IMG/VR virus record: IMGVR_UViG_3300045988_166199 | Span: 9,605-73,604 of that record | Source of the DNA: a virus | Lineage: Duplodnaviria > Heunggongvirae > Uroviricota > Caudoviricetes | Reading direction: 5' to 3' (one strand) | Length of the DNA: 64,000 nt | Shown here: piece after piece, positions 1 through 64,000 of the stretch | Layout of the letters: every line of letters begins with the position of its first letter | Numbering within the stretch: position 1 is the stretch's first letter | Translations under genes and position numbers: made by a program | Notes under the pieces: generated by a model | Databases searched by the model: none | Told to the model about the DNA's origin: nothing | Seen by the model: the letters and a program-made list of their open reading frames with translations, nothing else

Positions 1-25
1 AGGCTACCAGTTTAACGTCGAAGCT

Positions 26-895
26 GTGATATCAGATCGGCCACATAATCCACCTGCAGGTGCTCTTTTTAGCGAATCAAAATTCAAACATCAATCAACG
101 CTAAAATTAATCGGAAAAATCAAAGACAAACATGATCTTTTTACAGGAGTTAATGGCAAAAAATTCCCGTACTCTACGATGTCTCATGTAGTTAATAAGC
201 CGTTTGTTCTGGCGCTTGCACCCTTTGACTCCGATTTATCATTGTCTCAAAATAACACAATCATCAATCGAGTGTTGTTTGGCATTGAGGAACCTACCAC
301 CAGAAATTTGGTGACTGGCAGCCAAACTAAAGTTACCTCAATCAAAAAGAATGAAGACGTTGAAATTCCATTAGGTATATTTACTAACGACTCATATAAA
401 GAAATAAGTGCGGTTATTTTCTCCACCACCGGCACTTTTGGAAAAGCCGTGGTTCAAAGCGGTATCGGTAGATATGTAAGGTCAACACGATATCGAGCCA
501 TTGATGTGAATGATTTCATCGCCAATGAAGGGATGAAAAACGAGGGAAAGCACACACAAAGGATAGGTCCTGATCATTTCATCACTACATATCGGCATTT
601 TTTAAATAACGAAGTCACTGGTGCGGATATTGTAGTTTGCCATTCCACTGCTCATGAAGAGACGCACTTTGACGGCCTTCATATTTACTACAATCCTTTT
701 GCGACAGTGCCACTGGACAGAAATATTTTCTTCCCCCCAGAGATAACTCATAATTTTTACGATATGGAAAAAGAACAGTCTGTTCAGAATCATCCTGATG
801 GAGCGCTGGTATCTAGACAGGTTTTTGAACCAACTAGAGCACATTTTAGGTATATCATGAAACATTGGTTTCCAGGCTTTCTAAAAGATGTTTAA
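26..895 (+). CDS. hypothetical protein (289 aa)
   Basis: Long ORF in six-frame track; no recognisable motif; followed by hairpin terminator. Confidence 0.5.
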   Translation: MISDRPHNPPAGALFSESKFKHQSTLKLIGKIKDKHDLFTGVNGKKFPYSTMSHVVNKPFVLALAPFDSDLSLSQNNTIINRVLFGIEEPTTRNLVTGSQTKVTSIKKNEDVEIPLGIFTNDSYKEISAVIFSTTGTFGKAVVQSGIGRYVRSTRYRAIDVNDFIANEGMKNEGKHTQRIGPDHFITTYRHFLNNEVTGADIVVCHSTAHEETHFDGLHIYYNPFATVPLDRNIFFPPEITHNFYDMEKEQSVQNHPDGALVSRQVFEPTRAHFRYIMKHWFPGFLKDV

Positions 896-918
896 GCATC
901 CTGCTGGTTGAATTTGGA

Positions 919-980
919 ACCTGCTTCTGTATATAAATACTAAGTTACTTATTATTATTTATACGGAAGCAGGTCTTTTT
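919..980 (+). terminator. long-stem hairpin plus T-run (copy 1 of a repeated ~60-bp palindromic element)
   Basis: cctgcttctgtatataaata ... tatttatacggaagcagg followed by ttttt; near-identical element at 49721-49785. Confidence 0.6.
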
Positions 981-1083
981 CTATGCCAACTTCCCAGACA
1001 CATTCCCTTCCGTTTCCACTTCCAAAAACTGCCACCAGTCGCTATCATCCGCTCATTGCAATAAGTAAGTAACTACCTATCAG

Positions 1084-1833
1084 GTGAGCCACATGAGCCA
1101 AATCTTTTTTGATACCATTGACAACGACCAGTACGACTTCATGACAGAGTGGAATACCGCTGTTATGGACAAGTGGGTCGCTGAAAACATTGGTTTGTCG
1201 CGCTGCAATGACGAGGCTGAACTCTTCGAGACGAAGTGGTTTGATTACCGCGACATGCATCCTCTCATGGCCACCTGTCTTTTTACGGAGGCATACAAAC
1301 GTCAGTACTCAAATATCATGCTGACGCACGGTCGCGAACACTTTGAAACAGCTCCGTTCACCACCGGGTTAAAACGCCTGCCTTATCAGGAGTTGTCGAC
1401 TGCCAATAAAACGTCGCTATGGAAAGCACGCCAGTTTGCTGATCGCTATTGCTGTTCATACGACTACTTTATCTCCACGGTTCTTTCCGCAGCTGCACGG
1501 CGTCTGTGGGACAAGTTGCCGCGCCCACAGCATTTATGGCAGCCAGAACTGATTGAGATATTCGAAGAGAAATTATCCAGACGCGCAACAACCCGTCTGG
1601 ATGACTCTCTGGTTAGCTTTAAGCATATGGGAGACATGCAGTTCAACCCGATTCAGGAAAGCTATTTTGAGTGGATTCTGGAGCGTTTGCGCATCATCCC
1701 CCGCAGCAAGCGCATACGCGCAATTTTCTCTGCTATCTGGCTAATGGAAATCGTTCCAGAGCGCCTTATTTCCGCCCACTTTCCAGAAGAACTGGAAGAA
1801 GCACGGCGGTTTATTGATCCCCTATCTAATTAA
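1084..1833 (+). CDS. hypothetical protein (249 aa)
   Basis: ORF preceded by the recurrent TAAGTAAGTAACTACCTATC motif; no recognisable domain. Confidence 0.5.
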   Translation: MSHMSQIFFDTIDNDQYDFMTEWNTAVMDKWVAENIGLSRCNDEAELFETKWFDYRDMHPLMATCLFTEAYKRQYSNIMLTHGREHFETAPFTTGLKRLPYQELSTANKTSLWKARQFADRYCCSYDYFISTVLSAAARRLWDKLPRPQHLWQPELIEIFEEKLSRRATTRLDDSLVSFKHMGDMQFNPIQESYFEWILERLRIIPRSKRIRAIFSAIWLMEIVPERLISAHFPEELEEARRFIDPLSN

Positions 1834-1876
1834 CTAATACTAGAAAACAATTTGTTTAAAAAACAAAGGAAAGCAC

Positions 1877-3217
1877 ATGACCGAACTTTGCCATACAGGA
1901 CGCGGGCTGTCCGAAGAGTTTGATGAAGATTTCCAGAACAGACTGACGGCATATTTTTGTCGTGATCACGAGTTTCTTACTCGTGCGGGAGATCTGGTTG
2001 TGCCTAGCCAATTTGCCAATGCGGCCAATGCCATATTGGTTAATATGGTTTCGGGCTATTACCGTATGTACAAGAGCGCGCCTTCTTCATCTGCGATTCT
2101 GGATATGCTTAAGCGCGCGAAACGCGATAAGACCATCCGTGAGGAACTCTTCCCGGATGTTGTTGCTGCGTTTAAGCGCATCCTTGCAGAAAAATTGTCT
2201 GATACCTCGTACATGGTTGACCAGGTATCCACATTCGCAAAAAGTGTAGCGTTTGATGATGCTCTGATTAAAGCTGCTGAACTGAAAGAGAAGGGCGACT
2301 TTCAGGGGGCGATGGCAATCATGGCCAAGGTTCAGCAGATAGGCTCGAACGAAGCGACCGGAATCTATGACTACTACACCTCCGCAAGTGAGCGATTGAA
2401 AGCGCGTGAATATGAGGCTTCAGAGGAGTATGTGCCAAACAGCATTACAACTGGACTCCCTCTGCTCGATAGGTTGCTGTACCAAAAAGGCTGGGCGAAG
2501 CGTGAAATGGTGCTCTTCATGGGGTTCGCTAAATCCGGCAAATCGACCGCAATGGGTGAGTTTTCCATAAACGCAACGCTTGCTGGCTACAATGTTCTGT
2601 ATCTCTCGCTGGAGGTTCACACCACCATTTTATCCGACCGTTTTGATGCAAGATTGTCGGAGACAGAAATGTCCAAGCTGGTGGAACGGCGCGATGAGGT
2701 TCATCGTAAGTTGGCAGAGTTGGGAGCCACGAAGGGGATTGGTAGTTTGTGGGTGGTTGAGCGTCCGTCAGGAAGTATGTCACCGGCAGATCTGGACCGT
2801 ATGCTTAACAGCATGAAAGCCAACGGCATGGTGCCTGACATGGTTGTTGTCGACTACGCAGATTTGATGCGTGCCAGTTATGACCTTCGTGATGATCGCG
2901 CCAACATTCGTAGTATCTACACCGATTTACGTGCTCTTTATGACAAGCATAACGTTGCTGGTATCACGGCGTCGCAAACAAACCGTGAAGGTGGCGCGTC
3001 AGAAGTTGCCACAATGATGCACGCTGCCGACAACATCGAAAAAGTACGTATTGCTGACCTGGTAATAACGATCAACAAAACCGAAGAAGAAGAAGCGAAA
3101 GGAGAGGCTCGTCTCTACTTTGCTGGTTCGCGTAACCAGCAGGGAGGGATCAGCATTCGCGTTAAACAAAACCTCGAACAAATGCGCTTCATTGAGCGAA
3201 TCTTAGACGTTACCTAA
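1877..3217 (+). CDS. DnaB-like replicative DNA helicase
   Basis: Walker A GFAKSGKST, Walker B-like DMVVVDYADLM, SQTNREG motif typical of DnaB/gp4-family helicases; extended RBS context AAAGGAAAGCACATG; immediately upstream of primase. Confidence 0.75.
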   Translation: MTELCHTGRGLSEEFDEDFQNRLTAYFCRDHEFLTRAGDLVVPSQFANAANAILVNMVSGYYRMYKSAPSSSAILDMLKRAKRDKTIREELFPDVVAAFKRILAEKLSDTSYMVDQVSTFAKSVAFDDALIKAAELKEKGDFQGAMAIMAKVQQIGSNEATGIYDYYTSASERLKAREYEASEEYVPNSITTGLPLLDRLLYQKGWAKREMVLFMGFAKSGKSTAMGEFSINATLAGYNVLYLSLEVHTTILSDRFDARLSETEMSKLVERRDEVHRKLAELGATKGIGSLWVVERPSGSMSPADLDRMLNSMKANGMVPDMVVVDYADLMRASYDLRDDRANIRSIYTDLRALYDKHNVAGITASQTNREGGASEVATMMHAADNIEKVRIADLVITINKTEEEEAKGEARLYFAGSRNQQGGISIRVKQNLEQMRFIERILDVT

Positions 3218-3298
3218 AAAATAAGCGTGGAGAACACCTCCACGCTTGATTCATTGGTGAAACAACTTTTCTTTTGCCAAACCACAAAAGAAAAACAC

Positions 3299-4480
3299 AT
3301 GAGCCTTTATGTTATATCAACATTTAGGTTGGTCACAATATTGCCTGTTAAAAGTGGAATTATCGTGAGCGAGCTGAAAGAGCTAATTACCGAATTAGAT
3401 TTTGAACAATGGTTGGATACTGAAGGTATCGTTTATCGACGTGGAGGCGTGAGTACTCGCGGTCGTGAAGTGAATATCAAGGAGTGTCCGGTATGCGGCA
3501 GCTCCAACTGGAAGGTATATTTCAATCTGACCAGTGGCGTCGGTAAATGCTTCGCTGGTGATCATCCCGAAGAGATTCAGTTCAATAAGCTGGTCTTCCT
3601 CAAGCACTACAGCGGTAAATCACGACGACAGTTCGAGGAATATGTGCAGAACGCTCTTCTTTCCCAGGGGTGGGCACCAAAGAAAGAAGAGATAGTGCTT
3701 GCAAGCACAGTCGAGTTAGAGGGACCAGTTGCACTCCCTCGTCATTACGATCTTCCTATAGATGGCCATCTTCCAGACTATCTGGTTGAACGAAATATAT
3801 CGCCTGAAATGGCAAAGTATTTTGACCTACGATACTGCGTCGAAGGCAAGCACGCTTATGTAGATCCGTATACAGATCAGGTTAAAGGACAGATTTTCGA
3901 TATGCGAATACTGATACCGGTTTACGATCTGGATGGGGTAATGAAGACATTTCAAGGACGAGACATTACCGGTACAGCAGAACGCCGCTACCTCTTTCCT
4001 ATGCAGCTTCCAGCTTCAGGTAAGTTTCTCTACAACGGCCACAATGCAGTCGGCAAACAGACTGTAGTTGTCTGTGAGGGGGCGTTCGATGTTATGGGGG
4101 TCAAACGAGCTATTTTTGACGAAGAAACATTACGCGATTACGTGGAACCAATAGGAACGTTCGGGATGCATCTATCTGGTAACACCACTCAGGATGCAGA
4201 AGATCAGTTGGGCGCGTTCCTGACGCTCAAGGCGCGTGGATTACGTAATGTGATCATGATGTGGGATAGTGAAAAGCAAGCTATACGAAACACTATGGCC
4301 GCAGCCAGGCGACTGACCAGTATCGGTCTTAATGTGAAAATTGCATGTTTGGGCGAGGAAGGACTCGACCCCGGCGATGCGACCCCGGGGCAGATTATCA
4401 AAGCCTACTATTGCGCAAAACCTTACTCACGACAGCTTGAACTTTTAAGCAAGGTAAAAGGCATAGCAGCATTAGTTTGA
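3299..4480 (+). CDS. DnaG-like DNA primase (zinc ribbon + TOPRIM)
   Basis: Zn-ribbon CPVCGSS..GKCF; TOPRIM-like VVCEGAFDVMG; start placed at in-frame ATG 3299 preceded by AAAGAAAAACACATG (ORF track starts at 3227). Confidence 0.75.
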   Translation: MSLYVISTFRLVTILPVKSGIIVSELKELITELDFEQWLDTEGIVYRRGGVSTRGREVNIKECPVCGSSNWKVYFNLTSGVGKCFAGDHPEEIQFNKLVFLKHYSGKSRRQFEEYVQNALLSQGWAPKKEEIVLASTVELEGPVALPRHYDLPIDGHLPDYLVERNISPEMAKYFDLRYCVEGKHAYVDPYTDQVKGQIFDMRILIPVYDLDGVMKTFQGRDITGTAERRYLFPMQLPASGKFLYNGHNAVGKQTVVVCEGAFDVMGVKRAIFDEETLRDYVEPIGTFGMHLSGNTTQDAEDQLGAFLTLKARGLRNVIMMWDSEKQAIRNTMAAARRLTSIGLNVKIACLGEEGLDPGDATPGQIIKAYYCAKPYSRQLELLSKVKGIAALV

Positions 4481-5617
4481 ACCAGTATTAGTCACGTACA
4501 CATTGACCGAAAATGATTTAACTTCTGTGTTGAAGTTGTCAGTCATTACCGCGAGGTAGGCATTCTTGGTATCTCTGAATTGCTTCAGGATGATTTGAAC
4601 GTTGTCGGTGCAAACAAACGAGGTAGCCAGATTGCCTCCTTTCTCTGAAAAATCCTTCAGGAAGGTGCAGTCAACTTTGCCATCATTAGCGGTGAAGGTA
4701 GCATCATCACCCTGCCAGGTAAATGTAGCGTTAACGCCCTTATCAATGGATTTAGCAATAAGTCGCTGGGTGGCGGATTTTGTTTTGGCTTTGGAAGCCG
4801 GCGCTCGATATTTGCCGCTTTCTTTCAGTTCTGCAATGTAATCGCAGCCTCTTTTTTCTCCTTTATCGCAAGCAGTCTGATAAAGGTCGGCTGCTTTTTT
4901 ATAGTCCTTTTTTACACCTTCCCCATTCTCATACATAATGCCAAGATTGGTTATGGCGTCGGCGTTTCCAAGTTCCGCTGCCTTTTTATACCACTTAACT
5001 GCTTCTGCATCATTGCGTTTAACGCCTAACCCATCATCGTATAGTATTCCTAATCCTATCATAGCTTCTGAACTGCCTTGGTCTGCCGCCTTTTTGTAAT
5101 AAGTAAAAGCCTTTTTATAATTCTTTTTAACGCCTTTACCATATTGGTAATACGCCCCAAGAACTGAAGTTGCTTTAACATACCCGGCATCAGAGGCTAG
5201 TTTGAAGTATTTAATGGCGAGTGCATGATCTACTTTACCAAGCATCCCCTTTTGATAAATAGCACCAAGATTGTTGTAGGCTCTACCTTCACGAGCATCC
5301 CCCGCAAGTTTGTAGTACTCAACAGCTTTATTTAGGTCTTTATCTACACCCTCGCCAAATGTGTACATAACTCCAAGTGCATAATATGCTACTTTATCTC
5401 CCTTTTCTGCAGCTAGATCAATCCACTTCTTGGCCTCAACTACATCCTTATCAAAACCATTGACACCATCAAAATAATTTGTACCTAACTCACTTTGTGC
5501 TGCGGTATCCCCTGCGGTAGCGGCTTCTATCAGCGTTTGTTTATTGTCTGCGTTAACGAATCCAGAGTTAAAAAGCAAAGTTAATGCCAGCAACGATGAA
5601 GATTTTATGTATTTCAT
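4472..5617 (-). CDS. secreted Sel1-like repeat (SLR) protein
   Basis: N-terminal signal peptide; about 7 tandem Sel1/TPR-like repeats (A.YYLG.MY..G.GV.KD...A..WY.KAA); opposite strand to flanking replication genes. Confidence 0.75.
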   Translation of the reverse strand: MKYIKSSSLLALTLLFNSGFVNADNKQTLIEAATAGDTAAQSELGTNYFDGVNGFDKDVVEAKKWIDLAAEKGDKVAYYALGVMYTFGEGVDKDLNKAVEYYKLAGDAREGRAYNNLGAIYQKGMLGKVDHALAIKYFKLASDAGYVKATSVLGAYYQYGKGVKKNYKKAFTYYKKAADQGSSEAMIGLGILYDDGLGVKRNDAEAVKWYKKAAELGNADAITNLGIMYENGEGVKKDYKKAADLYQTACDKGEKRGCDYIAELKESGKYRAPASKAKTKSATQRLIAKSIDKGVNATFTWQGDDATFTANDGKVDCTFLKDFSEKGGNLATSFVCTDNVQIILKQFRDTKNAYLAVMTDNFNTEVKSFSVNVYVTNTGSN

Positions 5618-5850
5618 GTTTTTTTGTTCTGTTGATATAGGATGAACAGTTTAGACGCGGCAAGCGTCAAGTGTGCGAAAAGGGTACTTAAATTTAGTTA
5701 ATCTGTCAGCTTTGATAATTTAATTTATGAACTGTAAAGTTGATGTGATATTAATCACCGATGGAAATAATGAGCTATGGAATTATTGTGACACGGCTCG
5801 TGTTTTGGTTAACTAATACCTACGATAAATATAAATAAAGGGAAGTCAAA

Positions 5851-6264
5851 ATGAGCAAAAAGAAGTTGATTTTAACAGGTGCTTTATTGTCTTTGTTTGC
5901 ATTAGTTGGGTGTAAGCCTACAGACGAGAAGGCTATTACTCTGGGCCAACAGGCAATTGCGGATGATATGAAAGATCCCACGTCGGTGATGTTTAGGAAA
6001 GATAAGTTTGTCAGGACTGATCATGATGATGGGAGTGTGACAGGCTTTGTGTGTGGTGAATTAAACGCCAAAAATGGCTTTGGTGCATACGTGGGCTATC
6101 ACTCATATGTTGTTGAACTCGAAATGAAGCCAAAGGGCATGTTTTCAAAAGGGGTGGTATACAAAATCCTATCGAAGTCGTTGGCACCTAATGATCCTCA
6201 TGATTTACAGCGTTATAAGCAGGTCTACAGAAAGATGTGCAACAGTGAGGCTGTAGCTCATTAA
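5851..6264 (+). CDS. putative lipoprotein (137 aa)
   Basis: Signal peptide with lipobox LVGC. Confidence 0.55.
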   Translation: MSKKKLILTGALLSLFALVGCKPTDEKAITLGQQAIADDMKDPTSVMFRKDKFVRTDHDDGSVTGFVCGELNAKNGFGAYVGYHSYVVELEMKPKGMFSKGVVYKILSKSLAPNDPHDLQRYKQVYRKMCNSEAVAH

Positions 6265-6389
6265 AGGTGAATGCTGGGCTGCGGATACGCCCGGCATCTT
6301 AGTATAAAGAACTATTGCACCTAAAATGATAAGTATATACATACTTAAGTTTTTGTAAGAATACTTTCATCCGTTAGCTAGGAGTTGGT

Positions 6390-7172
6390 ATGAAAGAAGA
6401 AATTAAGAGATTAGCCTGCAACATCATTGATAAAACTGGTTTAGAAATCAGCGAGAGCAATCGGCTAGACATCATTGGAAAAGCCGTCAATACGGCAATG
6501 GATCATATCGCCACTCGTTTGGTCGAGATCCCGCTACCGGGGCTACCTTATCTGAAGGTTAAGTTGTGCGTATGGGGCGAACCTGCACATGCACGACGTT
6601 CTGCATTAGTTGTTTTTGTACGCAAAGAAAACTTACGAACTCTAAAAGTGCAGGTTGGGACGTGGTTTGATGGCAGAGTCATCTATACAGATACCATTAT
6701 CTGTCCTCCAGGTGACGAACATATTGAAGCCGTTATTCGAGAATCAATTCGAGCTATGCGTAGTTTAGCTTTGCTGGAAGACAAGCAAAACTTTGAAGAT
6801 TACTTGCTGTCGGTAAAAGCTGAACCAACATTGTCTCTGAAAGCCGATTTCGTCACCCCGACAAATCTGTTGGAGGTTTTGATTAATAAAGGGGCTAATG
6901 ATGCTGTAAATCTAATCAGGGAGAGCGAATATTCGACTCTTTGGGACATGTGCAAAAGCCAGTTGGATCTTGTGCATATCATTGTTGATGCGGGTAAGGC
7001 GTGTGATGGCGTAATGGCGGAATTTGCTGGGAAGATGGTCAGGATTGCTAACGAATTACCGATGATAGAGCAAGAGGCCAAATCATACGCCACCAATCAT
7101 GTCACAGAGCTTCTTGCCCCCTATCGCTTAGAAAGCGATCAGCGCAAGATGATTAGCTGGGGAAGTTGGTAA
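6390..7172 (+). CDS. hypothetical protein (260 aa)
   Basis: ORF with RBS-like ggag upstream; no motif recognised. Confidence 0.5.
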   Translation: MKEEIKRLACNIIDKTGLEISESNRLDIIGKAVNTAMDHIATRLVEIPLPGLPYLKVKLCVWGEPAHARRSALVVFVRKENLRTLKVQVGTWFDGRVIYTDTIICPPGDEHIEAVIRESIRAMRSLALLEDKQNFEDYLLSVKAEPTLSLKADFVTPTNLLEVLINKGANDAVNLIRESEYSTLWDMCKSQLDLVHIIVDAGKACDGVMAEFAGKMVRIANELPMIEQEAKSYATNHVTELLAPYRLESDQRKMISWGSW

Positions 7173-7239
7173 GCTCTCTGTGTGTCGTTTTTTACGCAAA
7201 TAATGATAGGTAAGCACAAGATTATTTCTGGCGGTAATT

Positions 7240-7710
7240 GTGAAAGCTGATTTGTCAAAAATCCCTTCTATTTCAGGAAATAACGGTTATTCACTTCGTT
7301 GTGAGGAAGTAAAGATAAACGGTGAGTCGGCATATTGCAGCTACTCCGTTTGCCAGCACACCATTCTTGCCTTCAAAGAAAACCGTCTTCCTCGAACGTC
7401 TTTCCAGTCGTGCGCAACCGCTATTAAAGCAGGCAAATGCAAGGCGTTAAAAATGATGGTTGAAGAGATTCGTAAAGGAGAATCTCTGTATTACGAAGAT
7501 ATGACCGCACTCATTAAGGAGGTTGAAGAACGGAATAAACAAGCCAGAACTATAAAACGAAAACGTGACAGTGTAACGATTAATAGCATGGTTAAGAAGA
7601 GCGCCACATCACAAACAGCGATCACTGACGTGTATGCGGCGTTGATTGAAGAAACAACAAAAGAAACACATGAGCAAATCGATCAACATATGGAGGCAAA
7701 ACAACAATGA
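7240..7710 (+). CDS. hypothetical protein (156 aa)
   Basis: ORF preceded by GATAGGTAAGCA motif; stop overlaps ligase start. Confidence 0.45.
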   Translation: MKADLSKIPSISGNNGYSLRCEEVKINGESAYCSYSVCQHTILAFKENRLPRTSFQSCATAIKAGKCKALKMMVEEIRKGESLYYEDMTALIKEVEERNKQARTIKRKRDSVTINSMVKKSATSQTAITDVYAALIEETTKETHEQIDQHMEAKQQ

Positions 7711-9029
7711 AAAAGTTGATCGCACTTAAGCATAAGCTGGACGAAATGAAAGCTATGGGAACCAATGCAAAAAAAGAGGCATTGGCCAACATGGATGACT
7801 TTGAACAAAGCATGGTTTCATTGATGCTCAACCCTTTCATCCGTTTTGGGGTAAAGAAATACAAAGTGGCAGAGCCGCTTAGTGAGTCCGTCCCAAGTGA
7901 CGAAAAAGCCATTGATGTACTGAATAAGCTGGCCTCTCGCGAGCTGACGGGGAACGCAGCAATAGCTGCTGTTGAGTCTATCGTGGCGTCAATGTGCGCC
8001 GATGGGCAGGACGTCTTCCGTCGTTTCCTCTTAAAAGATCCGAAAGCTGGCGTTGGGATTAGCCTATGCAACAAGGTTTTTGAAAATCCCATTCCGAAAT
8101 TCGAGGTGCAGCTGGCGTCACCGTATAAAGAAAAAGGCGACAAATACCCCTTCAAGCCAAACCCTAAAGCAAAATGGCCGATGATTGGCAGCCTTAAGCT
8201 CGATGGTTTGCGAGTAATTTGCGAGGTTATTGTTGACGAAGAAGAGGTTAACTTCCTTTCTCGTACTGGTAATCCAATCACGTCTCTCGATCACCTAAAG
8301 CCAGCCATGCTCGAATTAGGCAAACTTTCAGGCCACAAACACATCTTCTTCGATGGTGAAGGCACAGCCGGTTCATTTAACCAGTCCGTATCTGCATTGC
8401 GCAAAAAGAACGTGCAGGCAATTGGCGCTATTTATCATGTTTTCGACTTCTTCCTACCGGAATGGCGAGCACAGGCTAAATCCAAAGAGTATGCAAAGAC
8501 AGGTATGAAGCTGAAAGAGCGCCTGGCTATGCTCGTGGCGTTGTTCAAAAACGATCGCAGTGAAGGCTACGCACAAGACATTCACCTGCATCCGTTCTAC
8601 ATCATCCATAGCCACGAAGACTTCATCGAACGCTTCATGAAACGCCTGGACGATAACGAAGAAGGGGAGATGGGCAAAGATCCGAACTCTGTTTACGAGT
8701 TTAAACGTACCCGCAGCTGGTGGAAGTTAAAAGACGAAGATTCAGAAGATGGTGAAATTATCGATTTTGAGCCGGGCGACCCGGACTCTGGTTTTGCCAA
8801 CACGCTTGGGAAAATTGTTATTCGTCTTGAAAACGGCGTCATCGTTCGTGCGAGCGGCATTAAGCATAAATATCTGGACGAGATCTGGAACAACAAAGAG
8901 AAGTACCGTGGTCGTATTGTCGAGGTTCATTGTCACGAGAAAACACCTGATGGCAGCTTACGCCACCCACGACTGAAATGGCCGCGTTGCTTACGCGATA
9001 CCGAAGATCGAATCGGAGATAAAGAATGA
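7707..9029 (+). CDS. ATP-dependent DNA ligase
   Basis: Motif I KLDGLR (KxDGxR adenylation lysine), motif V-like SWWKLKDE; T4 ligase-like. Confidence 0.8.
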   Translation: MKKLIALKHKLDEMKAMGTNAKKEALANMDDFEQSMVSLMLNPFIRFGVKKYKVAEPLSESVPSDEKAIDVLNKLASRELTGNAAIAAVESIVASMCADGQDVFRRFLLKDPKAGVGISLCNKVFENPIPKFEVQLASPYKEKGDKYPFKPNPKAKWPMIGSLKLDGLRVICEVIVDEEEVNFLSRTGNPITSLDHLKPAMLELGKLSGHKHIFFDGEGTAGSFNQSVSALRKKNVQAIGAIYHVFDFFLPEWRAQAKSKEYAKTGMKLKERLAMLVALFKNDRSEGYAQDIHLHPFYIIHSHEDFIERFMKRLDDNEEGEMGKDPNSVYEFKRTRSWWKLKDEDSEDGEIIDFEPGDPDSGFANTLGKIVIRLENGVIVRASGIKHKYLDEIWNNKEKYRGRIVEVHCHEKTPDGSLRHPRLKWPRCLRDTEDRIGDKE

Positions 9030-9241
9030 TCGTATTAAGTAAACGGGAGAAAGAAACGCTTCATGAAATAAGTAAGTGGCCGGAGTTCCCTGAGTACTGG
9101 AAGCCTAAAACGCGAGCTAAGTTAGAGCGTTTAGGGTTGGTTGCAAACGTTTCTGAAACGTGGCGCTCGGCCAACTACCAGTTAACTGATAAAGGGAAAT
9201 TATTGCTACAGCAATTAGTAGAATCAGGAGCCTTTAAATGA
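9026..9241 (+). CDS. hypothetical protein (71 aa)
   Basis: ORF overlapping ligase stop. Confidence 0.4.
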   Translation: MIVLSKREKETLHEISKWPEFPEYWKPKTRAKLERLGLVANVSETWRSANYQLTDKGKLLLQQLVESGAFK

Positions 9242-9388
9242 TTCCATACATCTCATTGGCTTTTATGGCTGGCTTCCTTATCGGCTTCGGCATCTGTCAT
9301 GATTTGATTAAGCAGGAACTTAAAACCAAAACACTGTGCATCGGAAAGCGCGTGTATCGAGTAGTTCATGAAACAAAGGTGAAAAAAT
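9239..9388 (+). CDS. small membrane protein (about 49 aa, below ORF-track cutoff)
   Basis: ATGATTCCATACATC... hydrophobic ORF MIPYISLAFMAGFLIGFGICHDL; its first 24 nt are repeated at 10250 and partly at 15045. Confidence 0.35.
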
Positions 9389-9677
9389 GAGCAAGTTAAC
9401 TTCTTGGGAATGGTGGTTGGTCACCTATTTCTTAGCGGCCGGAGTCGCATTCGCCTTTTACGTAGGTCAGTTAGTCGTAAAACTGTTGCTGATTAAATTT
9501 GCTAGTCATAAACGTATCGATGATGGTCTGTGGCGTCTTGGCACCCTGGTGGAAACTCGCTACGGGCAACTTAAGGAGAACGAAACCATTACTATCCAAG
9601 CGAAACAATTCACTGCCACCATCACAAGAACACCTAGTCGTAGAGTGGCCTTGATCAAAAAAGTCACAACCGAATAA
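9387..9677 (+). CDS. putative membrane protein (96 aa)
   Basis: N-terminal hydrophobic helix WWLVTYFLAAGVAFAFYVG. Confidence 0.45.
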   Translation: MSKLTSWEWWLVTYFLAAGVAFAFYVGQLVVKLLLIKFASHKRIDDGLWRLGTLVETRYGQLKENETITIQAKQFTATITRTPSRRVALIKKVTTE

Positions 9678-10454
9678 AAATACAATAATAAGTATTTACT
9701 TACCTATCTTTTATGTATAAGATGACTTTGTTTTCGTTGAGACGCGACTGTTTGAACTTAAATACAAGTGCAAACGAAGAAGTCTATCTGGCAGTAGCCT
9801 AATAAGCCAAACACCAGCGAGGTCAGTTTCCAGCCTCGTTACCGAAATGGGACACACTGAGCGAGTGTGATTGCAGAACGCAGGAGGGAACATGAGAGTT
9901 CCCTCCGATGAAGTAACAGAATGGGCGGTCAGTATATTTTCAACTCATATACGACTCCCGGATTCTTAGCCAATGACCGCCCATCCTGTTACGTCATTTT
10001 GTTCAATTATGTCGTTTATACTGGGTTAAAAAGCGGCGACGTAGCCCGGCTGGTATGGTTAGCCAGCACACAACGTTGAGGCCATTACATTTTTATCAAT
10101 TCTAAGGTTCTATTCACAGAGATACCGGCGAGCGTTGATATGTAACATGTTGGGCAAACATTCAATCGGAGTAGTGGCCTCAACGTTGTGAAGACAGGAT
10201 TGTTGTATAGGTTTAACCACTGTTGCCATTAGTGCCTGTTTTCACAACAAATGATTCCATACATCACATTGTATAAATTACAAAGTAGGTGCTGTCCTCA
10301 GAAACATCATCTACTTAAAGATTTTGCCTTCTATTGAGCGAAGTCGAAAACGTCTGGCACTAACGGAAAGTGCCAGTAGCGGTGTGTTTCCTGGCAGAAA
10401 CTAACACCGCCGCGATTGGCACTGTTGAGTAATAAATACTGGCAGTGCTGAATT

Positions 10455-10529
10455 GATGGTGTAGCTCAGCGGTAGAGCAGTTGGCTGTTAACCAACTGGT
10501 CGGTGGTTCGAATCCACCCACCATCGCCA
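10455..10529 (+). tRNA. tRNA-Asn (anticodon GTT)
   Basis: Cloverleaf: acceptor gatggtg/caccatc, anticodon loop ctGTTaa, T-loop ggttcgaatcc, 3' CCA; sequence differs from host asn tRNAs. Confidence 0.8.
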
Positions 10530-10534
10530 ATTTA

Positions 10535-10621
10535 GGGGAGTTAGTCCGTAGAGGTAGCGGGACAGACTGTAAATCTACTGTCATTGCGACTCGGGTGGTT
10601 CGACTCCATCACTCCCCACCA
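10535..10621 (+). tRNA. tRNA-Tyr (anticodon GTA)
   Basis: Acceptor ggggagt/actcccc, anticodon loop ctGTAaa, long variable arm, ggttcgactcc T-loop, CCA. Confidence 0.8.
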
Positions 10622-10625
10622 AATT

Positions 10626-10701
10626 GCCGGTTTAGCTCAGTTGGTAGAGCGCCTGCCTTGTAAGCAGGATGTCAGCGGTTCGAGTCCGTTAACCGGCACC
10701 A
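10626..10701 (+). tRNA. tRNA-Thr (anticodon TGT)
   Basis: Acceptor gccggtt/aaccggc, D-arm tagctcagttggtagagc, anticodon loop ctTGTaa, T-loop ggttcgagtcc, CCA. Confidence 0.75.
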
Positions 10702-10925
10702 ATACAACGATAAGATCATTACGGTTAATCGTCGTTCATGTGCACAATGACTGGTCGAAAGGTAGTGATCTTACCGTTGTGGTGGATTCGCAGACTGATG
10801 CGATAGCTTTCTTGGATGTTAGGGAAATGCGGCCGCAAATCTTCCCTTTCGCGAGCGGTGATCGTCCGTAGTCCTAATTGGCTGCACCGTATGCCGGAGA
10901 TTCAGTACCGGCCACCACAACGGCC

Positions 10926-11012
10926 GGAGAGTAGGGAGCATGGTGCTCAAGCGGTCTTGAAAATCGTCCCATTGTGCAAACGATGATGGTTCGATTCCAT
11001 TACTCTCCGCCA
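10926..11012 (+). tRNA. tRNA-like gene with long variable arm (possibly tRNA-Ser, anticodon TGA; atypical D-arm)
   Basis: Acceptor ggagagt/actctcc, T-loop ggttcgattcc, CCA end; anticodon stem weak and D-loop short, so isotype uncertain. Confidence 0.5.
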
Positions 11013-11167
11013 GACACAGCGTTGAGCGGTTTGGCCTTTTAATCAACTCGATTAAGACTCCGCTAACATAAACCAGACCGCTCAACGCTGTGATTGACAA
11101 TTACGGCAGACGTTCTTAACCATAGCTTGCTAACATCCTAGCAACACTTTTTTTCAGCGCAATATTC

Positions 11168-11190
11168 AAAGGGGCTTCGGCCCCTTTTCT
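11168..11190. terminator. hairpin terminator (bidirectional)
   Basis: aaaggggc ttcg gccccttttct. Confidence 0.5.
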
Positions 11191-12402
11191 TCAAAAAAGT
11201 TTTATAAATTCATAATTCTGGTCAATTAAGGATTCAATACACACCATGCAAAAATCTACATCGTTAAAATCAGGTGTGTAATATTCATCCTCATAACATT
11301 CATTTAGACCTTCAATCAATTTTTCTTTAAAAACTCCCCACGTTTCAATATGAACCATTTCCATATAAGGCGCATGTGTATGTACTTGCAATACATCCCA
11401 GGTGTCTATAACCTCGATCCGCGGCTTGCAATTAATTTTTTCTAAATATGCCCTCCCAGAATTGTAAATTTTCGACATTGATGCCCCAAAACCTGATGGT
11501 TGGTAATGAGTGTAAATGTCATAAATTTTTTGTCCTATTCTAGGGAGTTGAGAAGCATTGGATATTTGTGGCGAATGAAAGTATCGCTCTATGGAAGAAA
11601 ACGCAGAAACATTAACTAGAGTAATCGTATATGGTGCTAAAGTTCTCTCGTTCAAATTTCTACATAAAATAGCAAACCCATGGCTATTAGTCTTTTCACC
11701 GTCTGAGGACATTTTTGCCATGCTGGCTTTAATAACATTCAATTTCGAATGTAAACGAGAAGTGGAAGTCGGTTGATTATACATTTCATCATCATACAAA
11801 CATATATGAAACCCGCCAAGATGACGAAATGAGAACTTGAGTGCTTCTTCCGCAATAACTAATTTATTAATATCTAAAGGAGTAAGTGATACGTTACCTT
11901 GTAAATCATAGCAAGGTTCTAAACATAGAAAGTTTTTCTTCTGCCACACGATCATATTAAAAATAAAGTGTCTAACCAAAGGTGGCCAGTCAGGTGATAT
12001 AAGTACATTGGTAATATCTCCATCAGACAAGTATGACAAGTAACTTTTTAGTTCCGCAGCATATGCCACTAGCTCAGTTCCAGCTTCCCTTGTTGGTGTT
12101 GAAAAATTTTTTAACTCAATAAGAACTAAGGATTCATTCTCTGTTGAATAAGCAACGACATCAGGTCTTAATATCTCAGATTTTGTTGCTGAGATATTCT
12201 CATCATCTGTCATTAAATGTAACAATGTTATGTTCTTTAAACAAAACTGATAACTCTCCTTAATTTTTTTCTCTTCGGGTCTTTTCGGATTAAATTCATT
12301 TAATTTATCAATATTGATGATTGAATTATATAATCCATCTTGATCAGATAATTTGTCAATTATCCAATTTTGCATTTCCTTTTCGCTTAAAAATATTGAC
12401 AC
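11191..12402 (-). CDS. hypothetical protein, downstream partner of Abi-like gene (403 aa; AbiGii-like size; possible PD..(D/E)xK-like motif)
   Basis: Co-directional, 26-bp spacing from upstream gene; AT-rich codon usage; segment ILRPDVVAYS...LVLIELK compatible with a nuclease-type D...ExK motif (inference only). Confidence 0.55.
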   Translation of the reverse strand: MSIFLSEKEMQNWIIDKLSDQDGLYNSIINIDKLNEFNPKRPEEKKIKESYQFCLKNITLLHLMTDDENISATKSEILRPDVVAYSTENESLVLIELKNFSTPTREAGTELVAYAAELKSYLSYLSDGDITNVLISPDWPPLVRHFIFNMIVWQKKNFLCLEPCYDLQGNVSLTPLDINKLVIAEEALKFSFRHLGGFHICLYDDEMYNQPTSTSRLHSKLNVIKASMAKMSSDGEKTNSHGFAILCRNLNERTLAPYTITLVNVSAFSSIERYFHSPQISNASQLPRIGQKIYDIYTHYQPSGFGASMSKIYNSGRAYLEKINCKPRIEVIDTWDVLQVHTHAPYMEMVHIETWGVFKEKLIEGLNECYEDEYYTPDFNDVDFCMVCIESLIDQNYEFIKLF

Positions 12403-12428
12403 TAATTAGGCTCCCGTTAAACCAAAAA

Positions 12429-13295
12429 TTAAAAATCTTGCTTTACTTTATCCATGGTCAGAATTTTGCTAATAATTGAAGATTCAAATCCATCTAAACC
12501 TGAGAGAAAGTTAATTAGCTTTTGGATATGTTGTTCTTTAGGTATAAGTATATATTTTATATCATTGAACTCAAAATCAATGCCAAACTTTGAAAATTTT
12601 GAGCTAATTTTTGCTTTGTCATCAGAAGTGATAACACGCTCCAAACTCAGACTAGGCCATAAATCACCAATAAAAGGAGCTGGCACATAACGCCACTCTT
12701 TCTCGTCTGCATATATATAATTCTCTATTGTTTTATTATCTTTTCGCTCTAGCTTGCCTCTGTAATTTTTCATATAACGCAGTAAATTATATAGATCAGA
12801 ATATTCTGCTTTCAATTTCTCAAACTCTATTCTGTTTTTGGTATCTAAATTTCCTCTAGCCTTCCAAAGCGGCACCAACTTATTTTTAATAAGTCGAATT
12901 CTGGCATTGTATTTAGAAAATATTTCACTACTCTTATTCATATATAGAACTGGGTGTAGACCTTTCTTTTCCGCCCAAGACTTAGTTAGCCCAAGACCGA
13001 ATTCTCCATATTTTCCGCTATGATCTCTGATTTGTGATAGTTTTATGTCACAAAACGATACCATTGGTACTGCAAACCTCCTGCGTCCCCCGACTCCTCT
13101 TATTTCCTCGCGAGCAAGAAATGGTTTAAAATATTTCTCAGCCAATATGCTATAGAAAGCATCTTCGTTTTTTGTAAAATGAAACAACGTGGTTGGATGA
13201 AGACTATAAACAGATTCAACATTCGCATCAGGATTTTCAAGGATAGTCATTTTACACCTTGTGGAAAGCCAGTTTAGTTCTGTAAATAGTATCAC
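12429..13295 (-). CDS. abortive-infection-like protein (AbiGi-like, 288 aa)
   Basis: Motifs LFHFT, VPMVSFCDIKLSQ, YGEFGLGL.K.WAEKKGL.PVLY resemble AbiGi-type proteins as recalled from memory; AT-rich; first gene of a two-gene operon. Confidence 0.55.
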   Translation of the reverse strand: MILFTELNWLSTRCKMTILENPDANVESVYSLHPTTLFHFTKNEDAFYSILAEKYFKPFLAREEIRGVGGRRRFAVPMVSFCDIKLSQIRDHSGKYGEFGLGLTKSWAEKKGLHPVLYMNKSSEIFSKYNARIRLIKNKLVPLWKARGNLDTKNRIEFEKLKAEYSDLYNLLRYMKNYRGKLERKDNKTIENYIYADEKEWRYVPAPFIGDLWPSLSLERVITSDDKAKISSKFSKFGIDFEFNDIKYILIPKEQHIQKLINFLSGLDGFESSIISKILTMDKVKQDF

Positions 13296-13399
13296 ACGAC
13301 AGGCGGCTATTCTTCTATCAATAAATGATAGGTAAGCACTTACTTTTTACGCACGTTAACTGTATAGTTCTTTCGGATACTCACTTGAAAGGACTCAAT

Positions 13400-13543
13400 A
13401 TGGGAAATAAATGTAAACATGCGCGTCGCGCATCTCGTCAGGTGCAGAAGTCAAATCCATACATTCACGAGCACTACCACCTCAGCTCTTTCACTAACCG
13501 CTACACGTTCCCCAGCGAAGCGCATAACGAGGCAAAGCAATGA
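13400..13543 (+). CDS. small basic protein (about 47 aa; ORF track 13325..13543)
   Basis: Internal ATG start MGNKCKHARRASRQ; stop overlaps glutaredoxin start (ATGA). Confidence 0.3.
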   Translation: MGNKCKHARRASRQVQKSNPYIHEHYHLSSFTNRYTFPSEAHNEAKQ

Positions 13544-13785
13544 CGATCACTATCTATGGACGAGATAACTGCTCATACTGCAAACGTGCGGTCGAGCTGG
13601 CGAAGCAGCTTCACGGTCACGGTTTTGGCGATTACGAATACATCGATATTGTGTCTGCTGGGATAGACAAAGAGAAATTGAGCGCCCTGGTTGGCAAGCC
13701 GGTGGAGACCATACCGCAGGTGTTCGTAAATGGCGAATCTATCGGTGGCTATACGGAATTCGCCGCTCTGGTGAGTACATTATAA
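13540..13785 (+). CDS. glutaredoxin-like protein (NrdC/NrdH-type)
   Basis: CxxC active site CSYC near N-terminus, 81 aa thioredoxin-fold pattern, C-terminal GG.YTEF; followed by terminator. Confidence 0.8.
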   Translation: MTITIYGRDNCSYCKRAVELAKQLHGHGFGDYEYIDIVSAGIDKEKLSALVGKPVETIPQVFVNGESIGGYTEFAALVSTL

Positions 13786-13788
13786 TTA

Positions 13789-13811
13789 AGAGCCGCTTAG
13801 GCGGCTTTTTA
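13789..13811 (+). terminator. rho-independent terminator
   Basis: agccgc ttag gcggc ttttt. Confidence 0.7.
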
Positions 13812-13977
13812 CATGAAAGTGTGCGCTCAAATCAACTATATCTATGAAAAGGACAGTTATAAATATTAAAAATATCTAAAATCCCTTCCGATATATGAAT
13901 TATCAGATTAAAATTTCACACAATGTGCTTTTAATGAGTTATTATTTCACCTTTTGTTGCCTTTACAGTTTAGGTTT

Positions 13978-14967
13978 TCACGTCACGATTATTCTTTTAC
14001 CTTGTCTATCTTTAATCTCAGTCACATACCCTTTCAGTGCCTCTTCATTTAGTAACAGAGCCTCTAATTTCATATCACCAATGATAATGGAGTATATAAG
14101 GTTATAATATGCACATAGTTTTTCATGTATTTCAGGAGAAATGTTTCTACCACGGTGATAATCCATTCCATAAACCGAATCAATTCCTGAGTTCACTATC
14201 TTCATCTGAATTTCAAAAAAATCATTATTTAAATCAAAGTAAACAATAGGGACCTCATATCTTCTGCTAGAAAAATCCATTGGTGATAGATAGTTAAGAC
14301 CATTTGCACTGACCTTCACTTGAATTCCAGCCTGTATACCTGAATTCGACGTTGGAGCAGAAATAAGTAATTGAGAAAGTGGGTCTCGTTTGTCTATCCA
14401 CACAATGTCCCGTTGAGTATCATTAGGTTGATATTTAGTAGGATAGTTAATTTTCGTATAGTTGAGTCCAGTCCCAACAGCTTTATAATTAGACAAACTA
14501 TCTGTGAAAGGGGTATATCTCTTTGCTAATAATGCCCAGTTTTCATTTTGTTTCGCGTTTTTTTCACATTCTTCAACAATGAGTGCTTCCGCAATTTTAC
14601 CTAATATTCTCATAGTTGTTTTATGGGGATCTAGTTCGATAATGATGTTTGACTTGATCACTCCTTCTTCATTAATACCAACAAGACCTAACTCTTTATC
14701 CATGAGTTCAAATAAATTTTCCCCATGCTCAATTGCTAACAAAGCTGAAGGTCGTGATAATAATGAAGAGTTATTCCAATCTCCGAGGGAGATATCCAGA
14801 CCTAAATCAATACCTTTAGTCGTCACTACTAGCTGAGGTTTGGGAGGCGTAGCCCCTAATAACTCAGATAGCGTGTTGACTTCCGGTGTCTCTTTTATCA
14901 TTTTTCTTATCCTGTTGCAGCGATCGCATGACAATACTATAAAACCAGCCATTTTCAAGTAAATCAA
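13978..14967 (-). CDS. hypothetical protein (329 aa ORF; likely start at internal Met MIKETPEV with AGGA RBS)
   Basis: Long AT-rich ORF between glutaredoxin and integrase; no confident domain. Confidence 0.55.
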   Translation of the reverse strand: MIYLKMAGFIVLSCDRCNRIRKMIKETPEVNTLSELLGATPPKPQLVVTTKGIDLGLDISLGDWNNSSLLSRPSALLAIEHGENLFELMDKELGLVGINEEGVIKSNIIIELDPHKTTMRILGKIAEALIVEECEKNAKQNENWALLAKRYTPFTDSLSNYKAVGTGLNYTKINYPTKYQPNDTQRDIVWIDKRDPLSQLLISAPTSNSGIQAGIQVKVSANGLNYLSPMDFSSRRYEVPIVYFDLNNDFFEIQMKIVNSGIDSVYGMDYHRGRNISPEIHEKLCAYYNLIYSIIIGDMKLEALLLNEEALKGYVTEIKDRQGKRIIVT

Positions 14968-15044
14968 TTACCTTTTAGGTGATGAAGATAAAAGTGAAGC
15001 CAACCCCTCCGTTCGAAAAGATAGATTCAAAAAAATCGCCCCCC

Positions 15045-15077
15045 AATGATTCCATACCTACTATGTATGGAATCATT
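15045..15077. promoter_or_regulatory. perfect 12-bp inverted repeat with 9-bp spacer upstream of integrase (candidate recombinase core site or operator)
   Basis: aatgattccata cctactatg tatggaatcatt; left arm also occurs as direct repeats at 9237 and 10250. Confidence 0.5.
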
Positions 15078-15175
15078 ACTGAAAATGAGTTACTTTTACT
15101 CTTGATCCTATAAGAATCTATGCCTAATATACTGTTTACTTATACAGTGCATCGGCGTAACTCGGTGATTGTCAT

Positions 15176-16279
15176 ATGAAAAATAGCTTTGACAGAGCAC
15201 GCGCTGCGGAGAACACCTCAAAAGAGGCGATTGAGTATCTCGAAAGAGCATCTCAAATGCAGGCCGTTATGATCTCCCAGGTCAGCAATGACATGAGATT
15301 CTCGGACGCATTCATGTTATTCACTCGCTTATCTCTGCTGATAACAAGACGTCGGCCAGAGATCGCTGTTCATTGTATTTTGATACATGTTTTGCCGCAC
15401 ATTGCCGATGTAAAAGTAAGTGATATTAATAGGTTCATGGTGAACCAACTGGTCAACCCACTAATACTGGATGGCAAAATTGTTATGGGTCGCCGCGTTT
15501 TCTCTCTGATGAAGCAGTTCCTCAGCTGGTGCGCCTTCCAGGGGATGATCGACGTGTCACCGTTAAACGATATGTCACTTAACAAAGTTGCCGGTGGCGC
15601 AAAGCCCACACCTCGCGAGCGGAAGCTGACCGACGCAGAGGTATGGGTGTTCTGGAATATATGGGACTACTTCAATGTGTGTGCTGGTACAAAATGGGCG
15701 GCCAGGCTATGTCTTGTATCCGCAAGACGACCTGACGAAGTACTGCGGGCTAAAAAAAGTGAGTTCAATCTTAAGCGTGGGGTTTGGAATCAAGGCAAGA
15801 GGAACAAATCTGCCCGTGAGCATTCTCTGCCTTTAAGCTCATTAATGCGCACATGTATTGAAGAGTTGTTCGAATATGGTAAAGACAGCCAGTGGCTCGT
15901 GCCTTCGAATAAAAAAATCGGGAAAGACCTTCCTATGTCTAAAGTGGCAATAGCCCAGGCATTACGTCGTATTCTGGAACGACCAGAACTGATGGAGCTT
16001 GAGCCATTTACACCCCGAGATTTGCGCCGTACTGCGCGTAGTTACTTCCCAGCATTAGGCATAAGCCAGGAGGTATCACGTAAAATCATGAACCACAGTC
16101 TTGAGGGGATAGATCGGGTCTACGACCGGCACGATTATATGGACGAGATGCGAGACGCCTTAGAAAGTTTCTCGACGTACATCGCATCAATCGTAGAGCA
16201 ACCGGATTTAGACGAAATTGACCACAAATTTAAGGGAGATCGTCTATCAACAGAGCTTATTCGTGTAAATTTTTCATAG
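15176..16279 (+). CDS. tyrosine-type site-specific integrase
   Basis: C-terminal catalytic motifs: R in LVSARRPDE, RDLRRTARS box II, NHS...RVYDRHDY with tyrosine nucleophile; lacks a recognisable P4-type N-terminal arm-binding domain. Confidence 0.8.
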   Translation: MKNSFDRARAAENTSKEAIEYLERASQMQAVMISQVSNDMRFSDAFMLFTRLSLLITRRRPEIAVHCILIHVLPHIADVKVSDINRFMVNQLVNPLILDGKIVMGRRVFSLMKQFLSWCAFQGMIDVSPLNDMSLNKVAGGAKPTPRERKLTDAEVWVFWNIWDYFNVCAGTKWAARLCLVSARRPDEVLRAKKSEFNLKRGVWNQGKRNKSAREHSLPLSSLMRTCIEELFEYGKDSQWLVPSNKKIGKDLPMSKVAIAQALRRILERPELMELEPFTPRDLRRTARSYFPALGISQEVSRKIMNHSLEGIDRVYDRHDYMDEMRDALESFSTYIASIVEQPDLDEIDHKFKGDRLSTELIRVNFS

Positions 16280-16666
16280 AGACTTTATGGCCTCAACAAC
16301 CTTTTGTGATGCGCCTTTCTCTTTACCGAATCGCTCGTTATATGCAGCAAGAACCTGTTTTTCGTCCTCGTTAAGAGGAGCAGTGCCTTCTTTGTATAAA
16401 AATGCTGCGAGTTCGGGTTGGCGTTCTTCCAGCACCATCATCATAAGACGACTTGGCTCAATACCCAGTGCCAGCGCCAGCGGACGAACCTTATCGATAG
16501 GCAAAGGAATTTTGCCGCTTTTAATTAAAGAAAGGTTGTTGGCGTTTTTATACCCAATTGTTTTGGCTATCTGGGCCTGGCTCATAGGTGAGGATTCAAT
16601 CAACCCTGCGATAAAAGCAGCGTAGCGACTTTCTATAAATTCAATCTTGTTATCAGACATGGTCAC
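16274..16666 (-). CDS. XRE-family helix-turn-helix transcriptional regulator
   Basis: HTH motif SQAQIAKTIGYKNANNLSLIKSGK; convergent with and overlapping integrase 3' end. Confidence 0.7.
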   Translation of the reverse strand: MTMSDNKIEFIESRYAAFIAGLIESSPMSQAQIAKTIGYKNANNLSLIKSGKIPLPIDKVRPLALALGIEPSRLMMMVLEERQPELAAFLYKEGTAPLNEDEKQVLAAYNERFGKEKGASQKVVEAIKSL

Positions 16667-16911
16667 AACCTTTGCGCGTTCAATTCTCTCTGGTAAGTGC
16701 TTACCGATATTACATCAAAGGTTAGGGTTGTAAAGCTATTATCATTTTTTTCGATAGGCACTTAAAAGACCGGTTAAAGGCCATTGCACGGAGAAAAATT
16801 AGCCCAAAATAGGTAAGAAAAGTAACTTGCATATGATATGAATGTATTCAGTATTGATACAAATTTTAGTAGTATTCCTTACCATAGTATAAGTTAGAAT
16901 GGATTGATTGA

Positions 16912-17124
16912 ATGAACACCACTATTTCCAGCCTAATCGCTCTTGAGATCGGACACGTACAAAAATTAGCTGTTGAGTGTGTAACAGACATCCTTACCGA
17001 TCTACCGAATGAGCAGATTCAGGTTGGTGTGAATGACACCACTGGCTTTATATTCGAACTTAACAACAAACGCTTCACGCTTCTCAATACCGGCTCCGGG
17101 TCTTTAGCCGTCAGAATCTGTTAA
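16912..17124 (+). CDS. hypothetical small protein (70 aa)
   Basis: ORF in intergenic region, followed by hairpin ctgcgcgaa...ttcgcgcag. Confidence 0.3.
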   Translation: MNTTISSLIALEIGHVQKLAVECVTDILTDLPNEQIQVGVNDTTGFIFELNNKRFTLLNTGSGSLAVRIC

Positions 17125-17222
17125 CCCCTCTTCTCCCTGCGCGAATGGCTTAGTTCCCTGTTCGCGCAGTGCTACATTAAACACACTAGTAAATAATTTG
17201 TTTTCATAACAAAGGATTAGCC

Positions 17223-19331
17223 ATGTCTAAAAAACGTTCCATCAAAGAGGTTCAGGACTTCCGTGACAGTGTAAAACGAGTAGTCGCTCTCCTTTCAGGT
17301 AAAAACATCCCTGTTGCAGAACGAGGGGACGACGCTTATGTACGCTATAACGATGATGGAGAGCCAATTCTCGTAAACATCCCATCAATCCCGGATAACG
17401 CAACACCGGCATTGATGAATGCTGTGCGCGGATTTCTCGATCATGAGGTTGCTCACATTTTGTTTACCGATATTCGTGTGTCCAACAAAATGAGAGAAAA
17501 AGGACGCGTTCCTTCCTGGTCGCTATGGAATGCCTTAGAAGACGTGTTCATCGAGCGAAAAATGGGTCAGGTCTTTAACGGAACAAGACGTAATCTGATG
17601 GCAACTCAGCGCCTTATAATCGAAAAAGTCTTTAAACCAAAGGCTTCAGAGGCTATTGCTTATTGTGGCAAAGATCAGCGCGCGCTTTTTCTAAACTTCT
17701 TTCTCTGTCCGGTTGTAAGAGCCTGGGATGGCCAAGCACCGTTCGTAGATTTCATGGATGAATACTGGCCTGTCATTGAGAAACCAATTTCATTATTAAA
17801 AAAACATGGTATCGATGTGGCCGCGCGTAACATGTCCTGCACCGAGGATTGTGTAAAGGTGGCTGCGACCATAGCTAAGATCCTCAAAGACACTGAAAGT
17901 GAAAGCAAAGGTAAGGAGTCAGCTCCGGGAAAAACTCCCGATCCTTCAGACGCTGACCAAGCGGATTCCTCTGGAGAAAGTAATGAAGACAATGAAGATC
18001 ACAAGACACATGAGATGCTAGATAACCACATATCTATAGATGATGAGTCACAAGGTAAGTACATACATGATAATAACGATAGTGATGATTCAGATAATTC
18101 TGAATCATCAGAAACAATATTCGATGATACAAAAAATGATAAAGAGGTATTAGATTCTGATACTTCCAATAGCGCGACGACAGAAGCAACTACCTCGGAT
18201 CACGAAAAAAGAAAAACGGCAGAAGACGGCTCTTCAGACATTCCCACTCCGTCCAAAATGAGTCTGGAAGAGGCTTTAGAGGAGCTTGATAGCATGGAAG
18301 ATGAAGTCGGAGGCATGACAGAAGATGCACTATCCGAAACGATTAAAAGCGAGTTAACAGAAAGCTCGAAAAGCGAATACAGGCCATACAATCGCTCATA
18401 CGACTTCATCGGTTCGATTGATCAGGCAGAAGCCCATATCAAACGGCTTATTAAAACATTCTCCGATATTGATTTAGGTGGATATCCAATCAGCCGTTAT
18501 CGCATCGTTCCTGAAGGCAACCAACTCTTCGACAAATATATTGAAAAGCATCTTTCGTCAGGTGTTTCGTCGACGCTGGCAAAAGACCTGGAGCGTGCAA
18601 TTGCAAGCAGAAACAGAGTTCAGTTTATACCGGGCCAGCGTCGGGGGCGCATTCATGGTTCTAGTATCTACAGATTAGCAATGAATGATGATCGCGTGTT
18701 TCGTAAAAAAGAAGAATCTAAGGCCGTTAACGCCTGTGTTCAACAAGTGATTGATTTATCAGGTTCAATGAGCGGCGAAACGATTAAACTGGCTCTTGCA
18801 AGTGCATATACCATCGCCGATGCGCTTGATCGAATAAATGTTCCCAACATTATCACCGGCTTCACAACATTTGGTAGTCATATGGCAGCAGGAGAGCTTA
18901 AGGCAATCAAGTATGAGTTCTCTCGCTTTGAATCTTTAATGCTACCTATCATCAAAAATTGGAATGAAAAGGCCAATTCTCGCGAAGTTCGCTCACGTAT
19001 GGGGTGCGTAGGCTACACATTCCCACTTCTTAATAACGTGGATGGTGAAAGCATAGCCAGCCTTGCATCGTTATTTTCTGGTCGCATGGAGGACAAGAAG
19101 ATCATGCTTGTTCTAAGCGATGGCGCGCCGTGGGCTGTTGGGAGAGGTTTTGACGCTCATTTGCGTTCGGTTGCGAAGCAAATTGAAACGCAGACTGACA
19201 TTGATTTGATGGCAATTGGCATCATGACTGACGCACCGGAGAGATTTTACGCAAACCATGCCCTGGTAACGAGCGTTGATAGTCTTGGTTCATCTGTAGT
19301 TACTGAACTATCTCGTATCATTTTGAAGTGA
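17223..19331 (+). CDS. CobT-like protein with C-terminal von Willebrand factor A domain
   Basis: C-terminal MIDAS motif VIDLSGSMSG; long acidic D/E/S-rich linker; N-terminal HExxH (DHEVAHILF); followed by AAA+ partner. Confidence 0.7.
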   Translation: MSKKRSIKEVQDFRDSVKRVVALLSGKNIPVAERGDDAYVRYNDDGEPILVNIPSIPDNATPALMNAVRGFLDHEVAHILFTDIRVSNKMREKGRVPSWSLWNALEDVFIERKMGQVFNGTRRNLMATQRLIIEKVFKPKASEAIAYCGKDQRALFLNFFLCPVVRAWDGQAPFVDFMDEYWPVIEKPISLLKKHGIDVAARNMSCTEDCVKVAATIAKILKDTESESKGKESAPGKTPDPSDADQADSSGESNEDNEDHKTHEMLDNHISIDDESQGKYIHDNNDSDDSDNSESSETIFDDTKNDKEVLDSDTSNSATTEATTSDHEKRKTAEDGSSDIPTPSKMSLEEALEELDSMEDEVGGMTEDALSETIKSELTESSKSEYRPYNRSYDFIGSIDQAEAHIKRLIKTFSDIDLGGYPISRYRIVPEGNQLFDKYIEKHLSSGVSSTLAKDLERAIASRNRVQFIPGQRRGRIHGSSIYRLAMNDDRVFRKKEESKAVNACVQQVIDLSGSMSGETIKLALASAYTIADALDRINVPNIITGFTTFGSHMAAGELKAIKYEFSRFESLMLPIIKNWNEKANSREVRSRMGCVGYTFPLLNNVDGESIASLASLFSGRMEDKKIMLVLSDGAPWAVGRGFDAHLRSVAKQIETQTDIDLMAIGIMTDAPERFYANHALVTSVDSLGSSVVTELSRIILK

Positions 19332-19426
19332 TTAGAATAGCCTTAATGATAAGTAATCACTTACGATATTTGATGGTATATTTATATAAGAAGTTGAAAG
19401 CTCATTAGAAAACAAAGGAAAAACGC

Positions 19427-20662
19427 ATGACTACTACTGCACTGCAAAATGAAAAAAATCCTTCTGATTACCTTGTTTGCAAGTGGTGCGGAAAATCATT
19501 TCACTATTTTAAGTCCCATGTAGCCAATGGTAATTGCGAGGGCATTCCTGAGTCAGTAAAAGATGCCGATCCTGACACCGTACTGAAAATGTACACAACG
19601 CAGTTTCCAGATGAGCCAACGCTATCGAAAAAGGCACTTGATGCAATTCAAGCTAAACGTGCCGAGCAAATAAGCGAAATGGCCAAATCATCTGGCGTGA
19701 CCAATAGCCCAGGCTATACAGGCACAGTTGAGTACAAGACAGATCTGGTCGCAGCTCACGAACTGCTAAATGTAACGGTGAAAGAACTCGGAACAAAACG
19801 TGGGACGCCGCTCATGGTTAGCGTCAACGTCAATACGCCGTTTCCAGAGTTCGTTCCAGAAGTGAAGAAGGGATACGTATATGGCGACTTCGAACTGATC
19901 AAAGACATTTTCATGATGCTTGAACTTGGCATACCAGGCTATTTGTGGGGTCATGCAGGAACAGGCAAATCTTCATTGCCTACACAACTATGTGCTTTGC
20001 TCAATCGTCCGTTAATCCGTGCCCAACATACAGCATCAATGGAAGAGGCTCATGTTACGGGACAAATTCTGGCGCGTGATGGCTCTACGTATTTCGAGCC
20101 TGGCTTGCTTGCGCTCGCAATGAAGCATGGCTGGGTTTACCTCGCGGATGAATACGACTTTGCGTTTCCACAGATTCTTGGCGTGTATCAGCCAGTGCTG
20201 GAAGGTGAAGCGTTGGTCATCAAAGAGGCGACTCAAGAATGGCGTCGCATTACTCCGCATGAACGGTTTGCTTTCATTGGCACTGGCAACACGAACGGAT
20301 CTGGTGATGAAACCGGCTTGTACCAGGGTACAAACATCCAGAACGCCGCTAACTTTTCGCGTTTTGGCATCGTTTCGAATGTGAAATACATGAGCAAAGA
20401 GGCAGAGATCAACATGTTGATAAATGCTGGCATCGTGGATGAATACGCTGAAAAGATGGTTAAGTTTGCCGGTATCGTTCGCGATGGATACGAAGAACAC
20501 CTGATCAGTCAGCCGATTGGCCCTCGTGAACTTTTGTTGTCGGCCAAGATTGGAATGATGCGAGGCGACTTTGTGACAGGTATTGAGCGTTCTTTCATTA
20601 ACAAACTCCCTTCAGCTTCTGCGCAAGCGGCACGTGAAGTTGTTCAAAAAATATTTGGTTAA
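19427..20662 (+). CDS. AAA+ ATPase, CobS/MoxR-like
   Basis: Walker A GHAGTGKSS, Walker B VYLADEYD; N-terminal Cys-rich CKWCGK...H...C segment. Confidence 0.75.
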   Translation: MTTTALQNEKNPSDYLVCKWCGKSFHYFKSHVANGNCEGIPESVKDADPDTVLKMYTTQFPDEPTLSKKALDAIQAKRAEQISEMAKSSGVTNSPGYTGTVEYKTDLVAAHELLNVTVKELGTKRGTPLMVSVNVNTPFPEFVPEVKKGYVYGDFELIKDIFMMLELGIPGYLWGHAGTGKSSLPTQLCALLNRPLIRAQHTASMEEAHVTGQILARDGSTYFEPGLLALAMKHGWVYLADEYDFAFPQILGVYQPVLEGEALVIKEATQEWRRITPHERFAFIGTGNTNGSGDETGLYQGTNIQNAANFSRFGIVSNVKYMSKEAEINMLINAGIVDEYAEKMVKFAGIVRDGYEEHLISQPIGPRELLLSAKIGMMRGDFVTGIERSFINKLPSASAQAAREVVQKIFG

Positions 20663-20664
20663 TC

Positions 20665-20868
20665 GTGCGTAAAGGATGTTTCGGCTCTCTTATCGCTGCT
20701 TCTGAAACTGGCAAGGCTTGTCTGGTGTGTCCAGACAAGCCCGATTGTCACCAATCAGCAAAAGAAGTTGCGATTTCGATGTATGGGAAATTCGTAGGCT
20801 TCCCCAATGACAAAATCAAAAAAACCAGAAAGGTAAAAACACATGAAGGCTCTGATGGTTCGAACTGA
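20665..20868 (+). CDS. small Cys-rich hypothetical protein (67 aa)
   Basis: ORF between AAA+ gene and polymerase; CxxC-like cysteines; overlaps polymerase start. Confidence 0.3.
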   Translation: MRKGCFGSLIAASETGKACLVCPDKPDCHQSAKEVAISMYGKFVGFPNDKIKKTRKVKTHEGSDGSN

Positions 20869-23800
20869 CTTCTCTCTTGGGGAGTCGGCTCTAAAAGCAG
20901 AAAACGCGGTGAAGATTGCCAGAGAAGCTGGCTACACCGCTGTAATTTCGGCAGATAGCATGAATATTGCGAGTGTTATTCCACTACAACGTGCCGCTGG
21001 TGACGACATGGCGGTTATTTGTGGTGTGAAACTAAACATTGTTGATGATCCCACATACGAGCACCGGGCTAAACTTGCTAAAGAGTCTATGGGATGTATG
21101 GAATCATTAGAGCGTGGGCGGAACTACTCCTTTACCGCTCTAATTAAAAATGAGCAGGGATATCGAGACATCTGCGAACTAATGACGGCGGCCAACACAC
21201 GAGAACAGTTCTACTTTGTACCGCGTCTCTCGCTCGAACAGTTGGTTTCTACATATGCCAAAGGCAACATCATCCTGCTCACTGCCGACATCGGTAGCGT
21301 GTACCAACGCAACGATTTTGCAAAAATCATAAGCTCACTGATTACAGCGGGTGGAAAAAACAACTTCTATAGTGTGGTTTATCCGCACCCTACCCCATTC
21401 TACGACCAGATTAACGTCCGGGCGATGAAAGTCGCCAGCGCACTGAAAATAGAGCCAGTAGCGTTCTATCCCGCTTATTACGAATCGATCGACGATGCAG
21501 ACATTAAAGACATTGCGCACATGGTTACGAACAACATCAAAATCGACCAGCCGCATCGTCTGCGTATCCCCCACCAGCGAGATAACGCCGTCAATGGTCG
21601 CCGCCATCTCCTTGAGGCGCTGAAAGCCTTCTCCGTTCGCATGGATGTGCCGGTAACAGCCGCAATGGCCTCAACAACGCAGGATACCATTATCGATGCC
21701 TGCACATGGCGCTGGCATGAATTGCCACCAGCACTGCCAAAGATGGCAGACGACGAGCCTGCAACGCTGATGAAACTGGCCGTTGCTGGGCTGCGTAAAC
21801 GTCTTACCACAAAAGAGTTTGGCTACACACCACCGGCTTCTGAGAACAGGGTTTATGTTGAGCGACTTAAGTACGAAATGGACACGCTTACTCGCCTGGG
21901 ATTTTGTGGTTACTTCCTGATGGTACGCGATCTGATGAATCACAGCCGTGAAACTGGCATTCCTGTCGGGCCTGGTCGTGGTTCCTCCGCTGGCTCTTTG
22001 GTGGCATGGTGCATAGGCATAACCAACGTCGACCCTATCCGTCACGGTCTTCTGTTTGAACGTTTCATCAACCCTGAGCGTCTCGACTTGCCAGATGCGG
22101 ACTTGGACTTCAGCCAGGCACGTCGCCATGAGGTGATCGAGTATCTGAATGAACGCTACGGCGAAGATTACGTTGCAGGCATTCCGAACTTCACCTACCT
22201 GGGCGCGGCCTCTGCACTACGTGACACCGCTCGTATTTATGGTGTGGAGTCCGCAGATATGGCGGTATCAAAAGAACTGAAGAACGTCGAGGATGATAGC
22301 CTTCCATTGGAAGAGCTGCGCGAACAACTGGCAAGCCTCGACAAATACGCGACAAAATATCCTGATGCATTCAATGCAGCCTGCAAGTTACAAAGCCTTA
22401 TGCGTGGCTATGGTAGACATGCGGCAGGGATGATCGTAGCAGGTGTTCCTCTGACAGAACGAACACCGGTTGAACGACGTGGTGACGCGCGTTGTATCGC
22501 ATTTGACAAGCGTTACTGCGAGGCTATGGGCCTAATTAAGCTGGACGTACTTGGCCTGGCGACTCTCGATTTGCTCGATAGTGCAAAACGCTACATTAAA
22601 GAGAACACAGGTGAGGATATCAATCTTGATGCCATTTCTCTTGAAGATCGCAAGGTGCTGGATGGTTTTGCTGCTGGGTACACTCAAGGTGTTTTCCAGC
22701 TTGAATCAGGCCCAATGCGCAAGCTGCTTAAAGATTTAGGTGGTGGAATTGAGCCAATGAGCTTTAAAACGGTCGTTGCTACGACTGCGCTCTTCCGGCC
22801 GGGGCCAATTCAGTCAGGCATGTTGGATGATTATGTTTCTGTCGCCAAAGGCTTTATGACGCCGGAATCATTACACCCCGTTCTTGATGAACTTACCGCA
22901 GAAACAAATGGCGTGATTCTCTATCAGGAACAGACGATGAACGCGACTCGATTGCTTGCCGGCTTCACAATGGCTGAAGCTGACGGCGTTCGTAAAGCGA
23001 TCGGCAAAAAAGACATGGAGAAAATGAAGAGCATGGGTGAGAAGTTCATCGTTCAGGCTCAAGCTGGCTGGATCGACGTTGAGCTGGAAGATGGCACTAC
23101 ACAGCGCATTCACCGTGCGGAACATTTTAAATGCGAAGACGGAACTCTGAAAACTGTCGAAGAGGCACTTGAGTTCGGTGCAAAACTACCTATAAACGCA
23201 GTACGCGTTACAGCGTCACATCCAGGGCTATCAGAGATGAAAGCGAAGGAGATCTGGACCGCATTCGAAAAGAATGGTGCCTACCAGTTCAACAAATCAC
23301 ACTCTGTTGCTTACTCCTTAATCAGTTATCAATCTATGTGGTTGAAAACTCATTATCCCGCAGAGTTTTTCGCTGCTGCTCTCACTATTCTTGGCGAAGA
23401 TAAACACCAGGGGCTGGTTAAAGATGCGCTGACCTATGGTATTCGCGTATTGCCACCAGACGTTAACATGTCATCTAACCGAATCGAGATCCGCACGCTT
23501 GAAGATGGCAGCCAGGTGCTGTATGCGCCCTTCTCTGCTGTGAAGGGGTGTTCTGAGAATGGCTGCCAGGCCATCATGAGAGCGCGAGAAAAGGTTGGCG
23601 GCAAATTCGAGTCACTTGCGCAATTCGAAGAAGCTGTCGAGAAACGTGCCTGTAATAGTCGAGTGCGCGAATCGCTGCAAAAAGTAGGGGCGTTTGCATC
23701 CATCGAGCCAGGTAGTCTGCCAGCAACTGATCCAGAGCGCCTCCGCGACCAGGCTGAATTGATGGGAAACCTTGTCATAGATGCAGTTAAAGCCTCACGT

Positions 23801-24361
23801 CCGTTTGAGATGAACCCCAAACGTTCGGCTGAGATTAACGTGCTCATGACACGGATGGCGGCTGAAATGGGCTTAGGTGATGAACTAATCCGCCCCAGCA
23901 TTGGTATTAAGCCGAAAATCATGATCATTCTGGACAATGCGAACGGCAATGATGCTCGAACCGGTTACTTTATGGAGAACGGATACGACGATTTTAAGGC
24001 CAAGCTATTGACGGCTGGAGATTTACGCATGGGCGATCTCTATGTCACAGGCGTTTGCAAGAAGGTTAAAGACAAAGAAAAAGACTACACCAAAGACGAG
24101 ATCGGCCAGTTCACCGACTTTATGCGTGAAGAGATCAATCTGGTGCGTCCGACCTATGTGCTGACGTGTGGCAGCCGGGCAACGTCGCTCTTCAACAACA
24201 AGATCAAACCATCCGACCTGGTTGGACGCAAAGAGTATCTGCCGGAGCTGGATGTGACTGTTTTCTACGGATTTAACCCGAATATTTTGTACTTTCGCCC
24301 AGAGGAAGGCGAAAAGCTGGAAGCAATTCTGGCAGAGGTAGCGGAGACTATTAGCAAATGA
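20843..24361 (+). CDS. dnaE: DNA polymerase III alpha subunit-like replicative polymerase (PHP domain, DnaE family)
   Basis: Signature GPGRGSSAGSLVAWCIGITNVDP...LLFERFINPER..PDADLDF; 1172 aa. Confidence 0.95.
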   Translation: MKALMVRTDFSLGESALKAENAVKIAREAGYTAVISADSMNIASVIPLQRAAGDDMAVICGVKLNIVDDPTYEHRAKLAKESMGCMESLERGRNYSFTALIKNEQGYRDICELMTAANTREQFYFVPRLSLEQLVSTYAKGNIILLTADIGSVYQRNDFAKIISSLITAGGKNNFYSVVYPHPTPFYDQINVRAMKVASALKIEPVAFYPAYYESIDDADIKDIAHMVTNNIKIDQPHRLRIPHQRDNAVNGRRHLLEALKAFSVRMDVPVTAAMASTTQDTIIDACTWRWHELPPALPKMADDEPATLMKLAVAGLRKRLTTKEFGYTPPASENRVYVERLKYEMDTLTRLGFCGYFLMVRDLMNHSRETGIPVGPGRGSSAGSLVAWCIGITNVDPIRHGLLFERFINPERLDLPDADLDFSQARRHEVIEYLNERYGEDYVAGIPNFTYLGAASALRDTARIYGVESADMAVSKELKNVEDDSLPLEELREQLASLDKYATKYPDAFNAACKLQSLMRGYGRHAAGMIVAGVPLTERTPVERRGDARCIAFDKRYCEAMGLIKLDVLGLATLDLLDSAKRYIKENTGEDINLDAISLEDRKVLDGFAAGYTQGVFQLESGPMRKLLKDLGGGIEPMSFKTVVATTALFRPGPIQSGMLDDYVSVAKGFMTPESLHPVLDELTAETNGVILYQEQTMNATRLLAGFTMAEADGVRKAIGKKDMEKMKSMGEKFIVQAQAGWIDVELEDGTTQRIHRAEHFKCEDGTLKTVEEALEFGAKLPINAVRVTASHPGLSEMKAKEIWTAFEKNGAYQFNKSHSVAYSLISYQSMWLKTHYPAEFFAAALTILGEDKHQGLVKDALTYGIRVLPPDVNMSSNRIEIRTLEDGSQVLYAPFSAVKGCSENGCQAIMRAREKVGGKFESLAQFEEAVEKRACNSRVRESLQKVGAFASIEPGSLPATDPERLRDQAELMGNLVIDAVKASRPFEMNPKRSAEINVLMTRMAAEMGLGDELIRPSIGIKPKIMIILDNANGNDARTGYFMENGYDDFKAKLLTAGDLRMGDLYVTGVCKKVKDKEKDYTKDEIGQFTDFMREEINLVRPTYVLTCGSRATSLFNNKIKPSDLVGRKEYLPELDVTVFYGFNPNILYFRPEEGEKLEAILAEVAETISK

Positions 24362-24494
24362 ATAAAGAAAACACCATAAAGGAGGCCAAAGAGTTTATGA
24401 AAGTAAACAAGATTGGCGATGTGAGATAGTACAGGCTGAAACGCTAGACCAGAGTCACTCTATCCAACATCTTGGGTAAGAAAGTCGCATAAAT

Positions 24495-24525
24495 AAAAAA
24501 CCCGCCAATCGCGGGTTTCATTTAT
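24495..24525. terminator. bidirectional hairpin terminator
   Basis: aaaaacccgc caat cgcgggtttcattt between convergent polymerase and opposite-strand gene. Confidence 0.7.
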
Positions 24526-24579
24526 TAATTGCAGATTCCGTGTAGTGATAGTTATTAATTATCTTCCGCCAATAAGACA

Positions 24580-25170
24580 TCAACTTAACTCTTTTATCTG
24601 CTTCCAAGTTTCAATACCTATTTCAGTTAAAGCATTAAAGTAATCGTTTTTTATTTCCGCATACTTGGAATCATCAAAGTTCAGATTACCATTATTTTTT
24701 TCTTCGACGCATTCCATGAAAAATTTAAGTGCATCATTACATTTATTAAAAATAGTTTGCTGATGAGTTTTTTTAGGATTAAGCAATACAATTATCTGAT
24801 TGCATTGAATCATTACAATTTTCGCCAGTTCGTCCCCAGCTTGTTGATATGTCGGGATTGCCTGCGGATTTATCGGTCGTTTTAATAAGTTGTAATTCAT
24901 ATCGAGATTCGCATAAAACTCACTACTTCTTGACCTTAGCTCTTGAAGCCAACGAAGTCTTTCTGCGGTAATTATAGTTGCTTTTAATTTTTTATCTTCA
25001 ATAGCAGCAGCAGAATTAATTTGTTCGTTTGTGCCTCGATATAACAAATATGCACCAATAGCAGCGCCTGCAATAGCTGATATTGAAGATATTACAGCAA
25101 TCCAAATAGCAGAATGGTCAGGTTTCGTGTTCTCTGCTATTTGCTTTAATAAATTATAAATATCAAACAT
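24580..25170 (-). CDS. membrane-anchored hypothetical protein (196 aa)
   Basis: Single N-terminal TM helix (IWIAVISSISAIAGAAIGAYLLY); AT-rich; opposite strand to the flanking module. Confidence 0.6.
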   Translation of the reverse strand: MFDIYNLLKQIAENTKPDHSAIWIAVISSISAIAGAAIGAYLLYRGTNEQINSAAAIEDKKLKATIITAERLRWLQELRSRSSEFYANLDMNYNLLKRPINPQAIPTYQQAGDELAKIVMIQCNQIIVLLNPKKTHQQTIFNKCNDALKFFMECVEEKNNGNLNFDDSKYAEIKNDYFNALTEIGIETWKQIKELS

Positions 25171-25414
25171 GAGGATAATATTTCCTTTTAATTTGAATAA
25201 TTAATGATAAATGCTGTGCGGAAACATGAAGATTCTATCCTTTTCAAAACCCATATTTCTTTCGATTAAATCCACGAACACAATAGGAGAAACTCCTGCA
25301 ATTAACAAGCCCTAAGAAATGGTTGTTCGAGCAGATAGCATAACGGTCTATCTTGGATTAGCGTTAATTTAAGCTCTATAATCAATACATCATGATAAGT
25401 GAGAATCTATCAAA

Positions 25415-25846
25415 ATGAGCACCAATATATACGAAAAAATCATGTCCGATCTCGAGTTTGACCGAGACAATCTGGAAGAAGTCTGGCGTAGACAACCCCG
25501 CCTGTTGATGGAATATGGCTCAAAACTCGCCCATGCAGAAAGAAGTGTCGCAGAAGCAAAACTTAACCTTGAAGCTGTTGAAGCAAAGCTATACGACACA
25601 GAGCGTAAGAACTTGAGTATGAACGGCATTAAGTTCAACGAATCTGTACTGGACGCTAAGGTTAAAACAAACCCACAGTATCTGTCTAAACGGCAGAAGT
25701 TGGATGAAGCACGGCACATCGCAGACATATACAAACATGCTGTCGCCGCCTTTTCGCATCGCCGAGACATGATCGTTCAGGCGTCAAAGATGGCCATCGT
25801 TGAATTAGAGCGATTAGGCTCTGAACGCTTTATTACTCCCCGTTGA
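25415..25846 (+). CDS. hypothetical protein (143 aa; possible UvsY-like recombination mediator)
   Basis: Size, helical pattern and position upstream of SSB and recombinase genes; similarity to UvsY is weak and from memory. Confidence 0.45.
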   Translation: MSTNIYEKIMSDLEFDRDNLEEVWRRQPRLLMEYGSKLAHAERSVAEAKLNLEAVEAKLYDTERKNLSMNGIKFNESVLDAKVKTNPQYLSKRQKLDEARHIADIYKHAVAAFSHRRDMIVQASKMAIVELERLGSERFITPR

Positions 25847-25963
25847 TTTTTGATAGATAATAAGTAAGTACTGATCTATCATTTAACAGCTCGAAAGAGC
25901 CACGAATGAACGAAAGCCCAACGCGCATAGCGCCATCGGCCAAATCACAACAAGGAGAAACAC

Positions 25964-26992
25964 ATGTCTAAGACATTACTTGATTTGCTTAACAAAACTC
26001 GTGAAGACATTGCCGCCAAACGTGGTAACAACGTTGATCTGACTCGCTTAAAAGACGGCGTCAACTATATCCGCATCTTCCCGAATAAAGACGACCCAAA
26101 CGGTAAGTTCTTCCAGACTTTCGGTATGCACTACGTTAAGTATCAGAACGAGGAAGGTAAAGAAGCAACCAACGCTTATATTTGTGAGCAACATACTCAC
26201 GGTCGCGCTTGTCAGCTATGCGAAATGGTGATGGAAGGTCGCGCTCGTCACAAGGGTAACAAAGCAATGGAAGAACGCATCGGTCAAATGCGTGCCACTC
26301 CTCGCTACCTGGTCAACGGCATTCTTTCTGCTCGTGAGGATTTCGCAGATGCTGAGAAATGCCAGTTAATCGAGCTGCCGTCTACTGTATTCGATGATAT
26401 CTGCAAAGCAATCACCGAAGACATCGCTGATGATATCGGCAATCCACTGAGCAAAGAGGAAGGCTACGCATTCCTGATTAAACGTACTGGCTCTGGTCGC
26501 GATACCAAATATGACGTCTCGCCTAAGCGTAAAGTCTACAAAGGCGATATCGAAGATAAATTCTGGAACACCCAGCATGATCTGATCGCATACGCAAATC
26601 AGGCTGATGAAACTCGTCTTCTGTCGACAGTTCGCACTATGGGTCGTCTGATTGGCATCGCTGCACCAACTGCCGCAGCATCTGCACCAGCAATTTCCTC
26701 AACCGCGAAAACATCGGCTGCGGCACTACCTGGATTTGGCTCTGTCACTGGTCATACAGAAGGAGCGACGGCTGTAGCAACCGCGCACACACCGGCTTCT
26801 GAACCAACCAGTCTGGTTGATGAAGAAATCCTCCGTGCCGTTGAAACTGAATTTAAACCAGAGGCAAGTTCCGCTGCCGTTGCCGTATCAGTCAAAGAGT
26901 CTGAAGCAGTCGCAGCGACATCTGTAGCAACCGCATCTGCGACGGAAGATGAAGGTCTGGATGAGCTACTGAGAGAGCTGGACTCTCTGTAA
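25964..26992 (+). CDS. single-stranded DNA-binding protein, T4 gp32-like
   Basis: Zn-binding-like H..C..C motif (CEQHTHGRACQLC), Ala/Ser-rich linker and acidic C-terminal tail ending DEGLDELLRELDSL, as in gp32. Confidence 0.65.
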   Translation: MSKTLLDLLNKTREDIAAKRGNNVDLTRLKDGVNYIRIFPNKDDPNGKFFQTFGMHYVKYQNEEGKEATNAYICEQHTHGRACQLCEMVMEGRARHKGNKAMEERIGQMRATPRYLVNGILSAREDFADAEKCQLIELPSTVFDDICKAITEDIADDIGNPLSKEEGYAFLIKRTGSGRDTKYDVSPKRKVYKGDIEDKFWNTQHDLIAYANQADETRLLSTVRTMGRLIGIAAPTAAASAPAISSTAKTSAAALPGFGSVTGHTEGATAVATAHTPASEPTSLVDEEILRAVETEFKPEASSAAVAVSVKESEAVAATSVATASATEDEGLDELLRELDSL

Positions 26993-27007
26993 TCCCATTA
27001 CGTGACC

Positions 27008-27038
27008 AGTAAGGCGTCTACGGACGCCTTACTTTTTG
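27008..27038 (+). terminator. rho-independent terminator (GGCGTC stem family)
   Basis: agtaaggcgtc tacg gacgccttact ttttt. Confidence 0.7.
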
Positions 27039-27052
27039 GAAGGAATGTACCG

Positions 27053-27997
27053 GTGAATTATCTCTTCGTAGATGGCAATAGCCTGGGTTATTACCACCAA
27101 CAATCTGACAAATTGCACAACGGCGAAATGGAAGTACAGGCTGCTTTCGGCTTTGTTAAGAACGTCCGTCGTTATGCCTCCATCCTCCATGCCCGACCTA
27201 TGATTCTTTGGGATGGATTTAGTGACAAGCGTCGCGACTTTTACCCGGACTACAAAGCAAATCGCGACGACGATCCTGATATGAAAAAGATGAAGGAAGG
27301 CTTTGCTATCCAGAAGCCATACATCCTCAAAATGATGACCGCGCTTGGAGTTACCCAACTCATTGCAAAAGATGCAGAAGCGGATGATCTGGCCGGGCTG
27401 CTGGTATCCCGCATGGCACCGCAGCCAACCGTTGAACACATCTATCTGTTAACAGGCGATAGCGACTGGCTTCAGTTAGTTCGTGAAAACGTAAGCTGGG
27501 TAAGCCTGCGTGAAGACGCCAAAAACAAGCAGGTTAATTTTGAGCAATTTGCGGAGCTGACAGGATTCGCTACTCCTCGCGCATTTTTGGAAGCAAAAGC
27601 ATTACAAGGCGATAAATCGGACAACATTAGCGGTGTTGGTGGCATTGGTGCTGGCGGTGCGAAAGAGCTGCTGCATGAATGGGGAAGTGTCGCAACGATG
27701 GTACGCGGCATCAACGACGGCTCAATCGTGGTTGACAAAGGACGCCATAAGACCGCCTTCAACAAACTAGCGAAGAATGCCTTCAACGAGAAAACAGGCT
27801 GTCGAATGCTCGAAGCGTTCAAGAGAAACATCACGCTAATGAACCTGATTGAGACGAAGTTTCCGCCTACCGAAATCGAAACAATCAAAGGCAATCGTGA
27901 CGTGAAAGCATTCGAGCAACTGTGCTACGAGCTGAATTTCCGTTCGTTCCTTGAAGACCTTGAAGTGTTTGTTCTTCCATTCGAAAGGTATTGCTAA
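27053..27997 (+). CDS. 5'-3' exonuclease / flap endonuclease (T4 RNase H / Pol I N-terminal domain family)
   Basis: FVDGNSLGYY motif, acidic metal-binding residues, helix-hairpin-helix GDKSDNISGVGGIGAGGA; start set at GTG 27053 after RBS ggaagga (ORF track 27002 overlaps terminator). Confidence 0.85.
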   Translation: MNYLFVDGNSLGYYHQQSDKLHNGEMEVQAAFGFVKNVRRYASILHARPMILWDGFSDKRRDFYPDYKANRDDDPDMKKMKEGFAIQKPYILKMMTALGVTQLIAKDAEADDLAGLLVSRMAPQPTVEHIYLLTGDSDWLQLVRENVSWVSLREDAKNKQVNFEQFAELTGFATPRAFLEAKALQGDKSDNISGVGGIGAGGAKELLHEWGSVATMVRGINDGSIVVDKGRHKTAFNKLAKNAFNEKTGCRMLEAFKRNITLMNLIETKFPPTEIETIKGNRDVKAFEQLCYELNFRSFLEDLEVFVLPFERYC

Positions 27998-28263
27998 TGC
28001 TTAAATCGATTATTAATGGCGCTACAACCACCCCCACCCAACTGGCAAAAGAGATTGTCTTTTATCACGGTGAGTACGCTGTCATCGCACTGCCGTCAAT
28101 TCTGGGCGCTGCCGGAATGAAAGCGACAGATCGCGAGTTTGGATTAGTCAGCGAGCAGGTCGTAAAAATCCTCGCTCGTGTATCCAGACTCCTTAATCAC
28201 GATGCGATTGTATTCGACGAATCCGCCGCTTTAAAACGAATCAACGAAACAAAAGGAGCCTGA
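27991..28263 (+). CDS. hypothetical protein (90 aa)
   Basis: ORF tightly packed between FEN and recombinase genes. Confidence 0.4.
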   Translation: MLMLKSIINGATTTPTQLAKEIVFYHGEYAVIALPSILGAAGMKATDREFGLVSEQVVKILARVSRLLNHDAIVFDESAALKRINETKGA

Positions 28264-28265
28264 TC

Positions 28266-29339
28266 ATGGCAAAAGGAAAATCCGCACTGGCACTTGCTCT
28301 GAAAAAGAAAATCGGTAGCAACGACGAAATTCAGAAAGTAACTCATTGGATTGATACAGGCTTTCCACCGTTAAACAAAGCTATTTCTGGTCGTTACGAT
28401 GGCGGCTTCCCATGTGGTCGTATCGTCGAAGTATTCGGCCCTCCAAGTGCAGGGAAAACGTTCCTTGCAACAGCAGCAATGATCTCCGCACAGAAACAAG
28501 ATGGTCTGGCGGTATTCCTCGATCATGAAAACAGTTTTGACGTTGGCCTGGCTGTAGCCAATGGCCTGAACGCAGATGAGGATGACGGTCAGTGGGTATA
28601 CAAGCAGCCAGATACCTTCGAAGACTCTGTAGAGTTGATCGGCACAATACTTAAATTGGTTCGTGATGAAGAGCTTATCCCCGAATCAGCACCTATCTGT
28701 ATCGTGGCTGACTCTCTTGCGTCTATGGTTCCGAACTCCAAAGCCGAGAAGTTCGAAAAGATGGCTGAAGGCACTGCCAAAGACAAAGATCAGCTAAACA
28801 TGAACGACAATACGGCACTGGCTCGTGCGACGAGTGCGAACTTCCCTACTCTGGCTTTGTGGGCACGCAAATACAACGCCTGCATCATCTTCTTGAATCA
28901 GGTTCGCACAAAAATCGGTGTAATGTTTGGCGACCCTACTACGTCGCCAGGTGGAGATTCACCGAAGTTCTACGCTTCTGTACGTATCCGTCTTGGTGCA
29001 TCGGTGATGAAGGATGGTAAAGAGAAGATCGGCCAGGACGTAGGCGCAGAATGCATCAAAAACAAAGTTGCACCACCGTATGGCAAATGCACCTGGAAAT
29101 TCTACTTCGATCCTACTCGTGGCCTCGACGTTATCGAATCGCTCGTCGAGTACATGCTGGAAGAAGGATACCTGCCAAAGAACGCCAGCGGGCGAGTTGA
29201 AATTGGTGACAAGAAATACACCAAATCGCAGATCGTTGAGATGTATCGGGAGAAGCCACTGGCTGAAATCATTGCGGCTTTGCAGGCAATCGACGACCGA
29301 AGAGCAAAAGACAACCCCACCGAGTCAGTAGAAGAGTAA
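28266..29339 (+). CDS. RecA/UvsX-like recombinase
   Basis: Walker A GPPSAGKTF; RecA-fold pattern (ICIVADSLASMVP, IFLNQVR). Confidence 0.85.
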   Translation: MAKGKSALALALKKKIGSNDEIQKVTHWIDTGFPPLNKAISGRYDGGFPCGRIVEVFGPPSAGKTFLATAAMISAQKQDGLAVFLDHENSFDVGLAVANGLNADEDDGQWVYKQPDTFEDSVELIGTILKLVRDEELIPESAPICIVADSLASMVPNSKAEKFEKMAEGTAKDKDQLNMNDNTALARATSANFPTLALWARKYNACIIFLNQVRTKIGVMFGDPTTSPGGDSPKFYASVRIRLGASVMKDGKEKIGQDVGAECIKNKVAPPYGKCTWKFYFDPTRGLDVIESLVEYMLEEGYLPKNASGRVEIGDKKYTKSQIVEMYREKPLAEIIAALQAIDDRRAKDNPTESVEE

Positions 29340-29343
29340 ACAC

Positions 29344-29369
29344 AAGGCGTCCACAGGACGCCTTTTTTA
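29344..29369 (+). terminator. rho-independent terminator (GGCGTCC stem family)
   Basis: aaggcgtcc acag gacgcctt ttttat. Confidence 0.75.
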
Positions 29370-29431
29370 TCTCTTGAAAATATATAAGCACTTACTTATT
29401 ATTTTCGCATAACAACCACATAGGAAAACAC

Positions 29432-29632
29432 ATGATCAAAATCTATCTATTGGCAGTAGCCACAGGCCTTTCAGTGGCTCTCATCTACGGTTTACTGGTT
29501 CCGTCGCTGATTTCTACCAAGAGTGATTTAGCCGTCATGTTTGGAGTTATCGTTGGTTTTGGTGCTCCTGTAATCGGTCTTATTGCTGGTCGTAAGTTTA
29601 TCAACTCATTAATCAAAGCAAAGGGGAAATAA
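29432..29632 (+). CDS. small two-TM membrane protein (66 aa)
   Basis: Two hydrophobic helices; 4-bp gap to SPFH gene. Confidence 0.5.
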   Translation: MIKIYLLAVATGLSVALIYGLLVPSLISTKSDLAVMFGVIVGFGAPVIGLIAGRKFINSLIKAKGK

Positions 29633-29635
29633 GTA

Positions 29636-30466
29636 ATGAAGAAAGGTTTACTTGCAGTTGCTCTGGCGGCTATTTGCACAATGGGTCTTACTGGCTGTGA
29701 TCGCGTGGAGCCTGGATACGTTGGCATCAAAGTAAACAAATTAGGTGAAGACAAAGGGATTGGTGAAGTGGTTGGCGTTGGTCGCCAATGGACAGGTCTT
29801 AACACCGAACTTTACGTATTCCCGACCTTCAAACAAATGAAGACCTACGACGAGCCGTTCACATTCCAGATGAGTGACGGTACTGCTATTGGTCACAAAA
29901 TTGGCGTTGCGTATCTGGTTAATCGTGACAAGGTAACGACGGTGTTCCAGACCTATCGCAAAGGCGTAGACGATATCACCGAATCAGATCTGCGTCAGAA
30001 AATTGCCGACTCTCTAAACCGTTTGGCCAGCCGTATGACCACCGACTCATTTATCGACGGTGGTAAGGCACAATTGCTGGACAACGCACTGAAAGATATT
30101 CAGAAAGAGATGTCTCCGGTTGGTATTGAGGTACTGAGCCTGTCATGGGTTGGAAAGCCTGATTACCCAAAAACCGTCATTGAATCTATCAACGCCAAAG
30201 TAACGGCTAACCAGCGTACTCTGCAACGTCAGCAGGAAGTTGAACAGCGTAAAGCTGAGGCGAATATGCTACGTGAACAGGCTAATGGTGAAGCTGATGC
30301 TATCCGTGCTCGTGCGCAAGCAGAAGCCGACGCCATTCGTCTGCGCGGTGAAGCTCTGCGTCAAAACCCGAACGTTATGGAGCTGGAAGCCATCAATAAA
30401 TGGAATGGCCAGTTACCGCAGTACATGACTCAAGGGGCTAACACTCCTTTCATTACAGTGAAATAA
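29636..30466 (+). CDS. SPFH/band-7 (stomatin/prohibitin-like) domain lipoprotein
   Basis: Lipobox LTGC; band-7 core; C-terminal coiled-coil with QRQQEVEQRKAEA...EADAIRARAQAEADAIR repeats. Confidence 0.7.
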   Translation: MKKGLLAVALAAICTMGLTGCDRVEPGYVGIKVNKLGEDKGIGEVVGVGRQWTGLNTELYVFPTFKQMKTYDEPFTFQMSDGTAIGHKIGVAYLVNRDKVTTVFQTYRKGVDDITESDLRQKIADSLNRLASRMTTDSFIDGGKAQLLDNALKDIQKEMSPVGIEVLSLSWVGKPDYPKTVIESINAKVTANQRTLQRQQEVEQRKAEANMLREQANGEADAIRARAQAEADAIRLRGEALRQNPNVMELEAINKWNGQLPQYMTQGANTPFITVK

Positions 30467-30482
30467 CTCCCCTTAAAAGTTC

Positions 30483-30508
30483 AGGCGTCCAGTTGGACGC
30501 CTTTTTTA
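30483..30508 (+). terminator. rho-independent terminator (GGCGTCC stem family)
   Basis: aggcgtcc agtt ggacgcct tttttat. Confidence 0.75.
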
Positions 30509-30557
30509 TCGCAATTATCTTATTAAGAAAACAATTTGTTTAAAGGGTTAAGAAAAT

Positions 30558-30983
30558 ATGACAGCTATTAAGAAACTCTACGATGCCGCAAACGCGGCTC
30601 TGGATGTTATTGATGATGAAGTATCAAAAGGCTTTCCTGAACCTGATTGGGCGCATCAGCTACGAAACGCTATCGCCGAAATGAATCCACCAGATCCGAC
30701 CACCGAGGAGACAGACTGGCAGCGATTCATCCGTATGTACGCTCAGGAAATAGGTCCAACGCCAACGGCAGAGCAGGCAATGCTGCTGAAATACTTCAAA
30801 GAGGCGGGAGAGGATTTACCAATTGATGACTCAGCATATTGGTTCCACTGCGCATGGCGTAAGTATGACGTGATATTCACACAAGGCATGGGAAGCAAAG
30901 ATATGGTTGTGTGGCATCTACTCCATATAGACACAGCCGTTGACAGAGTTATTGAACAGTTTTTCCCTAAACAAGAAGATTGA
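30558..30983 (+). CDS. hypothetical protein (141 aa)
   Basis: ORF preceded by AAAACAATTTGTTTAAA palindrome and RBS. Confidence 0.5.
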   Translation: MTAIKKLYDAANAALDVIDDEVSKGFPEPDWAHQLRNAIAEMNPPDPTTEETDWQRFIRMYAQEIGPTPTAEQAMLLKYFKEAGEDLPIDDSAYWFHCAWRKYDVIFTQGMGSKDMVVWHLLHIDTAVDRVIEQFFPKQED

Positions 30984-31038
30984 TCGCCTATTCATAACTA
31001 ACAAAATAAGTAAACACTAACCACAAAAGGAAAAACAC

Positions 31039-31314
31039 ATGAGAGTTTTAGTTCGAATCGTTACCAGCACTGTCTATGACGTGTTTCCGCTTTTTATGGT
31101 CAAAGCCGATGGCCTTAACGACGAAGAAACTGACGCGCTGATCCAGCGTATTCTCGTTGAATATACAGGTCATGACGCTGATTCAGTGATGGTTGATGAT
31201 GATGGTGTTTGTTGGCATAACGGCAACTGTTGGTACGTAGAAGAGACTCAACAAATCAGTGATGAAGATGCCGAACATCTTGAGCGTATTTTAAGCATCA
31301 GCACTTTTGAGTGA
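31039..31314 (+). CDS. hypothetical protein (91 aa)
   Basis: ORF with AAAGGAAAAACACATG start context. Confidence 0.45.
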   Translation: MRVLVRIVTSTVYDVFPLFMVKADGLNDEETDALIQRILVEYTGHDADSVMVDDDGVCWHNGNCWYVEETQQISDEDAEHLERILSISTFE

Positions 31315-31353
31315 GTTTACAGTAAAATTTATATAAGTTAGTATCTACCTATC

Positions 31354-31533
31354 ATGAAGATTTTTATTGAATACTTGTTACTCATCGTTTCAATAGCTTT
31401 TGTCATCGACTGCATTTTCACTGGTGTCATTCGTAAAGTCTTTTCCCCGGTGCACGACGTAGTCATAAACGCTTTGGCTATCGTGCTCGTATTTAATTCA
31501 GCATTTGATGTAATCAAAGAGGTGGCAGCATGA
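31354..31533 (+). CDS. small membrane protein (59 aa, below ORF-track cutoff)
   Basis: MKIFIEYLLLIVSIAFVIDCIFTG...; stop overlaps next start. Confidence 0.3.
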   Translation: MKIFIEYLLLIVSIAFVIDCIFTGVIRKVFSPVHDVVINALAIVLVFNSAFDVIKEVAA

Positions 31534-31865
31534 AGGCCATCCCATTCGCGCTGTTGTTCCTTTCTTCGATCGTTGTGGCCGACACCACTGTTTATCAGTG
31601 TGAAATGTCTGTAGCCGACGTTAAGAATGGCGCTCTTACCGACGTCATAAAAGCACCATATGGAGCGATGGTCGTAGACAGCGGCGACCAGTTCTATGTT
31701 GTGCGTGACGATCGAGTGTTGTCATCCCCATATCTCACAAATCGTAATGGCAAATTAACCGGCGTCGGAGAAGACCACTTCGTATACAACAAATACAAGG
31801 GCTTCTATGGCGTTCACGCTTCTCAGCAAAGCTACCTTTTCGATGACTGCAAGGAGGTTGGATAA
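31530..31865 (+). CDS. secreted hypothetical protein (111 aa)
   Basis: N-terminal signal peptide MKAIPFALLFLSSIVVA. Confidence 0.5.
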   Translation: MKAIPFALLFLSSIVVADTTVYQCEMSVADVKNGALTDVIKAPYGAMVVDSGDQFYVVRDDRVLSSPYLTNRNGKLTGVGEDHFVYNKYKGFYGVHASQQSYLFDDCKEVG

Positions 31866-32120
31866 TGGCATTAACACTGGCAGGTCTGGAAATCGAGAAA
31901 ACAAGCGGCTACTGGCGTGCTAAGGGTTCAAGCAGCCTGGCATTCTTGAGCGTCTGGAACGTGAAGATGGGTATATCGTCCACCAGCGGCGTGAATGGCG
32001 TATGTACGATCCAGAAACAGGAAAACTGACTACAAAAGCCGGAACACTTTGGGGTCTGTTGAAGAAAATACACTAAATGCAAACTGACTGCGGCACGTTC
32101 CGCAGTCATATTTCATAGTC

Positions 32121-32657
32121 GTCACCGCTGACAGCATACACAATCAACTGCCGCTGATAGCATATCGAGAGTCTATCTCACCGCTCACAGCATACTTTAC
32201 TCGATTTTTTACCGCTGACAGCATACTTAAGACATTGCATGAATAATGTGTACCGGTATGGGTATAACCAGAACAAAATTACCGCTGGCAGCATACGAAG
32301 GTCTGACATATGCCATTAATTACCGCTGATAGCATATCCAAACAAAAATTCCTCAATAAAACACCGCTGACAGCATACGTTCTATCAGGGGGCAGCAGGC
32401 AATAAATACCTTTCACTACAAGTAATCAACGCAATGGGAATAGAATGTTAGTGAGCGCAAACCTATATGGAATGCACTCTTCGAGGTTAGTAACCACTGG
32501 GGAGGTTTAAAAGAGCATTGAGTGGTGATAGATGATTTACCGCTCACAGCATACGTTTATCTCACTATACCGCTGGTAGCATATCTTTAACCGTTCACAG
32601 CATACTTTTCAGAAAAATAGCCGCTGATAGCATACATTTCACCGCTGACAGCATATC
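32121..32657. repeat. iteron array downstream of rep (about 12 copies of ACCGCTGACAGCATAC-like 16-19 bp repeat in two clusters; incA-like)
   Basis: Copies start near 32124, 32151, 32180, 32211, 32281, 32322, 32363, 32539, 32569, 32590, 32620, 32641. Confidence 0.85.
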
Positions 32658-33750
32658 AAAGTAGTTTGAGACTATTGGAAAGGATCTCAATCATCTTGAT
32701 ATTTTCAGGCGTCAAATTCTGCGAAAGTTCGGTTATCTTATTGATAATGTTCTGTTTGGCATCAATTTCCCCGGCTTTCTCATCTAGTTTTTTGGGTTCG
32801 ATGTCTTCAGGTTTTGGCGGTGCGACTTTGAGTTTTGGATTGCGGCTGTGAATCTGGATATAGATCGACCGCCCTCGCTTAATCTCGCTGTATTCGAGAT
32901 AACCCAAATCTTGGAGAGCTTTTAAGCCGTTGCGTATAGTCTGATTCTGCGAGCTGACATTCCTGCTACTCAAATTGAGTCGCGCACGCAATCGAGCAAG
33001 CGATACCGGCGCAGGCTTGGTTGGAAGACTTTCGATGAAGGTGTACAGAGCCTGTGCTGTTTCTTTGCGTGGTAGCTTATTGATAACCTTTAACTGCAAA
33101 AGAACCTTATGGTCAAAGCGATATAGTTCGGCCAGCTTCGGTTCTGCATAGAACACCACCGTATCTTTCTGCTCGTTGTAGTCCACGCTATTGATGAGGT
33201 GCACCATCAGAAGCGAGATCTTGTTAGAGCCGTCGACGTTCTTTTCTTCATACGTTCTCTGGAAAGACAGAGTTGTACGCATGATCTTCAAAAGACTGTT
33301 TGTAAGCCGGTCGCGGAGTGTTTTGCGGATCTGTGACGATGGATAGCCACAAAACTTCGCAAATTTCGTGATGCTTAACTCGACACGACCGTTAGGTTCG
33401 CCGTATTCTGCCAGCGAACGCACAACGCCCACCCACGTTTTGAAATCATGATCCATGTCCAGGCGAGGACCGGTTATCTTGATATCGGAATAGCCTTCAG
33501 AACGGGCTACTTCGAGCTGGACAAGCTCCTTTGAAGCATCGATCTCATTTGGCTTGTTACGTTTACTGTATTTTGTTCCCTTAAGCGTGGGGACGAACAA
33601 CCCCAGTCGCATCAACGCAATTGGTTGGACTGTATTGTTGCTATTAGGGACAAGTTCCCCTGTGTACAATTCAAGGGAACCTTCTTCAAAGTTGTCGAGA
33701 TTATCTTCTACTTCTTTGTTATTTTTACCTTTTTTATTTTTTGTGGACAT
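32656..33750 (-). CDS. plasmid-type replication initiator (RepA-like, iteron-binding)
   Basis: Gene flanked on both sides by iterons; start placed at internal Met MSTKNKKGK (RBS aaggtg); basic N-terminus; ORF track extends to 33870 across the upstream iterons. Confidence 0.75.
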   Translation of the reverse strand: MSTKNKKGKNNKEVEDNLDNFEEGSLELYTGELVPNSNNTVQPIALMRLGLFVPTLKGTKYSKRNKPNEIDASKELVQLEVARSEGYSDIKITGPRLDMDHDFKTWVGVVRSLAEYGEPNGRVELSITKFAKFCGYPSSQIRKTLRDRLTNSLLKIMRTTLSFQRTYEEKNVDGSNKISLLMVHLINSVDYNEQKDTVVFYAEPKLAELYRFDHKVLLQLKVINKLPRKETAQALYTFIESLPTKPAPVSLARLRARLNLSSRNVSSQNQTIRNGLKALQDLGYLEYSEIKRGRSIYIQIHSRNPKLKVAPPKPEDIEPKKLDEKAGEIDAKQNIINKITELSQNLTPENIKMIEILSNSLKLL

Positions 33751-33770
33751 GTGGACACCTTTGTCATTCA

Positions 33771-33872
33771 ACCGCTGACAGCATACTTGATTTGCCGCTG
33801 GCAGCATACCAAAAACAGTTGGTAGCATACGGCGAACCGTTGACAGACTATCAATTACCGCTGGCAGCATAC
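33771..33872. repeat. origin-proximal iterons (3 good and 2 degenerate copies)
   Basis: accgctgacagcatac (33771), gccgctggcagcatac (33794), accgctggcagcatac (33857), plus degenerate copies. Confidence 0.8.
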
Positions 33873-33911
33873 ATGAACATGGCTTCAGACCAGTCGTGGC
33901 GCGGCTTACAG

Positions 33912-33984
33912 CGATCGGGGATCTTATTTGATCTATACAAGGATCTATCTATGGATCTCTTTATTAGGATCTATCCTGTGGATA
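33912..33984. promoter_or_regulatory. origin-like region: six GATC sites (GGATCT heptamer repeats) plus DnaA-box-like tgtggatat
   Basis: GATC at 33912, 33919, 33929, 33941, 33953, 33967; atatccaca (reverse strand) one mismatch from TTATCCACA; arrangement resembles P1 oriR. Confidence 0.6.
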
Positions 33985-34071
33985 TGTGAATAATTAAAAC
34001 AGGCATTTACTACCTTCGGCGCACCTGGTGGGTTATCGTTGCCTCGGCTAACAATCACAGAAAAATGACAT

Positions 34072-34716
34072 ATGGATCTAAAACGCACGCGCTGGGTTCG
34101 TCGTCTTGAAGACGGCTCCTACACTATTGAATCAAATTCCAACCTGAATAAGCAGAAGTTGCTTTGTGACATCTGCGGTATAGCGGCGAAGTGCCCGATC
34201 TACGAAACCAGAATTAAACTTGATAAGGCTGGTGTGAATTTTCATTTAAACAGTTGCATCAGGTACGTTCCATTGCTCGCATTTCGTAAACCGATCATCG
34301 GATTGGATGCTCCCTACTTCAACACACTCCGTTCAGGTGTGACGTGGCGAGATCGTTTATCACCAGACAAGCTGATTTGCCTCGTATCCGCAGACACAGG
34401 GAAAATCATCCGTTTTGGGAAAGTAGACAAGGTTTACTCAGGCCCAGTAGACGAAATGTTGCGGAAACACAGCCGGTTTAATCATCTCTGTATGGGTGGT
34501 GAGAAAATCGAGAAGGTAGAAGAAGTGATCCGCAAATCCTACGGACACTTTCTGACCAAAGATAGCCTGCTCACCGCAATCTACATCAGACATGTAAAAC
34601 GTGAGTTCGACCTCGAATACCACAGTGAAGAAGAGCTTAACCTTGTTGACCCACGTCCAAAAGCTGGCGTCATAAGCATAAATGCAGCGCGTAAAAAGCC
34701 CACTGACGCGCTGTAA
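34072..34716 (+). CDS. hypothetical protein (214 aa)
   Basis: ORF next to origin; Cys-containing N-terminus; no motif recognised. Confidence 0.5.
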   Translation: MDLKRTRWVRRLEDGSYTIESNSNLNKQKLLCDICGIAAKCPIYETRIKLDKAGVNFHLNSCIRYVPLLAFRKPIIGLDAPYFNTLRSGVTWRDRLSPDKLICLVSADTGKIIRFGKVDKVYSGPVDEMLRKHSRFNHLCMGGEKIEKVEEVIRKSYGHFLTKDSLLTAIYIRHVKREFDLEYHSEEELNLVDPRPKAGVISINAARKKPTDAL

Positions 34717-34970
34717 CCCTCCAGATCGTATATTGGCGTAGATAGAATCTACGCCCCCTCAAAATAGCTCTCATAGCGTTCTACAGTGATCCTGTCTTAT
34801 TTTTAGTCATACAGACAAGCAAAGTTGCGCCACGATAAATAGGTATATACTTACTTATAAATTTTGTATATTAAGGCGCTCGTTTCATTCCTAACATACC
34901 GTTATGCATAGTTGTTTACCTCCTCATTGCTCTTAGAATTTGTATCAAAATAACCACAAAGGAAAAACAC

Positions 34971-36056
34971 ATGACTTTGCCATACGGCGTCATTTCTGAC
35001 TGCCACTACCACAAATGGGATGCGTTCTCCACGACGAACGCTGAGGGGCTTAACTCCAGACTTGAAATACAGTTGGAAGCAACGAAAGAAGCAGCCATCG
35101 CCATGAAGAAGGCCGGTTGTAAGTACATGTTGGTTGCCGGTGATACATTTCACGTCCGAGGAACTGTGTCCCCTTCTGTTTTGCATTACGTAACTGAAAC
35201 GTACAAGTGGATTATCAACGAGCTTGATCTGACAGTAGTAATGCTGGCCGGTAATCACGATCTTGAAACCAACGATTCAGTATATAGCGCCAACGCAGCA
35301 GCATCGCTGAGTTCTATCGGCGTGGTAATCGTATGTGGCAAGCGCCCACACTCAATAAAAATTGGTGATGTGACTGTCCACCTGATTAGCTGGCGTAACA
35401 ATCATGCGGAGCTTATCAGCGATCTGAAAGCATTACGTAAGAGCGTAGAAGGTGATAATCATGACGTTGTTATCCATACATCCATTAACAAAGCCATTCC
35501 AACAATGCCTGACGTCGGTATCGATGCGCAGGAGTTAAAGGATATCGGCTTTCGTCTCGTGCTTAGTGGGCATTACCACAACCACAAAGAGGTCATTCCT
35601 GGAGTTATCAGTGTCGGTGCACTGACTCATCAAAATTGGGGAGATGTTGGATCTCTGGCTGGCTACATGATCGTAAACCCGGACGGCAGTTTCAGTCACT
35701 ACGAAACCAGTGCGCCTAAATTCATTAACCTGGAAGATGATGTTGCTGATGACCAAATTCGCGGCAACTACGTGCGTTTCCGCGCCGTAATTGAGAACGA
35801 TGAAGAAGGCATTAAGTACCAGAACATCCTCAAAACAATCGGTGCAAAAGGTGTCGTGTGCAACTTCATCCGTAAGTCATCAATGATGGAAGGTACAGCC
35901 AGCACAACTGAAACCAGCAAAATCGATAGCCTGGGAGAGTCGGTATCTGCTTATTGCAAGATTGTCCACGATACTGACGGCGGATTTGATCTGAGCAAAT
36001 TGGATATTTTGTGTCAGGAAATCCTCACCGAAGCGGAGAGTTCGGAGGCTGTGTGA
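34971..36056 (+). CDS. SbcD/Mre11-like nuclease (T4 gp47-like, calcineurin-type phosphoesterase)
   Basis: Phosphoesterase motifs DCHYH, VAGDTFH, LAGNHD. Confidence 0.8.
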   Translation: MTLPYGVISDCHYHKWDAFSTTNAEGLNSRLEIQLEATKEAAIAMKKAGCKYMLVAGDTFHVRGTVSPSVLHYVTETYKWIINELDLTVVMLAGNHDLETNDSVYSANAAASLSSIGVVIVCGKRPHSIKIGDVTVHLISWRNNHAELISDLKALRKSVEGDNHDVVIHTSINKAIPTMPDVGIDAQELKDIGFRLVLSGHYHNHKEVIPGVISVGALTHQNWGDVGSLAGYMIVNPDGSFSHYETSAPKFINLEDDVADDQIRGNYVRFRAVIENDEEGIKYQNILKTIGAKGVVCNFIRKSSMMEGTASTTETSKIDSLGESVSAYCKIVHDTDGGFDLSKLDILCQEILTEAESSEAV

Positions 36057-36285
36057 AGCAAAGTCGTTATGGGAGCTTTCGAGACTTTGCCATCACGATG
36101 AAAAGACTTGAACGAGGCCAGACGGTGATGTTTCACAAGCCCTACCCGCCACAAGGAAATCCCGTAGCGTTTTATCTTGGAAGGTTAACAAGAAAAGGCG
36201 TATTGAGGCGCAGATCCTTCCCGGCGCATACGGAGTTCAGATTGAAAGAAGGTCAAAAGCTAACACACGGTATCAAAGGTGTTAT

Positions 36286-38202
36286 ATGAAGTTTTTAAAG
36301 CTCCAGGTTGAGAATTTTATGGCTATCGCCAGCGCGGAGGTCGAGTTAGATCAGCGTGGTTTAGTGCTTATTCAGGGTGTTAATAGTGATGATAGTTCCG
36401 CATCAAGTAATGGCTCTGGAAAGTCAACTCTAATGAATAGCCTGATGTGGTGTCTTTATGGCGAAACAGCTCATGGTGTGAAGGGTGACGATGTGTTGTC
36501 TACCGACCATGAAAAGAACTGTCGTGTTGCAGTAACCATCGAGGATGAAGGCAAGAGATACGCAATCATTCGTCACCGTAAACACAAAGAGTTCAAAAAT
36601 CGTCTTATCGTTCGTGGTGAAGATGGCGATATGACGAAAGGCAAAGATGCGCTGACGCAGGAGTTCGTCGAGCGTCTGATCGGTGCATCTAAAGAGGTTT
36701 TCATGGCTTCCATCTATGCGAGCCAAGAAGCTATGCCAGATTTACCTGGAATGTCCGACAAAAACCTCAAAACCATCGTAGAAGAAGCCGCTGGCGTTGA
36801 CAGACTGACACGCGCCTACGCTATTGCTCGTGAGCGAGCTAATGCAGCTGCCGCACGTATGGATGTGGTTAAAACCAAATTGGAGTCGACAATCTCGACC
36901 ATTGAGGCAACACAGTCAGAAATTGAGTCAGCGAAAGCCTCCTCTGAATCATGGGAGCAAGAGCGTTCTAAACGTTATGACGATGCCCTGGCTGGGCTGG
37001 CCAGTGCCGAAGTTGAGTTAACGGAAGTTGAACTTGAGATCCGCACTCTTCCCGAACAGATACGTGATACCGAGAAGGCAATCGAAAGTGAGCGCAAAAA
37101 GTTAGCCTCAAAAGAAGAACATGACGCCAAGTTGCTCAAAGTTCGTGGTGCGATAACTGATATTCGGGCAAGCATCAAAGCTACAGAAAATAGTCAGGCT
37201 GATGCAATGAACCGCGCGCGTAATTTTAAGACCAAAGCAGAAGAGGTTGGTACTAAAGTGGGATCACCATGCCCTACTTGTGGCAAAGCCTACTGCGAAG
37301 AAGATCTATCAACGGTGAAGGAGAATTTCATTGAACAAGCACGTCAGGAAATTGGTCAGGCAAAGACACTTGCAGAGGCAATGGCTAAACACAAAACGAA
37401 TCTTGAGAAAGCGTTAAGCATTGAGTCTGCCCTTGTTAAAACGACACCTGATGTAACGGCTATCATTGCCCGGATTGAAGAGCTTACGAAACAACTCTCA
37501 TCTTTGCGTCATCGTGAGAAGGAGGTTGTTGCTATTGAGTCTCTTGTGACTCGTGCTCGTACTGAGGTCGATCGTATATCAAAAGAGATTAATCCGTTTA
37601 TTGCTCTTATCGCCAGACACGAAGATAACTTGGTATCCAGTAAGTCTACCTTCAAGTCCTTAAAAGATGAGTTGAAGGCTATTCAGGAACAAACGTTGCT
37701 ATTGGAAAAAGCTCGTCAGGTCTACTCTCCTGCCGGGGTGCGTTCTCATATTTTGACGTCTGTTACGCCTTTCCTGAATACACGCACTGCCGAGTATCTC
37801 AATACGTTGTCTGACGGGAATATTACTGCTGAGTGGTCGACGATGGATGTCACTAAAAAAGGTGAGTATCGCGACAAATTCAACATTAGTGTGCAGAAGA
37901 AAGGTTCAAGTAAGTCGTTCCAGACCCTCTCTGGTGGTGAGAAGCGGAAGGTTCGCATTGCGTGTTCTTTGGCATTGCAGGATCTGGTTAGTAACCGGGC
38001 GAGTAAAAACATCGATTTGTTTATCGGCGACGAAATTGACGATGCACTCGATACAGCCGGTCTTGAACGCCTCATGGGTATTCTGGAGTCCAAAGCTCGC
38101 GAGCGAGGTACTGTGCTGATTATCTCCCATAAAGAGATGAAGTCATGGTTCCGGGAAACTATTACGCTGGAAGTTAAAGAGGGGCGCAGCTATGTCGTTT
38201 AA
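36286..38202 (+). CDS. SbcC/Rad50-like ATPase (T4 gp46-like)
   Basis: Walker A GSGKST, central coiled coil with CPTCGK zinc hook, signature LSGGEKRKV, Walker B LFIGDEIDDALD. Confidence 0.85.
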   Translation: MKFLKLQVENFMAIASAEVELDQRGLVLIQGVNSDDSSASSNGSGKSTLMNSLMWCLYGETAHGVKGDDVLSTDHEKNCRVAVTIEDEGKRYAIIRHRKHKEFKNRLIVRGEDGDMTKGKDALTQEFVERLIGASKEVFMASIYASQEAMPDLPGMSDKNLKTIVEEAAGVDRLTRAYAIARERANAAAARMDVVKTKLESTISTIEATQSEIESAKASSESWEQERSKRYDDALAGLASAEVELTEVELEIRTLPEQIRDTEKAIESERKKLASKEEHDAKLLKVRGAITDIRASIKATENSQADAMNRARNFKTKAEEVGTKVGSPCPTCGKAYCEEDLSTVKENFIEQARQEIGQAKTLAEAMAKHKTNLEKALSIESALVKTTPDVTAIIARIEELTKQLSSLRHREKEVVAIESLVTRARTEVDRISKEINPFIALIARHEDNLVSSKSTFKSLKDELKAIQEQTLLLEKARQVYSPAGVRSHILTSVTPFLNTRTAEYLNTLSDGNITAEWSTMDVTKKGEYRDKFNISVQKKGSSKSFQTLSGGEKRKVRIACSLALQDLVSNRASKNIDLFIGDEIDDALDTAGLERLMGILESKARERGTVLIISHKEMKSWFRETITLEVKEGRSYVV

Positions 38203-38935
38203 ATTAAGCCGCTCGCAGTTTTTGCAGGTATTTGCAGTGATGCAGTCGATAAAACTGATCAATGGGCATACTTCCAATGGTGCGGCTCCACGTATTCTGT
38301 GGGGCAGCAACAATATTGACGGAGTACAATTCGCCGCGTTGCTTGGTCTAATATCCGAGACGCCATTGATGCAAAGTTTGAAATCACTACCACCTGGATG
38401 TATTGCGCCGATCCTGATTAATCCTTTTGTTGAGGGGGGATATCTTCCCAACGTCGGGCCTGGGTTTATTGCATCCCATGAAACTGAAGATCTTAACATT
38501 AATAGCGAAGGGTTCTTTGGGGGAATGGGTGCGCATCACTGTATGGCTTTCACGAACCTTATTCGACTTGCCAATAAGCGGGTGGATAGTTTGGCATCGC
38601 CAGGTGATGCTTTTACTGGTTTCCTTATCCAAAGGAGGGATAAAAAGTACAGTGCGGACAAACTACAGTTTGTTGGTAAGTATGGAGAAATGGTAGAAAT
38701 CGAACTTCAGCTCCCTCATGTTTTAGCAAACGATAGTGCAGACAGTCGGAGGCTGTTGGGCATCATGCGTCATTTCATAGCAAGTGGTGTTAAACATGCC
38801 GCAGATAAACGTGTCACGCAGGAAAATGAGTATTCAGACTTTGCAAACTATCCCCAACCAACGTTGCAAACGGCAATAGTAGCCAATTCGTTGGAGGCGA
38901 GATTATTGGAAAACCCTATATGGGGAACATGGTAA
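38192..38935 (+). CDS. hypothetical protein (247 aa)
   Basis: ORF overlapping SbcC-like stop; no motif recognised. Confidence 0.5.
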   Translation: MSFKLSRSQFLQVFAVMQSIKLINGHTSNGAAPRILWGSNNIDGVQFAALLGLISETPLMQSLKSLPPGCIAPILINPFVEGGYLPNVGPGFIASHETEDLNINSEGFFGGMGAHHCMAFTNLIRLANKRVDSLASPGDAFTGFLIQRRDKKYSADKLQFVGKYGEMVEIELQLPHVLANDSADSRRLLGIMRHFIASGVKHAADKRVTQENEYSDFANYPQPTLQTAIVANSLEARLLENPIWGTW

Positions 38936-38944
38936 GGAGACTAT

Positions 38945-39514
38945 ATGAGTAAAAAAATCAGCGTAGTTGGTGTTGATCCCTCAATGAGCAACTTTGGGCT
39001 TGCTGTGGGCACTTTAGACCTTGAGACGGACGAACTTGAGATTCACGGCCTTACTCTTGTTGAGACTAAAGCGGGGAGTAACAAAAAGACCGTTCGTGTG
39101 AACAGTGACGATCTGCGCCGCGCCAGTGAAATATGGCGTGTTGCGAAGCCAATCATTGATAAGGCAAATATGGTTTTTTGTGAGCTACCGGTTGGGAGCC
39201 AAAACTCTCGTTCGCAGACGTCTTACGGTATTTGTATCGGTGTACTTGCGTGTGTGGATAAGCCATTGATCCAGGTTACTCCAAACGAAATCAAGCATTT
39301 TGTCGGCAATAAACTTACTACATCGAAAGAAGAGATTATCCAGTGGGCTACGAAAAAACACCCTAAAGCACCGTGGCTGCGTCGTAAGCAATCTGGACAG
39401 GATGTTCTCGTGAACAAAAACGAACATTTGGCTGATGCGGTGGCTGCCATCCATACCGGTATGCAAACAGATCAGTTCCGCCAGGTGCGCGATGTTCTTA
39501 AGTCTCTCATTTGA
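38945..39514 (+). CDS. RuvC-like Holliday junction resolvase
   Basis: N-terminal VVGVDPS...G.AVG, acidic residue in CELPVGS, C-terminal HLADAVAAIH, consistent with RuvC fold. Confidence 0.6.
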   Translation: MSKKISVVGVDPSMSNFGLAVGTLDLETDELEIHGLTLVETKAGSNKKTVRVNSDDLRRASEIWRVAKPIIDKANMVFCELPVGSQNSRSQTSYGICIGVLACVDKPLIQVTPNEIKHFVGNKLTTSKEEIIQWATKKHPKAPWLRRKQSGQDVLVNKNEHLADAVAAIHTGMQTDQFRQVRDVLKSLI

Positions 39515-39548
39515 TTTCATTGATAGGTAAGTGCTTATCTATTAACAT

Positions 39549-39580
39549 GGGCCACTATATTTAGTGGCCCTCTTTATTTG
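39549..39580 (+). terminator. hairpin terminator
   Basis: gggccacta tattt agtggccc tctttattt. Confidence 0.6.
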
Positions 39581-39587
39581 GTGATAC

Positions 39588-41903
39588 ATGATAAGCATCG
39601 TAAAACGTAACGGCCAAACAGAGCCGTTATCCGAAGAAAAATACAACCGCGTCGTAATGTATGGCGTAGAAGGCATTCGTGGTGTAAGCGCATCCGCTGT
39701 AGCAATGGGAGCTGCGGCCAGCATTTTTGATGGGATTACCACCAGCCAGTTGCATGAGGCTTTGGTTAAATCTGCCGCTGATTTGATCTCACCAGAAGCA
39801 CCAAATTACTCACAGGTGGCTGCCCTCCTGAACATTTTTAAAATCCGCAAAGATGCCTTCGGTCGTTACGACTATCCGAACTTCTACCAACACATTGTCA
39901 AGAACGTTAACAAGGGCGTTTATGACAAGGATTTGCTGACACATTATTCGTTTGAAGAGATCGAAGAACTCGGCAATTACATTAAGCCGAAACGTGACGA
40001 TCTTTTTGGCTATGCAGCTACGGTGCAGTTGCAAAGCAAATACCTCGTTCAAAACCGTGTTACTGGTGAGATTCATGAGGGGCCGCAACATATCTATATG
40101 CTGGTAGGCATGTGTCTGTTCCAGAATTGGGAAGACGACTGCGCTGGCAAAACACGTATGGAGATGGTCAAAGGTTTCTATGACGTTACAAGTACGTTCA
40201 AACTGTCTCTGCCCACACCAATCATGGCCGGCGTCCGTACTCCAACCCGTCAGTTCTCCAGTTGTGTGCTGATTGAGTCTGGCGATAGTCTGAAAGGGAT
40301 TAGTGCAGCTTCAGCCGCAATTATCGACTACGTTTCACGTCGTGCTGGAATTGGTATTGGTTTTGGCCGTATCCGTGCGCTGGGCAGCAAGATCCGCAAT
40401 GGTGAAGCCACCCATACCGGAGTTATTCCATTCCTGAAGCATTTCCAGACGGCTGTTAAATCTTGTTCGCAAGGTGGTGTTCGTGGTGGCGCAGCAACAG
40501 CGTTTTACCCGATCTGGCATCTTGAAGTTGAAAGTCTGCTGGTGGTGAAAAATAACCGTGGTATTGATGAAAACCGCGTTCGCCATCTTGATTACGGCGT
40601 CATGAGTAACCGTCTAATGTACCGTCGACTCGTCAGAAGCGAGAACATCACTCTGTTCAGCCCGCATGATGTGCCTGATATGTACGAAGCCTTCTTCACA
40701 GACCAGGATCTGTTTGAAAAGCTGTACCATAAATACGAAGCCGATGATTCAATTCGCAAGAAGTCAGTACCTGCCATTGAGCTGTTCTCATCTCTGATGC
40801 AGGAACGAGCGTCCACGGGCCGAATTTATATTGCGAACGTCGATCATATTAATGAGCATGGCGCTTTCATTCCTGCTCTTGCACCTGTCCGCCAGTCAAA
40901 CCTGTGCATGGAGATCACTCTACCCACTCGTCCACTGGCATTTACCGACGACCCGAACGGTGAGATCGCGCTATGCACTTTATCCGCTTTTAACCTCGGA
41001 GCCATCCGTTCACTGGAGTCTCTTAAAGAGGTGGCGTTCTATGCCGTTGCTGCACTGGATTCGTTACTGGATTATCAAGACTATCCGATGGAGGCAGCCG
41101 AAGTGCCTGCCAAAGCTCGTCGTAGCTTGGGAATTGGTGTAACCAACTTTGCTTATTACCTGGCAAAGAATGGCGTTCGTTATTCTGATACCGCTGGCAA
41201 TAAACTGGTGCATGAAACGTTCGAAGCTATCCAGTATTACCTTCTTGATGCCAGCTGCCGACTTGCTGAAGCAAAAGGTGAGTGTGACTGGTTTGAGCAG
41301 ACCAAGTACGCAATTGGTCAGTTGCCGATCGACCATTACCGTTCTTCATTAGACGAAAGTGGCGAAACCAACTTTGAGTTAAAGATGCCGTGGGAAGAAC
41401 TGCGTGAACGTATTGCAAAATACGGCCTTCGCAACTCCACACTGACGGCACAAATGCCATGCGAGACTTCCAGCCAGATCACTAATTCCACCAACGGCAT
41501 CGAACCGCCTCGTGGCCCGGTGTCGGTGAAATCTTCTAAGGACGGCATCGTTAAGATGGTCGTGCCTGAGTTTGAAAAACTGAAGGAACAGTATGAATAC
41601 CTGTGGGATATGCCGGACAACCGCGGCTATCTGACAAAGGTGGCGATCATCCAGAAGTTCTTTGACCAGGCTATTTCAGCCAATACCAACTATGACCCTT
41701 CTCGCTTTGAAGGCGATAAAGTCCCAATGATGACGCTACTGTCAGATTTGCTTCTCGCCTACAAGATGGGAGTTAAAACGCTTTACTACCACAACACCAG
41801 AGATGGGGCAGGAAAGCGTGATGACGACGAACCGAAGAATCCACTTACGCAAGCTGTTGCCGTCGAGCCAGAAGATGAGTGCGACGGAGCCTGCAAAATC
41901 TGA
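39588..41903 (+). CDS. nrdA: ribonucleoside-diphosphate reductase alpha subunit (class Ia)
   Basis: ATP-cone N-terminus (VKRNGQTEP), active-site region PTRQFSSCVLIE and NLCMEI, close to E. coli NrdA throughout. Confidence 0.95.
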   Translation: MISIVKRNGQTEPLSEEKYNRVVMYGVEGIRGVSASAVAMGAAASIFDGITTSQLHEALVKSAADLISPEAPNYSQVAALLNIFKIRKDAFGRYDYPNFYQHIVKNVNKGVYDKDLLTHYSFEEIEELGNYIKPKRDDLFGYAATVQLQSKYLVQNRVTGEIHEGPQHIYMLVGMCLFQNWEDDCAGKTRMEMVKGFYDVTSTFKLSLPTPIMAGVRTPTRQFSSCVLIESGDSLKGISAASAAIIDYVSRRAGIGIGFGRIRALGSKIRNGEATHTGVIPFLKHFQTAVKSCSQGGVRGGAATAFYPIWHLEVESLLVVKNNRGIDENRVRHLDYGVMSNRLMYRRLVRSENITLFSPHDVPDMYEAFFTDQDLFEKLYHKYEADDSIRKKSVPAIELFSSLMQERASTGRIYIANVDHINEHGAFIPALAPVRQSNLCMEITLPTRPLAFTDDPNGEIALCTLSAFNLGAIRSLESLKEVAFYAVAALDSLLDYQDYPMEAAEVPAKARRSLGIGVTNFAYYLAKNGVRYSDTAGNKLVHETFEAIQYYLLDASCRLAEAKGECDWFEQTKYAIGQLPIDHYRSSLDESGETNFELKMPWEELRERIAKYGLRNSTLTAQMPCETSSQITNSTNGIEPPRGPVSVKSSKDGIVKMVVPEFEKLKEQYEYLWDMPDNRGYLTKVAIIQKFFDQAISANTNYDPSRFEGDKVPMMTLLSDLLLAYKMGVKTLYYHNTRDGAGKRDDDEPKNPLTQAVAVEPEDECDGACKI

Positions 41904-42008
41904 CATATGGTGGGGTATATCCCCACCTTCTCTTTGATTTGTAAGCCTTGTTTAAACAAATAAGATAACAACTTGTTTAAACATATCAAAAAGCAAAAGG
42001 AAAAACAC

Positions 42009-43151
42009 ATGTCATATTCAACGTTCCGTTTGGGTGCTAATGATGCAACCAAAGAGCCTATGTTCCTCGGACAATCTGTCAACGTGGCACGTTACGATCA
42101 GCAAAAATACCGTGATTTTGAAAAGTTGATTGAACGTCAATTGTCTTTCTTCTGGCGGCCGGAAGAAGTTGATATTTCGAGCGATCGTATCGACTTCAAC
42201 ACGAAGCTGCGGGACCACGAACGTCACATTTTTCTGAGCAATCTCCGTTATCAAACGTTACTCGATTCAGTTCAGGGACGTAGCCCAAATGCAACGTTGC
42301 TGCCGCTTATCTCTATTCCTGAACTGGAAACGTGGGTTGAAACATGGTCTTTCTCTGAGACTATCCATAGCCGCAGCTACACCCACATTATTCGTGGCAT
42401 GGTGGACGATCCGAGCATTGTTTTTGACGGTATTGTTACGGATGAAGAAATCATCAACCGAGCGATCAGTATCTCTGCTGAATATGACAGGCTTTATGGG
42501 ATGACCTGCGAGCGCCAGTCGTTAGGTGAGAAAGAGTTTGAACGTCTGTACGTAAATGAATATGGCTGGGAGCCATACCCTTTGCACCGTCAGCTTTTCC
42601 GCACGTTGGTGTCCATTAATGCGCTTGAGGCGATCCGTTTCTATGTAAGTTTTGCATGTACGTTTGCCTTTGGCGAACGGAAGTTGCTTGAGGGTAACAC
42701 CAAAATTATGCGCTTTATTGCCCGTGATGAAGCTCTGCATTGCGAAGGAACTGAACGCATGATCCGCTTCATGCGTACCGGTCGCGAAGGTTTATTGTGG
42801 AAAGAGATTGCTGCTGATGAAGAAAACGTCATTTACGACACCATGAAATCAGTCGCCGAACAAGAAATGAACTGGGCAGACTATCTCTTCAAAGACGGTT
42901 CGATGATTGGTTTAAACGCGGATATTCTGAAGACCTATGTAAAATACCGAACCAATCTGGCTATGAATCGTCTTGGCCTGAAGGCTTTATTTCCAGAAGT
43001 TACCACTGATCCGCTGGTCTGGATGAACAAGTGGTTGTTAACCGACACACTGCAAATTGCACCACAAGAGGCAGAGCAAAGCACATATCTGGTAGGTCAG
43101 ATCGATTCTACCGTGGATAAGGCTTCTCTAAGCCAGTTTGCAGACCTGTAA
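42009..43151 (+). CDS. nrdB: ribonucleoside-diphosphate reductase beta subunit
   Basis: Diiron/tyrosyl-radical motifs (e.g. [18 protein letters not shown]); start at ATG 42009 after AAAGGAAAAACACATG. Confidence 0.9.
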
Positions 43152-43228
43152 ACCGATACAAAGCATTATGTGGCCTGGCAACGCTGGGCCACAATGGATC
43201 ACAAGAATTAAGAAGGAACAAAACTAGC

Positions 43229-44098
43229 ATGAACTTTACCAAACTGACTGACCACCTGAAACTTGCCACCGATCGACTCATTGGATTTAAGCCAGAACCA
43301 TATGAGTTGCATGAAGGCCATGGTGTAGCCACTGAAAGTATTTACAAGATGGTCGATCAGTTTCATGAACTCTTCCAGCATCCGAGACGCGTTATGCCGA
43401 CACCAGAGCTGCTTCGTCTCCGTGCAAGCCTGATTCATGAAGAAGCTGTAGTGGAAGGTATTCCAGCCGCAATGAATGGGGATATTGAGCAACTGCTGGA
43501 TGCAATGGCCGACTTTTTATACGTTGGTGTTGGTACGATGGTCGCCATCAAAGGTGGTATTTCTACCGGCATGACCTATTACACGCAGGAACAGAGCATT
43601 GATCGCTTTATGCAGACAATTTTTGTGCCTGGTAACACTGTTTTCGATGATATGGCAATGCCATTTCAGGAAGCTCGTGAGGCGTCATGTATGCTCGAAG
43701 AGCTGGCAGATAAACTTGAGAACAAGACTGTTAAGGATTCTGAGCTGATTCAGGAACTGCGCCGTGTCATGAACAAAATCTATGTGGCGTGCATGATGAC
43801 CTATCGACTGGCTGATTTCCTCGGCATCAATGTAGTCGAGCTGGTTGGCGAAATTCATCGGTCTAACATGACAAAATTATGGCCTGCTGATGTCGAGGAA
43901 CGTCGCCAGGCTGTGGCCAACTGCAAATACGACTCTTCAGACCTGGGATTTCGCCATGCTGATGGTACCGATAAGATGATCGGTTTTCGAATTTCCGATG
44001 GAAAGATTCTGAAGTCTCCAACCTATAGTGATGTCGATTTATCCTCCTTTGTTGAGCAAGCTAAAGCCTCAGCAATGTACGGAATGATCAAAAAATAA
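43229..44098 (+). CDS. putative all-alpha NTP pyrophosphohydrolase (MazG/HisE-like), tandem-domain
   Basis: Two helical segments with acidic E..E...D patterns (EEAVVEGIPAAMNGDIEQLLDAMADFLYV); weak assignment. Confidence 0.45.
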   Translation: MNFTKLTDHLKLATDRLIGFKPEPYELHEGHGVATESIYKMVDQFHELFQHPRRVMPTPELLRLRASLIHEEAVVEGIPAAMNGDIEQLLDAMADFLYVGVGTMVAIKGGISTGMTYYTQEQSIDRFMQTIFVPGNTVFDDMAMPFQEAREASCMLEELADKLENKTVKDSELIQELRRVMNKIYVACMMTYRLADFLGINVVELVGEIHRSNMTKLWPADVEERRQAVANCKYDSSDLGFRHADGTDKMIGFRISDGKILKSPTYSDVDLSSFVEQAKASAMYGMIKK

Positions 44099-44167
44099 TT
44101 GTAGGTAGTTATCTATCTATGTATATTGTGTTGGCGCGTTAAATTCCTGAAGCAACTATTCGTTTTT

Positions 44168-44193
44168 GGTGGCCATAGGCCACCATTTTTTTT
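44168..44193 (+). terminator. rho-independent terminator
   Basis: ggtggcc atag gccacc attttttttat. Confidence 0.7.
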
Positions 44194-44270
44194 ATCTATC
44201 TGGCCTTGTTTCCTCAATAAATGTAAACTCACTTAATGAATAAGTGATTACTTATCTTTGTGAGGTTTTT

Positions 44271-45374
44271 GTGTCACTCCTTTTGAATCGTGAGCATACG
44301 AACGGTCAGGTAACAAACGCATCGTATGCAAAAGTTATTGAGACGGTGCTTAAAAGCGGCGTGCAGGCTGATGATCGCACAGGCACTGGTACTTTAAGCA
44401 CCTGCTACGTTCCCTCTTACTACATGCTTACTGGTGGGACTGTGCCGCTTATTTCTGGAAAGGCGGTAAATCTTAAGCCACTGCTTGTCGAACTTGAGTG
44501 GTATCTGAAAGGCACGGGCAACATCCAATTTCTCAAGGATAACGGCGTTAAGATTTGGGATGCATGGGCCGATGAGAATGGCGATTTGGGGCCGGTTTAC
44601 GGTAAGCAGTGGCGTCGATGGGAAGATACCCGCATCGTGAGCCATAGTGAATATCTGAGCAAGATCGCTACTTTCCGTGAACGCGGGTACAAAGTCGAGG
44701 GATACCTGGGTATCAGTGAAGATCGCGTAGTGCTGTCCCGTGAAATCGATCAGCTACAGCGTATTGTCGATACACTGCGCACGAACCCTACCGATCGTCG
44801 CATCATGCTTAACGCATGGAACGTAGGCGAGCTTGAGGATATGAAACTGCCACCTTGCCACTTTGTCTTCTCTTTGTGGAGTCGTGAGCTGGATTTTGAA
44901 ACCCGTTTAACGATGGCAACTGACATTGGTCTTCAACACAGTCGCCTCGGTTACGAGTCTATCTACACCAAGATGCTATACGATCTGGAGATGGACGGCA
45001 GTGTTACTGAAGCTGAACTGGATGAACTTGGAATCCCCAAACGCATCCTCAACTCCTGCCTCGTACAGCGTAGCGTAGACACTTTTGTTGGTATGCCATT
45101 CAATATTGCTGGCTATGGCATTCTCACTCATTTTCTCGCGAAGATTACGGGTCACATGGCCGGTGCATTTGTGCATTTTGGCTTTGACGTGCATTTGTAC
45201 AACAACCACATGGAAGGTGTGTGTGAGCTAATGAAACGACAGGCTCCAGAGCATTCAGATCCGGTCGTTATTTTCCCTCATGAATGGTCAGAGTTGGATG
45301 ATTTCAAATGGGACGAAGTTTTAATTCTTGGCTATGACCCTCTACCGTGGATCAAGGTTCCAGTGGCGGTGTGA
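44271..45374 (+). CDS. thyA: thymidylate synthase with internal insertion
   Basis: DRTGTGT, RRIMLNAWN, active-site LPPCH, C-terminal DTFVGMPFNIAGY; about 100 aa longer than E. coli ThyA; start set at GTG 44271 (RBS gagg); ORF track starts 44244. Confidence 0.85.
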   Translation: MSLLLNREHTNGQVTNASYAKVIETVLKSGVQADDRTGTGTLSTCYVPSYYMLTGGTVPLISGKAVNLKPLLVELEWYLKGTGNIQFLKDNGVKIWDAWADENGDLGPVYGKQWRRWEDTRIVSHSEYLSKIATFRERGYKVEGYLGISEDRVVLSREIDQLQRIVDTLRTNPTDRRIMLNAWNVGELEDMKLPPCHFVFSLWSRELDFETRLTMATDIGLQHSRLGYESIYTKMLYDLEMDGSVTEAELDELGIPKRILNSCLVQRSVDTFVGMPFNIAGYGILTHFLAKITGHMAGAFVHFGFDVHLYNNHMEGVCELMKRQAPEHSDPVVIFPHEWSELDDFKWDEVLILGYDPLPWIKVPVAV

Positions 45375-45375
45375 T

Positions 45376-45789
45376 ATGGCAAGAGGTATGTATGTCTTAT
45401 GCGAAATTGAAGGTGTGCTGGCAAATGCCAGCCATCGTAAATCAGTATCTGACGCGGATGCAGGCCAGCTCATTGCCGGTGATGAACTCATTTTCCCCAC
45501 CAGCCGTATGTTGCGTGGTTTTGCTCGCTCAGGGGCTGAAGTGGTGCTTATCAGTAGCCGCTCTGAAACTCTTGAAGCGCCAACTAAACGATGGCTGAAA
45601 GATTTTGGCGTTGATTATGACTGGCTTCATCTCGTACCAAATGGCACCAGTTATGAGAAGCATATTAAGCGCACATTAGCGGAGCATAAAGGCGATCTGC
45701 TTATCGCTGCGCTGGTGCACGATCCTCGACTCCGTGCCGCTTTAGCCGACTCTCACCATCGACCGGTCATCTATGAGGTGAGCAAATGA
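45376..45789 (+). CDS. hypothetical protein (137 aa), translationally coupled to thyA and DHFR genes
   Basis: ATG 2 bp after thyA stop; stop overlaps DHFR start. Confidence 0.45.
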   Translation: MARGMYVLCEIEGVLANASHRKSVSDADAGQLIAGDELIFPTSRMLRGFARSGAEVVLISSRSETLEAPTKRWLKDFGVDYDWLHLVPNGTSYEKHIKRTLAEHKGDLLIAALVHDPRLRAALADSHHRPVIYEVSK

Positions 45790-46262
45790 AGATGATCGCT
45801 GCTGTTGGCCGTAACTATGAGATCGGCATAGCGAATGAACTCCCCTGGCGTTGTTCTACCGATCTGAAGCTATTTAAGAGACTCACCAAAAACGCCACTG
45901 TCGTTATGGGGCGTAAAACGATGGAAAGTCTCAAACGCCCTCTTCCAGAGCGTCATAACCTCGTTTTGACGCGCTCTCATGGCTTTGTACCAAATGGATT
46001 CTACCCTGCTGGTGTGGATGATGTGTTGCGATTACCAGAGCCTGTGTGGGTGATTGGCGGGGAACAAATTTACTCGCTATTCATGCCGCATGTTGAAGAG
46101 ATTTGGCTCTCCCACATCGGCGTTGATGTACCAAACGCCGATGCATTCTTCCCGGCAAGCATGATGCGTAACTTAGGCTTTGTGCCTGTTGAAACAGCTT
46201 ATACCCAACGAGCCAGCGAGGAAGAGCCTGGCTTTTCGCAGATCGTATACAGAAGGTCGTAA
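45786..46262 (+). CDS. dihydrofolate reductase
   Basis: MIAAVGRNYEIGIANELPW...VVMGRKTMESL matches the DHFR N-terminal fingerprint; 158 aa. Confidence 0.9.
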   Translation: MKMIAAVGRNYEIGIANELPWRCSTDLKLFKRLTKNATVVMGRKTMESLKRPLPERHNLVLTRSHGFVPNGFYPAGVDDVLRLPEPVWVIGGEQIYSLFMPHVEEIWLSHIGVDVPNADAFFPASMMRNLGFVPVETAYTQRASEEEPGFSQIVYRRS

Positions 46263-46906
46263 TGGATTACCGGATTGGGATCACTGGTGCTCAGGGCAGT
46301 GGGAAAACAACCCTGGCTAAATATATAGACAAACATTACGGAATCCCTTACGTGGATGCTGGTGTCGGAAGTTTGATGAGCCGCCTCGGTGTTCGAGTAG
46401 GTGATTCTATGCCTCTATATGAGCGGCTTCAGATTCAAATGGAAATAGCAAAGCATATAGAGCTACTTACGCGTGGTGTTGAAGGCTTTGTTATCGATCG
46501 CACACCTGCTGATGTTATGGCCTACACGTTGGATTTGGTCGGCCATACAAATGAAGATCGGTGTATTGAGTTAGCCCTCGATATCGAAAAGTTTTGCCAC
46601 AAAACTGCTATTTCAAACTTTAACGCCATTGCTGGCTTACGCCCGGGGGTCGCTCTCTCAGAGCGAGATTACTTGCGATCACAACGAGCATCATTAGACC
46701 GTCTGTATGTCGCTCGTATTGATGCGTTGATGTGCGGGGAACTGACAAAAATTCACCTGCATCCGCAAAGGGGAGATCTGCAAACCTTCGTCGTTTCCAA
46801 CCGGTATCGCACGGTTGAAGCAAGAGCCAGATCAGTGATGAGAATGCTAGATAACGCTGTAGAAAAGATAGAAAACCGGTTCTGTGGCCGAGTGACCGTT
46901 CATTAG
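46262..46906 (+). CDS. P-loop NTPase, putative (deoxy)nucleotide kinase
   Basis: Walker A GAQGSGKTT near N-terminus; position in nucleotide-metabolism operon. Confidence 0.6.
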   Translation: MDYRIGITGAQGSGKTTLAKYIDKHYGIPYVDAGVGSLMSRLGVRVGDSMPLYERLQIQMEIAKHIELLTRGVEGFVIDRTPADVMAYTLDLVGHTNEDRCIELALDIEKFCHKTAISNFNAIAGLRPGVALSERDYLRSQRASLDRLYVARIDALMCGELTKIHLHPQRGDLQTFVVSNRYRTVEARARSVMRMLDNAVEKIENRFCGRVTVH

Positions 46907-46967
46907 AAATTGTTCGCCTCTTCGACATTGCGACAATAAAACTCTCAAAATGGGTTAAGGATAAAAA

Positions 46968-47387
46968 ATGTTTAGTGAAATGTTGCTTGAAGATGAACTG
47001 GATCGGAAAACAACAGAGGCTTTGATTCGTGTAGCGGACGAACATTCCCGGTCGCTTATGAGCGATCGAGAGGCTCGTCTGGCTATTCGTGCCATATTCG
47101 AAACTGCGCAGGGGCTTGTTGGCGCACAAGTAGGTGAAGCCATTAACATCGCCATGTCTCAGTTCAGTGAAGGCAGTAAAAAGCCTCTGTTTCCTATGCA
47201 TTTGATGCTGGCTGGTGGCACGGTGCTTTATATCTCTGTTTGTCTGGATAGCAACCAAATCAATATTCTCAACACTGTGTCAGGTAAGTGGAAAGATCCG
47301 ATTGTCTGTGAAACCAGTGAAGAAACTTTGAAAAAAGCGGCTCAATTTGTACGTAGCGCACTACTTAAGGGCGCTAAGAAGTTGTAA
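46968..47387 (+). CDS. hypothetical protein (139 aa)
   Basis: ORF with RBS; no motif recognised. Confidence 0.45.
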   Translation: MFSEMLLEDELDRKTTEALIRVADEHSRSLMSDREARLAIRAIFETAQGLVGAQVGEAINIAMSQFSEGSKKPLFPMHLMLAGGTVLYISVCLDSNQINILNTVSGKWKDPIVCETSEETLKKAAQFVRSALLKGAKKL

Positions 47388-47396
47388 GGAGTTCTG

Positions 47397-47954
47397 ATGA
47401 CAACGATTGTTGCAGGCATCGATATCGAGTCTACGGGACTGGATTTCCTTGCTGGTCATAAAATTATTGAAATCGCAATTACCCGCTATGAACTGGAGAC
47501 ACAGAGACATGTTGATAGTCTGGAGATGCGTTTTAACCCTCGCAGAAACATAGATCCGAAAGCTCAAGCCGTTCATGGCATTTCATTGGAACAGCTCGCA
47601 GCTGAACCTTTGTTGTCAAATCATGCCAGCGAAATTGGCGCTTATATGGGGGCATGTAGTGTGTGGGTTGCTCATAACGGCGAAGCATTTGATATACCAT
47701 TTATTCGACACGAGTTTTCAGGGTATGGAGTAAGACTGCCAGAAGTTCCTGTTATAGATACTATGTTATCGGGATTGTGGGCCACAGAAGACGGTAAACG
47801 TCCCCGCCTTGAAGAGTTGGCCTTCTCTCTTGGCTTTATATACGATCATGCCAAAGCACATAGTGCCTTATATGACACAAACTTAATGATGCAATGCTTC
47901 TTTAAGGCACGTAATAAGTACGGATTTTTTAAATTACCCTCTGAAATTGTGTAA
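47397..47954 (+). CDS. DEDDh 3'-5' exonuclease (DnaQ/epsilon-like proofreading subunit)
   Basis: Exo I GIDIESTG, Exo II HNGEAFDIPF, Exo III HSALYD. Confidence 0.85.
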   Translation: MTTIVAGIDIESTGLDFLAGHKIIEIAITRYELETQRHVDSLEMRFNPRRNIDPKAQAVHGISLEQLAAEPLLSNHASEIGAYMGACSVWVAHNGEAFDIPFIRHEFSGYGVRLPEVPVIDTMLSGLWATEDGKRPRLEELAFSLGFIYDHAKAHSALYDTNLMMQCFFKARNKYGFFKLPSEIV

Positions 47955-47957
47955 AAC

Positions 47958-47997
47958 AAAAGCCTACTTTAAAAAGTTTAAAGTAGGCTTTCTTTTA
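47958..47997 (+). terminator. rho-independent terminator
   Basis: aaagcctactttaaa aag tttaaagtaggcttt cttttaaa. Confidence 0.75.
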
Positions 47998-48112
47998 AAG
48001 AACAGTCGCCTTTCAATCATTTCCTGCCTGTATTTAATACTTTTCCGCCTGATAGGTTTAGTCAAAATGTAGCCATCGAAACGCAAATGTAACCAAACAG
48101 AAGGAGACTTAC

Positions 48113-48922
48113 ATGAGTTCGGTTGAAAATGTAATGACAAATGATGATCTGGACGAGCTGACAGCCATGTTGCAATCACTTGATGAACCAGTAAAAAAAG
48201 CTGCACAGGTTGAAAATACTGATGATATTGACGATCTGCTGCTCGGCCTAGATGCTGGCGTAGCCATGAGTTCTGATGATGTTGCCGAAGAACTGTTCAA
48301 TGAAGAAAAAGCAGGTGATTTCAGCTCTGCTTTAAATGAGTTGGAGTTAGCGCATGAGCCTATAAACGTAATTAACGCTGAAAGTGTTGAAGCTGCCGAA
48401 AACGAGCCAGAACAATTGGGATTTATTGAGGTTGAAGAGTGTGTTGAGGTTAATGATGAATTAAAAGTTCAACAGTCAAATGATAGCAATACAAATAAAA
48501 AAGCTCGTACTGCAAGAGGTCCTCGTTTTACTTTAAGTGATAAAGATGATTCGTTTTTCAATAAAGCGGGCTTAGAAAAAGATATTTTCTTAGACGCTTA
48601 CGATAACGCGCCTGTCAAAGCAAAGGATAAGATATTAAACCTTCTTAATTGGTTTAGCGGAGGTCCAGATATTAGTGTTTACACGGTAATTTCCATGAGA
48701 CACCTTCTCACAGAAAAGAAGGCTACAAGTAATAGTATTAAGATTGCTTTAATGAGCAATCCAGAAAAACCGTATCCGCTTAACACTGCGTCAACTCAGG
48801 CTGGGCAAATGATGGCTGTATTTCCAGCGACAGGAATTGCCGTTAGAGACGGTGGAAATCTAACATTGAACGAAGAATCACCGATCGTTAAGAAGTTTGT
48901 CGCGGAGTACACTATTGGATGA
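48113..48922 (+). CDS. hypothetical protein with highly acidic N-terminal half (269 aa)
   Basis: D/E-rich N-terminal ~130 aa; immediately upstream of Dam methylase gene. Confidence 0.5.
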   Translation: MSSVENVMTNDDLDELTAMLQSLDEPVKKAAQVENTDDIDDLLLGLDAGVAMSSDDVAEELFNEEKAGDFSSALNELELAHEPINVINAESVEAAENEPEQLGFIEVEECVEVNDELKVQQSNDSNTNKKARTARGPRFTLSDKDDSFFNKAGLEKDIFLDAYDNAPVKAKDKILNLLNWFSGGPDISVYTVISMRHLLTEKKATSNSIKIALMSNPEKPYPLNTASTQAGQMMAVFPATGIAVRDGGNLTLNEESPIVKKFVAEYTIG

Positions 48923-49105
48923 CGTTCCCCTACTGAAAATAAAGCCCATAGAGAGCTTTATAGTGCTGGGTAAGCCAATCACATACCCAGCACCACAAAA
49001 ACGCGCCAGAGAGCTTCTCGTTTGCATTTCTGGCGCGTTTTATTTGATTGCCAGACATAAAATCAAATGCAAAAATAGGTATTTACTTACCTATCGAGAA
49101 AGAAG

Positions 49106-49699
49106 ATGATTGCAGCCGAAAAAATCAAACAGCGAAAGCGCGACAACTCTCTTCGTGACCTCTGGAGAACACCTGACTGGCTGTTTTCTGCCATTCAACG
49201 TTATCTTGGAGTGACATTTGATGTTGACGTTGCCTGCAACAAGGACAATGCAAAGCTGCCTAATTTCATAGGCGTTGAGCGTGATGCTTTGAAATCTGAA
49301 TGGGGACAGCCAGGTACAATTGCCTTCCTCAATCCACCCTACTCCAAAATCTCCCCCTGGATTGATGCGGCTATACGTGAGCAGGCTCGCGGAGTTACAA
49401 CAGTGATGCTAATTCCTCAATCCCTAGATACAAAGTGGTATGAGCGTGCAACAGAGTGTGCGAATGAGACGATTATTCTGTCTGGTGGCCGCGTAGCGTT
49501 TGTCGAGCCTGACGTCAATCTGGGTCAGGTAGAAGTAAACATCAACCCAGGTGGCAGTATGCTCGTTGTTTTTCGAGGATTCTGTCAGGACGCTGGGCAC
49601 TCTATAAGCAAGATCCCTTTGGACGTCATGAAAAGTCTGGGAGGGTATGATCCTGCGAATGTGATCAGGAAAAAAAGACCATCAAAGAAGGCTGCTTAG
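49106..49699 (+). CDS. phage-type DNA N6-adenine methyltransferase (Dam-like)
   Basis: WRTPDWLF motif and catalytic FLNPPYSK (NPPY). Confidence 0.85.
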   Translation: MIAAEKIKQRKRDNSLRDLWRTPDWLFSAIQRYLGVTFDVDVACNKDNAKLPNFIGVERDALKSEWGQPGTIAFLNPPYSKISPWIDAAIREQARGVTTVMLIPQSLDTKWYERATECANETIILSGGRVAFVEPDVNLGQVEVNINPGGSMLVVFRGFCQDAGHSISKIPLDVMKSLGGYDPANVIRKKRPSKKAA

Positions 49700-49720
49700 T
49701 TTGTTCTGGCGTCTGTAATT

Positions 49721-49785
49721 AGCCTGCTTCTGTATATATAAATAACTACATATTAATTATTATTATACGGAAGCAGGCTGTTTTG
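49721..49785 (+). terminator. long-stem hairpin plus T-run (copy 2 of repeated ~60-bp palindromic element)
   Basis: agcctgcttctgtatatataaata ... tattatacggaagcaggct gtttt; near-identical to 919-980. Confidence 0.6.
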
Positions 49786-49860
49786 TATCAGAGACTCCAG
49801 ACCTGAACATCACTACAGAATCCACTAGAACCCCTTCCCAGACGCTTTAAAATCGATTTT

Positions 49861-50115
49861 ATGAACCACTTTAAGGAAACCAACATGTCATACCCGACTA
49901 ATGTCGTTGCGCTCGTAGAGAGCGATTTTCTGGCCCAGGCTCGTGAAATGATGAAAGATCGTGAGCAGGCTTTCAACTTGTACGAATGGGCAATTAAGTG
50001 CTTGCATCTTGGCGAGCATCGCGAACTTGTTGAACAGCTTTTAGGTGAGTTGATCAATGAGGTGTTTGCCTTGAATGTTCAACTACATGGTCGAGAAAAT
50101 AATCAATCGAAATGA
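49861..50115 (+). CDS. hypothetical protein (84 aa)
   Basis: ORF with RBS aaggaaacc. Confidence 0.4.
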   Translation: MNHFKETNMSYPTNVVALVESDFLAQAREMMKDREQAFNLYEWAIKCLHLGEHRELVEQLLGELINEVFALNVQLHGRENNQSK

Positions 50116-50699
50116 TAGATAAGTACAAACTATTCATAAGATGAATTGTAAGTGCTAAGATCTGATAGTTTCCAGTCGTAGACTGGAGACTCGACCTGAT
50201 GGGTGGAGGTAAGCGTCACTGGCGTCAGGTTTAAAAAAGCTCACTACCAGCGTAGAACCGGTGCCGTTTAGGTGTCGGGGAAGGGGGAACCAAAGTGAGC
50301 GGAGACAAGGGTCACTTTATGATTGTCGAGTCTGGGGTGTTTCGAGAGGTTGAATCCAGTACTCCCCTTCATAAAGTGTGGGAAGATCTCGGTTCTGGGG
50401 TGCTGTCATCCATAACTTCCCAAGTCTAAGCTGGCAGTAGACTTAGACCATAACTTTTCAGGTTATGAAAGGACCAGGTTGGTGAGGGATTTTTATACTC
50501 ACCTCCCTGGGAGAGTATTACCTGAAAAGACAACCTCTCACTTCGTTCGAGGTGAACTTCACTCACTTCGTTCGTTCAGTTCAGGTTTATAAAAACCTGT
50601 TCTGGGAAGTAATTTGTTTATTTTAATAATTATTAACACGCACGCGTGTGCGCACGCGCGAGGAAAAAAATCGGCGCGGCGCTTGATTCAGGAGTTTAT

Positions 50700-51293
50700 A
50701 TGACGACGAAGACACCATCCCGATCGCAAGCAAAAACTCGCAAAAAAGCCAAAAACAAAAATTCTCCCCGCACCAATCCCACAACGCCTGTCGTAGAGTT
50801 CAATCCCCAGCTTAAAACCGTAAAAATCTACAGTGATGGCTCTTGCCTTAAAAATCCGGGTGGCCCGGGCGGTTACGGTATAGTTCTCCAGTATCGTGGT
50901 GAGGAACGCGAGTTCTCAGATGGTTTTCATAGCACCACCAATAACCGCATGGAGATGATGGGGGCACTTATCGGGCTGGAGCGTTTGAAATATCCATGCA
51001 ACGTTATTTTGCACTCTGATAGCCAGTATCTGAAAAACGGCATGACACAGTGGATGAAATGGTGGAAACGTAATGGATGGATGACTTCTGATAAAAAACC
51101 GGTAAAGAATGTTGATCTGTGGAAACGTCTGGATGAGGACGCAAGTCGACATAATGTTCGCTGGAAGTGGGTTAAAGGTCACGCCGGGCATCGTGAAAAT
51201 GAAATATGTGATCGACTCGCGAAGATCGCAGCTTTTTCCGCAGCCGATACGCCTCACAAGAAAGACATTGGTTTTATTTACAACAAGTGGTAA
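50700..51293 (+). CDS. ribonuclease H (RnhA-like) with basic N-terminal extension
   Basis: [17 protein letters not shown], ...[33 protein letters not shown] match the RNase HI fold; start at ATG 50700 after RBS caggag. Confidence 0.85.
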
Positions 51294-51694
51294 GTAAGTG
51301 TTTACCTATCATATTAAATCATGTATCTTATCAGCGTCAGGATGACAATGTGTCGGTAAGACACAGTTCCAGGATGGAACGAGAAAGGCGGCTGGCGATC
51401 GCCAGCCGCAACTCTTTCTGACACTGGATGGAGTCCACATGGCACGTCAAACCTATTTCACTTCTGCAACTAAACGTCCTCGTTCACTACGTCAAATTTT
51501 GGCCGAATTATTTAGCGGTCGTGTTCTGTCACGTCTTGATGAACTGGAGACTACCGTTCGGTTGCTGAATGAACGTTTAGATAAGCAAGCGTCAGTTGTT
51601 GCGAACGTGGGGGCGATTGTTACCTCTGGTTCTTCACACCAAGCGAAAAATGCACGGCCTTTAGTGAAGGAGAAAAACAACAAGGACAGTTCGA

Positions 51695-51946
51695 ATGGAA
51701 AATTTTCAAAGAAAGAGGCTGAAACCAATGGCCTACGTTCTCATTATAGTTTCACTGGCGACGGTAGCCGTTCCAGCCGGCCAGAGCCTTTTGATGCCGG
51801 ATTCATCCATCACCACACCTCCGTCGACGACAATTACCACCACTCCAGTAGAGCGTCCTGTCACTCTGGATGGGATGACGGTGGATGCGATACCTCAAGT
51901 TCATCCAGTTACTCAGGATCATGTTGTGACTAAGGTGGTTGTATGA
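51695..51946 (+). CDS. small membrane protein (83 aa); overlaps alternative-frame ORF 51439..51933
   Basis: TM helix YVLIIVSLATVAVPAG; stop overlaps start of next small membrane gene (ATGA). Confidence 0.35.
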   Translation: MENFQRKRLKPMAYVLIIVSLATVAVPAGQSLLMPDSSITTPPSTTITTTPVERPVTLDGMTVDAIPQVHPVTQDHVVTKVVV

Positions 51947-52131
51947 ACTGGCTTTCAAATCACTTTGGGAAAATTTGGCTGGCAATTCTGGCTCTCATGG
52001 CCGCCGGTTGGGTATCCAACATTATAAAACTCGTTTGCTCAGGTGATCTCAAGTTTCAGGCTGGCATGACTCTGGCTCGTGTAGTTGGGATTTTTGTTTT
52101 TCCAGTCGGTTCGGTACTTGGTTATTTCTGA
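51943..52131 (+). CDS. small membrane protein (62 aa)
   Basis: Two hydrophobic segments; translationally coupled. Confidence 0.4.
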   Translation: MNWLSNHFGKIWLAILALMAAGWVSNIIKLVCSGDLKFQAGMTLARVVGIFVFPVGSVLGYF

Positions 52132-52224
52132 CGGCTGTTAGTGCATATGCATTGACCATCTTTGCGTAAGCAATTTATGAAACTAAAAAACAACTTGTTT
52201 TGACAAATAACAAAAGGAAAACAC

Positions 52225-52650
52225 ATGTTAGGTTTCTTCAAAAAGAAAACTCGTAAAGCTGTTATCGAAGTCAAAAAAATGGAGAACCGTGATGCGGTTG
52301 AGGCCACCGTGTGGGGCGCGTACATGATCTCCTATGCCGACGGCACATGTGACGCAAAAGAAATTGCCATTCTTGAGAAGACAATTGCAGCTCTGCCTGC
52401 GTTTTCTCCGTTTGCTGGTGAAATTGCCCAAATGAGCGCCAATATCCGTGCTCGTTACGAAGCGTCCCCTCGTTCTGCGAATGCGCAGGCTATGCGTGAG
52501 CTGGCTGATATTGCGGGCACTCCAGAGGCGGTCGATGTTCTGTGTCTGTGCCTTGATATTGCCGATCAGGATGGCATTGGTGAACAAGAAGAGCAGGCAC
52601 TGAAAAAGATCGCCCAGGCGCTTCAGTTGTCACTGGATGCTTATCTCTAA
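52225..52650 (+). CDS. TerB-like domain protein (tellurite-resistance TerB family, putative)
   Basis: Two ADG/DQDG + acidic helix repeats (YADGTCDAKEIAILEK; IADQDGIGEQEEQALKKIAQAL); assignment from pattern only. Confidence 0.45.
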   Translation: MLGFFKKKTRKAVIEVKKMENRDAVEATVWGAYMISYADGTCDAKEIAILEKTIAALPAFSPFAGEIAQMSANIRARYEASPRSANAQAMRELADIAGTPEAVDVLCLCLDIADQDGIGEQEEQALKKIAQALQLSLDAYL

Positions 52651-52810
52651 TGCTTGAGAGATTCCGGCTTGTGATCGTCATTGCTCTTCTGGTGATGGCG
52701 GTGTTGGTGGATTTTACGGGAAAGATGATGTCTGTCATTTCTGATGGCGTCCTCATTGGTTTGGCGATCTACTTCGCTTATCCGTTAGTTCGTAAAGCAA
52801 AGTGTTAATG

Positions 52811-52840
52811 ACAAGGGCCATTTGGCCCTTGTGTTTCGTT
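52811..52840 (+). terminator. rho-independent terminator
   Basis: acaagggcc attt ggcccttgt gtttcgtt. Confidence 0.65.
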
Positions 52841-52947
52841 GACCGAAATAGAGAGTTTGCACCTTTACGTTTAGCTTGCTCCCCTTATATGCCACATCAC
52901 AATAAAGCCAATAAGAAAACAACTTGTTTAAGCATTAAGGAAAACAC

Positions 52948-53514
52948 ATGTGCGAGAAATGCAAAGCAATAGCTGATGAACAAAACGCCCTATTCGAAGA
53001 AATGGATGCTAATGAACTTGTCAAAATGTTAGCCATTCTTCGAGGAATAGAAGACGTTTCCATATTTGAGAGACTGTTTACAATACTTAATTTTAATTCC
53101 ACCTTTGAAGAGCCAACTCAGATTGTAGCTTTGGCACACCATTTCGGTGTTCATTACCTTGCTGAAAAAGAGAGAGCTGATAAGTTGCAAGCGACTTTGG
53201 ATATGGTGAGCGAGACTCAAGGAACTGATGACGGCAACAAAAGTGAGACGATTATTGCCAGCAAAGATCGTGAAATTGCCGGGCTTAAATCCTCTCTAAC
53301 GATGTTGATGTCTGCAATCAACCTTATGTCTTCTAAAGCAGGTTATAAAATGCCATCACTAAACAGCGACGATCCGATGGCCGTTCGCCAGCTTTTAGGT
53401 GCAATGGCCGACCAGCTCGACGACACAAAGAGTCGCCTTGAAGACATGATGCGGGAGCTCACGCATCGCCATGACTTGAATAAGCAGCCGCACAAAACGC
53501 AATACGCACTCTAA
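52948..53514 (+). CDS. hypothetical protein (188 aa)
   Basis: ORF with AAGGAAAACACATG start context. Confidence 0.5.
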   Translation: MCEKCKAIADEQNALFEEMDANELVKMLAILRGIEDVSIFERLFTILNFNSTFEEPTQIVALAHHFGVHYLAEKERADKLQATLDMVSETQGTDDGNKSETIIASKDREIAGLKSSLTMLMSAINLMSSKAGYKMPSLNSDDPMAVRQLLGAMADQLDDTKSRLEDMMRELTHRHDLNKQPHKTQYAL

Positions 53515-53655
53515 TACAGCACCAGTCGACAGGGGGCGACAGCCTCCATTTTTACGCCTTAAATCTGCTGTAACGCCTATGAATGCAGCTTTTATGCCTT
53601 TTCAAGTTTGCGATAATTACACCAATCAGAAAACAAATTATTTAATGGTGTAATT

Positions 53656-54132
53656 ATGAATACAGCCCTTTCCATCATCGACGATGCCAGCTCAAACACG
53701 GCTATCGACTATCGTCAGGAAATGAATGTCATCCACGAAATCGTGGCCGAGTGCGAGAAAGAGATCGCCTTCATGTATCAGGTACACGACTTCGTTTATG
53801 GCGACGAACGCCACAACATGATTAATCGCCTGCTGAGACTAAACCATCGACCAGATGAAGATCGCTCACGTTTAAATCGAGGTTGGTTGGATAAAGTCGA
53901 TCTGGAATGGGTGAAACAGAATATTTGGGCCGAGTACTGGAGGAAGGTCACGGACATGACTAACGTTCTGCTGATTATGCCAGATTCCCGTCGCGACGAG
54001 TGGCGTGAGCAGTTTATCGAGGGCAAGCAGGAAACGATCAAGACTGACAGAACTGGCTATCAGATGAAGGTTAAAGAGTTCGTTGGTGTACCTGAGTTCA
54101 AAGTGGATACAGACATCCCTACGATGGCTTGA
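53656..54132 (+). CDS. hypothetical protein (158 aa)
   Basis: ORF; convergent with hsdR. Confidence 0.5.
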   Translation: MNTALSIIDDASSNTAIDYRQEMNVIHEIVAECEKEIAFMYQVHDFVYGDERHNMINRLLRLNHRPDEDRSRLNRGWLDKVDLEWVKQNIWAEYWRKVTDMTNVLLIMPDSRRDEWREQFIEGKQETIKTDRTGYQMKVKEFVGVPEFKVDTDIPTMA

Positions 54133-54190
54133 TCTGACAGCTATCTGCAATTTGCACAGATATCTGCCAGATCTGGTTCAGATTAATACA

Positions 54191-57100
54191 CTATATCTGC
54201 CCACCTACTCCTTTGAACTTTTCAATAAACGTGACGATTTTCTGGAAAACGGTCTGTTTTTTCGTTTTATATTGCGGGTTTAACGGACTAAGTTTTGGTA
54301 ATGTCTCGTTTAATTCTGTGCCATTTTCGGTGGCGTATTCGCGTTTTAAAGACGTGCGAATATAGCGTTTTGCTGCATCTTCATTGAGATTTTCTTCTTT
54401 TATCAATGCTTCTGCTTCACGTTGCTGTTCGCGTTTAGCAAACGTAAAGAATGCCTCAATGATACTGGCTTTGTCTGGTAAATCATCCAGGTTCGTTTGC
54501 TGAATAAAATCGACCACCAGGCCCTCTTTCGCCCGGTTCCCCAGGCTTGAACGAATTAAGCGTTTGACCTCTTCGATCATTTCGCCCTTGCCTTTATTTT
54601 GTCTGTTGTGTTCGAAAATCAGTCCAAGGATATAATCCAGGTTTATTTCCTGAGACTTCAGCAAATCGACCTCAAAAACCACGTCATCCCAGTCGGTGGT
54701 TGATTTTTCTTTTTTGTCAGCTTCTTTCTCACGGCGCTGCCAGTCGCGAATATCGTTATAGGCAGAACGATAATCCTGGAGCTTGCGTTCAGCAGGGAGA
54801 CGAATCGTTTGCAATTCAGCGAACTTTTCATCATCCACATAATGTTCTGCTTTGAATTTTTCTACTGCAACAGGATCGCTAAGATCGATTTGTTGCAGGG
54901 CTTTCAGCGTGGCAAATTCATCATAGTTTTGCAGGATGTTCTCGGTACGCAGGTATTCACCAAACAGTTTAACGAAGTCTTTCTTCTCTTTTTCACTTTC
55001 AATACTGGCAGGGTCAGGGAACCGTTGTTCCAGTTCTGCAACTACTGCCATAAAGCCGCGCTTAGCTTCACCAGTAGCAGCATCAGTAAAGCCTTCCATA
55101 TACTCTGCATAACTCTTTTCTAACACTACATTTTTGGTGTTTTTGTCACCAAACAGCGTTATGGCATCGATGGTTGAGCGTTCCAGATCGCGGAAAGTGA
55201 CGATATTACCGAAGGTTTTAGTAGCGTCATAAATGCGGTTGGTGCGGGAAAATGCCTGCATCAGGCCGTGAAAACGCAAGTTTTTATCGACGAATAGCGT
55301 GTTCAATGTTGGAGCGTCGAAGCCGGTTAAAAACATCCCCACGACAATTAATAGATCGATATCCTGATTTTTAACCCGTTGGGCTAAATCACGATAGTAG
55401 TTCTGAAAACCCTTGCTATCAGTGCTGAAATTCATTTGAAAATGGTCGTTATACTCACGAATTGCAGCGTCCAGAAACTCTTTAGCACTGCTGTCCATTG
55501 CACTGGTATCAAAAGATTCATCGGATATTTCACCAATGGCATTTTGTTCTTCATTAGCGGCAAAGGAGAAGATTGTCGCAACACGCAGTGGTTTATAGGT
55601 AGCAGATTTATTAGCTGCTTCCTCTTGTAACCGTTTAAACGTCGCGTAATAGGCTTTCGCGGCATCCACGCTGCTCACTGCCAACATAGCATTAAAACCT
55701 TTTGAGCCAGGGAAGGTACGGTGGGTTTTCTGGCGGAAATTATTCAGAATATATTGCGTGATTTCCTGAATACGCATGGGATGAAGAAACGCCTGCTGAT
55801 TTTCAGCCGCACTCAGTTTTTTCTCGTCAGTTTCTGTCTCTAAAGACTTAAACTGTGGCCGCACATCGTTGTAGTCCACCTTGAATTTGAGCACTTTTTC
55901 GTCACGAATCGCATCGGTAATTACATACGAATGCAATTCACGACCAAATACGCTGGCGGTTGTTTCTGAGCCTAAGGCGTTTTCCGGGAAAATAGGGGTG
56001 CCGGTAAAACCAAACTGATAATAGCGTTTGAATTTCTTCTTCAGGTTTTTCTGCGCTTCTCCAAACTGGCTGCGGTGGCATTCATCAAATATAAACACCA
56101 CTTGCTGATTATATACAGGCAGGTCGCTTTCTGCTTTCATCAGGTTATTGAGTTTCTGAATAGTAGTGACGATAATTTTGTTATCGTCCTTATCCAGATT
56201 TCGTTTAAGGCCTGCGGTATTTTCCGAGCCGTTGACGCTGTCTGGCGAAAAACGCTGATATTCCTTCATGGTCTGGTAATCGAGGTCTTTCCTGTCGACC
56301 ACGAAGAAGACTTTATCAATAAAGTCCAGCTCTGTTGCCAGACGCGCGGCTTTAAAGCTGGTCAGGGTTTTACCGGAACCCGTGGTGTGCCAGATATACC
56401 CACCGCTTTCCGGTTTTGACCAGTTCTTCGCTGTAAAGGAGCTCTTAATTTTCCACAGAATGCGCTCGGTGGCAGCAATCTGGTACGGTCGCATTACCAG
56501 TAGCGTCTGACTGCTGTCAAAAACGCTGTAGTTCACCAGAACATTAAGCAGAGTATGTTTCTGGAAAAAGGTAGCGGTAAAGTCTTTGAGGTCTTTAATC
56601 AGTGTATTGTCTGATTTAGCCCAGTTCATGGTGAAGTCAAAACTGTTTTTATCGCGCTTTGTGGTGTTGGCAAAATAACGGGTATCAGTGCCGTTGGAAA
56701 TGACGAACAGCTGCAGATACTTAAACAGGGAATTTTCGCTGTTAAAACTCTCTTTACTGTAACGATGTATCTGGTTGAAAGCCTCACGAATCGCCACCCC
56801 GCGTTTTTTTAGTTCGATTTGCACCAGCGGTAAACCATTAACCAGGATCGTGACGTCATAACGGTTAGCATGAGAACCCGTCTGTTCAAACTGCTGGATA
56901 ATCTGCACCTTATTGCGCATGAGATTCTTTTTATCTATCAAATAGATGTTCTCAAGACGCTCGTCATCAAAAATAAAGTCGCAAATATAGTCGATATGGA
57001 TTTTACGGGTCTTATCCAGAATGCCATCACTCGGGTTGTCCAGATACTGCTCCGTGAAACGCCGCCACTCGCTGTCATTAAACACCACACCATTGAGGTT

Positions 57101-57307
57101 CTGAAGCTGTTCCCGAACGTTGGCCAGCATCGCTGACTGTGATTTTACGGATATAAATTCATAGCCCTGATTTCGCAGGTCCTGAATCAGTTCCCGTTCC
57201 AGGTCCGATTCGCTCTGATAGCTGTCGCCTGTTTGCTCAGCTTTGATGTACTTATCAAGAACGATAAAGTTATTGGATTCAGCAATGGTGTGTGTCTGAT
57301 GAGTCAT
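54191..57307 (-). CDS. hsdR: type I restriction enzyme R subunit (HsdR)
   Basis: Helicase motifs with GSGKT-type Walker A and DECHRSQ box; 1038 aa; last gene of hsdM-hsdS-hsdR operon. Confidence 0.9.
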
Positions 57308-57428
57308 AGCGCATCCTTTGTGCCGTCTGGCAAGGGCCGGAAGGGAGTTAAGGGTGAGTTCCGGCGCGTAAAAAATAGTCTATATACTGACCGGATGTTA
57401 AGGAGGCCCGGTTGGTAGCAATGGTCAA

Positions 57429-58562
57429 TTATTTACTGACAGTTTCAGGTTTTGGGAAACTGAACAGTAAATCACGATAGTACTCGTATTGTTTCTGGCG
57501 TAACTCGATTTCACGCGGAAGACCTTCGGTGATGGAGTTGGTAAGGGTGTCGAATTTATCGAGTATAGAAACAATACGGTCTTGTTCGGTGATAGGAGGT
57601 ATAGGTATATCATAGGTTTCAAACTCTTTCACTCGGACATGAGGCACACCCGCACCTTTTTTCATTGCATGGATGTGCTCTTGTTTATTTTGTAGCACGT
57701 GGTATATAAACTTTGGTTTTACAATTTTTAAGTCGGAATGAACACTAAAGGCATCGGTTAAAAATATTGGCTGATCCCAGAAGCTGACATATCCTGCATA
57801 GGCACCAGATCTGGCTATAACGATTGTTTCACCTTGTCTGTTGCTCTCGCTATGAAAATAAGTAGGAATTGGTCCATTGGCAACTACTGGTATTTCTCCT
57901 GGTGTTGTCTGTTTTTGGGTAATTGCCGTTCCTCGCTTAAACTGAGCCACTTCCCCCAAAGTCTTCCACTCAACCTCACCCTCTTTAAAACTCAACAACT
58001 GGTCACGATAGTAGTTGTACTGTTTTTTACGCATGTTAAGCTCAGCGGTAAGCTCAGCGGTAAGTGCAGTAAATTTATCCAGAATTCGAACGATTTCAGA
58101 CTGGATGGCAAGGGATTTTTCCGGGTTTTCTGGGCAGGGGATGGGGATAAGTAGTTTATTAACTACGATAGCATCAAGTGTTGGAATGCCCGCAACTCTC
58201 ACCTTTGATTTCAGCAAACTTTGATAACCAATCAGTGCGAAATATAAAAACCTATTATTTAATAGCTCATTGTGCTCTAAGCAAAAGCATCCATCAGAGG
58301 ACCAGAAGTCAACGGTGCTATAGCCAACAGTACCTGCTGAAGCGCCAACATTGATAATCATAACGGTATTAGCCGGACGATTCGACTTATTGTAATATCC
58401 TAACGGTTCTAAGCCGCCATGAAATACCGGGAATTTTTCTTCTGCTGAAAGCAGATTTTTAGTTAGCCTTTTTCCCCGCAAGACACTCGTGACATCTCCA
58501 AGGGCTTTCCATTCCACCTCTGTCCCATCTAGCAGTTTTTCCAGATAATTTAACTCGCTCAT
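57429..58562 (-). CDS. hsdS: type I restriction-modification specificity subunit (HsdS)
   Basis: Two target-recognition halves separated by conserved helical spacers; start overlaps hsdM stop. Confidence 0.8.
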
Positions 58563-60121
58563 CCCTGCACCTCGTCACCTTCAATCTCTGCCACAATTGA
58601 GTCGATATCTTTACGCAACTGGTCGATTTTGCTGACCGTAGTTTTCAGTTCTGCATTCAGCTCAGCAATATTGATTATTTCGCGGTTATCTTTCGCTTCC
58701 ACATAGCTGCTCACTGACAGGTTATAGTCATTCGCTACAATGGTTTCAAACGCGACAGATTTTGCCAGATGAGCAACATCTTCCTTGCTGGCAAATACCT
58801 GCATAATCTGGTTGATATGGGCATCGGTCAGGATATTGTTGTTAGTCTCTTTTTTGAACAGTTCGCTGGCGTCAATAAACTGAACGTTGGTATCCGTTTT
58901 ATGTTTAGACAGCACCAGAATATTGACGGCAATGGTGGTGCCAAAGAACAGGTTCGGTGCCAGTGAAATCACGGTTTCGACATAGTTATTGTCAACCAGA
59001 TACTGACGGATTTTCTGCTCCGCGCCGCCACGGTAAAAAATGCCCGGGAAGCAGACAATCGCAGCACGACCTTTGGCAGAAAGATAGTTCAGCGCATGTA
59101 ATACAAACGCAAAGTCAGCTTTGGATTTGGGGGCCAGAACGCCAGCCGGGGCAAAACGTTCATCGTTAATCAGCGTCGGGTCATCGCTGCCAATCCATTT
59201 CACCGAATACGGCGGGTTAGAAACGATGGCATCAAACGGTTTTTCATCTCTGAAGTGCGGCTCAGTCAGCGTATTGCCCAGCTTGATATCAAACTTGTCG
59301 TAGTTGATGTTGTGCAAAAACATGTTCATACGCGCCAGGTTATAGGTCGTATGGTTGATCTCCTGACCAAAAAAACCTTCTTCGATGATATGGTCATCAA
59401 ACTGTTTTTTAGCCTGCAACAACAGCGAACCGGAGCCTGCTGCCGGGTCGTAGATTTTGTTAACGTGGGTCTGCCCGTGCATAGCCAGTTGTGCAATCAG
59501 CTTAGAGACGTGCTGCGGTGTAAAGAACTCGCCGCCTGACTTACCGGCATTTGCCGCATAGTTAGAGATCAGGAACTCATAGGCATCACCGAACAGGTCA
59601 ATCTGATGTTCGTTGAAGTCACCAAGTTTTAACCCTTCAACCCCTTTCAGAACCGCAGCCAGGCGGGCATTTTTATCTTTAACGGTGTTACCCAGGCGGT
59701 TACTGGTGGTATCGAAATCAGCAAACAAACCTTTGATGTCAGCTTCTGAAGGATAACCGTAAGCAGAACTTTCGATAGCAACGAAGATGCTGTTTAAATC
59801 TGCATTCAGTCTGTCATTAGTATTTGCTTTCGCAGCTACGTTGCAGAAAAGCTGACTGGGGTAGATGAAGTAGCCTTTGGTTTTGATGGCATCGTCTTTA
59901 ATGTCATCAGTAATTACGCTGTCATCCAGTTTCGCATAACAGATACTGTCATCCCCAGCTTCAATATAGCTGGAAAAATTTTCGCTGATAAAACGGTAGA
60001 AAAGTGCGCCCAGAACGTATTGCTTAAAATCCCATCCATCGACCGAACCCCTGACATCGTTAGCAATTTGCCAGATTTGACGATGAAGCTCTGCACGTTG
60101 TTGAATACTTGTCATTTTCAT
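58559..60121 (-). CDS. hsdM: type I restriction-modification DNA methyltransferase subunit (HsdM)
   Basis: N6-adenine MTase motif IVSNPPYS and SAM-binding DPAAGSG; 520 aa. Confidence 0.9.
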
Positions 60122-61247
60122 CCACTTATTTCAGGCTTATGTAATTGGCGGTGATTCTACAGCAACTTGGATGCTTTAGCAGTTCGGACATTAGGCAACG
60201 AATGACCTAATTAGAGCTTTTTGGAAAAGCGGTATTGTCGGTGCGATGATAGCTATGTTTGGGTGCGCGATGGTGCAATACAATGACGGTGAAAAGGTAA
60301 GCATCCAGTCTGATGGCTGGTATGGGCTGGATAGCCTGCAAAAAACCGCAGATAAAGCCTGTCAGCAATATGGAAAGTCTAAAGCCGTATATCAGCATAG
60401 CGCGAACGCTAATCCACATCTCGCGCCCGGCACGGGCGTTCAGAACACTATTTGGAAATGCGAACCATAACGCAGGTTGGCTTTTTACATCTTGGGCCGA
60501 ATACTGATTCCGCGCTAAGTTGTTTGTGCGGAAGTGACACTGTGGAGCTTAGAAATAGTAAATACTGGTGGGCAACAAATTGAGCCTTCACACGCTCACC
60601 AGCACACACAAAAAATGGTTAAACAGCAAGGGAGTTAATATCTCATCGCGACATTAAATAAGCCAGCGCACGCCTCTGTTTATCACTGACTTGAAAAACC
60701 ATATCAGAACCACGATGAAGACAATCGCCAGCACTTGGCTAAGAACAGGCGCATTTAAAAATGCACTTAGAAACTGAAAAAATACAATCATCAAGGTAAT
60801 CCTCGTCTAATGTAAAGCTGTGTGCTCTCACGTTGACGTAGAAACCCAACCTCTATATAGTTGGATTCGGTGAAAGAAAGTCGTTAACGTGAACTTACGG
60901 CACATGTTTTCGGTATAAAAATCAGGGAACTGTGAATTCCTTGATGTAGTTGGGGCCTGTAATGCAGGCCCTATCTATTAATGTCATGATTACATCTCAA
61001 ATTTTCTCCTTATCATTATTATTTAATAAAATTCAATTAATATAATATCCATTTCCTGTGTGTGCAAACACAGTATGAGGAAAATGGCCCCGTTGCAAGT
61101 GCATAACTTTGTGGATAACTCTGAAGGCGAATTTACATTTCGGCGCACCGCAAGCCAGATAAGCTGTGCGCAAAAAGCAATGGGGTGAGAAAAAAACTTT
61201 GAAGATATTGCGGCGACTAAATAATAGCCGTTATTCAATTATTCTGG

Positions 61248-61511
61248 ATGGGATTTAATATGAACGAATGGAACATAGCAGCCAAAAGCCAGGAAGAAAG
61301 GAATAAAGTTAACGTTGACCTGGCTGCCAGGGGGGTTGCCTACAAAGAGCGATTGAACATACCCGTCATAGCGGAACAGGTAGCCCGTGAGCAACCTGAG
61401 AACCTGCGCACCTATTTCATGGAACGGCTACGGCACTACCGGCAGTTAAGCCTCCTGCTGCCAAAAGGAAACGATCCGGTATATCAGAAAGAAGATATAG
61501 CCAAAAAATAA
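61248..61511 (+). CDS. hypothetical protein (87 aa)
   Basis: ORF upstream of UmuD'-like gene. Confidence 0.4.
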
Positions 61512-61609
61512 CGCGCCACCAGGCGAGCGCAAAGCATCGCGCTATTGCACACTTCAAGCATCTTTAATGTATACTGTATGGATAAACAGTACTCTGAGGT
61601 GAAAACGCT

Positions 61610-61999
61610 ATGGGCTTCCCTTCTCCTGCGGCGGATTATGCTGAGAGCCGTATTTCTCTTGATCAGCAGATAATTAGACATCCTTCAGCGACCTACTTCT
61701 TGAGGGCAGCTGATAGTCATCATCATGAGGGAATATTACAGGGTGCATTGCTGGTGGTCGATTCCTCACTTACCCCGGTTGATGGTTCTCTGCTTGTATG
61801 CGCTCTGGATGGGGAATATCGCGTAAAAAGATACCGGAAGTATCCACGTCAGCATCTGGAGGATTTAAGAACCGGTAAGAAGGAAGCATTGCCAAAGGAT
61901 GACGATGGATGCACGGGCAGCAATGCCGTGTTTGGTGTGATTACTCACATTATCAACGACGCAAGAAGTGGCGAGTTTGATGATTGTCCCGTGATGTAG
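61610..61999 (+). CDS. UmuD'-like protein (HumD-like, lacks the N-terminal autocleavage segment)
   Basis: Begins MGFPSPAADY, aligning with the post-cleavage N-terminus of UmuD (GFPSPAADY); Ser (ADSH) and Lys (RVKRY) dyad positions retained; no umuC follows. Confidence 0.75.
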   Translation: MGFPSPAADYAESRISLDQQIIRHPSATYFLRAADSHHHEGILQGALLVVDSSLTPVDGSLLVCALDGEYRVKRYRKYPRQHLEDLRTGKKEALPKDDDGCTGSNAVFGVITHIINDARSGEFDDCPVM

Positions 62000-62011
62000 G
62001 AGAACTGATTA

Positions 62012-62036
62012 GGCGGTGCAATGCACCGCCTTTTAT
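62012..62036. terminator. bidirectional hairpin terminator
   Basis: aggcggtgc aa tgcaccgcct tttat between convergent UmuD'-like gene and mrp. Confidence 0.7.
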
Positions 62037-63136
62037 CACACTGCGCGGAATGCGATCTCGCCAGGTATTACTTCGCCTTGCCAATACATTTGGGCAGCAA
62101 CGCGATCTGCGAGGTCACGATAAATAGCCGTAAATTCGCTATCTGGACGACTAATAACGGTTGGTGTTCCGTTATCCAGATCTTCACGAAGAGAGATATG
62201 AAGTGGCATTTGGCCTAACAACTGCGTGTTGTATTTCTCGGCCAGTTTCTGTGCGCCACCGGTGCCAAAAATTGGCTCGTGATGACCGCAGTTACTGCAA
62301 ATATGCACACTCATGTTTTCGACGATACCCAGTACCGGCACTTCGACTTTTTCGAACATCACAATGCCTTTCTTCGCATCGATCAGCGCGATGTCTTGCG
62401 GCGTAGTTACCACAACCGCACCAGTTACAGGAATGTTCTGCGCCAGCGTCAACTGAATATCACCAGTGCCCGGCGGCATATCGAGAACGAGATAGTCCAG
62501 ATCAGGCCATAGAGTTTCCTGCAACATCTGCATCAGCGCCTTGCTGGCCATCGGCCCACGCCACACCATTGCATTGTCGTCGGTGACCAGATAACCAATA
62601 GAGTTGGTTGCCAGGCCATGAGACATGATAGGTGCCATGTGAGTACCGTCCGGTGAGGTTGGACGTTGGTTTTCCGCGCCCAGCATGGTTGGAATTGATG
62701 GACCATAGATATCGGCATCCAAAATACCAACTTTCGCACCTTCAGCAGCCAACGCCAGTGCCAGGTTTACCGCCGTGGAGGATTTACCCACGCCGCCCTT
62801 GCCTGAGCTGACGGCGATAATGTTCTTAACGCCATTAATGCCTGGTTGGTTTTTGACGCGCTTAAGCGTGGCAATGTTGTACGACAGCTTCCAGTCAATA
62901 GCCTTTGCGCCAGTGATACGGAGCAGATCACCACTACATTGCTCTTTCAGGTCTTCAAAAGGCTTATTCCACACGAAAGGCATGATTAGTTCGACATGCA
63001 GTGTGTCATCCATCAACGCAACATGGTGTAACGCTTTAAGCGTAGTCAGGTTGTGTTTCAGGGTTGGGTGCTGAAAATTAGCCAGCGTACCGGCTACCAT
63101 TGCTCTCAGGGCATCCGGCGATTTGGACTCGCTCAT
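62036..63136 (-). CDS. apbC: Fe-S cluster carrier ATPase Mrp/ApbC
   Basis: Walker A SGKGGVGKSS, CxxC motif, near-identity to enterobacterial Mrp as recalled. Confidence 0.95.
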   Translation of the reverse strand: MSESKSPDALRAMVAGTLANFQHPTLKHNLTTLKALHHVALMDDTLHVELIMPFVWNKPFEDLKEQCSGDLLRITGAKAIDWKLSYNIATLKRVKNQPGINGVKNIIAVSSGKGGVGKSSTAVNLALALAAEGAKVGILDADIYGPSIPTMLGAENQRPTSPDGTHMAPIMSHGLATNSIGYLVTDDNAMVWRGPMASKALMQMLQETLWPDLDYLVLDMPPGTGDIQLTLAQNIPVTGAVVVTTPQDIALIDAKKGIVMFEKVEVPVLGIVENMSVHICSNCGHHEPIFGTGGAQKLAEKYNTQLLGQMPLHISLREDLDNGTPTVISRPDSEFTAIYRDLADRVAAQMYWQGEVIPGEIAFRAV

Positions 63137-63293
63137 CCCGTCTCCTTTATTTTAATTTGCGCAATTGTCGCCTTGTAGTGTACTCCAGCTACGACATTTA
63201 ATCATTTATGAGAAATGCTGTTATCACATGGCAGACATAAGGCCATTTTGTTACTATCAAGCCCCTTTTCACTACAAAGAAGTAATGCCTACT

Positions 63294-64000
63294 ATGACCC
63301 AAGTCGCGAAGAAAATTCTGGTGACGTGCGCGCTGCCGTACGCTAACGGCTCAATCCACCTCGGCCATATGCTGGAGCACATCCAGGCTGATGTCTGGGT
63401 TCGTTACCAGCGAATGCGCGGCCACGAGGTTAATTTCATCTGTGCCGACGATGCCCACGGTACGCCGATCATGCTGAAAGCACAGCAGCTTGGTATCACA
63501 CCGGAGCAGATGATTGGCGAAATGAGTCAGGAACACCAGACTGATTTCGCAGGCTTTAACATCAGCTATGACAACTATCACTCGACGCACAGCGAAGAGA
63601 ACCGTCAGTTGTCTGAGCTTATCTATACTCGCCTGAAAGAGAACGGTTTTATTAAAAACCGCACTATCTCTCAGTTGTACGACCCGGAAAAAGGCATGTT
63701 CCTGCCGGATCGTTTTGTAAAAGGCACCTGCCCGAAATGTAAAGCGCCAGATCAATACGGCGATAACTGTGAAGTCTGCGGCGCAACATATAGCCCGACT
63801 GAATTGATCGAGCCGAAATCGGTGGTTTCTGGCGCTACCCCGGTAATGCGTGATTCCGAACACTTCTTCTTTGATCTACCTTCTTTCAGCGAAATGTTGC
63901 TGGCATGGACCCGCAGCGGTGCGTTGCAGGAGCAGGTGGCAAATAAAATGCAGGAGTGGTTTGAATCCGGCCTGCAACAGTGGGATATCTCCCGCGACGC
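63294..64000 (+). CDS. metG: methionine--tRNA ligase (N-terminal part; continues beyond window)
   Basis: [43 protein letters not shown]... HIGH-type motif and zinc knuckle CPKC..C..CG; E. coli-like. Confidence 0.95.

Follow-up and report, generated by a model that had tools for sequence, protein, structure and literature searches.

Organization of the Locus

The window analyzed here, a 64,000-nucleotide stretch of a Caudoviricetes virus record (IMG/VR IMGVR_UViG_3300045988_166199), carries a plasmid-type initiator gene, repA, at 32656-33750 on the minus strand (364 aa; ATG 33750-33748, stop codon 32658-32656), flanked by 17 iterons with the consensus RTATGCTGYCAGCGGTRA, five upstream and 12 downstream of the gene and all on one strand. 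A search with the pattern CCGCTGRYAGCATA, allowing at most two mismatches, returns 17 matches in the window vs. 1.0 expected, a count reached by none of the shuffles; 16 of these, matched on the plus strand, are iterons within 32120-33872, and the remaining one, on the minus strand, falls inside repA (33404-33417). The fifth origin iteron, a degenerate copy at 33832-33851, is seen only when three mismatches are allowed.

The features of the replicon are listed here on the minus strand, that of repA. The five upstream, or origin, iterons (33767-33872) are the equivalent of P1 incC, with start-to-start spacing of 21, 21, 21 and 23 bp; copies 2 and 3 are degenerate. The 12 downstream, or control, iterons are incA-like, in direct orientation throughout, and form a proximal cluster of five (32535-32656; spacing 21, 30, 21 and 30 bp), whose first member directly adjoins the repA stop codon, and a distal cluster of seven (32120-32378; spacing 41, 41, 70, 31, 30 and 26 bp). 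The preliminary description of this DNA, which had put the number at 3-5 upstream and about 12 downstream in two clusters, thus agrees with the present count. The layout is conserved among relatives: the full 651-bp control array is retained in 120 of 126 matching plasmid records, and among the 80 IMG/VR relatives sampled, those with RepA at least 78% identical have the same iteron consensus and 8-12 downstream iterons, nearly all direct. Klebsiella pJN2-26 repeats both the phasing of the five origin iterons and the GATC spacing of the window, while Escherichia phage PhiR41_1 lacks the last three distal iterons through an 87-bp iteron-to-iteron deletion. Relics of SSU5-type iterons are not enriched in the window: the nine matches, against 6.7 expected, all lie outside the replicon.

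Beyond the origin iterons, a spacer (33873-33912) with a GC-rich core, GCCGCGCCACGACTGG, common to P1 oriR, leads to six GATC (Dam) sites within 59 bp (33913-33971), the number and span given in the preliminary description. The sites start at 33913, 33920, 33930, 33942, 33954 and 33968, spaced 14, 12, 12, 10 and 7 bp when read on the repA strand, and five of the six lie within AGATCC/AGATCA heptamer-like units, mostly of the form (T)AGATCC. The 64-kb window holds 261 GATC sites and no other cluster of more than three; a six-site cluster was reached in one of 2000 random placements of the same number of sites, and the six sites are retained in almost all related loci. This segment would be the region where the origin opens, under Dam/SeqA control. 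The outer edge of the origin is marked by two tandem DnaA boxes (33977-33993), assigned by motif match and by position in P1 oriR: box 1, TTATTCACA (33993-33985), fits TTWTNCACA exactly, and box 2, ATATCCACA (33985-33977), which overlaps it by one base, has one mismatch to TTATCCACA. A DnaA-box-like site had been noted here before; the site stands, as a pair rather than a single box.

Between the two control clusters, a gap of 176 bp holds a conserved non-iteron element of ~60 bp (32442-32507), CCCCAGTGGTTACTAACCT-N19-AGGTTTGCGCTCACTAACA, with two ACTAAC units (AGTGGTYACTAAC-like) 39-40 bp apart. Replicons from E. coli, Salmonella, Cronobacter and Klebsiella all retain this element, within or beside the control iterons, SSU5 and Cyrano have it in the opposite orientation, and P1 lacks it; its presence extends over RepA alleles with different iterons. 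A search of the whole plasmid for further copies of its motif, expected of an operator or centromere family, found none. A structured RNA in the 156-nt gap was considered, given a fold z of -3.8 on the repA strand vs. 0.1 on the opposite strand, and was dropped in favor of a DNA site because an alignment of 12 lineage variants displays block conservation with almost no covariation; an Rfam search of 31800-34200 at E ≤ 1 returned nothing. Likenesses to a Tus Ter core, a XerCD site and an IHF site, judged by eye, were too weak to keep. Our tentative proposal is that the element may be an undescribed cis-acting control site of SSU5-supergroup replicons, working with modular exchange of the iteron and repA cassette (32077-33883); among its possible roles are those of a further initiator-site class, a binding site for a host factor, a replication-fork barrier or a centromere. 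At the far end of the array, a GC-rich hairpin with a 9-bp stem (32085-32108), terminator-like on both strands, closes the replicon against convergent upstream genes and lies at the 32076/32077 boundary of the same cassette.

The Initiator Gene and Its Product

The repA ATG is preceded by AAGGTG, 5 nt upstream, and the 364-aa product agrees with the PhiR41_1 annotation; PGAP places the start at 33870, giving a 404-aa protein that reads through the iterons. The frame is intact and its product is 99-100% identical across dozens of loci. As the preliminary description proposed, the gene encodes a RepA-like protein: it is homologous to P1/P7 RepA (tblastn, 43.5% identity over aa 32-309, E = 2e-64), and aa 118-239 match Pfam Rep3_N with 37.5 bits, above the gathering cut-off of 22.4 (E = 3.9e-9). 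Identity is 48% to RepA of SSU5/Cyrano and 85-87% to RepA of Klebsiella phage-plasmids, and all 120 homologues listed contain PF01051 (Rep_3). An NCBIfam search gave no match.

RepA models as a two-winged-helix (WH1-WH2) iteron-binding initiator. An AF2 run on 54 aligned sequences gave a model of moderate confidence (pLDDT 72.5); a single-sequence model (pLDDT 38) was discarded. In Foldseek the former matches RctB domains 2-3, RepE-iteron and RepE-operator complexes and a Rep-DUE complex, as well as the MSBI1.176 WH1 domain, π, the pPS10 RepA WH1 domain and TrfA. The link to RepE, π and RctB comes from this fold search only, as PDB sequence searches with one protein and two profiles found no initiator. 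The homology to iteron-binding initiators on which the earlier reading depended is there, in the 43.5% identity to P1/P7 RepA. The N-terminal residues 1-41 are disordered and Lys-rich, and residues 327-363 form a C-terminal helical hairpin, which P1 RepA does not have.

By analogy with P1, the repA promoter should lie within the origin iterons (33767-33872). A scan for consensus σ70 promoters on the repA strand within the iterons found none; the weak candidates are TTGGTA-18-AAGTAT (33812-33783), at a position equivalent to that of P1 PrepA (TTGCTA-18-TAGGAT), and TTGATA-19-TATGCT (33854-33824).

The Carrier Element

The window matches a circular record, NZ_CP104116.1 (E. coli plasmid pEc2-51408, 112.6 kb), end to end, collinearly and almost identically. 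This record encodes a terminase, portal, major capsid protein, tape measure and tail fibre, so the structural genes sought outside the window are present, and its backbone is 95% identical to those of Cyrano and PhiR41_1 and 80% identical to that of SSU5; the suggestion of an SSU5-like phage-plasmid is thus supported by a circular element with virion genes and an SSU5-related backbone. PhiR41_1, whose record was deposited as a phage with E. coli MG1655 as host, carries a replicon with 98.9% identity to that of the window. Virions have been reported for Cyrano (PMC9928086). More than 120 complete assemblies contain the element of the window as a free circular plasmid, and the repA product is the sole plasmid-type initiator annotated on the 112.6-kb record. 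Decayed derivatives of 62-64 kb in E. albertii, for which no virion genes are listed, keep the replicon and a ParA-like gene. A 2026 heteroresistance preprint deals with a different, CopA/IncFII-type phage-plasmid family.

Besides the replicon, the window encodes a DnaB-like helicase, primase, ligase, DnaE-type Pol III α subunit, nrdAB, thyA and DHFR. Replication and nucleotide-metabolism genes are hence present as first described, although the term T4-like applied to them is loose; the polymerase is not of the T4 type. A tyrosine recombinase gene lies at 15176-16279 of the window.

The window contains no parAB, as the preliminary description had it, and the control array is followed by the hairpin and convergent small genes, not by parA-parB-parS. 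Outside the window, the search for partition genes was answered in part: a ParA-like gene exists, yet no parAB adjoins the replicon. The sole ParA/MinD-type ATPase is encoded at 72651-73319 of NZ_CP104116.1, ~1.5 kb before the window start and ~34 kb from the iterons, and no centromere-like repeat array was found around it. This ATPase is accompanied by a small ParB-like partner of 117 aa, the pair spanning 72651-73678 of the record.

A Probable Maintenance Replicon Under Iteron Control

The arrangement is real and the element is already catalogued; what the locus does is read from its parts. We consider it about 90% probable that the locus maintains an SSU5-supergroup phage-plasmid in its plasmid-prophage state, as a theta replicon of the P1/RepFIB family under iteron control. 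Literature text searches found no description of the iterons or origin of this allele; the general mechanism of iteron plasmids, with DnaK/J monomerization, titration, handcuffing and Dam/SeqA, has been reviewed (PMC6090056). By homology with P1 we infer the biochemical steps that follow, where the promoter lies, and that Dam, DnaA and chaperones are needed. RepA monomers would occupy the five origin iterons, which are helically phased (33767-33872), and host DnaA both tandem boxes (33977-33993), and the two proteins would jointly open the GATC-heptamer region between them (33913-33971). This region would require Dam methylation and, hemimethylated after firing, would be sequestered, precluding immediate re-initiation. 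RepA bound to the origin iterons would also repress its own promoter. The 12 downstream iterons (32120-32656) would keep the copy number low through titration of RepA and handcuffing with the origin iterons, and are the probable main incompatibility determinant.

Could the region instead serve the phage chiefly as its lytic (vegetative) origin? A DnaB-like helicase, a primase and a DnaE polymerase are encoded by the element itself, and no separate RepL/oriL-type lytic replicon is seen in the annotation, both of which would suit such a role. We nevertheless regard it as improbable, since the combination of RepA, iterons and an incA-like array typifies low-copy control and has its homology in the R, not the lytic, replicon of P1, a negative-control array of 12 iterons makes little sense for runaway replication, and virion-less derivatives still carry the replicon; the region may, however, have a dual role. 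Even less credit is due to the idea that the repeats serve the phage for attachment or recombination (attL/attR) or act as a partition centromere: the record of Klebsiella phage pJN2-26 labels two equivalent 20-bp repeats attL and attR, and the ParA-like gene has no centromere-like array of its own beside it, but the repeats number 17, not two, are helically phased and lie on both sides of an initiator gene in just the P1 manner. The element is moreover a free circular plasmid in the complete assemblies, the ParA-like gene is tens of kilobases away, and the pJN2-26 labels look like a prophage-finder artifact.

That the replicon is an inactive relic and another system maintains the element is the least probable reading, one we hardly credit. 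The consensus scan that detected no promoter is all that can be set on its side, and positive support is lacking, whereas the repA frame is intact with a nearly invariant product, iteron number and phasing are conserved, and the record has no other annotated plasmid initiator.

The phage-plasmid lineage to which the element belongs is common in E. coli, Shigella and Salmonella, and its copy number, incompatibility and host range are set by this replicon; the cargo of the lineage includes dfrA51 and a type I restriction-modification system, with ESBL genes in relatives. General knowledge of iteron replicons is unchanged by these findings. A precise map of the origin, iterons and swap boundaries is useful for vectors and for curing or incompatibility tools, corrects annotation errors (a RepA start inside the iterons; iterons labeled attL/attR), and helps to explain the possible coexistence of two SSU5-like elements within a cell.

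Comparison With Known Replicons

Part for part, the replicon follows the annotated P1 oriR-repA-incA region, in line with the P1-like organization first proposed: DnaA boxes, GATC heptamers, GC-rich spacer, five iterons, repA, and an array beginning at the stop codon. In both replicons the origin core (tandem DnaA boxes, at least five GATC heptamers and the GC-rich spacer) is distal to the iterons, and positions 33890-34004 of the window are 77% identical to P1 oriR over 118 bp (E = 7e-16). P1 oriR has an annotated DnaA site at the position of the window's boxes, and both boxes align; five Dam sites are annotated at the place equivalent to the six of the window. P1 incC contains five iterons at 21-22 bp spacing, the window five of ~19 bp at 21-23 bp, and copy 9 of P1 incA adjoins the repA stop codon just as the first control iteron does here. 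With homologous initiators added to this shared plan, the replicon is P1-type in architecture and ancestry. It is not so in specificity: the iteron is RTATGCTGYCAGCGGTRA in the window vs. GATGTGTGCTGGAGGGAAA in P1, and the P1 (IncY) iteron, ATGTGTGCTGGAGGGAA, differs from the window consensus, which implies an incompatibility specificity different from that of P1 (IncY). The control array has 12 iterons in two clusters, all direct, vs. nine in P1, six of them inverted, so that the geometry of pairing may differ. RepA is longer (364 vs. 286 aa, with extra N- and C-terminal segments), and, unlike P1, the window replicon has no parAB-parS after the control array and includes the extra conserved non-iteron element.

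The best Foldseek match of the RepA model is to domains 2-3 of RctB, the initiator of Vibrio cholerae chromosome 2 (E = 7.6e-8); with 658 aa, four domains and no sequence homology to RepA, RctB offers an analogy only. The RctB/ori2 system likewise uses iterons, Dam/SeqA and a separate control region (PMC6090056).

The database homologues at 50-59% identity to RepA, among them proteins named RepFIB replication protein A in their sources, have in common with it the C-terminal extension missing from P1 RepA. RepFIB replicons of F-type plasmids reside on conjugative or virulence plasmids, not on phage genomes.

The SSU5/pLF82 allele, as seen in phage Cyrano, occupies the same genomic slot with the same flanking genes and P1-type plan. 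The DnaA-box/GATC core is 96.8% identical to that of Cyrano up to position 33884 of the window; the iteron and repA cassette (32077-33883) is swapped, and the flanks, origin core included, are 97-98% identical. One recombination boundary, 33883/33884, falls inside the spacer, and the other is 32076/32077. The SSU5/pLF82 allele differs in its RepA, only 48% identical to that of the window, in iterons of the AACCACTGTAGAGAG type, in a second, degenerate origin-core module, in control iterons of both orientations, and in an inverted ~60-bp element.

The closest counterpart is the replicon of pECOH89 and p09EL50, which several typing papers label IncFIB(H89-PhagePlasmid), giving the label and gene name, not the origin or iteron anatomy. 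The RepA proteins of these two plasmids are the same and are 48% identical to pLF82 RepA (PMC3999498). The 2.1-kb region of the window is 98.4% identical to p09EL50 (NC_018651.1) over 2101 bp and the control array 97.4% identical to pECOH89 (NC_023916.1) over 651 bp; theirs is essentially the same replicon as that of the window, with nothing of substance to set them apart.

Carrier Phage-Plasmid

We identify the feature as an iteron replicon of the P1/RepFIB family that acts as plasmid-prophage origin in a known phage-plasmid of the SSU5 supergroup, and we place the probability that it is a functional maintenance replicon, with a mechanism assigned by homology, at about 0.9. The element itself is already known: typing papers label the corresponding replicon IncFIB(H89-PhagePlasmid). 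Only the cassette boundaries and a conserved ~60-bp element, both described below, might repay experiments.

The 2.1-kb replicon region is 100% identical to that of pEc2-51408 (NZ_CP104116.1), a circular E. coli plasmid of 112,587 bp. The region is at least 98% identical in more than 100 other Escherichia/Shigella plasmids of ~100-115 kb, including p09EL50 of O104:H4, and 98.9% identical in Escherichia phage PhiR41_1. Probes of 40 bases, one per 4 kb over the entire window, map the window collinearly onto NZ_CP104116.1, starting at 74,787, passing the end of the record and reaching ~26,200, with a 1-bp offset. The structural genes to be sought outside the window are found on this record (terminase, portal, major capsid, tape measure, tail tip and tail fibre), together with a DNA-metabolism set (DnaB-like helicase, primase, ligase, DnaE, nrdAB, thyA and dfrA51); the replication genes had been called T4-like, an imprecise label for a set with a DnaE-type polymerase. 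Over its first 25 kb, the window shows ~95% identity to the phages PhiR41_1 and Cyrano (pLF82) and ~80% to SSU5. This backbone identity places the carrier within the SSU5 supergroup described for phage-plasmids (PMC7969092), in agreement with the initial proposal.

Cargo genes include a complete type I restriction-modification system (hsdR, hsdS, hsdM; window 54191-60121), a 158-aa DHFR annotated as trimethoprim-resistant DfrA51 (45786-46262) and a four-tRNA gene cluster (Asn, Tyr, Thr, Ser; 10455-11012). Chromosomal-looking apbC and metG (methionyl-tRNA synthetase) lie at 62036-63136 and 63294-64000 and are also present on a decayed 63.8-kb E. albertii derivative (locus L093). A tyrosine recombinase gene occupies 15176-16279. 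A phage-encoded Dam-family N6-adenine methyltransferase gene (49106-49699; PF05869, E 2.5e-38) and the Dam-site cluster of the origin occur on one element; P1 encodes a Dam of its own.

Origin and Iteron Arrays

A RepA-like gene with iterons on both sides had been recognized at the outset, and this arrangement stands, with five iterons upstream and 12 downstream in clusters of five and seven. The iteron pattern CCGCTGRYAGCATA, at up to two mismatches, gives 17 matches against 1.0 expected, a number attained in no shuffle; 16 are plus-strand iterons within 32120-33872, and the remaining one lies on the minus strand within repA. Read on the repA strand, the unit is RTATGCTGYCAGCGGTRA. The origin iterons (33872-33767, upstream of repA) are spaced by 21, 21, 21 and 23 bp, the degenerate fifth emerging when three mismatches are allowed. 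The first of the proximal control iterons (32656-32535) abuts the repA stop codon, the distal ones span 32378-32120, and beyond the control array lie a terminator-like hairpin (32085-32108) and then convergent small genes.

The six clustered GATC sites are confirmed at 33913-33971, and nowhere else in the window do more than three cluster; six were reached by 1 of 2000 random placements. Adjoining them, the DnaA-box-like site noted earlier resolves into two tandem boxes, TTATTCACA and ATATCCACA, the former an exact fit to TTWTNCACA. A scan of the repA strand within the iterons returned no consensus promoter; a weak candidate, TTGGTA-18-AAGTAT, is located where P1 carries TTGCTA-18-TAGGAT; autoregulation of repA by RepA is therefore something that we infer.

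RepA Initiator

The minus-strand repA (33750-32656) encodes 364 aa, with AAGGTG 5 nt before its ATG. In PGAP/RefSeq, RepA is 404 aa long (NZ_CP104116.1, 107443-108657) and starts at an ATG at 33870, inside the origin iterons; its extra N-terminus (window 33751-33870) is translated iterons, MLPAV...MLPTV...MLPAA. The start at 33750 is favored as the probable true one because of P1 RepA homology, the Shine-Dalgarno sequence and the annotation of PhiR41_1, in which RepA also has 364 aa.

The expected homology to iteron-binding initiators is evident: RepA scores 37.5 bits on Pfam Rep3_N, above the threshold of 22.4, and its residues 32-309 are 43.5% identical to P1/P7 RepA (E 2e-64). Identity is 48% to SSU5/Cyrano RepA and 85-87% to Klebsiella phage-plasmid RepA. 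A large protein collection holds 477 relatives; PF01051 is present in all 120 matches listed, many of them named RepB-family or RepFIB RepA. A sequence search of solved structures gave no match for RepA. Its AF2 model (pLDDT 72.5), for which 54 sequences were aligned, matches RctB domains 2-3, RepE on iteron/operator DNA, pi, TrfA and WH1 domains; the predicted fold is that of a two-winged-helix iteron initiator. Disorder is predicted for residues 1-41 and 309-328. At its C-terminus RepA shares a helical hairpin (aa 327-363) with SSU5-type and RepFIB-type proteins; the 286-aa P1 RepA lacks it.

Partition

Neither a ParA nor a ParB gene is found in the window, as first reported. Outside it, at 72651-73678 of NZ_CP104116.1 (22651-23678 of L006, the comparison locus from this record), ~1.5 kb before the window start and ~34 kb from repA, lies a gene for a ParA/MinD-type ATPase of 222 aa and, after it, one for a 117-aa protein; a search around the ParA-like gene gave no centromere-like repeats. 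The ATPase matches Pfam AAA_31, MipZ, CbiA and ParA, its partner has no Pfam match, and the pair is the likely partition system. Two ParB_N-domain proteins adjoin the terminase gene on the same record. Several decayed plasmids (62-64 kb) from E. albertii, for which no virion genes are listed, have retained repA and its iterons along with the ParA-like pair, providing natural evidence that this module maintains a plasmid. E. albertii p2014C-4015-1 (L092/L093, 63.8 kb) has IS insertions and a truncated dnaE, and several wild-bird E. albertii isolates carry plasmids near-identical to it.

A Conserved Element in the Control Array

The two control clusters are separated by a gap of 176 bp, which contains a ~60-bp non-iteron block (window 32442-32507). 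This block is nearly invariant across E. coli variants, with variable immediate flanks; replicons of Salmonella, Cronobacter and Klebsiella have it too, and it is conserved across RepA alleles and genera. In Klebsiella it follows the last iteron, and SSU5 and Cyrano carry it in the opposite orientation; P1, JK004 and lineages with 52-60% RepA identity gave no match, nor was a second copy found on the plasmid. Its consensus, CCC(C/T)AGTGGTYACTAACCT-N19/20-RGGTTWG-N4/5-YYACTAACA, comprises two ACTAAC-containing units ~39-40 bp apart, the first holding the palindrome GGTTACTAACC.

Folded as RNA, the repA strand of the gap is unusually stable (z = -3.8). The cross-lineage alignment displays sequence blocks with essentially no covariation, and Rfam returned nothing. 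For these reasons the block is read as a putative protein-binding DNA site.

Natural Variants

Among 80 IMG/VR loci with RepA relatives, those with RepA identity of at least 78% share the iteron consensus of the present replicon and have six GATC sites, with four to five origin iterons detectable. Their downstream iterons are nearly all direct, with a single reverse match in each of three loci, and differ in number by lineage: the E. coli type has 12, Salmonella and an 88% type have 10-11, and Klebsiella types have 8-9. Of 126 plasmid records, 120 retain all 651 bp of the control array, pECOH89 among them. PhiR41_1 (L002) has an exact 87-bp iteron-to-iteron deletion, equivalent to window ~32120-32206, which removes three distal control iterons and leaves nine instead of 12; its copy number might be altered. 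In Klebsiella phage pJN2-26 (L007), GenBank labels two iterons flanking repA (1333-1352 and 2603-2622) attR and attL, almost certainly a prophage-finder artefact.

Comparison With SSU5-Type and P1 Replicons

The flanks of the replicon are 96.8% (window 36765-33884) and 98.4% (32076-29500) identical to Cyrano, and the 1,807 bp between them (32077-33883, against 2884-4982 of the Cyrano locus L091), containing the origin iterons, repA and control array, do not align to it. The boundaries of the swap are sharp: one falls within the origin, in the spacer separating the GATC cluster from the first iteron, and the other just before the hairpin; SSU5 gives the same pattern. Two phage-plasmids whose backbones are ~95% identical therefore have the DnaA/GATC origin core in common and carry different iteron-RepA specificity cassettes, in agreement with the 48% identity between pLF82 and pECOH89 RepA (PMC3999498). 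In SSU5-type replicons, repA is preceded by a tandem pair of origin modules, both of which comprise a DnaA box, GATC repeats and ~5 iterons (2255-2500 and 2630-2900 in the SSU5 locus L004; 2760-2990 and 3140-3400 in L091). The second origin core of SSU5 and Cyrano is degenerate, and in the repA-proximal module most GATC sites have become GAACC/GACCC.

The proposed P1 R organization holds as far as the control array. On the repA strand, the annotated P1 order is a DnaA site, five Dam sites, five incC iterons at 21-22 bp, PrepA inside the iterons, repA, nine incA iterons from the stop codon, and parA-parB-parS. The two origin cores align base for base in three blocks, TTATCCAC.GGATAGATCC.AATAA, GATCCC.GATCG and GCCGCGCCACG.CTGG (blastn, 77% identity over 118 bp, E 7e-16), and GATC spacing is 7, 10, 12, 12 and 14 bp in the window versus 7, 10, 11 and 23 bp in P1. 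By contrast, the iteron sequences differ; the window replicon has 12 control iterons, P1 nine; iterons are all direct in the former, whereas six are inverted in P1 incA; and only P1 has a partition operon next to the control array. The window replicon is not of the P1 incompatibility type.

Follow-up and report, generated by a model that had tools for sequence, protein, structure and literature searches.

Positions 50116 to 50699 of the window (the whole 64,000-nt stretch of DNA that was analysed) form a non-coding region of an SSU5-like phage-plasmid and are predicted to specify a plus-strand RNA of ~450 nt. Sequence comparison strongly supports a multi-domain fold, P0 to P7, that is maintained by compensatory evolution. 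The element has no Rfam family, GenBank annotation or published description. We propose, with confidence falling just short of even, that it is a transcript-dependent, iteron-less replication origin for the phage (lytic or secondary) mode of SSU5-type phage-plasmids.

Results

The element is non-coding and is the most conserved stretch of its locus

The element lies between the small open reading frame p76 and the RNase HI gene rnhA, in surroundings that constitute a DNA-metabolism module (Pol III alpha, an epsilon-like exonuclease, NrdAB, ThyA and RNase HI). An ORF opening at GTG 50646 is a mere in-frame upstream extension of RNase H. The preliminary description called the region the longest stretch without an ORF, which holds for the 584 bp measured to the true RNase H ATG but not under the rule of at least 60 aa, by which the gap spans 50116-50645 (530 bp) and ranks second to 32110-32655 (546 bp). 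The hairpins, G runs, direct repeat, AT-rich tract and alternating GC tract listed in that description were all located in the sequence (Table 1). The core of the direct repeat, TCACTNCGTTC, has no other occurrence in the whole 64 kb.

Table 1. Features of the element and of the adjoining genes, numbered by position in the window
Feature	Position	Strand	Description
p76, small ORF	49885..50115	+	76 aa; phrog_5343, PHROG match 5.8e-53
Sigma-70 promoter	50133..50161	+	-35 TTCATA (50133-38), 17-nt spacer, extended -10 TGcTAAGAT (50153-61)
P0, 5'-terminal hairpin	50167..50191	+	Arms 50167-50177 / 50181-50191, containing CCAGTC-GTA-GACTGG; at least 6 different stem sequences, all pairing; 5/8 pairs compensatory
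5' domain	50193..50378	+	P1, P2, P4 and candidate pseudoknot
P1	50193-50231	+	4 compensatory pairs
P2	50239-44 / 50295-300	+	3 compensatory pairs; encloses P2a (50258-78) and purine run (50277-89)
G runs	50277-87, 50334-37, 50397-400
Candidate pseudoknot	50280-87 / 50363-70	+	Purine run with UCCCCUUC; duplex -14.6 kcal/mol
P4	50313-22 / 50369-78	+	2 compensatory pairs; encloses P4a (50328-35 / 50356-64)
Central domain	50379..50529	+	P5, P5b, P6, CAUAAC hairpin, P7
P5	50379-85 / 50416-22	+	3 compensatory pairs
P5b	50398-402 / 50407-11	+	1 compensatory pair
P6 hairpin	50424-48	+	5 compensatory pairs
Hairpin CAUAACU/GGUUAUG	50449-67	+	1 compensatory pair
Outer P7 stem	50455-63 / 50521-29	+	UUUUCAGGU/ACCUGAAAA
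P7 inner stems	50474-78 / 50506-10 and 50481-86 / 50498-503	+	2 compensatory pairs in P7; second stem is GGTGAG with CTCACC
Motif hairpin 1	50530..50553	+	ACAA, then ACCUC UCACUUCGUUC GAGGU
Direct repeat	50537-49 and 50562-74		CTCACTTCGTTCG, spacing 25 nt
Motif hairpin 2	50553..50583	+	UGAACU / AGUUCA; loop holds second UCACUUCGUUC copy (50563-73), an exact motif repeat
P9 and spacer	50584..50636	+	Variable small hairpin P9, conserved CCNNUUCUGGG, AT-rich spacer 50610-36
GC tract	50637..50685	+	Alternating purine/pyrimidine CACGCACGCGTGTGCGCACGCGCG (alternating GC tract 50637-60), then AGG, seven A, TCGGCGCGGCGC
Shine-Dalgarno of rnhA	50690-94	+	AGGAG
rnhA (RNase HI)	50700..51293	+	ATG at 50700; Pfam RNase_H 2e-44; catalytic residues intact
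Terminator-like hairpin	51388-51409		After rnhA

When 23 kb of the locus was aligned to phage SSU5, all seven best-conserved 200-nt windows fell in 50201-50700, and the element was 94-96% identical to its SSU5 counterpart against a locus median of 77.5%. Among five relatives its identity was 91-98%, compared with 70-80% in the flanking genes. Two clades were distinguished, a main clade and a divergent clade D, which are only 60% identical across the element. These comparisons argue strongly that the element is under strong selection.

No conserved protein gene was found that would account for this conservation. Because 1-2 nt indels separate the lineages, no reading frame survives across them, apart from trivial exceptions inside invariant blocks; none of the small ORFs is hydrophobic or preceded by a Shine-Dalgarno sequence.

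Of 5426 complete E. coli genomes, 232 contained the element, as did 687 PLSDB plasmids. No similarity to the E. coli chromosome was detected; the 234 places matched were all copies of the element, and 232 of these lay on plasmids. When genomes and metagenomes were scanned for exact patterns, only close relatives (at least 86% identity), a Buttiauxella remnant and random matches were returned. The phylogenetic range is narrow, namely SSU5-type phage-plasmids of Enterobacteriaceae. Within the window, no complementarity or repeat of 12 nt or more was found between the element and the remaining sequence. The covariance-model scan that had been suggested was run with Rfam 15 and matched no family at the element: the whole window yielded only three tRNAs, 49700-50900 at E values up to 10 only chance miRNA and HCV matches. 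Searches of the literature on SSU5, pHCM2, phage-plasmid ncRNAs and origins, and the motif sequence found no description of the element; a preprint on phage-plasmid heteroresistance concerns another family and RepA.

p76 is annotated as a CDS in PhiR41_1 and SSU5, and is the only gene that adjoins the element in both clades, its clade D homologue (61-64% identical) lying directly upstream. It had no match in Pfam, and its AF2 model, a helical bundle, matched nothing significantly in the PDB, no structural neighbour scoring below E = 2. The product of rnhA carries a basic, fast-evolving N-terminal tail of 40 aa. Distant RNase H loci are not syntenic.

A conserved promoter precedes the structured region

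Comparison across relatives gave the predicted sigma-70 promoter the footprint TTnAnn, 17 nt, TGnTAnnAT. Nine positions were invariant in 59 of 59 sequences (T50133, T50134, G50152, T50153, T50156, A50157, A50160, T50161 and G50168) around a highly variable spacer, and transcription is inferred to start at about G50168. A simple promoter scan missed this site because only 8 of its 12 positions match. The Klebsiella variant reads TTTACA, 17 nt, TAGAAT and that of clade D reads TTTACC, 17 nt, TGcTAACAT; across such variants, the strengths of the -35 and extended -10 elements compensate each other. On the minus strand, the promoter scan found no promoter-like site inside the element core.

Compensatory changes support a plus-strand RNA fold

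Minimum free energy z-scores were -5.6 for the plus strand and -6.5 for the minus strand. Alignment-based folding favored the plus strand (-141 versus -103 kcal/mol), and the pair cells on this strand contained 11.8% G-U versus 0.2% A-C. Within the main clade, 234 compensatory cells were counted compared with 75 in shuffles. In an 18-sequence alignment that included clade D, 24 of 86 pairs were compensatory, while shuffled alignments gave 17.2 +/- 1.8 (0 of 500 reached 24) and slid controls 0-5; an alternative count with clade D gave 26 of 103. Compensation thus exceeded that of the controls and was accompanied by strand asymmetry. Of the candidates raised in the preliminary description, a structured ncRNA is therefore strongly supported, by the conserved promoter, the plus-strand bias, the compensatory pairs above controls and the candidate pseudoknot.

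At the 5' end, P0 is kept as a structure while its sequence is free, the clade D stem being GUCAUU/AAUGGC. Clade D also rebuilds P2a and P4a with different sequences, P2a there bearing a GAAA loop, whereas the apical loop of P4a carries the invariant AGAGGUUG (50345-52). The putative pseudoknot duplex has a predicted energy of -18.9 kcal/mol in clade D, where it changes G-C to A-U and A-U to G-C.

The candidate fold holds two pairs of mutually exclusive helices. In the central domain, the CAUAACU/GGUUAUG hairpin and the outer P7 stem exclude each other; the latter is compensated in clade D as UUCUGG/CCAGAA, as read from the alignment. Likewise from the alignment, the 5' strand of motif hairpin 1, CAACCUCU (50531-38), has an alternative 8-bp pairing with AGAGGUUG. 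RNAalifold also proposed a helix closing the 5' and 3' ends (columns 5-9 with 564-568), but we discarded it: the 5' strand falls upstream of the start inferred above, and the strand paired with it differed from one alignment to the next. Neither a canonical terminator nor a defined RNA 3' end was found.

In the 3' module, two hairpins bearing the loop UCACUNCGUUC precede an AT-rich spacer, whose length varies, and a GC palindrome. Hairpin 1 is the longest block invariant in both clades (50530-42 and 50544-52; 18 sequences). Hairpin 2 shows two to three compensatory pairs and takes the form GAAACC/GGUUUC with the loop UCACAUUCGUUC in clade D. The spacer varies in sequence and length (identity down to 0.70, indels up to ~15 nt), and is AT-rich in every lineage, clade D included. 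Positions 50637-50685 can form a GC-rich hairpin or DNA palindrome; the GC tract is kept with transitions and even-length indels, and clade D retains only GCGCGAG(G/A)A.

The motif hairpin recurs in unrelated phages

The motif hairpin, with covarying stems, was found in 51 viral loci outside the SSU5 group, representing at least 10 distinct contexts in unrelated uncultivated phages. In six contexts iterons and an A-rich tract immediately precede the hairpin, which in five of these six lies inside a replication-initiator gene. In the loci L238/L252, L321, L263/L251/L302 and L271 it occupies the central linker of Phage_rep_O (2.5e-27), O-like or 'replication initiation protein' genes, and is preceded there by iteron-like repeats and a purine/A-rich tract. 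The 36 contigs of the L244 type carry two copies in an intergenic region with iterons and 80% AT. In the L263-type origin, CGTGCGCGCACGAAAGGAA directly follows the motif hairpin and resembles the GC tract by eye, a likeness without statistical support. By analogy with lambda, in which ori lies inside gene O, these loci outside the SSU5 group may be origins.

In the five coding contexts the hairpin is sense-oriented to the initiator ORF, always in one frame that encodes P-L-T-(T/S)-F-E, and it may therefore be subject to constraint at the peptide level. L315 and L325 have a terminator after the hairpin, which is antisense to the neighbouring genes there; this arrangement resembles a small RNA gene and not an origin. 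Rfam gave no match at the hairpin motif in 12 other loci. Among GenBank phages, the motif occurred only in 12 SSU5-like records, and no counterpart of the L245- and L238-type origins was found.

Discussion

A possible transcript-dependent origin

The link to replication is drawn because the invariant hairpin recurs at iteron/A-rich origins of unrelated phages. The lytic origin named as a candidate in the preliminary description thus has indirect but specific support: the best-conserved hairpin of the element recurs at iteron/AT-rich origins inside replication-initiator genes, and the plasmid-mode oriV lies elsewhere. The latter, an iteron origin with RepA at 32119-33873, comprises 15 iterons and DnaA boxes at 32.1-34.0 kb, and the element was therefore rejected as the plasmid oriV. 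The element contains an AT-rich tract suited to unwinding together with inverted repeats (GAAAAGACAA, hairpins 1 and 2, the AT-rich spacer and the GC palindrome). It has no iterons, its only direct repeat being the 13-nt motif present twice, and no iteron array with a cognate initiator of the Rep_3 or lambda O type. Nor is there a cluster of DnaA boxes; two one-mismatch matches occur at variable positions, and the window total is 70 versus 66 expected. GC skew tracks the direction of transcription and is uninformative on the origin.

In the proposed mechanism, transcription through the element would open the DNA, and/or the folded transcript would form a persistent RNA-DNA hybrid near the AT-rich tract, a step likened to ColE1 RNA II, the T4 and T7 origins and mitochondrial OH. 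Leading-strand synthesis would be primed from the 3' end of the RNA, perhaps after processing by RNase H. Either the RNA or the displaced non-template strand would offer the conserved hairpin loop to a conserved factor for priming or helicase loading, the same one that iteron origins would use after an initiator protein has melted the DNA. A folding switch, with CAACCUCU/AGAGGUUG opposed to hairpin 1 and the CAUAAC hairpin opposed to the outer P7 stem, could decide whether the transcript is origin-active. A bolder version, which we consider rather unlikely, holds that RNA replaces the origin-binding initiator protein, such that a 450-nt pseudoknotted cis transcript opens and primes the origin and hands it over to the host replisome via the hairpin loop UCACUNCGUUC, a previously undescribed signal common to many unrelated phage origins.

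Several observations count against the origin reading. The elaborate, conserved 5' structure of ~350 nt seems more than a simple primer needs; adjacency to rnhA is lost in clade D; L315 and L325 have an arrangement like that of a small RNA; and the transcript has no evident terminator or defined 3' end. The single frame P-L-T-(T/S)-F-E within initiator genes, which may reflect a constraint on the peptide, also counts against it, as do the lack of iterons, DnaA boxes and an RNA I-like antisense promoter and the lack of homology to ColE1.

Comparison with known replication and RNA systems

RNA-based origins in extrachromosomal prophages and ColE1 RNA II are precedents for such an origin (PMC7157519). 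As in ColE1, the element combines a promoter lying several hundred nt (about 450-520, or 440-520 by a second estimate) upstream of an AT-rich/GC region with what is predicted to be a long, structured primer transcript with alternative foldings; both also have a G-rich 5' half (GC skew 0.28-0.46 in the element). ColE1-type replication involves RNA II, RNase H and Pol I, and an RNase HI gene lies next door in the main clade but not in clade D. However, there is no sequence or Rfam similarity to ColE1, no match to RNAI (RF00106) and no antisense promoter from which an RNA I could arise, and the SSU5-type element coexists with a RepA/iteron plasmid origin.

The 3' module, taken as A-rich run, hairpin and AT-rich tract, matches the post-iteron part of lambda-type origins, in which iterons, an A/T-rich tract and an inverted repeat lie in the O gene. 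The origins of the L238, L252, L321, L263, L271 and L244 types share an identical loop with the element, in the same orientation relative to transcription. In place of iterons or an initiator gene, the element has a promoter and a 350-nt structured RNA domain. To our knowledge, the ori palindrome of lambda itself does not carry the UCACUNCGUUC loop.

In extrachromosomal prophages of mycobacteriophages, replication requires a non-coding RNA region in place of RepA (Wetzel et al. 2020, PMC7157519). Those phages are likewise maintained as plasmids, but their RNA origins serve prophage maintenance next to parABS, a role that RepA and the iterons fill here, the element being a second origin under the proposed reading; the sequences are unrelated and belong to different hosts and phage types. 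With T4 oriF/oriG, the T7 primary origin and mitochondrial OH, the element shares a promoter followed by a primer-switch region, a downstream AT-rich tract and a G-rich RNA, although their transcripts are short and not elaborately folded. We know of no conserved hairpin-loop signal in these systems.

Single-strand signals (sso, G4-type and phiX-type ssi, and Frpo of the F plasmid) are orientation-specific folds of 100-330 nt with loop motifs for host priming enzymes. They act as single-stranded DNA, whereas the 5' edge of the element bears a double-stranded promoter, and we know of no sequence similarity between them. Large RNAs such as OLE, ROOL, GOLLD and raiA resemble the element in size (hundreds of nt), in a multi-helix fold with a pseudoknot, in conserved loops and in their phage or mobile-element context; they differ in that none gave an Rfam match here and in that the element is narrow in range and linked to an origin-type motif.

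Alternative explanations

The element may instead specify a free-standing, trans-acting large structured ncRNA, possibly an RNP with p76 or a host protein, in which the hairpin loops are protein-binding sites. Such an RNA could be a decoy that titrates a factor recognizing the origin hairpins of competing phages, or could serve host takeover or maintenance in some other way, with expression from the plasmid state. This explanation, the main rival to the origin, which we treat as a minority possibility, is consistent with the conserved promoter and 5' protective hairpin, the complex pseudoknotted fold with many invariant loop nucleotides, the linkage to p76 while the downstream gene varies, the apparent small RNA genes with terminators in L315 and L325, and a size and conservation pattern like those of large ncRNAs without assigned function. 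However, the absence of a terminator or defined 3' end, the lack of complementarity of at least 12 nt elsewhere in the window and the lack of a recognizable RNA-binding fold in p76 argue against it, and the repeated placement of the hairpin at iteron/AT-rich regions in initiator genes points to a cis role in DNA replication. A purely DNA-level element, in which an sso/ssi-like signal or a protein-bound origin has a folded displaced plus strand and the transcript is incidental, appears improbable. Strand-specific structure with G-T wobbles would also suit folded single-stranded DNA, the hairpin lies on the non-template strand at the origins of other phages, and the element resembles the sso elements of rolling-circle plasmids, which are 130-300 nt long and orientation-specific with conserved loop motifs. 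Nevertheless, in both clades the 5' edge of the structure is marked exactly by a canonical double-stranded sigma-70 promoter, and there is no sign that a double-stranded DNA phage long exposes 450 nt of one strand.

The position of the element on the same strand as rnhA, with no convincing terminator between them, a GC hairpin 15 nt upstream of the rnhA Shine-Dalgarno sequence and a terminator-like hairpin after the gene, would suit a long 5' leader that controls RNase H in cis by attenuation or translational control. This reading is largely refuted by clade D, which keeps the element upstream of a different gene with its own promoter and has no rnhA in the flanks examined; the link to RNase H implied in the preliminary description is weakened for the same reason. 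In addition, 2 kb are inserted between the element and rnhA in L073-75, rnhA is present without the element in the deletion derivatives L064 and L065, and the element is far better conserved than the gene it would regulate. Regulation of rnhA is thus very improbable. Least credible of all are readings of the region as a packaging site (pac/cos) or as concealing a small protein or a type I toxin-antitoxin locus, suggested by the presence of a conserved non-coding region in a phage and by hok-like mRNAs, which are similarly plasmid-borne, highly structured and about 400 nt long. The packaging site put forward in the preliminary description found no support, as no record terminus falls at the element; the sole phage record starting nearby (PQ492289) begins, judged by record coordinates only, at the p76 ATG and without a terminal repeat. 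A hidden coding gene or type I toxin was rejected for want of a conserved ORF, and neither a hydrophobic toxin ORF, an antisense promoter nor an Rfam Sok-like match was found.

Implications

Independent of any role as an origin, the element defines a new family of large structured RNAs that is backed by solid covariation and includes a candidate pseudoknot and two candidate conformational switches; the RNA is well suited to structural work. That iteron origins of unrelated uncultivated phages have this hairpin loop too points to a general component of phage origins that has so far gone unrecognised, and its binding partner could explain how DNA melted by an initiator passes to the host replisome. 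If RNA does stand in for the initiator protein, phage origins would have in the hairpin a recognition element that is both new and widespread, possibly the site at which a conserved factor for priming or helicase loading docks. Made from the plasmid state, the SSU5 RNA might in that case also work as a decoy against any competing phage with the same signal. Clinical Enterobacteriaceae commonly harbour SSU5-type phage-plasmids, and these carry resistance genes. If the element is their phage-mode origin, it would offer a way into the plasmid-to-lytic replication switch and supply vectors with a compact cis element.

Genomic setting and conservation

Judged by its sequence, the window comes from a phage-plasmid of the SSU5 type. 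For the non-coding element between p76 (a 76-aa ORF) and rnhA (RNase HI), identity was 100% with E. coli plasmid NZ_CP073997.1, 97-98% with the Escherichia phages PhiR41_1, Cyrano and CMS-2020a, and 86-92% with Salmonella phage SSU5, with pHCM2 and with numerous plasmids of Klebsiella, Enterobacter and Citrobacter. In total, 687 PLSDB plasmids carried it, as did 232 of the 5426 complete E. coli genomes, nearly always on ~110-kb plasmids, and RefSeq has no annotation beneath it. Its neighbourhood consists of plus-strand DNA-metabolism genes (Pol III alpha, NrdAB, ThyA, DHFR, an epsilon-like exonuclease, a methylase and RNase HI). Two hairpins, the upstream one probably a terminator, bracket a short unit consisting of p76, the RNA element and rnhA.

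The hairpins, G-runs, direct repeat, AT tract and GC palindrome listed in the preliminary description were all found where it had placed them. It had also called this the longest gap in the window. RNase H actually starts at ATG 50700 (AGGAG at 50690), which leaves 584 bp of non-coding sequence, and by this measure the claim holds; under the criterion of no ORF of at least 60 aa, the gap shrinks to 530 bp, second in length to 32110-32655. That 546-bp gap is an iteron field, and 32119-33993 is the predicted plasmid-mode origin. The element was rejected for this role since RepA, iterons and DnaA-box-like sites lie at 32-34 kb; scanning the element revealed neither iterons nor DnaA boxes. A further ORF-free gap of 466 bp (9894-10359) adjoins the tRNA cluster.

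Features of the window and of loci in other contigs (L numbers)
Feature	Position or locus	Remark
repA, Rep_3 family	32659-33870	minus strand
15 iterons, core ACCGCTGACAGCATAC	32119-32657 and 33766-33873	flank repA
Two adjacent DnaA-box-like sites	33977-33993	
tRNA cluster, four genes (Asn-GTT, Tyr-GTA, Thr-TGT, Ser-TGA)	10455-11012	
Long hairpin, AT-rich loop, then GTTTTGT	49716-49790	after methylase gene
Motif hairpin 1	50533-53	
Motif hairpin 2	50553-83	
9-bp GC hairpin	51388-51409	after rnhA
515-bp gap without ORF of at least 60 aa	60508-61022	
Insert	L073-L075, ~1000-3000	IMG/VR 3300011640_000018, 3300045988_175175, 2740892278_000002
rnhA without element	L064, L065	IMG/VR 3300029577_000167, 2534681663_000013
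Pfam Phage_rep_O (2.5e-27), then DnaC/IstB-like gene	L238, L252	iteron-like repeat GGCTCAAAATGAGCC
O-like initiator	L321	iteron-like repeat GCGCGACAC, five copies
"Replication initiation protein"	L263, L251, L302	iteron-like repeat CAGTGAG
"Replication initiation protein"	L271	iteron-like repeat GTACGGAA

Among 59 distinct relatives, the core (50196-50615) was 88-100% identical per 20-nt bin, with some blocks invariant and the flanks variable. In five relatives, core identity was 91-98% versus 70-80% for adjacent genes. In a 23-kb alignment with SSU5, the top seven 200-nt windows all fell within 50201-50700 (91.5-96.5% identity versus a median of 77.5%). Among these genomes the RNase H protein was just 76-82% identical, with a fast-evolving N-terminal tail.

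A conserved promoter and a folded plus-strand RNA

Nine positions in the otherwise variable segment 50116-50168 were invariant in 59 of 59 sequences (T50133, T50134, G50152, T50153, T50156, A50157, A50160, T50161 and G50168). These match a putative sigma-70 promoter, with TTnAnn, a 17-nt spacer, TGnTAnnAT and a +1 G. Lineages with a weak -35 retain the extended -10 TG; the Klebsiella lineage is without TG but has TTTACA, 17 nt and TAGAAT. The start site would be the first base of hairpin P0, whose stem occurs in at least six different sequences, every one able to pair.

The element folded far more stably than shuffled sequence (z = -5.6 and -6.5 for the two strands). RNAalifold analysis of the 59 sequences yielded 135 pairs, 15 with compensatory changes; 99.5% of pair cells were paired, and compensatory cells numbered 234, whereas shuffles gave 75 and slid controls 2-31. 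The family fold favoured the plus strand (-141 versus -103 kcal/mol for the minus strand), on which G-U made up 11.8% of pairs and A-C 0.2%. We infer that the element is an RNA transcribed from the plus strand.

With the 269-aa product of a gene 1.2 kb upstream of the element as query, six ~110-kb viral contigs were recovered at 45-47% protein identity (clade D). Five of the six carried a diverged element copy (nhmmer E 1e-51 to 1e-57), and the sixth locus is incomplete. At 60% identity to the window, the copy was conserved no better than flanking genes (52-66%). The clade retained the promoter (TTTACC, 17 nt, TGcTAACAT) and rebuilt P1 (CCUGA/UCAGG to GCAGA/UCUGC) and P2 (CUCAC/GUGAG to CCUGU/GCAGG); P2a acquired a GAAA loop, and P4, P4a, P5, P5b, P6 and P7 were likewise altered. 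A curated structure of 86 pairs, tested on 18 sequences, was 97.9% paired, with 24 compensatory pairs compared with 17.2 +/- 1.8 in shuffles (0 of 500 reached this number) and 0-5 in slid controls. In comparative terms, clade D settles the RNA structure. The structured ncRNA proposed as one candidate in the preliminary description is strongly supported by a conserved promoter, plus-strand preference and compensatory pairs across clades.

Long-range pairing of the purine run at 50280-87 with UCCCCUUC at 50363-70 is kept by two coordinated changes; it would be a pseudoknot, and is a candidate for one because the former lies within the P2 domain and the latter within the P4 domain. Two pairs of helices are mutually exclusive, with partners on both sides conserved or compensated: the hairpin CAUAACU/GGUUAUG against the outer stem UUUUCAGGU/ACCUGAAAA, and hairpin 1 against an invariant 8-bp pairing of AGAGGUUG (50345-52) with CAACCUCU (50531-38).

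Arrangement relative to rnhA

In clade D, a homologue of the 76-aa ORF (61-64% identical) again lies directly upstream of the element, and the gene that follows differs and has its own promoter; RNase H was not found in the clade D flanks examined. Three loci (L073-75) carry 2 kb inserted between element and rnhA, and two others (L064, L065) keep rnhA with the element absent. The link to RNase H implied by the preliminary description is broken by clade D, and together these arrangements argue that the element is not an rnhA leader. With the L073-75 insert in one case and a different gene in clade D, the position immediately downstream of the element behaves as a variable cargo slot.

The insert contains two ORFs (238 and 323 aa) and separates the element from the 3' half of rnhA. 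L064 and L065 are deletion derivatives in which the repA region, part of the 34.9-35.2 kb gene, a RuvC-like gene and rnhA are joined; rnhA begins at about codon 23, and the element and ~15 kb of replication genes are missing. In Buttiauxella gaviniae ATCC 51604 (NZ_LXEP01000001.1; L093, 4780-5165), a metallophosphoesterase-like ORF leads directly into a 91% identical copy of the element's 3' two-thirds, and the copy stops inside the GC tract beside a LysR regulator and a transporter gene. This copy looks like a chromosomal remnant.

A motif hairpin at origin-like loci

The longest block invariant across both clades was ACAACCUCUCACUNCGUUCGAGG. Scanning IMG/VR with the exact pattern CCTCTCACTNCGTTCGAGG gave at least 119 loci; among 117 new loci examined from the matches listed, 51 were non-SSU5-like, against a chance expectation of one or two. 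In these 51 the motif is a hairpin with a constant 11-nt loop, UCACU(A/U)CGUUC, on a CCUC/GAGG stem with 0-28 extra pairs, including G-U; the extending stems differ in sequence between loci yet stay complementary. The motif was absent from Rfam families and from GenBank phages other than 12 SSU5-like records; a literature search found no paper containing it.

In five contexts the motif falls within the linker at the centre of a replication-initiator gene, in sense orientation to the ORF, and is immediately preceded by iteron-like repeats and a purine/A-rich tract. The lambda ori lies within gene O, the same position. Within initiator genes (L238, L252, L263, L271, L321) the motif is translated in a constant frame as P-L-T-(T/S)-F-E in a low-complexity linker, and peptide constraint may add to nucleic-acid constraint there as a dual signal. 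It is non-coding in the SSU5 element and in the L244, L315, L325 and L336 types. In 36 L244-type contigs, two intergenic copies follow six or seven GATAACACAC/CATCAACACAC repeats and an 80% AT tract. The SSU5 element likewise has two copies; the hairpin 2 stem covaries in clade D and is followed by an AT-rich spacer of variable length and the GC palindrome. From their architecture we infer that the other motif loci are origins. The earlier suggestion of a lytic origin thus gains, by analogy, from a hairpin common to origin-like loci, although the element has no iterons or DnaA boxes of its own.

Three loci (L285, L331, L352) have a 550-bp GC-rich intergenic region (L352 6988-7537, motif orientation) adjoining a thyX-like gene, with a 28-bp extended motif hairpin containing five G-U pairs. 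Ahead of it is a G-rich run, GAUGG(A/C)UGGUUGG, resembling the invariant P1 UGGGUGG (50200-06). A further large structured element with the same type of function may lie here. L325 has GAUGGGGUGGG 25 nt upstream of its hairpin. In L328 (~2234-2252), a single contig with L244-type flanks, the 11-nt loop is inverted relative to the stems, which may reflect either genuine inversion at the palindrome or misassembly.

Proposed function

Tentatively, and with somewhat less than even confidence, we propose that the element serves phage-mode replication as a transcript-dependent origin. Inside the replication module, promoter, folded plus-strand RNA, origin-type hairpins, AT-rich tract and palindrome follow in order, and the RNA 5' half is G-rich (GC skew 0.28-0.46). 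The transcript would open the DNA, or a persistent hybrid would form near the AT-rich tract; priming would proceed from the transcript 3' end, possibly trimmed by the adjacent RNase HI. The hairpin, in the displaced non-template strand or the RNA, would recruit a conserved factor shared with iteron origins, which would use it once their initiator had melted the DNA, and the competing helices would act as a folding switch. ColE1 RNA II is one precedent, and the RNA-based origins of extrachromosomal mycobacteriophage prophages are another (PMC7157519).

A free-standing trans-acting RNA or RNP, possibly a decoy, is a doubtful but serious alternative: at L315 and L325 a canonical terminator follows the motif on the same strand, with neighbouring genes antisense, and the motif there looks like a small RNA gene. 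A single-strand origin acting as DNA only is improbable. An rnhA leader is more improbable still, being contradicted by the clade D, L073-75 and L064/L065 arrangements. Least credible is a pac/cos site or hidden coding; no short ORF of the element is preserved across lineages, each frame being disrupted by 1-2 nt indels in one lineage or more.

The element RNA has strong comparative support as a new family, and the origin-associated hairpin appears undescribed. If the origin reading is true, the element would be a variant within a class already known, that of RNA-primed or RNA-activated origins, with an unusual size and fold and a signal common to protein-initiated origins.

Follow-up and report, generated by a model that had tools for sequence, protein, structure and literature searches.

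A complete type IC restriction-modification operon of the EcoR124 family on an SSU5-like phage-plasmid of Escherichia coli

The prototype of the type IC family of restriction-modification (R-M) systems is represented by EcoR124I and EcoR124II, which originate from the plasmids R124 and R124/3. In this family, the spacer of the target is set by the TAEL repeats of the specificity subunit HsdS, two repeats corresponding to a gap of 6 bp (EcoR124I) and three repeats to a gap of 7 bp (EcoR124II); three repeats are also present in EcoprrI (PMC3874165). Published reports place RM and PrrC systems on SSU5-supergroup phage-plasmids from E. coli and Shigella, and PrrC-type systems on both SSU5-supergroup and P1-like phage-plasmids (bioRxiv 10.1101/2025.09.12.675607). 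The SSU5-like plasmid p2 from Klebsiella was reported to aid phage defence and to affect plasmid uptake, RM being the inferred cause (PMC8969562). The literature on phage-plasmids was searched for named hsd genes, and survey-level mentions only were recovered.

The DNA analysed here is a stretch of 64 kb (hereafter the window). The list of its open reading frames contains three intact genes located exactly between positions 54191 and 60121:

58559-60121, minus strand: hsdM, N6-adenine methyltransferase subunit, 520 aa (TIGR00497; alignment with PDB 7bst_D)
57429-58562, minus strand: hsdS, specificity subunit, 377 aa (two Methylase_S stretches)
54191-57307, minus strand: hsdR, translocase-endonuclease subunit, 1038 aa (TIGR00348; EcoR124_C; alignment with PDB 2w00)

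The order of the genes is that of EcoR124I, in which hsdM and hsdS also overlap and a gap also precedes hsdR; here the overlap is 4 bp (ATGA) and the gap between hsdS and hsdR is 121 bp. The PADLOC models REase_I, MTase_I and Specificity_I all match the genes of the operon, and the E-values are far past chance. HsdM is recognized by TIGR00497 with 646 bits (cut-off 243), and its residues 1-519 are aligned without gaps on residues 1-519 of the EcoR124 HsdM (PDB 7bst_D, 1150.6 bits), with six substitutions as counted by eye on the printed alignment. The motif NPPY (from residue 302) and the AdoMet motif AAGSG (from residue 227) are intact. HsdR is recognized by TIGR00348 with 769 bits (cut-off 285) and displays in addition the domains HSDR_N, SWI2_SNF2, T1R_D3-like and EcoR124_C (243 bits); its residues 1-1038 are aligned without gaps on residues 1-1038 of the EcoR124I HsdR (PDB 2w00, 2267.9 bits). 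The residues of the PD-(D/E)xK nuclease (Asp151, Glu165 and Lys167), those of the QxxxY motif (Gln179 and Tyr183) and Lys220 are present, as are the Walker A Lys313 and the DECH box (408-411) of the motor. Both subunits have the same lengths as their EcoR124I counterparts, with about 98-99% identity, from which subunit complementation and antibody cross-reactivity with EcoR124I are expected.

The initial annotation had described a complete and intact hsdM-hsdS-hsdR operon on the strand opposite to its neighbours. The family models, the intact motifs and the minus orientation of all three genes bear this out, and careful alignment revealed no frameshift or inactivating change in HsdR (1-1038) or HsdM (1-519), which are gapless against the EcoR124I subunits and retain all the catalytic residues checked. 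The locus thus encodes a separate HsdM (a gamma-class N6-adenine methyltransferase), an HsdS with two recognition domains (TRD1 and TRD2) and an HsdR in which a nuclease is fused to an SF2 motor, as in type I systems, and the similarity of HsdM and HsdR to the EcoR124 family extends over their full length. Judged from its sequence, the operon is an ordinary type I R-M system, family IC, EcoR124-like. Our preferred reading, to which we give a probability of roughly 0.9, is that of a functional type IC system, a close allele of EcoR124I, carried as an accessory cassette of approximately 6 kb by a circular SSU5-like phage-plasmid of E. coli.

The placement of the operon follows from the relatives of the window. 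In the parts searched, the window runs colinear with circular 112.6-kb plasmids from E. coli, with 99.9-100% identity; the colinear closed circular plasmids (among them pEc2-51408, NZ_CP073997) range in size from 108 to 113 kb. Outside the cassette, the window is 97-98% identical to the Escherichia phages CMS-2020a, Cyrano and PhiR41_1, and its identity with SSU5 is 77%. A Rep3 initiator gene is found at positions 32656-33870. Colinearity and circular extrachromosomal relatives assign the element to the SSU5-like phage-plasmids, the structural genes being located outside the window. Induction of Cyrano to virions has been reported (bioRxiv 10.1101/2022.10.28.514194). The operon had initially been placed at the edge of the element, next to a chromosomal flank. 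The match of the whole window with closed plasmids confirms that it is element-borne and indicates that the operon is internal to a circular SSU5-like phage-plasmid and does not border an integrated prophage. Two other genes of the initial annotation were also found on this element, a Dam-family methylase (49106-49699, PF05869), there termed an orphan Dam, and an AbiGi-like gene (12429-13295, PADLOC 158 bits) that corresponds to its candidate Abi cassette.

The supposed flank contains the following gene:

62036-63136, minus strand: apbC, plasmid-borne, with metG next to it at the end of the window (NF008669, 759 bits)

An operon of chromosomal location, or one that borders an integrated prophage and has apbC-metG as its host flank, would agree with the score of apbC as the E. 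coli ApbC equivalog, with the adjacency of apbC and metG in the E. coli chromosome and with a GC content that climbs to about 50% at 62-64 kb; moreover, in the draft genome L008 (contig of 4.8 Mb) part of the phage-plasmid segment adjoins the chromosomal metG locus. However, the closed circular plasmids colinear with all 64 kb themselves bear apbC-metG, and the same pair is found in the related phage-plasmid Cyrano. Between the copy of the window and the chromosomal locus (5419 records), which is present in all 5426 E. coli genomes, identity reaches only about 88%, whereas the copies with at least 95% identity (216 records) are on plasmids (222 of the matching places). In L008, hsdR is truncated, unlike that of the window. 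We consider a chromosomal placement highly improbable; the divergence identifies apbC-metG as plasmid cargo, and the map is corrected to a free phage-plasmid.

The limits of the cassette were deduced from the positions where homology with other replicons is interrupted. Homology with SSU5 and Cyrano stops at 54136, and that with Cyrano is back at 61562. The homology of the cassette in other replicons begins at 54191 and the match with P1-like phages stops at 60220, which delimits a cassette of about 6 kb (54191 to about 60220). Its surroundings are composed of:

53656-54132, plus strand: remnant of a DUF4942 / DNA modification methylase gene (561 aa in full), of which the cassette has left 158 codons
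54137-54190, no strand assigned: junction of 54 bp that links the methylase remnant to the stop codon of hsdR, specific to this phage-plasmid lineage
60122-60220, minus strand: upstream region of hsdM that moves with the cassette, unrelated plasmids sharing just the first 87-99 bp upstream
60597-61999, plus strand: P1-type module, 80% identical to the P1-like plasmid p853EC1, where it is upstream of phd-doc
about 60654-60791 (-): hydrophobic ORF of 45 aa in this module
61248-61511: homologue of hot/DNA polymerase III theta in this module (Pfam DNA_pol3_theta)
61610-61999: humD-like S24 peptidase in this module (Pfam Peptidase_S24)

The DUF4942 remnant shares 148 of 157 residues with the N-terminus of CYRAN_90 from Cyrano (561 aa) and is a pseudogene with a missing C-terminus in RefSeq, whereas the full-length gene is found in SSU5 and Cyrano. 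In comparison with these relatives, the cassette took the place of the 3' three-quarters of the DUF4942 gene and of some Ea-type genes. It would have arrived by recombination, deleting these sequences. Transposon-like mobility was rejected, no meaningful direct or inverted repeats being detected at the flanks of the cassette and no adjacent transposase in the window. The identical junction is found in 48 plasmids of PLSDB.

The specificity subunit is where the locus departs from EcoR124I. Methylase_S matches HsdS in two stretches (158 bits), and the variable segments were located by comparison with sibling alleles:

HsdS residues (anchor alignment): conserved N-terminus 1-18, TRD1 19-138, central conserved region 139-203, TRD2 204-325, conserved C-terminus 326-377
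58149-58508, minus strand: variable TRD1-coding segment of hsdS (DNA homology of sibling alleles ends at 58149 and is back near 58509)
58038-58061, minus strand: tandem 12-bp unit ACCGCTGAGCTT, present twice and coding TAEL-TAEL (residues 168-175, read from the sequence)
57588-57953, minus strand: variable TRD2-coding segment of hsdS (DNA homology of sibling alleles ends at 57587 and is back at 57945)

The conserved framework is near-identical to that of the EcoR124I HsdS (7bst_A): the N-terminal, central and C-terminal regions are common to both proteins and TAEL is present twice, which is the organisation of a type IC HsdS, a protein that starts and ends in the conserved region D2 and has its TAEL repeats in the central helix D1. 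In contrast, both TRDs are unrelated to those of EcoR124I, and the protein is 27 aa shorter (377 versus 404 aa). With two TAEL repeats, a gap of 6 bp is predicted in the target, and because the TRDs are unrelated this target should not be GAA N6 RTCG. Concerning the half-sites, no solved or named relative sharing either TRD was found in the PDB or in a large protein search; the sole PDB similarity of TRD1 is weak, to Mycoplasma MG438, and the protein search gave generic names for the sources. The same TRD1 (100% identity) is found in at least 16 alleles whose TRD2 is unrelated, and the same TRD2 (100% identity) in at least 35 alleles whose TRD1 is unrelated. The pairing of the two is uncommon, and it is the only uncommon trait of an already known kind of system.

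The length of HsdS had been noted as short, with an unusual specificity as a possible consequence. The first part stands, since HsdS is shorter than that of EcoR124I and is the shortest of the nine alleles sampled on the same backbone (the others have 396-425 aa); the second part does not follow from the length alone, as 37 of the 120 closest relatives have at most 377 aa and the TRDs are common modules. An aberrant or half-length subunit with a palindromic or otherwise unusual target would be in line with this length and with the truncated type IC HsdS that can act as homodimers on palindromic targets (PMC3874165). Nevertheless, both TRDs (120 and 122 aa, for ranges of 114-145 and 118-150 aa in the relatives), the three conserved regions and the two Methylase_S stretches are present, which makes such a subunit very doubtful. 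Since each TRD is 100% identical in many other full-length alleles, the short HsdS is best described as an assembly of compact, common modules without defect.

The same cassette occurs in P1-like phage-plasmids, conjugative plasmids and chromosomes. Contrary to EcoR124I, which is carried by a conjugative plasmid, the carrier here is an SSU5-like phage-plasmid. In the P1-like phages vB_EcoM-673R5 and phi456, the cassette is about 95% identical over 54191-60220; in one P1-like phage record it is located between pmgS and phd-doc and annotated in fragments. The SSU5-like vB_KpnS_p4727 from Klebsiella has hsdR and hsdM about 81% identical at the equivalent locus, and the sibling E. coli SSU5-like plasmids have identical junctions. 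In every case sampled, the TRDs of the type IC cassettes of other phage-plasmids differ from those of the present allele. Among nine plasmids with this locus, no two have the same HsdS allele (8 types of TRD1 and 7 types of TRD2), and one of the alleles has three TAEL repeats. EcoprrI is also a member of the type IC family, but it contains an embedded PrrC anticodon nuclease that is absent here; an EcoprrI-type locus was rejected, there being no prrC gene and no ORF of any kind between hsdS and hsdR (121 bp) or between hsdM and hsdS.

The 4-bp overlap and the 121-bp gap would fit two transcription units, hsdM-hsdS with one promoter and hsdR with its own, and one promoter-like site lies in this gap:

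57308-57428, minus strand: hsdS-hsdR intergenic region, with the promoter-like sequence TTAACA, 18 nt, TATTTT at 57401 to 57372

By analogy with the separate hsdR promoter described for EcoR124I, this site is a candidate promoter of hsdR; in the consensus scan of the gap, promoter-like sites were no more numerous than expected from shuffled sequences. The region 60122-60220 presumably holds the hsdM-hsdS promoter, and no site scored in the consensus scan upstream of hsdM. The terminator scan, like that for promoters, gave no excess over shuffles.

These scans, without strong consensus promoters, could be taken to mean that an intact system acts mainly as a methyltransferase or as an addiction-like module, or is silent, with no meaningful restriction on account of poor expression of hsdR or weak assembly of the type IC HsdR. 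Restriction alleviation is observed with EcoR124I and may stem from inefficient assembly (PMC3874165), which points in the same direction. So do degraded homologous cassettes: hsdR is truncated in L008 and at least one P1-like phage record has the cassette annotated in pieces, so that carriage is not always equivalent to activity. On the other hand, the 3117 bp of hsdR contain no frameshift, and the residues of the nuclease and of the motor are all conserved. A full-length hsdR is present in each of the nine sibling plasmids sampled, which speaks for restriction being under purifying selection, and the ongoing diversification of the TRDs is the expected product of selection on specificity. We regard a system with little restriction as unlikely and retain a functional R-M system.

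Such a system would operate as follows, by analogy with the EcoR124I literature and given the near-identity of the subunits. HsdS and two HsdM would form the methyltransferase, N6-methylating adenines of a bipartite target whose half-sites, kept 6 bp apart by the two TAEL repeats, would be read by TRD1 and TRD2. The addition of HsdR would give the R2M2S1 enzyme, which would bind unmethylated targets on incoming DNA, pull the DNA in with ATP and cut at a distance. Methylation of hemimethylated targets is a further trait of type I systems. While the element is a plasmid (the lysogenic state), the hsd system may be expressed and shield both the host and the phage-plasmid from other phages and plasmids, and the DNA packaged from a carrying cell would be modified. 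After the arrival of the cassette, both TRD-coding segments were probably swapped repeatedly with other type IC alleles of the E. coli gene pool, giving the uncommon pairing of TRD1 and TRD2. As a broader and tentative proposal, which we hold possible but somewhat less than probable, the former locus of the DUF4942 methylase in SSU5-like phage-plasmids from E. coli and Klebsiella could be a fixed landing site where the type IC cassette continually swaps recognition modules with the copies on chromosomes, conjugative plasmids and P1-like elements; phage-plasmids could then be infectious vehicles that make and spread new type I specificities, the rare pairing with its 6-bp spacer being a specificity not yet characterised.

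The mechanism is nothing new and the practical value of the finding is small. A textbook plasmid system, that of the EcoR124 family, moves between phage-plasmids of the SSU5-like and P1-like types, conjugative plasmids and chromosomes while its recognition modules swap fast, and this bears on the prediction of which phages and plasmids enter the strains that carry such elements.

The initial annotation had described a complete hsdM-hsdS-hsdR operon, and three open reading frames of the ORF list lie at exactly the coordinates claimed.

54191-57307, minus strand: hsdR, 1038 aa (TIGR00348, 769 bits, with HSDR_N, SWI2_SNF2, T1R_D3-like and EcoR124_C)
57429-58562, minus strand: hsdS, 377 aa (two Methylase_S stretches)
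58559-60121, minus strand: hsdM, 520 aa (TIGR00497, 646 bits)

The three products were assigned to their families with Pfam and NCBIfam models, and the PADLOC calls concur with this naming. The genes hsdM and hsdS overlap by the sequence ATGA, and a gap of 121 bp separates hsdS from hsdR. To detect inactivating changes, the subunits were aligned to those of the type IC prototype EcoR124I. HsdR aligns without gaps to PDB 2w00 (1-1038 on 1-1038, 2267.9 bits) and HsdM to the chain 7bst_D (1-519 on 1-519, 1150.6 bits), both with about 98-99% identity. The residues important in EcoR124I are all kept: in HsdR the nuclease residues Asp151, Glu165 and Lys167, Gln179 and Tyr183, Lys220, the Walker A Lys313 and the DECH box (408-411), and in HsdM the motifs NPPY (at 302) and AAGSG (at 227). 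The operon is therefore complete, and the system is of a known kind, already annotated as such in RefSeq. An EcoprrI-type locus was ruled out, since prrC is absent from the hsd locus. Promoter scans were uninformative, the consensus scan of the cassette giving no excess over shuffled sequences.

The HsdS subunit of EcoR124I (7bst_A, 404 aa), in contrast, can be aligned solely in the N-terminal, central and C-terminal conserved regions, and both target-recognition domains (TRDs) are unrelated to those of the prototype. The motif TAEL occurs twice in the central helix, where the coding DNA (58038-58061) is a perfect tandem repeat of a 12-bp unit. In type IC enzymes, two TAEL repeats correspond to a target gap of 6 bp (EcoR124I) and three to a gap of 7 bp (EcoR124II, EcoDXXI and EcoprrI) (PMC3874165). 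The exact hsdS occurs in only 4 of the 5426 complete E. coli genomes; the identical protein is encoded on 70 contigs and, among those inspected, nearly all are phage-plasmid in size and context. A domain-split comparison detected 100% identical copies of TRD1 (120 aa) in at least 16 alleles whose TRD2 is unrelated, and of TRD2 (122 aa) in at least 35 alleles whose TRD1 is unrelated, while the pairing of the two was found in only four sequences. Nine E. coli plasmids of the SSU5-like group that share the hsd locus were compared: all have a full-length hsdR (3117 bp) and a full-length hsdM (1557 bp in the RefSeq annotation), and the nine HsdS all differ (377-425 aa; eight TRD1 types, seven TRD2 types; three TAEL repeats in one allele). 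The DNA homology between these plasmids ends exactly at the TRD borders. The domain split thus shows a clear pattern of TRD reassortment, a process classical for type I systems (PMC3874165). The HsdS had been considered short, with a possibly unusual target specificity. It is indeed the shortest of the nine sibling alleles; the reading as an oddity did not hold, as the protein comprises two complete and widely used modules. Its 120 closest relatives are 370-422 aa long, 37 of them not exceeding 377 aa. At the level of sequence, the short HsdS is an ordinary product of classical type I TRD reassortment.

The operon had been placed at the edge of the element, beside a chromosomal flank carrying the following genes.

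62036-63136, minus strand: apbC
about 63294 to the window end (64000), divergent from apbC: metG

An identity of 99.9-100% to 112.6-kb closed circular plasmids of E. coli (pEc2-51408, NZ_CP073997) was obtained both for the cassette region and for the initial 25 kb of the window, and the coordinates of these matches wrap consistently round the circle. The restriction system is thus carried by the element, as proposed, and does not lie at an edge. Outside the cassette, the region 40-64 kb shows 97-98% identity to three Escherichia phages (CMS-2020a, Cyrano and PhiR41_1) and 77% to SSU5, a Salmonella phage. Cyrano is a phage-plasmid of strain LF82, reportedly present in about three copies and inducible to virions (bioRxiv 10.1101/2022.10.28.514194). 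The window also contains a Rep3-type initiator gene. Both apbC and metG are annotated on the matching plasmids and in Cyrano. All 5426 complete E. coli genomes have a chromosomal apbC-metG locus, to which the window copy shows about 88% identity. Copies of apbC-metG with at least 95% identity were detected in 216 records, with 222 matching places on plasmids; identity at this level was confined to plasmids. On this sequence evidence, apbC-metG is an old, diverged phage-plasmid cargo. Chromosomal placement of the operon was ruled out by the closed circular matches and this diverged copy. For a phage-plasmid, an Fe-S carrier together with a full-length methionyl-tRNA synthetase is unusual cargo.

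In one draft genome (GCA_019585305.1, VCYN01000001.1, 4.8 Mb; locus 2563-16400), a phage-plasmid segment composed of metG, apbC, humD, theta, hsdM, hsdS and hsdR, the last cut short at window position 54565, borders directly on chromosomal genes (WGR-domain, metG and apbC). This junction represents either an IS-associated integration beside chromosomal metG or an assembly chimera; an IS1-like sequence is annotated in similar chromosomal regions of other genomes.

At the left border of the cassette, the homology to SSU5 and Cyrano ends at 54136, and that to Cyrano restarts at 61562. The border is preceded by a truncated gene.

53656-54132: DUF4942 methylase remnant, first 157 codons, 94% identical to that of Cyrano

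RefSeq labels this remnant a pseudogene without C-terminus. In SSU5 and Cyrano, the equivalent interval contains several Ea-type genes and the full gene of the 561-aa DUF4942/DNA modification methylase; the cassette has therefore taken the place of this putative solitary methylase, which the ancestral phage-plasmid carried. In unrelated replicons, the cassette homology extends from the hsdR stop codon (54191) to 87-99 bp upstream of hsdM. In a P1-like phage, a segment about 95% identical to 54191-60220 lies between pmgS and phd-doc. Neither flanking repeats nor a transposase pointing to transposition were found at the cassette. The left junction is identical in 48 PLSDB plasmids. A type IC hsdMSR also occupies the corresponding site in a Klebsiella SSU5-like phage, with about 81% identity, close to the divergence of the backbone; the locus is therefore long-standing in the SSU5-like group. 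In the P1-like Escherichia phage vB_EcoM-673R5 (ON470615.2, locus 5000-11100), the type IC cassette is annotated in pieces (HsdR1, HsdR2 and a split hsdM), which reflects either a decayed system or errors of sequencing and annotation.

A P1-type module lies next to the cassette.

60597-61999: whole module (small hydrophobic ORF, hot/theta, humD)
60654-60791, minus strand: strongly hydrophobic ORF of 45 aa (MIVFFQFLSAFLNAPVLSQVLAIVFIVVLIWFFKSVINRGVRWLI), upstream of the hot/theta gene
61248-61999: DNA polymerase III theta homologue (P1 hot-like, PF06440), then a humD-like S24 peptidase

The P1-like plasmid p853EC1 has a 45-aa hypothetical protein annotated at the matching relative position, and the ORF may encode a small membrane toxin or peptide. 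The theta/humD stretch and a P1-like plasmid have about 80% identity, a likeness that points to modules shared across two families of phage-plasmids, P1-like and SSU5-like.

Further loci were noted elsewhere in the window.

10455-11012: cluster of four tRNA genes (Asn-GTT, Tyr-GTA, Thr-TGT, Ser-TGA), immediately upstream of the low-GC block
11191-14967, minus strand: low-GC block (GC 32-41%)
12429-13295, minus strand: AbiGi-family gene (PADLOC 158 bits, Pfam PF10899)
45786-46262: dihydrofolate reductase gene (RefSeq: trimethoprim-resistant DfrA51; comparison paper PMC12217456)
49106-49699: Dam-family N6-adenine methylase (PF05869), 3 kb downstream of the dihydrofolate reductase gene

The low-GC block with its AbiGi gene is probably the Abi cassette of the initial annotation, and the AbiGi partner may be a candidate AbiGii-like protein; no family match was obtained for the 403-aa ORF downstream of the AbiGi gene (11191-12402) nor for a 329-aa ORF (13978-14967). 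The Dam methylase attributed to the element was recovered and belongs, with the dihydrofolate reductase gene, to a conserved nucleotide-metabolism module that SSU5 also has.

SSU5-supergroup phage-plasmids of E. coli and Shigella have been listed as carriers of RM and PrrC systems (bioRxiv 10.1101/2025.09.12.675607). In Klebsiella, a contribution to phage defence and an effect on plasmid uptake have been reported for an SSU5-like plasmid, its RM system being the inferred cause (PMC8969562). Because of the near-identity with the EcoR124I subunits, methylation and restriction should proceed as in EcoR124I: an M2S1 methyltransferase would methylate an asymmetric target whose two parts are separated by 6 bp, and an R2M2S1 enzyme would translocate unmodified DNA and cleave it. 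Competing phages and plasmids would thereby be excluded in the plasmid state.

Follow-up and report, generated by a model that had tools for sequence, protein, structure and literature searches.

Sequence evidence for a stand-alone, P1-type humD gene on a phage-plasmid

The closest described relative of the protein considered here is HumD of phage P1, which was reportedly characterised in 1999 by McLenigan et al. (J Bacteriol 181:7005) and is said in that work to dimerise, to bind both UmuC and RecA filaments and, when over-expressed, to restore mutagenesis in recA430 lexA(Def) cells. The same authors reportedly found that HumD complements well only when over-expressed and that it is poorly expressed natively, so that what it does under natural conditions may be something other than mutagenesis as such. 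In the host system to which HumD is related, the UmuD'2C complex requires RecA-ATP from a RecA* filament for its activation, and umuC is itself repressed by LexA. A note in the P1 record reads 'functionally complements E. coli UmuD'', and substitution of HumD for UmuD' in the case of P1 is also described in a published account (PMC7092418).

We analysed a 64,000-nucleotide stretch of viral DNA (hereafter, the window), which is collinear, in reversed orientation, with the 108,374-bp E. coli plasmid 'pIncFIB' (NZ_CP082122.1) at 94–99.6% identity over most of its length. This plasmid is annotated with a RepB initiator, with partition genes of the ParB type, with genes for a siphovirus-type head and tail (terminase, portal, major capsid, tape measure and TipJ), and with a large replication and nucleotide-metabolism set consisting of dnaE, a DnaB-like helicase, primase, ligase, a gp32-type SSB, recA, nrdAB, thyA and dfrA51. 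The nearest phage records are those of Escherichia phages Cyrano, PhiR41_1 and CMS-2020a, of 107–109 kb, and we take the element of the window to be a phage-plasmid of the SSU5/pHCM2 type, not of the P1 type. The dfrA51 gene is the DHFR gene of Salmonella phage-plasmid SSU5 (PMC12217456). Variable segments lacking a megablast match to NZ_CP082122.1 lie at window positions 1–920, 4423–6328 and ~11200–13500; between 9000 and 15000, aligned with 18.6–23 kb of the plasmid, identity falls to 81–97% with gaps, around a region of tRNA (Ser/Thr/Asn) and glutaredoxin genes.

The gene under study (Table 1) is an ORF with an ATG start whose product begins MGFPSPAADY (N-terminal reading MGFPSPAADYAESRISLDQQ..., the same ORF also being given as MGFPSPAADYAESRISLDQQIIRHPSATYF...). 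This product matched the NCBIfam HumD equivalog NF051876 from end to end (residues 1–129 on profile positions 1–129 of 129) with 214.2 bits (E 4.3e-64), far above the curated cutoff of 120 bits, whereas the UmuD subfamily model NF007621 gave 86.8 bits, below its cutoff of 110. As a member of LexA the 129-residue protein failed: the repressor model TIGR00498 reached 29.7 bits (cutoff 110.95) and covered only profile positions 91–166, the region of the C-terminal domain. The general Peptidase_S24 family (PF00717) was matched at 39.7 bits against a gathering score of 23.3. P1 HumD (AAQ14073) aligned over the full 129 of 129 residues without gaps, with 116 identical (90%), and the DNA that matches at 99.9% identity in NZ_CP082122.1 and in several plasmids related to it is labelled 'HumD family translesion DNA polymerase' by RefSeq. 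The sequence-only reading had described the protein as being like P1 HumD; the relationship is closer than analogy, and on these alignments the ORF is humD, the orthologue of the P1 gene.

Table 1. Features of the humD locus and its surroundings in the window
Feature	Position	Strand	Details
hsdS	57429..58562	-	type I restriction-modification system
hsdM	58559..60121	-	type I restriction-modification system
hsdR	inferred from collinearity with NZ_CP082122.1	-	type I restriction-modification system
upfM-upfN-upfO / DnaA-box / LPhot-like leader	60597..61247	+	blastn 78% to P1 85929-86579
hot, DNA polymerase III theta homologue	61248..61511	+	Pfam DNA_pol3_theta E 2.7e-31; PRK10969 97.4 bits
Predicted sigma-70-like promoter	61546..61575	+	TGCACA-18 nt-TATACT; consensus scan, 9/12 matches
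LexA (SOS) box TACTGTATGGATAAACAGTA	61572..61591	+	18 nt upstream of humD ATG
Shine-Dalgarno GAGGTG	61596..61601	+	8 nt before humD ATG, read from sequence
humD	61610..61999	+	129-aa stand-alone UmuD'-type protein, S24 fold
Intrinsic-terminator-like hairpin + TTTTAT	62011..62036	+	9 bp, 3-nt loop; abuts convergent apbC stop
apbC (mrp)	62036..63136	-	366-aa ApbC/Mrp ORF, convergent to humD
metG	from 63295	+	divergent from apbC

Alignment with UmuD placed the start of the protein precisely. By tblastn, residues 25–139 of K-12 UmuD (query taken from NC_000913.3) align onto window positions 61613–61966 at 42% identity (E 2.5e-26). Searched against the PDB with phmmer, HumD residue 2 corresponds to residue 1 of crystallised UmuD' (1UMU, E 5.7e-23) and to residue 25 of full-length UmuD (8GMT_B); UmuD' crystal and NMR chains match at E values of 1e-22 to 1e-23, all from UmuD' residue 1, and LexA chains at ~1e-3. 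Met1-Gly2 of the window protein thus falls on UmuD Cys24-Gly25, and from these two alignments it follows that HumD begins exactly at the self-cleavage site, at the first residue of UmuD', as had been claimed. An in-frame extension that would provide a full UmuD N-terminus is ruled out, since three stops lie within 15 codons upstream of the ATG (4, 8 and 14 codons 5' of it; the upstream frame translates as '...HL*CILYG*TVL*GENA-M'). The Shine-Dalgarno sequence is kept in P1, and reads GAGGTA in P7. AlphaFold2 modelling of the protein on a 101-sequence alignment gave a mean pLDDT of 50 and a pTM of 0.41, low values that are presumably due to every row of the alignment sharing at least 66% identity with the query.

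The dyad positions, previously called retained, are indeed so: Ser36 and Lys73 of HumD occupy the columns of UmuD Ser60 and Lys97, but the GDSM nucleophile motif around the serine is degraded to A-DSH by deletion of Gly58 and replacement of Met61 by His. Neither an N-terminal arm with a Cys/Ala-Gly self-cleavage site nor an intact G-D/S-S-M motif is present in the window protein. In every feature tested, the gene agrees with the HumD family and departs from autoproteolytic UmuD and from LexA.

We observed no UmuC partner on the element. With K-12 UmuC as the tblastn query, no homologue was found: the best E value was 6.5 for the 64-kb window and 0.45 for the complete collinear plasmid, in whose annotation none of 122 features is a Y-family polymerase; both being empty, the absence of umuC noted earlier for the neighbourhood holds for the element as a whole. 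The host species carries the gene almost universally, umuC being present on the chromosome in 5423 of 5426 complete E. coli genomes, and a UmuC partner is therefore available to HumD.

Downstream of humD, the terminator and the convergent mrp gene that the sequence-only reading had reported were both found. The hairpin proper, GC-rich and at 62011–62031, is followed by TTTTAT, and the 51-nt stretch 61995–62045 that contains it folds at −21.4 kcal/mol (z −4.09 against shuffles). A simple terminator scan did not list this hairpin; by folding, it is real. It is not of chromosomal origin, because K-12 homology begins 4 nt inside the stop-codon end of apbC. An Rfam scan of 60000–63400 returned no matches, and hence the unannotated leader and intergenic regions hold no known RNA element.

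Upstream of humD lies a LexA box, TACTGTATGGATAAACAGTA, which aligns with the annotated LexA protein_bind features of P1 and P7 and is the same as the K-12 umuDC operator, TACTGTATATAAAAACAGTA, at 17 of 20 positions. The pattern CTGT-N8-ACAG occurs only twice in the 64-kb window, once in this box, and the −10 element of the predicted humD promoter overlaps it. The other LexA-box-like site, TACTGTTTACTTATACAGTG, lies at 15130–15149 (+), 27 nt 5' of the start of an ORF (15176..16279, +) whose 367-aa product is a tyrosine recombinase/integrase (WP_001718057.1 of the reference plasmid), and suggests possible SOS control of the phage-plasmid recombinase.

Taken with the work on P1, these features make it likely that SOS-induced HumD serves as a ready-made UmuD', which would pair with host UmuC into a Pol V-like polymerase. 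In undamaged cells, host LexA bound to the box over the −10 element would keep humD off; upon DNA damage, RecA* would trigger LexA self-cleavage, and humD would be transcribed together with host umuDC. Because translation begins at the equivalent of UmuD Gly25, HumD would be made directly in the UmuD' form and would not need RecA*-facilitated self-cleavage. Its dimer could then bind host UmuC to give HumD2-UmuC, a Pol V-like translesion polymerase that would be available sooner after SOS induction than if UmuD had first to be processed, and that would still need RecA-ATP for activity. The expected benefit would be better survival and mutagenic bypass of damage in phage-plasmid or host DNA. For the window protein, dimerisation, UmuC and RecA* binding and UmuD' complementation are here predicted from the P1 HumD work and Pol V biochemistry, and the transfer of function from P1 HumD is likely given 90% identity.

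It had also been proposed that the protein could act on host translesion synthesis without RecA-mediated activation. This was correct for the RecA*-facilitated self-cleavage step, which appears to be bypassed, but it does not extend to the rest of the pathway. With a strong LexA box in front of it, humD should still require the cleavage of LexA that RecA* induces for its expression; the same derepression should apply to host umuC, and activation of Pol V by RecA-ATP should be a third step that requires RecA*.

To place the gene in its family, we surveyed 50,697 phage records by tblastn and found HumD-type genes in 81, including P1, P7, SJ46, RCS47, D6 and SSU5-type E. coli phages, as well as N15, phiKO2, HK140, HK639, P22-like Salmonella phages and phages of Aeromonas and Hafnia. 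At six phage loci that were inspected, the humD-type gene is a stand-alone 'moron', never beside umuC, and lies after tail-fibre genes or beside dinI, and before an integrase gene or sopAB. The protein database gave 560 clusters at E<=1e-5; among the best 120 of these, most proteins are 126–130 aa long, 105 start with MGFPSPA and many are named HumD, and this start is shared across elements of Escherichia, Salmonella, Citrobacter, Klebsiella, Enterobacter, Aeromonas and Hafnia. Two homologues on contigs of ~105–109 kb from other genera belong to an N15/phiKO2-like element and to a prophage end in a chromosome contig, so that neither of these two contigs represents an SSU5-type element outside Escherichia. 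In phiKO2 (locus positions 2181–2884), the humD-type gene and dinI are divergent and share one annotated LexA site, and in HK140 (locus positions 1910–2890) the two genes are likewise paired; this pairing recurs in N15/phiKO2-type and some lambdoid phages, as a small SOS module of RecA*-interacting proteins.

An alignment of 116 sequences (nine phage proteins, K-12 UmuD and family representatives of 120–140 aa) showed how far the protease motif has drifted. The residue equivalent to UmuD Gly58 is deleted in all HumD-type members, and 99 have His in place of Met61; the Ser60 column contains Ser in 65, Thr in 47 and Ala, Gln or Tyr in 4, with Gln or Tyr occurring in distant members. The Lys97 column is occupied by Lys in 111 of 116, the exceptions including Met in HK639 and Arg in two distant members. 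Such drift of the S24 nucleophile motif is what would be expected once self-cleavage is no longer needed.

A further family feature is a C-terminal extension past the end of UmuD, which is near-invariant in HumD-type proteins (NDARSGEFDDCPV[M/I/L]). In the window protein, it comprises residues 116–129 (NDARSGEFDDCPVM; window 61955–61996) and ends SGEFDDCPVM; almost every full-length sequence of the 120 listed has the same or a near-identical EFDDCPV[MIL]-type tail, and it is recognisable even in Aeromonas and Hafnia members of 43–50% identity, as EWDDLPVI and EFDDNPCM. In the sequences examined, proteins that have the tail lack both the arm and a umuC partner, and UmuC-linked phage UmuDs do not carry it. 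Resemblance of the terminal CPVM to a CaaX-like prenylation box was dismissed as coincidence for a protein that works in bacteria. The conserved tail and the retained Ser/Thr-Lys pair are unexplained by a simple model in which HumD is a surrogate for UmuD'.

A resemblance that we noticed post hoc concerns SSB. E. coli SSB ends ...PPMDFDDDIPF, and when this end is compared with that of HumD (...SGEFDDCPVM) in a gap-free alignment anchored at the last residue, the [D/E]-F-D-D element falls equally far from the hydrophobic last residue. It is conceivable, though we think it rather improbable, that the HumD tail (...[DE]-F/W-D-D-x-P-x-[MIL]-COOH; here GEFDDCPVM) mimics the SSB tip and docks HumD or HumD2-UmuC onto sites that bind this tip. 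If so, candidate sites would be the chi subunit of the clamp loader, RecO, PriA and SSB's own OB fold, and docking there might make up for targeting contacts that were lost with the UmuD arm or, during SOS, put HumD in competition with SSB clients. The signature of the family as a whole, in which the arm is lost, the protease motif is degraded and an acidic tail resembles the SSB tip, might explain the differences between HumD and UmuD'.

Homology to P1 DNA runs from ~60597 to 61999, across the leader, hot and humD, at 78–87% nucleotide identity, and ends at the humD stop codon. The window Hot protein is 87% identical to P1 Hot, with the RefSeq start of the gene at the second ATG (61260). The lxr gene, divergent between hot and humD in P1, is absent from the window, as it is from RCS47. 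A P1-type upfMNO-hot-humD block without lxr inside an SSU5-type backbone is a mildly new point of context and an example of module exchange between groups of phage-plasmids; hot-humD-like DNA is found in ~14% of complete E. coli genomes, for the most part on plasmids. NZ_CP082122.1 has no annotated CDS in the region equivalent to the leader, and the whole 1.1 kb between hsdM and hot (60122–61247) is bare of gene annotation in this RefSeq relative; in the homologous stretch of P1, three small upf ORFs and DnaA boxes are annotated.

On the other side, the divergent apbC(mrp)-metG pair (window 62036–64000) is arranged as on the E. coli chromosome, to which it is 85% identical in the part within the window and 88% for the full pair in NZ_CP082122.1 (K-12 comparison). 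These values of only 85–88% argue against recent capture from E. coli K-12-like DNA; the pair is host-derived, and its position beside the hot-humD block is likewise mildly new as context. A second methionyl-tRNA synthetase and an Fe-S carrier are unusual cargo for a phage-plasmid. Directly upstream of the hot-humD block, on the minus strand, is a complete type I restriction-modification system (~54190–60121), a stretch that looks like an accessory or variable cargo region.

Several other functions for HumD have to be weighed against this background. It is improbable, in our estimate, that HumD mainly modulates RecA* filaments and the SOS response in the manner of DinI or PsiB and is not a polymerase subunit, and there is an equally small chance that its binding to RecA* damps recombination, cleavage of LexA or of a repressor, or prophage induction. 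P1 HumD reportedly binds RecA nucleoprotein filaments in vitro, UmuD'2C inhibits RecA-mediated recombination, and the gene lies beside dinI in phiKO2, HK140 and Klebsiella N15-like elements; in the window, however, no dinI is next to humD, the neighbour being hot, and the P1 record states complementation of UmuD'. Binding to RecA* is, moreover, a part of normal Pol V function, so that this activity would be compatible with the polymerase model. The adjacency of hot points in another direction, towards a hot-humD module that tunes the replisome, in which Hot would stabilise epsilon and HumD, in the manner of UmuD', would bind Pol III alpha, epsilon or beta and so manage the progression of the fork; this we hold to be distinctly unlikely, and we see just as little probability in the variant by which the module serves the phage-plasmid's own DnaE replisome independently of UmuC. 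The umuD gene products are said, in work by Sutton et al. in 1999 and Silva et al. in 2012, to bind the alpha, epsilon and beta subunits, hot lies next to humD and is inherited with it in P1, D6, RCS47 and the element of the window, and this type of element encodes its own dnaE, helicase, primase and recA. HOT can replace theta and stabilise the epsilon proofreader (PMC2528190). Yet humD occurs without hot in N15, phiKO2, HK140, HK639 and P7, and the beta-clamp motif of UmuD, TFPLF, lies in the N-terminal arm that HumD is missing.

That HumD is still an active S24 protease, cutting host UmuD, LexA or a phage repressor in trans, is very unlikely. Cleavage of UmuD can be intermolecular, and the match of Ser36 and Lys73 to the UmuD dyad, together with the near-constant lysine in the family, would fit such an activity; against it stand the Thr in 40% of nucleophile columns and the Gln or Tyr of distant members, the family-wide loss of Gly58 with the change of Met61 to His in 99 members, and the Met or Arg that replaces the lysine in HK639 and two distant proteins. 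Lack of an arm and of a umuC partner could also mark the ORF as a decaying, 5'-truncated remnant of umuDC without function, to which we assign almost no credence: the ORF is intact and has its own Shine-Dalgarno sequence, promoter-like site, LexA box and terminator, the same start recurs in 105 of 120 listed family representatives across genera, and the family-specific conserved tail is present. This pattern of conservation effectively refutes a pseudogene. We regard HumD as probably a ready-made partner of host UmuC.

As a discovery the gene has little weight: NCBIfam has a model dedicated to HumD, RefSeq gives the HumD label to a near-identical gene, and the humD of the window is not new, either as a family or as an allele in public annotation. 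Compared with its P1 counterpart, it shares the protein length, the gapless alignment and the start at the UmuD cleavage site, as well as the position and core of the LexA box, the Shine-Dalgarno sequence, the SGEFDDCPV tail, the upstream hot gene and the lack of umuC. The two differ by 13 amino-acid substitutions, and in their carriers, P1 as opposed to a siphoviral phage-plasmid of presumed SSU5/pHCM2 type, in the presence of lxr between hot and humD in P1, and downstream, where P1 has phd-doc and the window has the terminator and the convergent apbC-metG pair.

E. coli UmuD and UmuD', the accessory subunit of Pol V (PDB 1UMU, 1I4V and 1AY9), have in common with HumD the S24 domain, with the 42% identity from Gly25 onwards and the Ser/Lys pair, and the two genes appear alike in being under LexA control. 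Unlike HumD, E. coli UmuD has a 24-residue N-terminal arm with a Cys-Gly cleavage site, and its GDSM motif reads -DSH in HumD, which in turn has a 3–4 residue insertion before the last strand and an acidic C-terminal extension of ~10–13 residues. E. coli umuD is in an operon with umuC; humD of the window is not.

Among temperate phages, the same truncated architecture and tail are found in N15 gp26, phiKO2 gp23, HK140 gp28, HK639_28 and the proteins of D6, RCS47, SJ46, Cyrano and PhiR41_1, and these humD-type genes are, like that of the window, stand-alone 'morons' with their own terminator, with an annotated LexA site in phiKO2. The HumD proteins of Cyrano, PhiR41_1 and CMS-2020a are 98% identical to that of the window, and the same apbC-type gene comes next; those of the lambdoid and N15 group are 62–70% identical, have Thr at the Ser60 equivalent and differ in their neighbours (dinI, tail fibre, integrase or sopAB). 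In Salmonella phage Oslo, the deposited start of umuD (AMBK_31, 79 aa; locus positions 1845–2348) is an internal Met, and this CDS is probably mis-started, because an in-frame ORF upstream encodes a full-length UmuD with an N-terminal arm and a Cys-Gly site. The umuDC genes of Cronobacter phage ENT39118, Salmonella phage Oslo and Morganella phage IME1369_01 resemble the HumD group in encoding S24 UmuD homologues, in being carried by temperate phages and in their location near the integrase end; however, their UmuD proteins are full-length, keep the N-terminal arm, the cleavage site (A/C-G) and an intact G[DS]SM motif and have no EFDD tail, and umuC follows directly. This contrast with the phage umuDC operons marks HumD as a separate kind.
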